A stretch of 24,000 nt of DNA from an uncultured Sulfolobales archaeon (GTDB lineage Archaea > Thermoproteota > Thermoprotei_A > Sulfolobales > NBVN01): the NCBI GenBank assembly GCA_938073905.1, contig CALJEN010000005.1, positions 296,716 through 320,715 of the forward strand, written 5' to 3'. Both the position numbers and the translations under genes were made by a program. The notes under the pieces are model-generated. The model was given only the letters and a program-made list of their open reading frames with translations. It was not told the DNA's origin and searched no databases. How positions within the stretch are numbered: position 1 is the stretch's first letter; each line of letters begins with the position of its first letter. Shown here one piece after another: positions 1 to 24,000 of the stretch.

Positions 1-560
1 TCCATATATGTCATGGCTCTGAACGCTTCCTCCAACCGGGCGCTCACATCCTTCAGGGAGGCGTCGAGATCGTCTATGAAGTCCACGGCCTCCGATATGC
101 CTATCTCAGCGAGCTCTCGAGAGACTGTGCCCAGGTTCTTCTTGAGAGAGTCTACCTGCTTTTCTAAGAAGGTCTTGTCTCGGTTGATTGCTCTAATCCT
201 CTCGGGCAGCGCACTAAAACCAGTGAGGTTTCCATGGTGAGAGCGCACGCAGACGAACCCCATAGCGCTCAGGAGGGGGTTTTTGAGCCTCCTTGCCGCG
301 AGCCAGGACGCGATGATGGAGGAGAGGTGGGAGTGCTTGTGGAGCTCTCCCTCCGCTTTTCCGTACTTCAAATAATCTTGGAAGTAGGTCGTATACTTAG
401 CCACATCGTGGCTCTTGCCGACGAGCTCGGCTAGCTCGGCTATCTTCGGGTCTCTCTCCTCGACTACCTTTAGGACGTACTCCTTGCTGAGCTCCCCTAC
501 TCCCCTGAGGTGGTCCTTCAGCAGTACCCATTTATGCGAGTAAAACTCGCTGAACGTCAC
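1..560 (-). CDS. cas3: Cas3 HD-nuclease domain, N-terminal part; the ORF continues past the left window edge
   Basis: Manual minus-strand translation from GTG at 560..558 gives VTFSEFYSHKWVLLKDHLRGV...LVGKSHDVAKYTTYFQDYL...HKHSHLSS...VRSHHGNL. This is the H / HD / H / HH motif series of Cas3 HD phosphohydrolases. The frame stays open to position 1. The GTG overlaps the cas5 stop (557-559) as GTGA. It is absent from the ORF track only because it has no in-window stop. Confidence 0.8.
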   Translation of the reverse strand, partial: MTFSEFYSHKWVLLKDHLRGVGELSKEYVLKVVEERDPKIAELAELVGKSHDVAKYTTYFQDYLKYGKAEGELHKHSHLSSIIASWLAARRLKNPLLSAMGFVCVRSHHGNLTGFSALPERIRAINRDKTFLEKQVDSLKKNLGTVSRELAEIGISEAVDFIDDLDASLKDVSARLEEAFRAMTYM

Positions 561-1297
561 ATGAAAACTCCCACGACTTTTCCTCCATCAACAGCGCACT
601 CGAACACTTCGCCGTCTATCAAGACCTTCAGGGGCCTCCCTCTACCCTCGTATACGTAGGTTTCTAGCCTCTTCGGCTTTCGATTTTCGTCGAACTCCGC
701 GGGCACCGATTCCTCTCTGAATATCTCTCGGTCCTCCTGGGGGTATATCTTTTTAACCATCGAGAGGGGTATCACCGTGCTCACCTCGACTTCACCGTCG
801 GGTCTGTAGAGCTTAGCGTCCACGTAATCTACGAACTCCACCTCCGCTAGATTGTTGGCAGTGCCGAGAGACGGGGGATAGGCGAACTTATGCCTCCTCG
901 CTCTATCCGTGAGCTCCTCTAACAGTCTCCCATCCACGTGGTTGAAGAAGATTCTGTACACCAGCTGCTCGAGCCGGCTTTCTCCCGAGAGGAGCGTGTC
1001 GACGCGTATGATGGCACGTACCTCCATCCCCCGGAGCTTCTTCAGCGTGAGCGGCCTGTCCGTCATCAAGTAGTTCAGGGTGTTTGTAGAGCGCCTCACC
1101 GGCGACCTGATCTGCAGAGCTATCCTGCTTCTGTCTGACGAGAAGAGAGAATAGTAAGAGTCCCTGCCGTAACCGAGCATAGCTGCTATCATTCCAGCAA
1201 TCGTAGTCCTCGGCGGAAACGCGTAACTGAGGGAGCTCGTCGTGGAGTAGTGCTTCCTGAAGTGTCCAAAAAAGCCTTTAACGTCAAAGATCAGCAA
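557..1297 (-). CDS. cas5: Cas5 (RAMP) subunit of a type I Cascade-like complex
   Basis: The N-terminus MLIFDVKGFFGHFRKHYSTTSSLSYAFPPRTTIAGMIAAMLG matches the Cas5 signature (FR...sY..Pp.sti.G.i.a.lG). TTG start. It lies between cas7 and cas3. Confidence 0.85.
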   Translation of the reverse strand: MLIFDVKGFFGHFRKHYSTTSSLSYAFPPRTTIAGMIAAMLGYGRDSYYSLFSSDRSRIALQIRSPVRRSTNTLNYLMTDRPLTLKKLRGMEVRAIIRVDTLLSGESRLEQLVYRIFFNHVDGRLLEELTDRARRHKFAYPPSLGTANNLAEVEFVDYVDAKLYRPDGEVEVSTVIPLSMVKKIYPQEDREIFREESVPAEFDENRKPKRLETYVYEGRGRPLKVLIDGEVFECAVDGGKVVGVFM

Positions 1298-1305
1298 TCT
1301 TGCAC

Positions 1306-2319
1306 TCAGATCAGGCCCCCCCTCCTCTCGAATGGCCCGATTATGGCAGCCCTAATCTCCTCCTCTCTTAGTTCGTGCGGGAGCAGTCCTACAAGCTGCG
1401 CGCCGAGCCCCTTTTTGATCGACTCTACCAGGTACTCCAGCTCTTTGCTCGTTCTGACGTATACTCTGGATATGAGGTCCTTGTTGCTCTTCAGGTGGTC
1501 CAATAGCTTGTCGAACTTTATGTCCAAGTCCTTGAAGTCTCTTATCGCCTTGCCCTCTTTCGGGTTGACCTCGACGAACTTGCGCAGATCTCCGAGGACC
1601 GTGTCGGCGTCCCTATACTCGACCCTGAGGTAGAGGTGCGGCATCTCGCCGATCTTGCTCCGCGTCGTCGGCTGAACCTGGAGGGCCGTCCACATGAAGT
1701 TGTCGAATATCTTGAGGTCCGTCTCCGTCATCCCCGTCACCCTCGCCCTCCTGCCGCTCACGACCCCGTAGAACGCTATCAGCGAGTAGTATACACGCCA
1801 GTCCTTGCCCATCGTGCCGTACCTCTCCGCGAGCTCCCTGCCTGCGAACACCGAGGTTATCGTCGAAGACTCCACAAGCTCAACTTCATGGAGGGAGAAC
1901 CCCCACGTGAACTGCACTGGACCCACGAGCGATACAGACTCGCCCCTCTCCTCACCGCCAATCGGTAGAACGGCTCCGAAGAGACGCGCATCTATCAGCT
2001 GCCTAAGCACCTCGAGGGCTCGCGTAACTCTCTCTTCCTTACTCTTGAAGCCTACGCCGAGCTTCTTCGCCAGCTCCTCGAATCTTTTGTCAGCTCTAAC
2101 GCTTACGCCGCCGAGCTTCGTCACGTAGACGTAGTCCTCGCCGTACCTCTCGACGAGGTAGTCTCTGAAGAACCTCTTCAGCCTGACGTCCGAGACCAGG
2201 TTTATGTTAGTCTTCGGATCTATCCTCGGCCTGTTCTCCGCGTCCGGGTCGCCGTTGGGATTGCACATCTTTGCCTCGTAGATGAGCAGGATTTCGCTGT
2301 TGGGAAGACCCTCTTTCAA
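1306..2319 (-). CDS. cas7: Cas7 backbone subunit, Csh2/Csd2-like (type I-B/I-C class)
   Basis: The motif EILLIYEAKMCNPNGDPDAENRPRIDPKTNINLVSDVRLKRFFRDY is the NPNGDP...vsDV.lKR hallmark of Csh2/Csd2-type Cas7. The TTG start overlaps the cas8 stop as TTGA. Confidence 0.85.
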   Translation of the reverse strand: MKEGLPNSEILLIYEAKMCNPNGDPDAENRPRIDPKTNINLVSDVRLKRFFRDYLVERYGEDYVYVTKLGGVSVRADKRFEELAKKLGVGFKSKEERVTRALEVLRQLIDARLFGAVLPIGGEERGESVSLVGPVQFTWGFSLHEVELVESSTITSVFAGRELAERYGTMGKDWRVYYSLIAFYGVVSGRRARVTGMTETDLKIFDNFMWTALQVQPTTRSKIGEMPHLYLRVEYRDADTVLGDLRKFVEVNPKEGKAIRDFKDLDIKFDKLLDHLKSNKDLISRVYVRTSKELEYLVESIKKGLGAQLVGLLPHELREEEIRAAIIGPFERRGGLI

Positions 2320-4238
2320 CTCCTCTCACCCCGCTCACTCTGCTGCGAAGCGCGCCCGCGTGTAATGTGTCGGAGGGTTATATAGGCGTAGCCGGAAAGT
2401 ATGTAGAACACGTTGTCCACCGGATCGCCGGGCACCTTAAGGCTCTCGTCGAGCAACCTCTTCATGTTAGCGTATATAGCTTCGGTGTATCTGTCGAGTA
2501 TTCTGTAGTTCCTCAGACCCTCGAGCACGTAGTTAGCGAGCATCTTCACTCTCTCGTCCGACATTCCATCAAAGTTTATCTTGTTGAGCACCGACTTCTT
2601 CTCATCGCCCTTATTGTACTGCTCTATCCCTATTCTACCGACAAGGACTCCCAGCAGGAAGAGCGCCGTCTGGCGCTTTGTGTACCCCATCACGGAGACG
2701 AAGTGCTCGATGTCTTCGGGAAGTCCCGACCCTGAGAGATCCGGCTTCTCGCCTCTCTCCGGCTCTATAATGCCCATCTGCTCTCCCAACCTCAACAGCA
2801 CGCTGTACTTTAAAATGTTCCTACATAGACCCGCTTCTCCGTCCTTCGGCGGCCTTACGCTGTACCCTTCGTACGTACCGTATCTGATTATCCTTGCGAA
2901 GAGGACGGCCTTGGAGACGACGGTCTTCCTTGGATACTTGGTGCCCATGATCATGGAATTGTATAGCTCGACCAGAGGCTTCCACTCCACTGCCTGTCCC
3001 CTTACGGTTCTCAAGGGGAACATGTTGTAGATGTCCTCGAAACCGATCGACCATCTTTCAGCAGACTCGTGGAAGATGTCAGCGACCTCGCTTGAAACGT
3101 TGCTGAGAGTGTCGGCCAGCTCGACCAGTCTCATTATGGGGACGTCCTGTATGTAGTACTGGTAAGCGAAATCCGAGCGTCCCGGAGACCCGAAAACTAT
3201 GTCCAGGAAGTAGAGACCTCCTGCTTTCCTTGCAAGGTCGTCTAAGAGGATCTTCAGGACGTCTTCCGCTTTCCTTAAGTTCTCCAGGGTCTTGACAGCG
3301 TCGAACACGCTCCCCACCTCCTTTTTGACCTTGTCTAGAGTGCGGTAAGAGAGCTCGAGCCCTACGACCCTGGGTATCAAGTAGACCGTAAGTTTACCGA
3401 TCTTCGAACTCAGGTTTCTCTCGACATAATTGTAGCCGAGGACAACTTTCTTCTTGCAGTCCGGGCACACCGCGTGCGCCCTGAGCAAGTTCTCGGGCTC
3501 CTCGCTCAGATTGGGCATGAAGCCGGCCTTATCGGTGTTATAGATCTTTAGTAGCGTCCCCTCCGGGTAGGCTGGATCCGCCAGTACGAGCCCCTCCCTG
3601 CCACAAACGTGACATCTCCCCGTCCTTCTGAGACCAGACTCATAGTCCCTCTTCTCCCTCCTCTTGGAACCGGACTCGTACAGCACGTGACGGAGGAACT
3701 CCCTGTAGCCCGGTAGCCTGGTTAGGTCGACTACCTCCCCCCTCCGCCTTACGGATACCGTGTAGAGAACCAATTGCTGAGGATCGCACCCCCTCCTACG
3801 GAGAAGCTCCTCGAACTCCTGGAGCAACGATTCTCTCTTACTGAAGAACTTCTCACTAATTTTAGCGAGGAGGTCGTAGAGTTCTCTAATGTGCGGCCTT
3901 CTGTGAAGCTCCTTTCTCTCTATCTCCTCCACTATCGCCCCGATGGCCCATTTGTGGGGCGTGAACCTCTCTAGTAGGTACTCCCGTCTATCGGTAGTGA
4001 GCATCAGTTGAGGCTTATTCCCTCTAGCGTTTCCAACCCAGAGGAATTCCCTGGCCCTCTCCTCGTCGCATCTGATGAGGCAGTCGCAATCCAGCTCCCC
4101 GGCATCGATGTCGAAGATGATCTTGGCGAGCAGGGGCTCCTCTACATCCTCTTCTTTAGGAACCCTCCTAATAGGGAACTCTACCTCGCCCTCGCGGCTG
4201 GTCAGAACTTCGCCGATCTCCTTTAGAGCTTCGAGCAT
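2316..4238 (-). CDS. cas8b: Cas8b-like large subunit (Csh1/TM1802-type)
   Basis: A 640-aa protein in the large-subunit position directly upstream of cas7-cas5. It has paired CxxC motifs (CHVCGREG ... CPDCKKK), as in TM1802/Cas8b-type large subunits. A GAGGTGG Shine-Dalgarno-like element lies 5 nt upstream of the ATG. The subtype call rests on synteny and motifs only. Confidence 0.65.
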   Translation of the reverse strand: MLEALKEIGEVLTSREGEVEFPIRRVPKEEDVEEPLLAKIIFDIDAGELDCDCLIRCDEERAREFLWVGNARGNKPQLMLTTDRREYLLERFTPHKWAIGAIVEEIERKELHRRPHIRELYDLLAKISEKFFSKRESLLQEFEELLRRRGCDPQQLVLYTVSVRRRGEVVDLTRLPGYREFLRHVLYESGSKRREKRDYESGLRRTGRCHVCGREGLVLADPAYPEGTLLKIYNTDKAGFMPNLSEEPENLLRAHAVCPDCKKKVVLGYNYVERNLSSKIGKLTVYLIPRVVGLELSYRTLDKVKKEVGSVFDAVKTLENLRKAEDVLKILLDDLARKAGGLYFLDIVFGSPGRSDFAYQYYIQDVPIMRLVELADTLSNVSSEVADIFHESAERWSIGFEDIYNMFPLRTVRGQAVEWKPLVELYNSMIMGTKYPRKTVVSKAVLFARIIRYGTYEGYSVRPPKDGEAGLCRNILKYSVLLRLGEQMGIIEPERGEKPDLSGSGLPEDIEHFVSVMGYTKRQTALFLLGVLVGRIGIEQYNKGDEKKSVLNKINFDGMSDERVKMLANYVLEGLRNYRILDRYTEAIYANMKRLLDESLKVPGDPVDNVFYILSGYAYITLRHITRGRASQQSERGERS

Positions 4239-4286
4239 AACGCCACCTCGAGACGTCCTTGCCGCTATTTATTTGCCAGCCACTTT

Positions 4287-5024
4287 TTAAGTGCGCTGCA
4301 CCACCTCCAGCATGCCGAAGCCCTGGGAGTTCTTCGCTCCCAGGCCGGCTTCGTAGACCGTCAGTATGAGGGACTTGGGGCCCCTCAGGACGAAGCTGCC
4401 CGTCCAGCCCCTCACTATCGTGCCCTTGTAGGACACGAAGACCTCCCTCACTTTCAGGGGCTCCACCTCGATGTCCGACTTGATGCTCCTGCCGGTGAGG
4501 ACGTAGTGCTTCTTCTTAGCGTTGGAGCTCGCGAGCTTCGAGAACTCCCTCTCGTACGGCGAGTAGTAGTAGGTCTTCCTCCTCCCGTCTGGGGTGTAGA
4601 GGGTGCTGTACACTGTGACCGGGGACAGGGTGCGCACCTCCACCTCGCTCCCGATCGGCGGCGTAGGGGGGAAGGAAACCCCGACAACGTCCAGCCTGTT
4701 CCCGATGACGAGGTAGCCTCTCCTCAGGATGGTGCCCGCGAGCTCCTCGACGAGCCTCTCTACCGGGGACGAGACGTAGAGAGTCACGTCGCCCTCGTAG
4801 ACGAGCCGCCCGGCCCCCCTGTCGAGCGCGAAGCGCCCCAGGAGCCTCGAGAACGTGAACATCTTGAACCTCCTCTTGCCGTAGGGGAAGCCCCTGTCGT
4901 GCAGGAAGGACGAGAGGCTCTCCGAGAGGCTGTTGTATATTGCCGCCTGGACTAGGTGGTTGTAGCTCACGGGGACGACGGCTCTGCCTCCCTCGGGGCT
5001 CCTCAGTGTTATCCGCATCCTCAA
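4287..5024 (-). CDS. cas6: Cas6 pre-crRNA endoribonuclease
   Basis: 245 aa with a C-terminal glycine-rich loop GLGAKNSQGFGMLEV typical of Cas6. It is adjacent and divergent to the CRISPR array. The track start at 5024 is TTG, and ATG at 5018 is an alternative start. Confidence 0.85.
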   Translation of the reverse strand: MRMRITLRSPEGGRAVVPVSYNHLVQAAIYNSLSESLSSFLHDRGFPYGKRRFKMFTFSRLLGRFALDRGAGRLVYEGDVTLYVSSPVERLVEELAGTILRRGYLVIGNRLDVVGVSFPPTPPIGSEVEVRTLSPVTVYSTLYTPDGRRKTYYYSPYEREFSKLASSNAKKKHYVLTGRSIKSDIEVEPLKVREVFVSYKGTIVRGWTGSFVLRGPKSLILTVYEAGLGAKNSQGFGMLEVVQRT

Positions 5025-5058
5025 GAGCTCGCAGCCTCCGTGGGGAAACCCGCATCGC

Positions 5059-5066
5059 TATATTAA
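5059..5066 (-). promoter_or_regulatory. Candidate TATA box for cas6
   Basis: The minus strand reads TTAATATA. This is about 40 nt upstream of the ATG at 5018, predicting a short 5' UTR. Confidence 0.4.
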
Positions 5067-5151
5067 GCGCTGCGGTCCCCGGCTGGAGTCCTTCCGCCGT
5101 CTTCAGTCGATCCCTGGGAGGGGGGTGGGCGATCGGGGGTCGACTGGAGGG

Positions 5152-5159
5152 TTTATAAG
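5152..5159 (+). promoter_or_regulatory. Candidate TATA box driving the CRISPR array (leader promoter)
   Basis: TTTATAAG begins 32 nt upstream of the first repeat nucleotide (5184). The same spacing between TATA and the mature RNA start is seen at two other RNA promoters in this window (20013->20043 and 14387->14419). Confidence 0.5.
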
Positions 5160-5183
5160 CTCTGGCAAGGAGCTCTCCCGGGG

Positions 5184-5536
5184 GTCGCTAGAGTACCTAC
5201 AAGGGTTTGAAACCACTAACCCCAGGATACCCCCGATAGCCTCGGGTCGTCGCTAGAGTACCTACAAGGGTTTGAAACAAGCCGATAGTCAGGACTCTCG
5301 CGGAGCTGATGGCGGGTCGCTAGAGTACCTACAAGGGTTTGAAACGGTTAAGGGGCGGCTAGGGGTTAGGGAGGAAAAAGCTGGTCGCTAGAGTACCTAC
5401 AAGGGTTTGAAACCGTCCTCCCCCGAGGAGGGGGCAGGTAATACCTGGCGTCGCTAGAGTACCTACAAGGGTTTGAAACATGCCGGTTTAAGGCTATAAA
5501 ATGGAAGGTCGCTAGAGTACCTACAAGGGTTTAAAC
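5184..5536 (+). CRISPR. CRISPR array with 6 repeats and 5 spacers; 30-nt repeat GTCGCTAGAGTACCTACAAGGGTTTGAAAC
   Basis: Identical 30-nt repeats lie at 5184-5213, 5249-5278, 5316-5345, 5384-5413 and 5450-5479. A degenerate 29-nt terminal repeat at 5508-5536 reads GGGTTTAAAC, with one G deleted. Spacers are 35, 37, 38, 36 and 28 nt. The plus orientation is inferred from three points: the repeat 3' end TTTGAAAC resembles the ATTGAAA(C/G) 8-nt handle, the degenerate repeat is at the far end, and the only non-coding flank (5025-5183) is on the left. Confidence 0.97.
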
Positions 5537-5785
5537 GGTGGAGGCCTCCCTCTTCCTCAGCAGGGCCTCGTAGTGCGCCTCCTCGAACCTCACCTCGACC
5601 ACCTCGTATCCGCTCCTGGAGGCGACCATCCTCAGGACGCCCACCGGCATGTCCTCCCTCCTGGCCACGACCACCAGCTCGGCGTCCTCGCCCCTGTTCA
5701 GGACGTTCAGGAACCTCACCATCGGGTGGTCCGTGCAGGACGTGGAGCCGGGCCTGAGGTCAAGAACCCTGGTCACCGCTCCCAC
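5531..5785 (-). CDS. TusA/SirA-fold sulfur-carrier-like protein with an atypical active-site motif
   Basis: 84 aa. VLDLRPGSTSCTDHPMVRFLNVLNRGEDAELVVVARREDMPVGVLRMVASRSGYEVVEV aligns by eye to TusA (LDaLGLrCPePvmmvrktvrnm.pGe.LlviaDdp....di..f....gh.lv). CTDHP replaces the CPxP motif. The GTG start lies 26 nt inside the iscU 3' end. Confidence 0.5.
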   Translation of the reverse strand: MGAVTRVLDLRPGSTSCTDHPMVRFLNVLNRGEDAELVVVARREDMPVGVLRMVASRSGYEVVEVRFEEAHYEALLRKREASTV

Positions 5786-6308
5786 CCCTCGGGAACGCTA
5801 CCGTGATCCTGAAGCCGCGGCCGGAGTACAGCATCTCGATCATCTTCTCCTCCTCCAGGGTCTGCCTCTCCTCGATTGTGAGGGACTCGGGGAGCCAGTC
5901 GGGCCTCCTGCCCACCCTCCCGTAGTACGACCTTATCGCCCTCTTGAGGGCCCCTACGGCCAGTATGCTGCAGTGGTACTTTATCGGCGGGAGACCGCCA
6001 AGCTCGTCGGCCAGCTCCCTCCACGAGACCGCCCAGGCCTCCCTCATGCTCTTCCCGGTCACGACCTCGGTCAGTATGCTGGCGGCCGCTATGTTCGCGG
6101 CGCACCCGTAGCTCTCGAAGGTCGCTCTCTCGATGAACTCCTCCCCGTTTCTCTCGGAGACCTTCAGGTAGAGCCTTATCATGTCTCCGCAGGCGGGGCT
6201 CCCGGCCGACTCGACCACGTCCGCGTCCTCCATGGGACCGGCGTTCTTCGGGTTCCTGAAGAGCTCCAGGACTCTCGGCGTGTAGGGAAGCGGTATCCGC
6301 GTGCTCAC
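5760..6308 (-). CDS. iscU: IscU/NifU-like Fe-S cluster scaffold with a ~50-aa C-terminal extension
   Basis: The three scaffold cysteines are in canonical context: GSPACGD, YGCAANIA and KYHCS. It sits directly downstream of the cysteine desulfurase. Confidence 0.85.
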   Translation of the reverse strand: MSTRIPLPYTPRVLELFRNPKNAGPMEDADVVESAGSPACGDMIRLYLKVSERNGEEFIERATFESYGCAANIAAASILTEVVTGKSMREAWAVSWRELADELGGLPPIKYHCSILAVGALKRAIRSYYGRVGRRPDWLPESLTIEERQTLEEEKMIEMLYSGRGFRITVAFPRGGSGDQGS

Positions 6309-6358
6309 CCTCCTCCCCGAGACCTATGCCCTGACTGGGTAATATACCTTTAACGCGG

Positions 6359-7636
6359 TTATAGTGGGGAGCCGGGCCTCGCGGCGCTTATGCTCCTCAG
6401 CCTCGCGACGGCCTTCGGGAAGACCTCCAGCGCGTACTCCACGTCCTCGACCGCGTGGTACCTGGAGGTCTTGAGGAGCACGCTGCCGTGGGCCTCCTCG
6501 TGTTTCCTGCCTATTGCCAGGAGCACGTGGCTCGGCTCGAGGATCCTCGAGGTGCACGCGCTCCCGCTGGCGACGTAGACCCCGTGGAGGCTTAGCTCCA
6601 CCGTGAGGGCCTCTCCCTCTACGTAGAGAAAGCTGAGGTTGGCGTTGTCTGGAGCCCTCCTGCCGAAGTCCGAGGGCCCGTTCAGCAGGACGTCGGGCAC
6701 CCTCTCCACCAGACCGCGGACTAGGGCGTCCCTCAGTCCCCTCATCCTCGACACGTGCTCCTCGAACCCGTCGAAGGCTAGCTCGACGGCCTTCCTGAAC
6801 CCGGCTATCAGCGGGACGTTCTCGACCCCGGGCCACAGCCTCTCCGAGCTCAGCTGGCCCCTGAGCACGGGCTCCAGCTCGACCCCCTCCCTCACGAAGA
6901 GGACTCCCACGCCCCTCGGTCCGTGCACCTTGTGGCTGCTGATCGTGAGCATGTCGACCCCCTCGAGCCTCCGGAGGTCTAGGGGCATCCTCCCGAAGGC
7001 GTCCGCCGCGTCCGTGTGGAACACGGCCGAGGGGTTGACCTCCTTTACTATCCTCGAGAGCTCGCGGACGTCCTGGACCGTCCCGATCTCGTGGTTCACG
7101 GTCTGGACGCTGACGAGCGAGGTCTCCCTGTCGACGAGCTCCTGGAGGACTCCCGGGTCTACGAAGCCCTCGCCGTCCACTGGGATCCTGACGACCCTGA
7201 ACCCGAAGAGCTTCTCGGCCAGCTCGGCCGGCTGGATGACGCTGAGGTGCTCTATCGCGGAGACCAGGATCTTGCCCCTCCTCTCCCTGCGGGCAAGAGC
7301 GTGTCCGAGGATTGCCAGGTTGTTCGCCTCGGTGCCGCTGTGGACTATGGTGAACTCCCCCAGGCCGCCCGCACCGAGGACTCTCGAGAGGAGCTCCTTG
7401 GTCTCGTGTATGACCTCGTAGGCCTCCCACCCGGGTCTGTGGGTGATCGAGGGGTGTCCGTAGCCCACCGAGTTGAAGTAGGGAACCATGGCCTCCACGA
7501 CCTCCCTCGGGACGTAGCCGGAGTTCTCGAGGTCGAAGTACACCTCCCTGGGAGGCCTCCCGTGGGCCTCGAGCAGCTCTCTGACCGACACTCCCTCCAC
7601 CGGCTCTCCGAGCCCGCGCGACGTAATAAACCGCAC
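6359..7636 (-). CDS. iscS: Cysteine desulfurase (class V aminotransferase, IscS/NifS-like)
   Basis: The PLP-lysine motif SSHKVHGPRGVGVL and the active-site cysteine loop SGSACTS are both present. VYFDLENSGYVPREVVEAM corresponds to the iYlD..aTt N-terminal motif. GTG start, with possible later GTG starts. Confidence 0.9.
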   Translation of the reverse strand: MRFITSRGLGEPVEGVSVRELLEAHGRPPREVYFDLENSGYVPREVVEAMVPYFNSVGYGHPSITHRPGWEAYEVIHETKELLSRVLGAGGLGEFTIVHSGTEANNLAILGHALARRERRGKILVSAIEHLSVIQPAELAEKLFGFRVVRIPVDGEGFVDPGVLQELVDRETSLVSVQTVNHEIGTVQDVRELSRIVKEVNPSAVFHTDAADAFGRMPLDLRRLEGVDMLTISSHKVHGPRGVGVLFVREGVELEPVLRGQLSSERLWPGVENVPLIAGFRKAVELAFDGFEEHVSRMRGLRDALVRGLVERVPDVLLNGPSDFGRRAPDNANLSFLYVEGEALTVELSLHGVYVASGSACTSRILEPSHVLLAIGRKHEEAHGSVLLKTSRYHAVEDVEYALEVFPKAVARLRSISAARPGSPL

Positions 7637-7666
7637 CGAGCGGCCCCCGGCTCCGCCGGCCCCCGG

Positions 7667-8152
7667 CTAGGCTCGGGGCCAGCCCGAGAGCAGGTAGACC
7701 GCCGCGGCGAGTATCGAGACCGCCAGCAGCAGCCCGTTGGCCGCCTCGTAAGACCTCCCCCTGGGGCTCGCCAGGCGGACCCTCCTGAACGAGGTGCCCT
7801 CCCTCACGTACACGCCTCCCGAGACCAGGTCCAGCAGCAGGTGGAGTTGGTGGGACATCCCGCACGCCACGAAAGTGGCCAGGTAGAGCCTGGGGTCGTG
7901 TAGGAAGAGGGCCCCGAGGACAGTGGCGAGCAGCGTCGAGAGGAGGGACGCCCTGAGGGGCTCGTGTGTCGCCGGCGACCTGCGCCCGCGGCTGTGCCCG
8001 AGGGAGTCCATGAGCCAGTTCAGGCAGAGGGAGGCCACGAACGCGACGTTGAGCAGCTCCACCCCTCTGCCGAGCCCGGCGAGCCTGAGGACCCACGCGG
8101 ACGCGGCTGCCGACAGCAGGACGTGAACGAGCAGTCTTATCAGTTTCACCAA
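7667..8152 (-). CDS. Polytopic membrane protein, DUF1286 / YdjM-like (possible membrane-bound metal-dependent hydrolase)
   Basis: 161 aa with several hydrophobic segments. The His/Asp-containing stretches MDSLGHSRGRRSPATHEP and GMSHQLHLLLD resemble, from memory, archaeal DUF1286. A minus-strand TATA (TTTTATAAG, ~8178-8186) lies about 30 nt upstream of the start. The functional call is weak. Confidence 0.45.
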   Translation of the reverse strand: MVKLIRLLVHVLLSAAASAWVLRLAGLGRGVELLNVAFVASLCLNWLMDSLGHSRGRRSPATHEPLRASLLSTLLATVLGALFLHDPRLYLATFVACGMSHQLHLLLDLVSGGVYVREGTSFRRVRLASPRGRSYEAANGLLLAVSILAAAVYLLSGWPRA

Positions 8153-8301
8153 GCCCTCCGGGTAACCGAGCTTATAAAATTACATTCATAGAGCATGGAG
8201 GATTGACGTTAGATCCCGCTAGCCGGGGAAGGGGATTCCGGAACAGCGCGGGAGCGCGGTGACACGAGGGGCACCCGCTCCCCGGGCTAGGCCGAAAGTA
8301 T

Positions 8302-9438
8302 TCACGAGGTGAGGACTAGGTAAACCCCGGCGGCCACCAGAGCGATGCCGCCAGCGAGCTCCACCAGGGACGCCCTGCTGGCCAGCCTCTCCACGGCTCC
8401 GAGGAGCCTGCCCGAGAGCAGGGAGAAGGCGAGGTAGGGCGCCACGAAAGCTCCCAGGTACGCCGCGACCAGCGCGCTCGCCAGGGTCTCGGAGCCGGCG
8501 GTGGCCCGGAGCAGGACGAAGTAGCCGGCGCTGCAGGGAGCAGCGCTCAGGGAGGCCGCCAGGCCCAGGAGGAGCGGGAAGAACCCTCCTAGGAGGGGAG
8601 CGGGCAGCCTGCTCGGCGGGGCCCCGAGGTCTCGGCAGGCCCGACCCCCGACTGGGCAGCCTAGAACCCCCCTGGAGTGCAGGACCATGTAGACCCCGAA
8701 GGCTACGAAGAGAGTCCAGGCGTAGGGCCTGAGCAGCGAGAGGAGGCCGTGGAGCCCGGCGACGACCAGAAGGTAGCCGAGGCCCAGCCCCAGCACGAAG
8801 GAGAGAAGCCTGGTCGTAGACCCCCTAGTGGAGGTGGCGTACGAGAGCAGGAGACCCGTGTAGAGGTAGAGGACGCAGGGGCTCAGCGCGGAGGCCGTGC
8901 CCAGAGCGAGTGCCCAGGCGACGAGCGCCACCGGGCTCCCAGCGGGCCTCTCGAGTGGTCTGACCTGGCACCTCTCCGCGCGCTCGCCGGACACCACCGA
9001 CCTCCAGTACTCGTCGTCGCGGAAGAGCCCTATCGAGACTAGGACGATAGACCCTCCGCGCTGGACGAGGACCACGGGGACCTCTGCCAGGTACCTCTCC
9101 TCGACGAAGCCCTCGAGAGAGGACAGCAGCCTCTCGAACAGCTCCTTCCGCTCGACGACGTCCACGTAGGCGACACTCTCTCCCGACAGGAGGTCTCCGA
9201 GGTACCGTTCCATCTCTGCGCACTCTGGACAGCCCCTGATCCCGAAGAGGTAGACCGCTCTGTTCCCGTAGAGCCCGACCAGCTCGGCGACCAGGTTCCC
9301 GGGCTCCTCGGCGCAGCCAACCGCGGACCCCCTGTAGAGGACTGGCACTCCATACGCCCCGTCTCCGCGGGCGTGGACCGCCGGGAGGGCTAGCGACGCC
9401 AGGAGCAGGAGGACTAGTGGGGCCCAGCGCCCCATCAC
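8302..9438 (-). CDS. Secreted thioredoxin-like (CPEC) domain fused to a CcdA/DsbD-type transmembrane thiol-disulfide transporter
   Basis: It has an N-terminal signal peptide (MMGRWAPLVLLLLASLALPAVHA) and a Trx-like region with GCPEC. The C-terminal ~210 aa are polytopic, with two membrane-embedded Cys motifs (ALSPCVLYLY and SAAPCSAGYF) as in the CcdA/DsbD family. Its start overlaps the stop of the upstream Trx gene. Confidence 0.65.
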   Translation of the reverse strand: MMGRWAPLVLLLLASLALPAVHARGDGAYGVPVLYRGSAVGCAEEPGNLVAELVGLYGNRAVYLFGIRGCPECAEMERYLGDLLSGESVAYVDVVERKELFERLLSSLEGFVEERYLAEVPVVLVQRGGSIVLVSIGLFRDDEYWRSVVSGERAERCQVRPLERPAGSPVALVAWALALGTASALSPCVLYLYTGLLLSYATSTRGSTTRLLSFVLGLGLGYLLVVAGLHGLLSLLRPYAWTLFVAFGVYMVLHSRGVLGCPVGGRACRDLGAPPSRLPAPLLGGFFPLLLGLAASLSAAPCSAGYFVLLRATAGSETLASALVAAYLGAFVAPYLAFSLLSGRLLGAVERLASRASLVELAGGIALVAAGVYLVLTS

Positions 9439-10046
9439 TTCCTCCCTCTAATGAAGGCGTACGCTACCAGGGCTCCCCCGGCAGCGACCAGCGCGGCCGG
9501 GACGAGGATCTGCGGACCCAGCTCCCATCCCCGGCTCGGCCGGGTGCTGGCCCCGTTCACCAGGATGTACTTCGATACCAGGTCGCTCTGCTCCGAGAAG
9601 CTCATGGGTATCTCGTACACGTTCGGCGGGACCACCAGCAAGACCCTCTCCCGGGGCTCCATCGCCGTGACGTTTCTCCAGAAGCGCTCGTCCGTTACCG
9701 CTCCCACCACTATCGCTACGATGTACTTACCGTCCCTCACGACGTAGGTCTGGGGTATGGAGCCCAGGTACTCCCGATACTCAGGCGGGACTCTGGTCCC
9801 GAGGACACCCCTGAGGGAATCGAAGGCCCTCCTGCACTCCTCGGACAGGTCTATCTTGCAGAAGAGGTAGCTGTCGGTATACCTCTTGCTGAGGAACGCG
9901 TCGAGGTCTCTGCAGTGGGGACACCACGTGGCGCCGTAGAGGTAGAGGAAAGTGCTGCTGCCGAAAGCTATCCAGAGGTGTGCCAGGTACACCGCAAGCA
10001 AGGCGAGCGCCAGCCACCGGACTGCTCCGAGGTAGCGGTATGCCAC
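9435..10046 (-). CDS. Membrane-anchored extracytoplasmic thioredoxin-like oxidoreductase (WCPHC active site)
   Basis: An N-terminal TM helix is followed by LYLYGATWCPHCRDLDAFL, and there is a C-terminal TM helix (ILVPAALVAAGGALVAYAFI). Its Trx domain is paralogous to that of 8302-9438 (shared ...vvrdG..iv..vG...De.fWr.V). Confidence 0.7.
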   Translation of the reverse strand: MAYRYLGAVRWLALALLAVYLAHLWIAFGSSTFLYLYGATWCPHCRDLDAFLSKRYTDSYLFCKIDLSEECRRAFDSLRGVLGTRVPPEYREYLGSIPQTYVVRDGKYIVAIVVGAVTDERFWRNVTAMEPRERVLLVVPPNVYEIPMSFSEQSDLVSKYILVNGASTRPSRGWELGPQILVPAALVAAGGALVAYAFIRGRK

Positions 10047-10122
10047 GGACTGCCCGGGATCGCACTGCTGGGGAGCCTAAAAACCTTGCCGCCGTCCGGT
10101 CGCATAGGGCGGACTCGAGAGG

Positions 10123-10671
10123 CTACGCGGAGCCCTTCCGCAGGAGGTGCCTGAACGCCCTGAGGTTCACGTCGACCCACTCCCTGGCTACTACCTCCCT
10201 GATCGCGCTCTCGATTGCTTCGGGCGGCACTACGGAGGTCACCCCGACGAGGTGTCCCAGGGCAACCATGTTCGCCACCCTGCTGGTGCCCACCTCCCTC
10301 TCGGCTATGTCCGTGTAGGGCTCGGCGTATACCCTCCAGCTCCTCTGCGGGACGTCGGTCACGTTGGAGCTGTCCAGGAACACCACCGCGCCGTCCCTGA
10401 CCAGGTCTTTGTAGGCGTCGAGCTGGAGCTGGTGCATGAACAGGGCTATGTCGGCCCTCATGACCTTTATGAAGTCGGCCTCCTCCTCCCTATCGGCTAC
10501 CACCAGGTCGACCCTCGAGTCGCCGCCGCGCGTCTCGGCCGCGTAGGTCTCGCTGCCCAGCACGTGCAGGCTCGTGTGCTCGGCTATGGCCTTGCCCAGG
10601 ACATGCCCCAGGAACAGTATCCCCTGCCCGCCCCGACCCGCGATCAGTATCTCCAGCCTCACGCTCCTCAC
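10123..10671 (-). CDS. korG: 2-oxoacid:ferredoxin oxidoreductase, gamma subunit
   Basis: LIAGRGGQGILFLGHVLGKAIAE is the gamma-subunit GxGGQG motif. It is the last gene of the delta-alpha-beta-gamma operon, with a 4-nt overlap with the beta subunit. Confidence 0.85.
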   Translation of the reverse strand: MRSVRLEILIAGRGGQGILFLGHVLGKAIAEHTSLHVLGSETYAAETRGGDSRVDLVVADREEEADFIKVMRADIALFMHQLQLDAYKDLVRDGAVVFLDSSNVTDVPQRSWRVYAEPYTDIAEREVGTSRVANMVALGHLVGVTSVVPPEAIESAIREVVAREWVDVNLRAFRHLLRKGSA

Positions 10672-11510
10672 CCACCGCTGCCGAGGACTCTGGAGAGGTA
10701 CTCGCTATATACGTCTATGTAGCCGGGCTCGTCTCTGTCCACGTACTCCCCCAAGACGAAGCCCTTCTCCCAGCTGTAGTCGCTCTCCTCTACGGAGGGT
10801 CTCGCCTTGACTACGACCCTCTTCCTGAGCTCCAAGTAGAGGTCCGCGGGGTTCCTGAAGCCTATGTGCCTCCCGAAGATCTCGGGACACGTCGACAGGA
10901 CCTCGACGAACGCCATCCCCCTCTTGGCCAGCGCCTTGTAGAACATCTGCTCGAGGAGCTGCGGGTGCGTCGTTGATCCCCTCGCTACGTAGTTCGCACC
11001 CAGGGCCGCCGCGAGCCTCACCATGTTGATCTCCTTTTCCGGGTTCCCGTAGGGCGTCGTGGTCGTGTAGAGCCCTCTGGGGGTGGTGGGCGCGAGCTGG
11101 CCCCCGGTCATGCCGTACACCATGTTGTTCACCATCACGACGAGGAGGTCGGCGTTGCGCCTCAGAGCGTGGAGGACGTGGTTTCCGCCTATGGCAGCTA
11201 TGTCCCCGTCCCCACCGACCACGATCATCTTCATCTCGGGCTTCACTATCTTCACACCGAGGGCGAACGGGATGGCCCTTCCGTGGGCAACGTGGGCGGA
11301 GTCGAAGAGGGGGTAGAGGGACATCCTGGCGGTGCAGCCTATCCCGCCGACGAAGGCCACGTTCTCCCTCTTCAGCTGCCCCTCCCTTATCCTCCTGTCT
11401 ACGGCCCTCAGCAGCGTGCCCAGGACTACCCCGAGCCCGCAGCCCGGGCACCACATCGTTGGTATCCTGTCGACCCTCAGGTACGGGTCTAGCGGGTGTC
11501 CTACAGCCAC
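10668..11510 (-). CDS. korB: 2-oxoacid:ferredoxin oxidoreductase, beta (TPP-binding) subunit
   Basis: WCPGCGLGVV, GGIGCTARM and the TPP motif VVGGDGDIAAIGGNHVLHALRRNADLLVVMVNNMVYGMTGGQ are all present. Confidence 0.9.
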   Translation of the reverse strand: MAVGHPLDPYLRVDRIPTMWCPGCGLGVVLGTLLRAVDRRIREGQLKRENVAFVGGIGCTARMSLYPLFDSAHVAHGRAIPFALGVKIVKPEMKMIVVGGDGDIAAIGGNHVLHALRRNADLLVVMVNNMVYGMTGGQLAPTTPRGLYTTTTPYGNPEKEINMVRLAAALGANYVARGSTTHPQLLEQMFYKALAKRGMAFVEVLSTCPEIFGRHIGFRNPADLYLELRKRVVVKARPSVEESDYSWEKGFVLGEYVDRDEPGYIDVYSEYLSRVLGSGG

Positions 11511-12625
11511 TTCTTGACCACCCCTGCTACCTCCTGGGGTAGGGGCATGTCCAGGTCTATAAGGGGCACGCTGACGACCTCCTTATCCCTCAGCACCCCC
11601 CTCAGCTCCCTGAAGTAGAGGCCTACGTTGTTCTCGACCACGAACACCTTCTCGACCCCCTTCAGCAGACCGGCTACGCCCTCCTCGTAGACTGGGAACA
11701 GCGTCCTCAGGGTAACCGAGCACGCTCGGAAGCCCTCCTCCCTCAGCAGCTTGGCGGCCGCTCTGGCCGACAGAGCGGTCGACCCGTAGGAAACAAGCGC
11801 GTGCTCGCAGCCGTCGAGGTGAGTCGCCGAGTAGTCGAAAAGCTTCTCGGAACTCTCGACCACCTTCCTGTAGAGCCTCCACATGAGCCTCCTCTGGATG
11901 TCCGTCCTGGGAGCGTAGTAGCCCCTCTCGTCGTGGGTCAGAGACTCGACCAGGACGTTGTAGCCCTCGCCGAAGCATGCCATCGGGGGCACGAGCCCAC
12001 CGAGGGGATCGTATGGCCTGTAGGCCTCGGGCGACACCGAGGGCTTTCCGCGGTCCACCACCTCGACCTCGCCCCGCTCGCGGACGGCGACCTTGCCGTA
12101 GGTGTGGGCCACGACGGCGTCGGAGAGGAGCACCACCGGCGTCCTCAGCTCCTCCGAGACGTTGAACGCTCTCACGGTCAGGTCGTATGCCTCCTGGGGC
12201 GTAGACGGAGCGAGAACGGGTATCACCAGTCCCCCGTGGAACCCGTAGGTGGCCTGGAGCACGTCGTACTGGCCCGACCTCGTGGGGACGCCCGTCGAGG
12301 GGCCTGTCCTCATGACGTACGCCACGACCAGCGGCGTCTCCGTGATCACGGCCAGGCTCAGGGTCTCGAGCATGAGGGAGAAGCCTGGCCCGCTCGTCGC
12401 CGTCATGCTCTTCGCGCACGCCCAGGAGGCCCCTACCGCGGCGTTTATCGAGGCTATCTCGTCCTCGAACTGGACCACGTGCCCTCCGCGCTTCGGGAGC
12501 TCCCTAGCTAGGTACTCGAATATGTCGGATGTCGGGGTGATCGGGTAGCCTGCGTAGAACTTCAGCCCCGCAGTTATCGAGGCCTTGGCTATCGCCGTGT
12601 TTCCCGTTATGTACTCGTACCTCAC
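11501..12625 (-). CDS. korA: 2-oxoacid:ferredoxin oxidoreductase, alpha subunit
   Basis: ITGNTAIAKASITAGLKFYAGYPITPTSDIFEYLA...FEDEIASINAAVGASWACAKSMTATSGPGFSLMLE...GPSTGVPTRSGQYD are canonical alpha-subunit motifs. The D-A-B-G gene order and subunit sizes resemble KGOR-type enzymes. Substrate specificity cannot be read from the sequence. Confidence 0.9.
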   Translation of the reverse strand: MRYEYITGNTAIAKASITAGLKFYAGYPITPTSDIFEYLARELPKRGGHVVQFEDEIASINAAVGASWACAKSMTATSGPGFSLMLETLSLAVITETPLVVAYVMRTGPSTGVPTRSGQYDVLQATYGFHGGLVIPVLAPSTPQEAYDLTVRAFNVSEELRTPVVLLSDAVVAHTYGKVAVRERGEVEVVDRGKPSVSPEAYRPYDPLGGLVPPMACFGEGYNVLVESLTHDERGYYAPRTDIQRRLMWRLYRKVVESSEKLFDYSATHLDGCEHALVSYGSTALSARAAAKLLREEGFRACSVTLRTLFPVYEEGVAGLLKGVEKVFVVENNVGLYFRELRGVLRDKEVVSVPLIDLDMPLPQEVAGVVKKWL

Positions 12626-12828
12626 CCCGCGCTCACCTCAACGAATATCGCGAAGTCCGGACAGTTGTACTCGCAGAGCCTGCACCCGATGCACTTCTCC
12701 GGGCGTGCCGGGACAGCGTGCCTGTAGCCCCTCCTGTTCCGGGCGCTCCCTATCTCCAAGACCTTCGTGGGGCACACGGTCACACATATGCCACACTCCT
12801 TACACCTCTCTGTTAGAACGCTGATCAC
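12622..12828 (-). CDS. korD: 2-oxoacid:ferredoxin oxidoreductase, delta subunit (2x[4Fe-4S] ferredoxin)
   Basis: Two CxxCxxCxxxCP motifs: CKECGICVTVCP and CIGCRLCEYNCP. GTG start, with a 4-nt overlap with the alpha subunit. Confidence 0.85.
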   Translation of the reverse strand: MISVLTERCKECGICVTVCPTKVLEIGSARNRRGYRHAVPARPEKCIGCRLCEYNCPDFAIFVEVSAG

Positions 12829-13030
12829 GTACTTCCCCTCTCCCCTTACTACGGGAACTGGAGAGGCACCCAGCCTCTCGCACCGGGCGATAACTTGAGC
12901 ACGGCTATTAAAGACCAGCGTAATTAACGTTATAGAATCTGAACAGGCTAAAATGGCTTGAGCGGTCCCCGCTCCCGCACCCCGAGCCGCGCGCCCCGCC
13001 TAGGCTCTCGCTCACCCCCGGGACGATCCG

Positions 13031-13318
13031 CTAGACCTCCACACCTATCCTCACGAGGTTGCCGTCCACCAGGACTATGGTGCGACCCGCGGAGTACTCC
13101 ACCTCCACCAGGCGGAGCTCTCCACCGAAGGACTCCTCGAGCGACGACAGAGCTGCCACGGCTATCGAGATGGCTCTCGCCAGAGGCTCGTCGAGCTCGC
13201 TCACGTTGCCGAGCGCGTCTACGATCTCGCCCGTAGACCTCTCTACCACGATGATTCTGCTGGGAAGCTCTGGAGCCAGCTCGACTCGGGGAATCCCGCT
13301 CACGCTGGCAGTCTCCAT
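13031..13318 (-). CDS. Small conserved-looking protein, possibly Roadblock/LC7 (MglB-like) fold
   Basis: 95 aa. The pattern RIIVVERSTGEIVDALGNVSE...ARAISIAVAALSSLEE...LRLVEVEYSAGRTIVLVDGNLVRIGV resembles Roadblock/LC7 domains. A palindromic TATA (CTTTAAAG, 13355-13362) lies upstream. This is a weak, by-eye assignment. Confidence 0.35.
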   Translation of the reverse strand: METASVSGIPRVELAPELPSRIIVVERSTGEIVDALGNVSELDEPLARAISIAVAALSSLEESFGGELRLVEVEYSAGRTIVLVDGNLVRIGVEV

Positions 13319-13446
13319 CTGGCTTCTCCCGTTACGAGCCTCGGATGGCAGTTACTTTAAAGAGCACACCTCCATCTCCGGTGGCCCTCGGTAGCGCGCT
13401 CTGCCCTATTAAGCTCTGGGTTCTCCGCGTACTGTGGTGCGGAGGA

Positions 13447-14256
13447 GTGTGCTGGGGCGTACTGGGGAAGCTCGTCAGAATGGAGGGGGTGGAGGGGGAG
13501 GTCGAGGTCGGGGGGACCACGATAAGAGCCCTCGTGGCTCTGGAGGACGCTAAGCCGGGAGACGTCGTTCTCGTCCACGCGGGTGTCGTGATAGAGAAGC
13601 TCGACAGGGAGAGAGTCCTGGAGAACCTGGCGGTGTACTACGACCTCGCCAAGTACCACTACGTCTTCAACGGGGAGAGCGAGGAGGAGGCAGCGAGGAG
13701 GGCCCGGGAGGACATGGTGAGACTGGCCGGGGAGCTCGGGATCCCCGAGGACGAGATGCTCAGGGCCATCCGCGAAGCGGGTGAGGGGGGCGCGGGTCTC
13801 GGGGAGCCTAGACCGGAGGGGGTGCCAGAGACCGCGTTCTCGATGGACTACATGGTCCAGCTCGCCGAGACGGACTACCTCCAGGTGATGCACTACACCA
13901 ACTACGTGAGGGTCTGCGAGAGGGCCTTCATGGTCATGCTCGCCAGCGCGGGCATCGGCTACAGCAGGCTCATACACGAGTACGGGCTGTTCATCCCGAC
14001 GGTGGAGGTGAGCGCCAAGCTGAGGGCCCCCTCGAGGCTCGACAACAGGCTGAAAGTCTACGTCTGGGTGGAGGAGGTGGGGAGGAAGCACGTCAAGTAC
14101 AGGTGCGTGGTCTACAACGCCACCTCCGGGCGGGTCGCGGCCGACGTGACTCACGTGGCCGTCTGCACCGACACCGCTCTCACCTCCAGCCACGAGATAC
14201 CGGAGGACGTGAGGAACGCCCTGAGGAGCATGGTTTCGGCGAGCGGCGGTGCCTAG
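13447..14256 (+). CDS. HypC/HybG/HupF-family domain fused to a 4HBT/YbgC-type hotdog acyl-CoA thioesterase domain
   Basis: From the in-frame GTG at 13447 the product starts MCWGVLGKLVRMEGVEGEVEVGGTTIRALVALEDAKPGDVVLVHAGVVIEKLDRERVLENL. This carries the HypC hallmarks of Cys2 and the VLVH.G histidine. The C-terminal part, AETDYLQVMHYTNYVRVCERAF...GLFIPTVEVSAKLRAPSRLDNRLKVYVWVEEVGRKHVKYRCVVYN...VAADVTHVAVC, fits the 4HBT hotdog fold with the (D/E)TD catalytic Asp. A TATA (CTATTAAG, 13406-13413) lies ~34 nt upstream. The track's ATG at 13345 would place promoter sequence inside the CDS and bury the essential N-terminal Cys. Confidence 0.75.
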   Translation: MCWGVLGKLVRMEGVEGEVEVGGTTIRALVALEDAKPGDVVLVHAGVVIEKLDRERVLENLAVYYDLAKYHYVFNGESEEEAARRAREDMVRLAGELGIPEDEMLRAIREAGEGGAGLGEPRPEGVPETAFSMDYMVQLAETDYLQVMHYTNYVRVCERAFMVMLASAGIGYSRLIHEYGLFIPTVEVSAKLRAPSRLDNRLKVYVWVEEVGRKHVKYRCVVYNATSGRVAADVTHVAVCTDTALTSSHEIPEDVRNALRSMVSASGGA

Positions 14257-14418
14257 AGGCGCGCTCGCCCGGCTCGGGGTGCCTAGCTCTCGCACCCCTC
14301 CATGCCCAGCGCCGAGCGGAAGCGCTGTTCCCGGGCTTCGGGTGGAGCGCGGATCCGGGGGTTCTCGAGGGCTCCCGGGACAGCAGTTTAAGTATCCTCC
14401 ACGAGAATAGAGTACGCG

Positions 14419-14467
14419 GTGATGAGTCCGCCGAAGATGATCGGTGAAGTGAGGACTCGAGCACTGA
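14419..14467 (+). ncRNA. Candidate C/D box sRNA (2'-O-methylation guide)
   Basis: C box GUGAUGA (14419-14425), 12-nt spacer, degenerate D' (UGAU, 14438-14441), degenerate C' (GUGAAGU, 14444-14450), 13-nt spacer, D box CUGA (14464-14467). A TATA TTTAAGTA (14387-14394) sits 32 nt before the C box. The internal boxes are poor and no terminal stem is evident. Confidence 0.3.
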
Positions 14468-14606
14468 TTCTCCGAAGGGAAGCGCGCTCTCAGCCTGTCG
14501 GTAGAGGCGATTCGTAGATCCCGTACCAGAAGCCACCGCCGCGCTAATCTCCGGTTAATTTAAAGCTTATAAGAGAGCCCTTCCGTACTCTAGGAAAGGA
14601 CTCGAA

Positions 14607-16661
14607 GTGCTCGCGCTGCTGGTAAGCACCGCGGTGGGTTGCCTGATCCTCGCGTACGCGGCATACCTGGCGGCCTCTGTCATCAGGTACCCTCCCGGTA
14701 CCGGTAGAGCCGTCGAGATCCACGAGTTCATCAAGGAGGGTGCGAGGGCCTACCTGAGGAGGCAGTACGGAGTTATAGCAGCCATAGCCGTAGCCCTGGC
14801 GGTAGCCGTCTTCGCGCTGAACCTGGTTCTCGGCAGGCCGGTGCCCTGGCGGTCGCCCGCGATCTTCCTGGCGGGAACTGCATCCTCCATGGCTGCAGGC
14901 TACTTCGGCATGTCCGTGGCCACTCGAGCCAACGTGAGGACGGTCAACGCGGTCGTAAAGCGCGGCTTGGGGGAGGCATTCTCCTTAGCGCTCCGGGGAG
15001 GGCTCGTCATGGGTCTGACCGTAGCCGGTCTCGGGACGTTCGCCGTGGCCTCGCTCTCGCTAGCTCTCGGCCTAGCGGAGGACGTGGTCAGAGACCTAGT
15101 GTATTACGCGTTCGGAGCCTCTACTGTAGCCCTCTTCGCTAGAGTCGGAGGCGGGATATACACGAAGGCCGCCGACATAGGTGCCGACCTGGTGGGCAAG
15201 GTCGAGGTCGGGATACCGGAGGACGACCCCAGGAACCCCGGCGTCATAGCCGACAACGTGGGGGACAACGTGGGGGACGTAGCGGGCATGGGGGCCGACC
15301 TCTTCGAGTCGTACGTCGAGGCTATAATCTCTACCATGGTCATAGCCCTATCGCTCGGCGTCTCCGGCTGGAGGGACTTCGCAGCACTGCCAGTGCTGGT
15401 CTCGGCTCTCGGACTAATCGCGTCAGCCGCGACAGTGGCAGTGGCGCTCCTCGGTCGGGTGAAGGACCCGGCGCGGACGCTGACCCTCTCCAGCCTAGCC
15501 TCGGCGGTGATGATAGCAGTCGTTAGTTACTTCGCGTCCACCCTCCTCATGGGTGGGGAGCTCGGGACTAGAGCGTGGGCGGCCATCGTCGCTGGGCTGG
15601 CCGCGGGTGCCGCGGTCGGGCTCACCAGCGACTACTTCACTAGGAAGGGACTGCCGCCGACGGCCAAGGTGGCCGAGATGTCCCAGATGGGGGCTGCTCT
15701 CACCATACTCTCGGGGATGTCCTACGGGTTCCTGAGCGTCGTCGTGCCCGCAGTCGGCATAGCGGTAGCCGCTCTCGCGGCCTTCTACCTGCTCTCGACC
15801 GTCGGGGGCTTCTGGTACGGGATCTACGGAGTGTCCCTGTCGGCCGTCGGGATGCTCTCGCTGACCGGGTTCATAGTGGGAGCGGACGCCTACGGACCCA
15901 TAACCGACAACGCGGCCGGCATAGCGGAGCAGGCCGGGCTCGGCGAGGACGTCAGGTCCGTGGCAGACATCCTCGACTCGGCCGGCAACACGATGAAGTC
16001 CGTGTCGAAGGGCTACGCGATAGGCTCGGCGGCCCTAACGGCACTGGCACTGCTGGCGGCTTACGTGAGCGTTCTGCCGAGGGTCGACATGTCCCAGCTC
16101 GGGCTCCTGAACCCCTCGGTGATGGCCGGGCTCTTCGTCGGGATGGCTGTCCCGGCCCTCTTCACCGCTATAGTGATCAGGGCCGTCGGTGACGCGGCCT
16201 TCGAGCTGATAGCGGAGATCAGGAGGCAGTTCAGGGAGAGGCCCGGGATACTGGAGTTCAGGGAGAGGCCGGACTACGGGAGGGCCGTGGACGTGGTGAC
16301 CAAGTACGCGATCAAGAGGCTGGCAGTGCCCGGGCTCCTGGCGATAGCCGTGCCCATAGTCATAGGGGTTGCGCTGGGCCCGTACGCTCTCGCCGGGACT
16401 CTGGCCGGAGCCATACTAGCGGGACTCCTCCTCGGTCTCTTCCAGGGCAACGTGGGGAACACCTGGGACAATGCGAAGAAGTACATAGAGGAGGGACACT
16501 TCGGCGGAAAGGGGAGCGAGGCCCATAGGGCCGCGGTCATAGGCGACACCGTCGGAGACCCCCTCAAGGACGCCGCGGGACCCTCCCTCAACATACTGAT
16601 AAAGCTGATGAGCGTCGTCGCGCTCGCGTTCGCACCGGCGCTCGCAGCGGCGCTCGTGTGA
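14607..16661 (+). CDS. hppA: Membrane-integral H+-translocating inorganic pyrophosphatase
   Basis: 684-aa polytopic protein with the diagnostic motifs GGIYTKAADIGADLVGKVE, PEDDPRNPGVIADNVGDNVGDVAGMGADLFESY and DTVGDPLKD. GTG start, preceded by the TTAATTTAAAGCTTATAAG promoter region (14555-14573). Confidence 0.97.
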   Translation: MLALLVSTAVGCLILAYAAYLAASVIRYPPGTGRAVEIHEFIKEGARAYLRRQYGVIAAIAVALAVAVFALNLVLGRPVPWRSPAIFLAGTASSMAAGYFGMSVATRANVRTVNAVVKRGLGEAFSLALRGGLVMGLTVAGLGTFAVASLSLALGLAEDVVRDLVYYAFGASTVALFARVGGGIYTKAADIGADLVGKVEVGIPEDDPRNPGVIADNVGDNVGDVAGMGADLFESYVEAIISTMVIALSLGVSGWRDFAALPVLVSALGLIASAATVAVALLGRVKDPARTLTLSSLASAVMIAVVSYFASTLLMGGELGTRAWAAIVAGLAAGAAVGLTSDYFTRKGLPPTAKVAEMSQMGAALTILSGMSYGFLSVVVPAVGIAVAALAAFYLLSTVGGFWYGIYGVSLSAVGMLSLTGFIVGADAYGPITDNAAGIAEQAGLGEDVRSVADILDSAGNTMKSVSKGYAIGSAALTALALLAAYVSVLPRVDMSQLGLLNPSVMAGLFVGMAVPALFTAIVIRAVGDAAFELIAEIRRQFRERPGILEFRERPDYGRAVDVVTKYAIKRLAVPGLLAIAVPIVIGVALGPYALAGTLAGAILAGLLLGLFQGNVGNTWDNAKKYIEEGHFGGKGSEAHRAAVIGDTVGDPLKDAAGPSLNILIKLMSVVALAFAPALAAALV

Positions 16662-16671
16662 AGAGCTCCCG

Positions 16672-16676
16672 TTTTT
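16672..16676 (+). terminator. Oligo-T terminator candidate after hppA
   Basis: A TTTTT run lies 11 nt after the hppA stop, in the convergent gap with etfA. A matching T-run on the minus strand (AAAA at 16767-16770) follows the etfA stop. Confidence 0.4.
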
Positions 16677-16779
16677 CCGGTCAGCCCGCTCTCTCCCAGT
16701 CCCAGCGAATCCTCATCTCTCAAACGCTAGAGCTTGTCGGTGGTAAAGGGGGTCGGTCTCGCGGAGAAAACGCTACTCC

Positions 16780-17802
16780 CTACCTTCTCTTGCCCAACCT
16801 CTCGATGAGCTTGGGCAAGACCGCGAACAGGTCTCCCACTATCCCGTAGTCCGCTACTCTGAAGATGGGTGCCTCCGGGTCCCTGTTTACCGCTATCACC
16901 ACCTTCGAGTCCTTCATCCCGACCACGTGCTGTATCGCACCGGAGATCCCGACTGCTATGTAAACCTCCGGCTTGACGGTCTGACCGGTCAGGCCGACCT
17001 GGTGGTCGTACGGTATGAGGCCAGCGTCGACGGCTGCTCTCGAGGCTCCCACCTCCGCGTTCAGGGCTTTGGCCAGCTCCCTGACAAGCTCGAACCCCTT
17101 CGCTCCGCAGCCCCTGCCGCCGGCCACTATGATCCTCGCCGACCTCAGGTCTACCTTCCTCGTCTCCCTCCTGACCTCGATCACCTCGGCTGCCTCGAGG
17201 GAGCTCTCCTCTATCTCCGCGCTCCACTCGACGACCCTGCCGGTCCTCGAGGGGTCTCTCGGGGGAACCGGGAAGAGTCCGGGCCTCACGGTCGCCATCT
17301 GAGGTCTGTGCCAGGGTGTGACTATGGCGGCCATGATCTCCCCTCCGAACGTGGGCCTCAGCTGGTAGAGGACTCTCTCGTACCTCCTGCCCGTCGCTGG
17401 ATCCACCCAGTCGCCTATGTCCACGTCGGTGCAGTCCGCCGTTATCCCCGTCCTGAGCCTCGCCGCGATCCTCGGGGCCAGCTCGCGCCCCGTGGTCGTA
17501 GCGGAGAACAGGACTATCTCGGGCCCCACATTCCTGATGACCTCCGCGGCAGCGTCTGTATACGGGAGGACGCTGTACGTAGCGAGCCTGGGGTCGTCGA
17601 CTACGTGGACCTCCTCCGCTCCTCTGTAGACGACCTCCTCCGCCACCCTCCTGACCCCGTGTCCGACCAGGATGGCGCCGACGCCGAGGCCCGCTTTGGT
17701 GGCTAGTTCTTTGGCCTTCCCCAGGAGCTCTAGGGAGTGCTCGGCTGGTGTCCCCTCTAGTACCTCTACGTAGACAAGTAGCTTGCCCGCCAACCTCCTC
17801 AC
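16780..17802 (-). CDS. etfA: Electron transfer flavoprotein, alpha subunit
   Basis: The C-terminal FAD-binding motif is present: [53 protein letters not shown]. 4-nt overlap with etfB. Confidence 0.9.
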
Positions 17803-18626
17803 ACCCCCAGCGGTACGCCGTCTTTCCTCAGCTCCTCGAGGAGGCGGTCTACGGCTCTATCTGGGTCGGCCTCCGAGATTACGACGCCCTTCCTCTTGAT
17901 CTCCACCCTCCACATCCTGACCACCCTCGTGGGGGAGCCCGCTATACCGACCAGGGAGGGGTCTATGCCCGCGTCGTCCGCGCTCCACACGGCCACCTGC
18001 TTCCGCCTGGCGGCGAGGACGTCTCTCAGAGAGGGTATCCTGGGCTGATAGCTGGTGCCAGCGATGCTCAGGACAGCCGGGAGCTTGACCCTCACCACCG
18101 CGTACCCCCCCTCGATCAGCCTCTTGACCGATACCCGACCGTCCCCGACCTCGAGGATCCTGTCCACGTAGGAGACGCTCGGGATGCCGAGCCACTCCCC
18201 GACCTCGGGGCCTATGTGGCCGGTGTTGCTGTCCGAGGTCTCGATGCCGCAGAGGACCAGGTCTACCCCGCCCAGCCTCTGCTCCAGTCTCCTGATGACG
18301 GCGGAGAGGGCGTACGAGGTGGCCAGAGTGTCCGACCCGGCCAGCCTGGGGTCGCTCAGCAGGACGGCCTCGTCGACCCCCATGGCTAGGACCTCTCTGA
18401 TCGCGTCGGCGGCGTGTGGAGGAGCCATGGAGACGCTGACGACCCTCCCGCCGAACCTCTCCTTCAGCTGGACGGCGGCCTCCACCGCGTGCTTGTCGTA
18501 CGGGTTGACCACCAGCTTCGCGGCGGACCTGTCGATGGTCCCGTCGGGTCTGAACCTGACCGCGGCCTTCGGGTCTACGACGGGCTTCACCAGCACGACC
18601 ACGTTCATGGGCACTGTCCGGCCCAC
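17799..18626 (-). CDS. etfB: Electron transfer flavoprotein, beta subunit
   Basis: [19 protein letters not shown]...[18 protein letters not shown] is typical of the EtfB N-terminus. The more likely start is the internal ATG at 18608 (MNVVVLVK). Confidence 0.9.
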
Positions 18627-18645
18627 CCGCGGCGCGACCGCTCTC

Positions 18646-19875
18646 CTACTTCCTCTTGGAGGTGTACTCCCTTCCCACTACCTCGCGGGCCACTATCAGC
18701 CTCATTATGTCCAGAGAGCCCTCGGCCCAGTCGTAGCTCTTGACGGCCTTGAGGGCGAGCGCGACCGGGTTCTCCTCGGTGTAGCCGTAGGCCCCGTACC
18801 ACCTGAGGGCGTCGTCTATGGCTCGCTTGGCGGCCTGAACCGCGAAGAGCTTGGCCGAGGCCGTTATCCTGGTCACCTCGAACCTGCCGATCCTGCCCTC
18901 CTGCTCCATCTTCAGAGCCCACAGGGCCTTGTAGGCCAGAGCGTGGGCCGCCTCGAGCGCTGCCCAGTTGTCGGCGAGCTGGAACTGCACCCCCTGGAAC
19001 GAGGCCACGGGCTGACCGAAGGCCCTTCTCTGCTTGGCGTACTCCAGAGCGAGCTCTATGGCCCTCTTGCCTCCCACCGCGCACGCGAGGGCTATGTAGG
19101 CTCTCGCGTGGTCGAAGCCCTCCATGGCTATGTAGAAGCCCCTGCCCTCCTCACCTATCCTGTACCTCTCCGGGACCCTCACGTCGCTCAGCACGAAGCT
19201 GCCGAACGACCAGCCCTTCCTCCCGAACTCCTTCTCTAGCCTGATCGATACGTTGGGGTCCGTGAGGGGGACGAAGAACAGGGTCATTCCCCTGTGCTGC
19301 TTGGACTTGTCCGTGTAAGCCAGCGTGACGTGGCCTCCACCGTCCGGGAACCACACGCCCCTCTCCTTCGCCTCCCTGACTCCCGAGATGTAGGCCTTCT
19401 CTCCTGCGATCACGTACCCGTCTCCGTCCCTCCGGGCCGCCGTCGCGATCCCCGTGAGGTCGGAGCCCGCCCCGGGCTCCGTAGTAGCTATCCCGATCCA
19501 GACGTCACCGGTCGCCGCCCTCCTTATCACGTCCTCTCGGAACTCTTCGTTGCCGTATTTGTAGGCCACGTAGCCCCAGGACGTGTGGACTAGGTAGGCG
19601 ACGGCCAGGGAGAACGTCAGGTCTGCCCTGACTATCTCCTCCAGCACGATGCCCGCCGTGACCGGGTCCAGCCCGAGGCCTCCGTACTGTTCGGGGAAGA
19701 GGATTCCGAAGAGCCCGAGCCTGGACATCTCCCTCACGATCTCCGGCGGAATGAGCTGCTTCTCCTCGAACTCGACGACCCTCGGAGCGATGTACTTCTC
19801 CGCAAACTCTCTGACCGTAGACCTCACGTCCTCCTGTTCCTTGGCGAACTCGAAGTCCACGGGCATCGGTGGCAC
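18646..19875 (-). CDS. Acyl-CoA dehydrogenase (FAD-dependent)
   Basis: 409 aa with ACAD motifs: TEPGAGSDL, YAKQRRAFGQPVASFQGVQFQLADN, and a C-terminal YDWAEGSLDIMRLIVAREV carrying the catalytic-Glu context. A minus-strand TATA (CTTATATT, ~19899-19906) lies about 25-30 nt upstream of the ATG. Confidence 0.9.
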   Translation of the reverse strand: MPPMPVDFEFAKEQEDVRSTVREFAEKYIAPRVVEFEEKQLIPPEIVREMSRLGLFGILFPEQYGGLGLDPVTAGIVLEEIVRADLTFSLAVAYLVHTSWGYVAYKYGNEEFREDVIRRAATGDVWIGIATTEPGAGSDLTGIATAARRDGDGYVIAGEKAYISGVREAKERGVWFPDGGGHVTLAYTDKSKQHRGMTLFFVPLTDPNVSIRLEKEFGRKGWSFGSFVLSDVRVPERYRIGEEGRGFYIAMEGFDHARAYIALACAVGGKRAIELALEYAKQRRAFGQPVASFQGVQFQLADNWAALEAAHALAYKALWALKMEQEGRIGRFEVTRITASAKLFAVQAAKRAIDDALRWYGAYGYTEENPVALALKAVKSYDWAEGSLDIMRLIVAREVVGREYTSKRK

Positions 19876-20005
19876 CGGAAGCGGTATTCGCTAACTCAAT
19901 ATAAGCCGGTGAGAGCCACCGGGGCACACGTGCTACCGCGAGGTGGTGGTCGGTTGAGGCAGCCGGAAGCGGGAGCAAGGTCGGGTTCGGCTGCAGCCCC
20001 TAAAT

Positions 20006-20020
20006 AGTAAACTTTATATA
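20006..20020 (+). promoter_or_regulatory. Strong BRE/TATA promoter (AGTAAA-C-TTTATATA)
   Basis: A purine-rich BRE-like AGTAAA sits immediately 5' of TTTATATA (20013-20020). The predicted start at ~20043 coincides with the 5' strand of the terminal helix of the downstream structured RNA. Confidence 0.55.
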
Positions 20021-20042
20021 CTTCTCCCCAACACTACATGAT

Positions 20043-20469
20043 GGCGGGATAGCGCGCCCGGTATGTGGCGAAGCGAGTAAGCCGAATGGGCACGCTATGA
20101 GGCGCTCGATGTGGGGTGCTTCACCGTTGCCCCCGAAAGCCACCGAGGCCTCCAGGGCCGGGGTGGAACGCGTAGTCACGAAGTCACGAAGTGTTGACTA
20201 CGCGACAACGGTCTAGCCATGTCTGCCCCGATCGTCTGAGCCCCCTGCGATTTGCATGTCCGCCACCACAACCGAGCTCGGGCAGACAGAGCCTTCTCGA
20301 ATCGCCCGCGGGCTCTCCCACTAGACTAAGAATCGTACCCAACCGGCGGAACGCCTGCCGAACTCCCCTAGCGGGTAGCCGGGTAGGCGGTCGACCGTCT
20401 ACTCAGAGCAGGGTCTACGCGAGGCACCGCAAAGGTGGAATAAAGCTTCCGGTTCAGGACCCTCCCGCC
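20043..20469 (+). ncRNA. rnpB: Large structured RNA, most likely RNase P RNA (type A-like core with enlarged specificity-domain hairpins)
   Basis: There is no credible ORF. The terminal helix pairs GGCGGGA (20043-49) with UCCCGCC (20463-69). Elements resembling CR-I to CR-V occur in the correct order: GAGUAAGCCGAAUGGGC (20075-91, cf. GAGGAAAGUCCGGGC); GGGGUGGAAC (20160-69, cf. GGGUGAAAG); GAACUCCCCUAGCGGGUAGCC (20360-80, cf. AAACUCCACCCGGAGCAAGGCC); CCGGGUAGGCGG (20379-90, cf. CCGGGUAGGCUG); then a hairpin CACCGCAAAGGUG and CUUCCGGUUCAGG (cf. CCCGGCUUAUCGG). There are also perfect hairpins at 20169-20204, 20221-20287 and 20288-20316. All comparison is by eye against remembered bacterial/archaeal consensus. 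The CR-I and CR-V matches are imperfect. Confidence 0.55.
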
Positions 20470-20855
20470 TCACTCTGGCGGGGCGCCGACTCCGGGTGGC
20501 GTTCCCCCTTCTTCGCTCCCGCACAGCTCGCCTATCACAGCTACCAGATCGTTACCATGTACCTCGCTACGATGGGTCTCCTACCCGCTGCTATATACTC
20601 CGGGCTGAGGTAGTCCTCGTACTTCGTCATCTTGTCTACAGTCACCCTGATGTCCAGGCCCGGGTCATCGCGACGCCATTTAAGGTTCAACGAAACTCCG
20701 CTTATCGGACGGACCTCGCTCGGTCTCTCTTCGCCTCTCCGCCGTAGAGAGCTAGCTTCTAGGGTCCACGGCTGGCTACCGCCCGATGCCTGCTTCGCCG
20801 TCGGTGACTCCGGCTTTTTACCTTCTGGCCCACTACTCGTTCGGAAGACCGTCCG

Positions 20856-21770
20856 GTGGAGGCGTTGGTCGGTACGTGCGCCGATCTGGCGGACAGGTCA
20901 GGCCTCTCGAGGGTGCTGTCGCTAGCTGAGGCCAGGCCTCTCGAAGTTCTGCTCAGGCTGTCGGACTGCCTGGTCCGGGAGCCCAGGTCGGCGGTGGTGG
21001 GGGTCACGGGTCCTCAGGGTGTGGGCAAATCCACCCTGATCTCGAGCCTGGCGAGGGAGCTGAGCAGCGGAGGTAGCAGGGTGGCCGCGCTGCTGGTCGA
21101 CCCCTCCTCTCCGCTCACTGGGGGCGCCGTCCTCGGCAACAGGCTGAGGATCAGGGACCTCCCGAGTGAGGCCTTCGTGAGGAGCGTGTGGGCGGAGGAC
21201 GAGAGGGCCGTCCCGCTCAGGGCGCTGACGGCTCTCGAGGTTCTGGAGGCGGCAGGCTACGACTACGTAATCGTAGAGACTCCCGGTGCCGGCCAGGTCA
21301 ACACGAGCATCCTGAGGATCAGCGACCTGGTCCTGGTAGTCCTGATGCCGCTCCTGGGGGACGAAGTCCAGGCGATAAAGGCGGGGCTCATGGAGATAGG
21401 GGACGTCTACGTAGTAAACAAGGCCGACGTCCCGGAGGCCGACCTCATGTACAACTACGTCAAGCCTTTCGCAAAGGGGAGGCCCGTCGTCAAGGTCTCG
21501 GCTCTCTACAGAAAGAACGTGGGGGAGCTAGTGGAGGTGCTGAGGGGCGAGCTGCGGAGGAGGAGCCTGGAGGGATCGATCGAGAGGAAGCGCGCCGAGC
21601 GGAGGAGATACCTGCTCGAGGAGGCACTGCTGGAGCTGCTACACGACGCGATCCGGGAGGAGCTGGGCGGACTCGCCTCGGAGGAGCTGCTGAAGAGACC
21701 GGACGCCCTCGCGGAGTTGGTGAGAGACTTAAAAGCCAGGCTGGCTAACAGAATTGTGGCGGGCCCGTAG
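20856..21770 (+). CDS. meaB: MeaB/ArgK-family G3E P-loop GTPase (metallochaperone)
   Basis: VGVTGPQGVGKSTLI (P-loop), LLVDPSSPLTGGAVLGNRLRI, ETPGAGQ and VVNKAD follow the MeaB/ArgK motif series. GTG start. A TATA-like CTTTTTAC lies at ~20813-20820. Confidence 0.85.
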   Translation: MEALVGTCADLADRSGLSRVLSLAEARPLEVLLRLSDCLVREPRSAVVGVTGPQGVGKSTLISSLARELSSGGSRVAALLVDPSSPLTGGAVLGNRLRIRDLPSEAFVRSVWAEDERAVPLRALTALEVLEAAGYDYVIVETPGAGQVNTSILRISDLVLVVLMPLLGDEVQAIKAGLMEIGDVYVVNKADVPEADLMYNYVKPFAKGRPVVKVSALYRKNVGELVEVLRGELRRRSLEGSIERKRAERRRYLLEEALLELLHDAIREELGGLASEELLKRPDALAELVRDLKARLANRIVAGP

Positions 21771-21856
21771 TTTAGCTTGGCAGAATGCGGGGTTCGGGTC
21801 CTCGCCTCGCGCGGCGGAAGTCCCCGTGGTCCGGGGTTCAAATCCCCGCGGGCCCA
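21760..21856 (+). tRNA. tRNA-Pro (anticodon CGG) with a 22-nt intron at canonical position 37/38
   Basis: Hand-folded cloverleaf. Acceptor GGGCCCG/CGGGCCC; D stem GUUU/GAAU; anticodon stem CGGGG/CCCCG interrupted by the intron at 21799-21820; anticodon CGG at 21795-21797; T arm CGGGG-UUCAAAU-CCCCG; discriminator A at 21856. CCA is not fully encoded. Confidence 0.92.
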
Positions 21857-22022
21857 CCTACGGCGCTTCAGCGCGCGGTACTTGCGAGTCCCGGCTGCGC
21901 GCCTCCTCTCGGAATCCCCCAGGGACATCGGTCGCCCCTCAGAAGCCGCGGAGCTCCGGGAGCCCTCTACATCGAGAGGGTATTTTTAGACTCCCCCTCA
22001 TACATACTGGGGTGTCGACGCG

Positions 22023-23120
22023 TTGAGGTGGAGGCTAGACTCCGTCCTGAACCTTATGGAGCTAAGCAACGTCGACATGCTGATCGTCACCCACCCCCCT
22101 AACGTCACCTACCTAACCGGGATCCCCAGGTCCTCGGGCATCGTGCTGATCCTCGAGAGAGACGGGTCCCTCGCGGCGCTTGTACCCGCACTGGACTACT
22201 GGAGGGCCATCCACTCGGCAAAGATCGGTGGACTGGAGGTCAAGCCCTACGCTACGTACCGGCTACCGGACGTAGACCTCCAGCTCCTCGAGCCTCCCCA
22301 CGCGCACCTACCGAGGGTGGTGAAGGAGAGAGGTCTGAGGGTGGCCATCGACAACCCCTACGGGAGAGTGGGGTTCGAGCTGGAGAGAGTGGGAGCGAGG
22401 ATCGTCGACTTCTCTGACGCCATCTCAGACCTGAGGGCTGTCAAGCGCCAGGAAGAGCTAGAGCTCATGAGGAGAGCCCTTTGGATCACTGAGAGGGCCG
22501 TGGAGAGGGTGCTCGGAGAGCTCAGGCCCGGCCTCTCGGAGAGAGAGGTGGCGGCAGCTCTCGAGTACCACATGTGGCTCGGGGGGTCTGACGGGCTCGC
22601 CTTCGAGACCATAGTCGCCTTCGGTGCCAACGCGGCCTACCCTCACGCTACTGTGAGCGGCAGGACGCTGGGGGAGGGTGAGCCAGTCCTGATCGACGCG
22701 GGGGCCCAGGTCGAGAGCTACTCGTCGGACATCACCAGGACGATCCTCCCGGGAGGAGTGAGCAGCGAGGTCAGGAGGGCCGTGGAGGTGGTCTCCGAGG
22801 CCGTGGAGGCCGCGATCGACAGGGTTCGCGAAGGCGTTACCGCGGAGGAGGTGGACGCTGCCGCCAGGGAGGTGGTGAGGAGGGCCGGACTGGCGAAGTA
22901 CTTCGTCCACTCCCTGGGGCACGGAGTCGGGATCGAGGTGCACGAAAAGCCGCGCCTGGCCCAGGGCTCCAAGGACGTTCTGAAGGAGGGCATGATCGTA
23001 ACCATCGAGCCCGGCGTCTACGTGACCGGCGCCTACGGGGTGAGGATAGAGAACATGGTGCTGGTCAAGAAGAGCGGGGCCGAAGTCCTCAACAGTCTGC
23101 CCAAGGTCCTCCAGGTCTAG
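22023..23120 (+). CDS. pepQ: Xaa-Pro dipeptidase / aminopeptidase P family (M24B metallopeptidase)
   Basis: The creatinase-like N-terminal domain (MELSNVDMLIVTHPPNVTYLTG) and the pita-bread catalytic motifs (DAGAQVESYSSDITRT, HSLGHGVGIEVHEKP, TIEPGVY, RIENMVLV) are present. TTG start. TATTTTTAGA lies ~35-40 nt upstream. Confidence 0.9.
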   Translation: MRWRLDSVLNLMELSNVDMLIVTHPPNVTYLTGIPRSSGIVLILERDGSLAALVPALDYWRAIHSAKIGGLEVKPYATYRLPDVDLQLLEPPHAHLPRVVKERGLRVAIDNPYGRVGFELERVGARIVDFSDAISDLRAVKRQEELELMRRALWITERAVERVLGELRPGLSEREVAAALEYHMWLGGSDGLAFETIVAFGANAAYPHATVSGRTLGEGEPVLIDAGAQVESYSSDITRTILPGGVSSEVRRAVEVVSEAVEAAIDRVREGVTAEEVDAAAREVVRRAGLAKYFVHSLGHGVGIEVHEKPRLAQGSKDVLKEGMIVTIEPGVYVTGAYGVRIENMVLVKKSGAEVLNSLPKVLQV

Positions 23121-23142
23121 AGATAGGGTGTTCCGCAGAGGC

Positions 23143-24000
23143 CTAGACTATCTCGACGAACGCTTCGACCCTGACCGGCGGAGAGGTCTCCGATACGAGC
23201 TCTTCCTCGGGCTCTCTCGTGAACGCCGTGTAGCCCGTCCTCCCGACTCCGAGCACTCTGATCGGTCTAGTCAGGGGTATTCTGACCGCTCTGATGCGCA
23301 CCGGCTCCCTCAGCTCTCCGCGCTCCACCCTGAAGGCCGCCTGCGGCACGATCCTCACGTAGCCCTCCTCCAGGGAGGACGAGGCCGCTCCGTCTACGGC
23401 GAACCCCCTCTTCGTCTCCTCCAGGAGCTCCTCGTCCTTCCAGTCCCCGCTCTCGACCACCAGGGAAGTGTGGAGAAGCCCCACCTCGCCCAGGAGACCG
23501 TGAGTCGACCCCGGGTAGGAGCCGGCCTCGTAAGCCGTCCTGATGCTGTGGTGCGCGTCGATCGCGGAGCCCCCCTCGACGAGCCACCTCCTCCTCGCGA
23601 CGACCCCCTCGTCGTCGAAGAACCTCGCGGTGGGTCTGCGCAGGTCTCCCGGGGAGTCGTGTACCCTCACGTCGCTGCCCTCGAAGAGCCTCCTGCCCAG
23701 CACTGCGCGACCGCGGAGTCCGGCCAGGAGGTGCGATAGCTCGTGGAAGAGGGCTGTGGAAGCCTCGCGGAGGAGGACGACCTCGGCCCTCCCCATCTCG
23801 GTCAGGCTGGGTCTCCTCGCTGCGCTGAGGGCCTTGGCCCTATCCCTAGCTATCCTGAGGAGCTTCTCGAGCACACCCTCGACGCTCTCCCCTAGCCCCT
23901 CGACCACCACCCTGCTCAGCTCGACGGTCCCGGACCAGCCCTCTCTGCACCTAAGGGCTACTCGGACTTCGACCAGGCTCTTCTCCTCCAGAGCCTCCGC
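23143..24000 (-). CDS. TldD/PmbA-family metalloprotease, C-terminal ~285 aa; the N-terminus lies beyond the right window edge
   Basis: The C-terminal pattern GFAVDGAASSSLEEGYVRIVPQAAFRVERGELREPVRIRAVRIPLTRPIRVLGVG is typical of TldD/PmbA. FHELSH gives an HExxH-type metal site, as in the TldD branch. Manual translation shows the frame stays open from 23910 to 24000, so the GTG at 23910 in the track is not the true start. Confidence 0.75.
   Translation of the reverse strand, partial: AEALEEKSLVEVRVALRCREGWSGTVELSRVVVEGLGESVEGVLEKLLRIARDRAKALSAARRPSLTEMGRAEVVLLREASTALFHELSHLLAGLRGRAVLGRRLFEGSDVRVHDSPGDLRRPTARFFDDEGVVARRRWLVEGGSAIDAHHSIRTAYEAGSYPGSTHGLLGEVGLLHTSLVVESGDWKDEELLEETKRGFAVDGAASSSLEEGYVRIVPQAAFRVERGELREPVRIRAVRIPLTRPIRVLGVGRTGYTAFTREPEEELVSETSPPVRVEAFVEIV

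Follow-up and report, generated by a model that had tools for sequence, protein, structure and literature searches.

The window, that is, the whole 24-kb stretch of DNA analysed, carries on its forward strand a gene that joins a HypC domain to a hotdog thioesterase domain. Its features are the following:

13447..14256, + strand: whole gene, HypC-thioesterase fusion; 269 aa, GTG start, TAG stop at 14254-14256
13447..13662, + strand: HypC domain, aa 1-72; beta-barrel and C-terminal helix, from Pfam, the 2z1c alignment and AF2
13663..13824, + strand: helical extension and disordered tether, family-specific; from AF2 secondary structure and pLDDT
13825..14226, + strand: YbgC/4HBT-type hotdog thioesterase domain, aa 127-260; from Pfam, PDB profile matches and Foldseek

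The reading frame is single and uninterrupted, as the earlier note had described it. The longest possible ORF starts upstream, at ATG 13345, but we place the start at GTG 13447 because M-C-W-G begins all homologues. A database protein (P0001) is 100% identical to the product, and 44 more full-length homologues were found. The fusion that the earlier note had read from this one frame is genuine, with the same two-domain protein present in 64 clusters and 24 species-level genomes. The chance that a sequencing, assembly or frameshift error merged two genes is negligible, since the continuous frame recurs in these independent clusters and genomes, which come from different studies. A stop, a frameshift or a chimera joining two genes was ruled out on the same grounds. 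As for current annotation, pipelines give the fusion proteins one of two labels, “HypC family” or “acyl-CoA thioesterase”, but not the two together, and the present analysis corrects this.

Profile searches on the 269-aa product, proposed as a check on both domains, placed each of them above the Pfam gathering scores. The N-terminal part reaches 52.0 bits with HupF_HypC PF01455 (cut-off 28.5), over aa 1-63 and a 65-position model. The C-terminal part reaches 54.3 bits with 4HBT_2 (cut-off 25.5, aa 137-259) and 40.8 bits with 4HBT PF03061 (cut-off 20.6). The NCBIfam cut-offs were missed. For TIGR00074 (hypC_hupF, cut-off 48) the window protein scores 31.9 bits and six other members 32-43, and for TIGR00051 (YbgC/FadM, cut-off 68.7) the values are 45.2 bits and 45-64 for other members. 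These scores indicate that both domains are divergent. The model of YbgC proper, TIGR02799, gave 38.8 bits against its 141.

In terms of residues, Cys2 (codon 13450-13452, in GTG-TGC at 13447-13452) and the histidine of VLVHAG (His44, codon 13576-13578) are both where they had been reported. The histidine is invariant in 24 aligned relatives and aligns with that of VIVHTG in 2z1c, the conserved residue numbered His51 in E. coli and His45 in T. kodakarensis. Full-length members with correctly called starts begin with MC(W/L/I), with the exception of one locus (L007), where ACG precedes the Cys codon. Removal of the Met from HypC makes the Cys residue 1 and an Fe ligand. The HypC domain, aa 1-69, aligned with T. 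kodakarensis HypC (2z1c/3vyr) at an E value of 3e-9, and AF2 places its strands at aa 5-52 and its helix at 54-74, with a block pLDDT of 72-92. Judged by its sequence, the N-terminal part is a full HypC domain that has both the predicted Fe-binding N-terminal Cys and the conserved His.

Compared with known HypC/HybG proteins (T. kodakarensis 2z1c and 3vyr; E. coli), the fusion has in common the N-terminal Met-Cys, the hVHxG histidine and an OB-type beta-barrel with one C-terminal helix, and it matches the 75-aa T. kodakarensis protein from end to end. Pairing with hypD is also common to both, in most fusion lineages. The differences lie in about 195 further residues (two helices, the tether and the thioesterase domain), in the gene order, which is hypD and then hypC, and in Trp3, which is Leu in T. 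kodakarensis HypC. The unusual Leu at position 6, which had been pointed out in place of the usual Pro, was confirmed and extends throughout the window's clade. Elsewhere in the family this position is Pro in most members and Ile, Val or Met in a few.

The region between the domains had been described as an acidic linker of about 70 aa. It does have a net acidic character, with 19 D/E and 10 K/R in aa 53-128, but the prediction makes it largely structured and helical. Residues 54-74 are the normal C-terminal helix of HypC, and two further helices are predicted by AF2 within aa 79-113 (about 79-96 and 101-113). Predicted disorder is limited to about aa 113-125. The extension is the least conserved part of the protein, with 26% and 11% identity between clades and a dN/dS of 0.26, and it is much shorter in one member of 216 aa (P0066). 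The AF2 pTM of 0.53 leaves the inter-domain geometry without confidence.

Next, the C-terminal domain carries E141-T142-D143, in agreement with the catalytic Asp context that had been noticed, and in the alignment D143 (codon 13873-13875) falls on Asp18, the catalytic residue of E. coli YbgC. This Asp is invariant in 17 of 17 fused proteins and 55 of 55 stand-alone relatives. PDB profile matches include 5v10 (62 bits) and E. coli YbgC 1s5u (44 bits), and Foldseek returned 5v10, 1z54, 1s5u and 5t06 with E values of 1e-11 to 1e-8 and target TM values of 0.8-0.89. The domain is thus apparently an intact hotdog thioesterase that keeps its putative catalytic Asp. It is also the most conserved part of the protein, with 53% identity between clades and a dN/dS of 0.085 within the window's clade; the HypC domain has 0.095. 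Values of about 0.09 indicate that both domains are under purifying selection.

With the YbgC/FadM-type thioesterases (E. coli 1s5u/5t06, P. aeruginosa 5v10, T. thermophilus 1z54) the domain has the fold in common, and with the stand-alone relatives the catalytic Asp, the hotdog-helix residues E158/R159 and several other positions. It differs in that no free-standing form was found among the family hits and in the lack of a Tol-Pal context, no Tol-Pal protein family being found in Pfam scans of the window's genes. Directly after Asp143, the fusions have Y-L-Q where the stand-alone relatives have A-(A/G)-G, and this replacement beside the catalytic Asp argues for a substrate different from that of ordinary YbgC enzymes. 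More residues are invariant specifically in the fusions, among them C157, H177, T185, N200 and T241. That the domain serves merely for dimerisation or scaffolding, with no catalysis, is very unlikely. Hotdog domains are obligate oligomers, which would suit such a role, but neither the catalytic Asp nor the motif around it varies in the three phyla, and conservation is higher in the hotdog domain than in the HypC domain.

Clustering at 90% identity gives 64 clusters for the fusion family, which spans 24 GTDB species, all represented by MAGs. It is archaeal only and sharply bounded, with members labelled Sulfolobales/Desulfurococcales, Nitrososphaerota, Geoarchaeota, Hadarchaeota and Hodarchaeaceae. 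Cys2, H44, D143 and about 40 further positions are invariant or conserved. Within the family, HypC and the hotdog domain are always fused. The 64 hits of the word-index search are all fusions, with a lone exception of 152 aa (P0051) that is cut by the end of its contig and followed by hypE-hypF; as a candidate for a free-standing hyp-linked hotdog protein it was rejected because of this truncation. In the exhaustive search, fused proteins scored at least 212 bits and ordinary archaeal thioesterases at most 108, with one stand-alone protein (P0226, 153 aa) in the gap at 154 bits. This protein is truly free-standing, with non-coding DNA upstream, and there are no hyp genes on its 1.1-kb contig. 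The distant stand-alone relatives P0227 and P0229 have no hyp genes nearby either, and their neighbours are unrelated.

The gene had also been described as lying away from any hyp or hydrogenase genes. This is true of the 24 kb and of the window's clade, but it is false for the family. In the window, Pfam scans of the plausible genes and phmmer searches for HypD, HypE, HypF, the large subunit and HycI found no hyp or hydrogenase gene; HypA and HypB had no dedicated profiles in this survey. The sole G3E GTPase of the window was considered as HypB and rejected, being of the MeaB type (183 bits for MeaB against 20 for cobW/HypB/UreG). In the sister clade (clade B), on the contrary, 17 of 17 loci have hypD on the strand of the fusion gene and 1-5 nt upstream of it, with HypD Pfam scores of 388-400 bits. 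HypE and/or HypF were found within 10 kb of the fusion in seven loci, and a [NiFe] large subunit with its protease in four. No second HypC-like ORF was found in any locus surveyed, with conservation-weighted gene calling on DNA of 64% GC. In most lineages, the fusion gene occupies the position of hypC directly behind hypD in hyp/hydrogenase clusters. The hydrogenase connection suspected from the window is therefore strongly supported at the level of the family. For the window's own organism, with no hyp gene in the 24 kb, it comes by homology to relatives of 66-81% identity.

The genomes of the window's clade are not devoid of [NiFe] machinery: they carry a solitary hypD elsewhere, so that the fusion does not occur mainly in genomes without this machinery, which favours the hydrogenase link. 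In the MAG SKW88, hypD and the fusion share one 333,766-bp contig, about 114 kb apart, and no hypC-like ORF was found within 10 kb of that hypD. Ten fusion/HypD pairs from ten assemblies have NCBI accessions 25-1,167 apart, a measure that assumes consecutive issue per assembly. In this clade an operon for OFOR (2-oxoacid:ferredoxin oxidoreductase) adjoins the fusion in 10 of 10 loci, on the same strand in L005 and L014, and IscS/IscU lie within 10 kb in seven of the ten.

This neighbourhood, together with the change of Pro6 to Leu and the absence of hyp genes within 10 kb, would suit a protein that left hydrogenase maturation in the window's clade and reuses the HypC fold, serving OFOR and IscS/IscU either by acyl-CoA thioesterase activity or by the handling of Fe/S. 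We consider this quite unlikely. The clade has kept hypD, with no hypC-like ORF near it in the single such locus surveyed (SKW88), and the fusion has kept Cys2, His44 and all the hotdog invariants. Its HypC domain has a dN/dS as low as that of the hotdog domain. Moreover, only close relatives have this synteny, which fits one relocation event. IscS/IscU are also found near hypD-fusion pairs (L019, L026, L031), and it has been proposed that iron for the NiFe cofactor comes from the Isc system (PMC10847431), so an Isc neighbourhood fits a hydrogenase role too. The absence of hyp neighbours reflects a rearrangement that is confined to the window's clade and does not characterise the family, and the earlier note's option of a HypC fold recruited to non-hydrogenase Fe/acyl chemistry finds no support in it.

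Taken together, the fusion is probably the [NiFe]-hydrogenase-maturation HypC of anaerobic, mostly thermophilic archaea, extended by a YbgC-type thioesterase domain predicted to be catalytically competent. Through Cys2, it would form with HypD the scaffold for the assembly and delivery of Fe(CN)2CO. Since YbgC-type enzymes have their active sites at the interface of a dimer, the fusion is probably a dimer that holds two HypC heads. The flexible tether may let the thioesterase site reach the iron site of HypC-HypD and cleave a thioester there. The candidate roles, in order of preference, would be (a) a protective or proofreading one, in which acyl groups are removed from the reactive Cys at the N-terminus or acyl-CoA is cleared locally; (b) cleavage of a small thioester, for example formyl-CoA, with release of CO or of an Fe-bound acyl; and (c) a purely structural one. 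A thioesterase covalently joined to the Fe chaperone, beside hypD in three archaeal phyla, suggests that evolution tied thioester chemistry to Fe(CN)2CO assembly. The system offers a compact and testable handle, with one 269-aa protein and a single obvious catalytic residue. We found no published description of a HypC-thioesterase fusion, and a 2025 review (PMC12134894) contains neither “thioester” nor “fusion”.

The first of these roles, that of a tethered deacylase clearing acyl adducts from HypC Cys2 or neighbouring Hyp cysteines, or nearby acyl-CoA, is possible but doubtful. Its premise is that an N-terminal Cys is readily S-acylated by thioesters and then undergoes an S-to-N shift, especially at high temperature. 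The domain does resemble a normal hydrolytic thioesterase that has kept its Asp, the tether is predicted to be flexible, and many hosts come from hot springs or hydrothermal sites according to their record titles. Neighbours in the window's clade also make or use acyl-CoA (OFOR, ETF, acyl-CoA dehydrogenase). However, thermophiles with an ordinary HypC cope without such a domain, T. kodakarensis with its HypC of 75 aa being one example, and Ignisphaera aggregans has HypD but no fusion match in a genome scan. The very high conservation and the remodelled pocket also suggest a specific rather than a generic substrate. If true, a protective role would reveal an overlooked vulnerability of the N-terminal-cysteine chaperone.

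As for the CO ligand, its anaerobic source for the [NiFe] cofactor is still called the most urgent open problem, and formyl-CoA is one candidate under discussion; in HypX, enzyme-bound formyl-CoA is decarbonylated to CO (PMC12134894). The hotdog domain could be imagined to bind formyl-CoA or another small acyl thioester, cleave the C-S bond at the HypC-HypD iron and deliver CO. It would then play in anaerobes the part that the CoA-dependent C-terminal domain plays in HypX, and act as a lineage-specific synthase by which the carbonyl carbon becomes Fe-CO. A CoA-thioester-cleaving fold with its catalytic Asp kept, its covalent tie to the Fe-binding chaperone beside hypD, its place as the most conserved part of the protein and the remodelled residues around the Asp are all consistent with this proposal, as is the chemistry of HypX. 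We nevertheless hold it to be unlikely. Hotdog enzymes of the YbgC class are hydrolases, and we know of no decarbonylase in the hotdog fold. No formyl-CoA-producing gene, nor any other third conserved partner, was consistently linked to the hypD-fusion pair. Its neighbours include a 2-hydroxyacid dehydrogenase, FGGY kinases, isochorismatase, a TRAP transporter, dihydroorotate dehydrogenase, TBP and XdhC, with XdhC the only recurrent one (three loci). Synthesis of the CO ligand under anaerobic conditions is universal, but the family is rare, with its 24 species, which would make this a lineage-specific route at best. The AF2 model, lacking confident domain geometry, gives no structural support for an active site facing Cys2. 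If true, no enzyme would have been identified before it that forms the CO ligand independently of oxygen in the maturation of [NiFe]-hydrogenases, and the hotdog fold would gain a new type of reaction.

The likeness to HypX is that of an accessory [NiFe]-maturation module of CoA-thioester type, which for the fusion domain is by fold only. HypX is a separate protein of aerobes, unfused to HypC, and consists of a formyltransferase-like N-domain and a crotonase-like C-domain; neither appears in the Pfam scan of the fusion, and there is no homology. A precedent for thioester chemistry is found in HcgE/HcgF of FeGP-cofactor biosynthesis for [Fe]-hydrogenase, where a protein thioester is the precursor of the Fe-bound acyl ligand, although the folds are unrelated, the hydrogenase class is another and no HypC is involved.

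Lastly, HupF of Rhizobium/Cupriavidus is a HypC paralogue, a chaperone of the HypC fold with an added C-terminal part. This extension is short and is not known to contain a hotdog domain. The PDB entry 3d3r (“hypC/hupF”) was a weak match to the fusion, at 21 bits.

The reading frame runs without interruption from GTG 13447 to the stop codon at 14254-14256 (+) and encodes 269 aminoacids. A longer reading from ATG 13345 is possible, but we placed the start at the GTG because M-C-W-G is the N-terminus of all homologues. As the earlier note had proposed, a HypC-like and a hotdog domain share this single frame. Homologues also carry both domains, and in the window's product each is above its curated Pfam threshold (PF01455 and 4HBT). 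The features of the product are:

Residues 1-63: HupF_HypC (Pfam), 52.0 bits against a cut-off of 28.5
Residues 54-74: the normal HypC helix (AlphaFold model)
Residues 79-96 and 101-113: two extra helices (AlphaFold model)
Residues 113-125: disordered stretch of about 12 residues (AlphaFold model)
Residues 137-259: 4HBT_2 (Pfam), 54.3 bits against a cut-off of 25.5
Also matched: 4HBT (Pfam), 40.8 bits against a cut-off of 20.6

Thermococcus kodakarensis HypC (75 aa, 2z1c) aligns end to end with the first 69 residues (E 3e-9), with both Cys2 and His44 of the hVHxG motif inside the alignment. Cys2, this histidine (in VLVHAG) and the replacement of Pro6 had been read from the sequence beforehand, and all three are seen here, residue 6 being Leu against Pro in T. 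kodakarensis. Pro6 is not conserved in the fusion family, and all members tested with TIGR00074 (NCBIfam) fall below its cut-off (32-43 vs 48 bits). Pfam match, motif, fold and, for the family as a whole, gene context place the fusion in the HypC superfamily, of which it is a divergent member.

The last 140 residues resemble YbgC-type thioesterases in sequence (5v10, 62 bits; E. coli YbgC 1s5u, 44 bits) and in predicted fold (Foldseek target TM 0.8-0.89), and the catalytic Asp18 of YbgC aligns with Asp143. By Pfam, fold and this Asp, the domain belongs to the 4HBT/YbgC hotdog class, with a score below the TIGR00051 cut-off. Identity with the Tol-Pal YbgC is clearly excluded by the NCBIfam scores. 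Conservation is lowest in the stretch between the domains. This stretch had been described as an acidic linker of about 70 residues; it is net acidic, but mostly helical in the AlphaFold model (mean pLDDT 81), with disorder limited to the short stretch listed. The geometry between the domains is not confidently predicted (pTM 0.53).

In terms of family size, a search of 5.8 billion proteins gave 45 clusters, all of 259-282 aa and each with both domains, and a profile of the hotdog domain alone gave 64 clusters, every one fused. One apparent non-fused member of 152 aa proved to be a gene cut by the contig end, followed by hypE and hypF. When 1.84 billion representatives were searched exhaustively with HMMER, four fused representatives scored 212-243 bits, one free-standing 153-aa protein 154 bits, and ordinary archaeal thioesterases (135-146 aa) at most 108 bits. 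The family is sharply bounded by this score gap. Among non-fused proteins, the closest relative is the free-standing P0226 (L029 75-536). It retains the LIHEY motif and, behind the catalytic Asp, D-Y-L, lacks His149 and Cys157, and may be a descendant or a precursor of the fused domain. No hyp genes lie near stand-alone hotdog relatives in the three whose contigs were examined, one of them the short 1.1-kb contig of P0226.

When GTDB was scanned with one genome for each species, 24 genomes turned out to carry the fusion; every one is a MAG, and no cultured host appeared. By record title, the hosts are Sulfolobales/Desulfurococcales, Nitrososphaerota, “Geoarchaeota”, Hadarchaeota and one Hodarchaeaceae. 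All data are MAG-derived, and loci were scanned by hotdog-motif patterns, which motif-less members would escape. The sequences form two clades, with 66-81% (clade A, that of the window) and 40-49% (its sister, clade B) identity to the window protein. Residue 6 is Leu in clade A and mostly Pro in clade B. Comparison between the clades shows most conservation in the hotdog domain (53% identity, HypC domain 38%), and about 40 positions are invariant in the family. In one clade-A MAG, KUA_Bin18 (L007 9998-10012), ACG precedes the Cys2 codon instead of ATG, GTG or TTG, and translation from the next possible start, GTG 10010, would leave out Cys2. The sequence may be in error here, the start may be non-canonical, or this lineage may have lost the Fe-binding Cys.

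Genes were called in all loci and clustered, and the clusters were tested by Pfam and phmmer. In clade B, hypD lies directly upstream on the same strand in 17/17 loci having upstream DNA (L009-L013, L015-L024, L026, L031), with Pfam HypD scores of 388-400 bits and a gap of 1-5 nt where gene ends are well defined. These loci are mutually related by phylogeny, yet spread over three phyla. Seven clade-B loci have hypE and/or hypF within 10 kb, and three of the loci (L009, L010 and L012) share one arrangement: [NiFe] large subunit, maturation protease, hypD, fusion, hypE, hypF. None of the surveyed loci contains a second HypC-like ORF, so the fusion takes the position of hypC, and it is normally co-transcribed with hypD. 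In three loci a convergent gene of the XdhC/CoxI family, a family of molybdenum-cofactor insertion chaperones, lies just downstream of the pair:

L019 11074-11871 (-): XdhC/CoxI gene
L024 3127-4023 (-): XdhC/CoxI gene
L026 10993-11844 (-): XdhC/CoxI gene

As for clade A, Pfam scans and a phmmer survey of the 24-kb window found no hyp or hydrogenase genes, as had been stated from the sequence. In MAG SKW88, hypD (P0104) and the clade-A fusion of locus L002 lie on the same 333,766-bp contig, JAOAKQ010000002.1, about 114 kb apart. This hypD is solitary, with no HypC-like ORF found within 10 kb. In ten further assemblies, fusion and HypD have NCBI accessions 25 to 1,167 apart (e.g. MEM2407251/MEM2407226, MEM2308743/MEM2308708, MEM1623298/MEM1623178), taken to mean the same genome, assuming that accessions are issued consecutively per assembly. 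Within clade A, the HypC and hotdog domains have approximate dN/dS values of 0.095 and 0.085 (dS about 1.1), and the helical extension one of 0.26; the HypC head is therefore constrained as strongly as the thioesterase. We concluded that clade A moved the gene and kept its function, and infer the same for the window's genome.

The earlier note would have seen the hydrogenase link refuted if the fusion occurred mainly in genomes without [NiFe]-hydrogenases. The link is supported, since clade-A genomes carry hypD, and it is far stronger than the window alone suggests. Recruitment of the HypC fold to non-hydrogenase chemistry, also raised there, is unlikely given the retained hypD and the 17/17 pairing in clade B. 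In Sulfolobales-type MAGs, one of them SKW88 with its clade-A fusion, a 301-aa FmdA_AmdA gene (formamidase/acetamidase family) comes after the solitary hypD, on the same strand; no such gene is present in the 17 clade-B loci:

L027 10001-12292: hypD and FmdA_AmdA
L028 1162-3453: hypD and FmdA_AmdA
L036 5215-7370: hypD and FmdA_AmdA, with a NikR_C gene about 3 kb away

This pairing could be plain synteny of close relatives, or it could link hypD to formyl or amide chemistry.

HypC, which binds Fe via its N-terminal Cys, makes up together with HypD the scaffold where Fe(CN)2CO is assembled before its transfer to the large subunit. In YbgC-class enzymes the active site is located at a dimer interface. 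The fusion has a complete HypC head and, always fused to it on a flexible tether, a YbgC-type domain that is apparently catalytically intact. It would work as a dimer presenting two HypC heads, and the tethered active site would cut a thioester at the HypC-HypD iron site or close to it. All fused proteins have Y-L-Q directly after the catalytic Asp; most of the 55 stand-alone relatives show A-(A/G)-G there, and E. coli YbgC has A-G-G. Other fusion-specific invariants are L139, T151, C157, I176, H177, F182, T185 (Arg in relatives), N200 and T241. Given these residues and Y-L-Q, the substrate is probably unlike that of ordinary YbgC enzymes.

The domain may be a deacylase that protects or proofreads the reactive N-terminal Cys, a possible though minority reading. 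Supply of CO from a formyl or small acyl thioester is rather improbable: formyl-CoA is discussed as a candidate source in a 2025 review by Sawers and colleagues (PMC12134894), but no third conserved gene able to make it was found among the surveyed fusion loci. CO synthesis is no more likely than the protective role. A purely structural hotdog domain is very unlikely, and the remaining probability goes to some other thioester. HypX, the aerobic CO-ligand synthase, is unrelated and shares no domain with the fusion (Pfam), although the fusion too attaches a CoA-thioester-handling capacity to the maturation machinery.

For the authors of the same review, the most pressing of the open questions is where the CO ligand comes from in anaerobic synthesis; the review mentions neither thioesterases nor HypC-thioesterase fusions (PMC12134894). 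No description of the fusion was found in the literature searched, and annotations are split between “HypC/HybG/HupF family” (NCBI) and “acyl-CoA thioester hydrolase” (JGI). The fusion is HypC plus a catalytic module, archaeal, rare (24 species) and undescribed, and it opens this long-standing question to experiment.

Finally, the clade-A neighbourhood contains:

a divergent 95-aa gene
a 2-oxoacid:ferredoxin oxidoreductase (OFOR) operon of four subunits
two thioredoxin-like membrane proteins
cysteine desulfurase and IscU
an H+-pyrophosphatase

In the window, several of these and their neighbours are found at:

5531-5785 (-): weak TusA-like ORF of 84 aa
5760-6308 (-) and 6359-7636 (-): IscU-like gene (NifU_N, 128 bits) and cysteine desulfurase (Aminotran_5, 173 bits), 6-8 kb upstream of the fusion
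7667-8152 (-): 161-aa DUF1286-like protein
8302-9438 (-) and 9435-10046 (-): two paralogues, apparently membrane-associated, between the OFOR operon and IscS

One paralogue has a weak, sub-threshold thioredoxin match and a CPHC motif, the other no Pfam match; with the adjacent DUF1286-like protein they form a block conserved in all clade-A loci. In two clade-A MAGs (L005 213-5989, L014 2723-8563), the OFOR/thioredoxin-like/DUF1286-like block is inverted, directly upstream of the fusion on the same strand, and the 95-aa gene is absent. In 7/10 loci of clade A and three of clade B (L019, L026, L031), IscS and IscU genes occur as a pair no further than 10 kb from the fusion. For E. coli, it has been proposed that the iron of the NiFe cofactor comes from the Isc machinery (PMC10847431).

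Elsewhere, the window contains ETF alpha and beta with an acyl-CoA dehydrogenase (16780-19875, -) and a MeaB-type G3E GTPase (20856-21770, +). None of the genes beside the GTPase was recognised as a methylmalonyl-CoA mutase, and the adjoining 140-aa ORF (20191-20613) has no Pfam match. A type I CRISPR-Cas effector cluster (Cas5, Cas7, Cas8b/TM1802 family, Cas6) occupies 557-5024 (-). Beside it, at 5180-5540, is a small CRISPR array whose 6 repeats (about 30 nt, GTCGCTAGAGTACCTACAAGGGTTTGAAAC) have a spacing of 58-68 nt. Positions 1-4000 have a GC content of 54-55%, and positions 6001-24000 one of about 64-67%.
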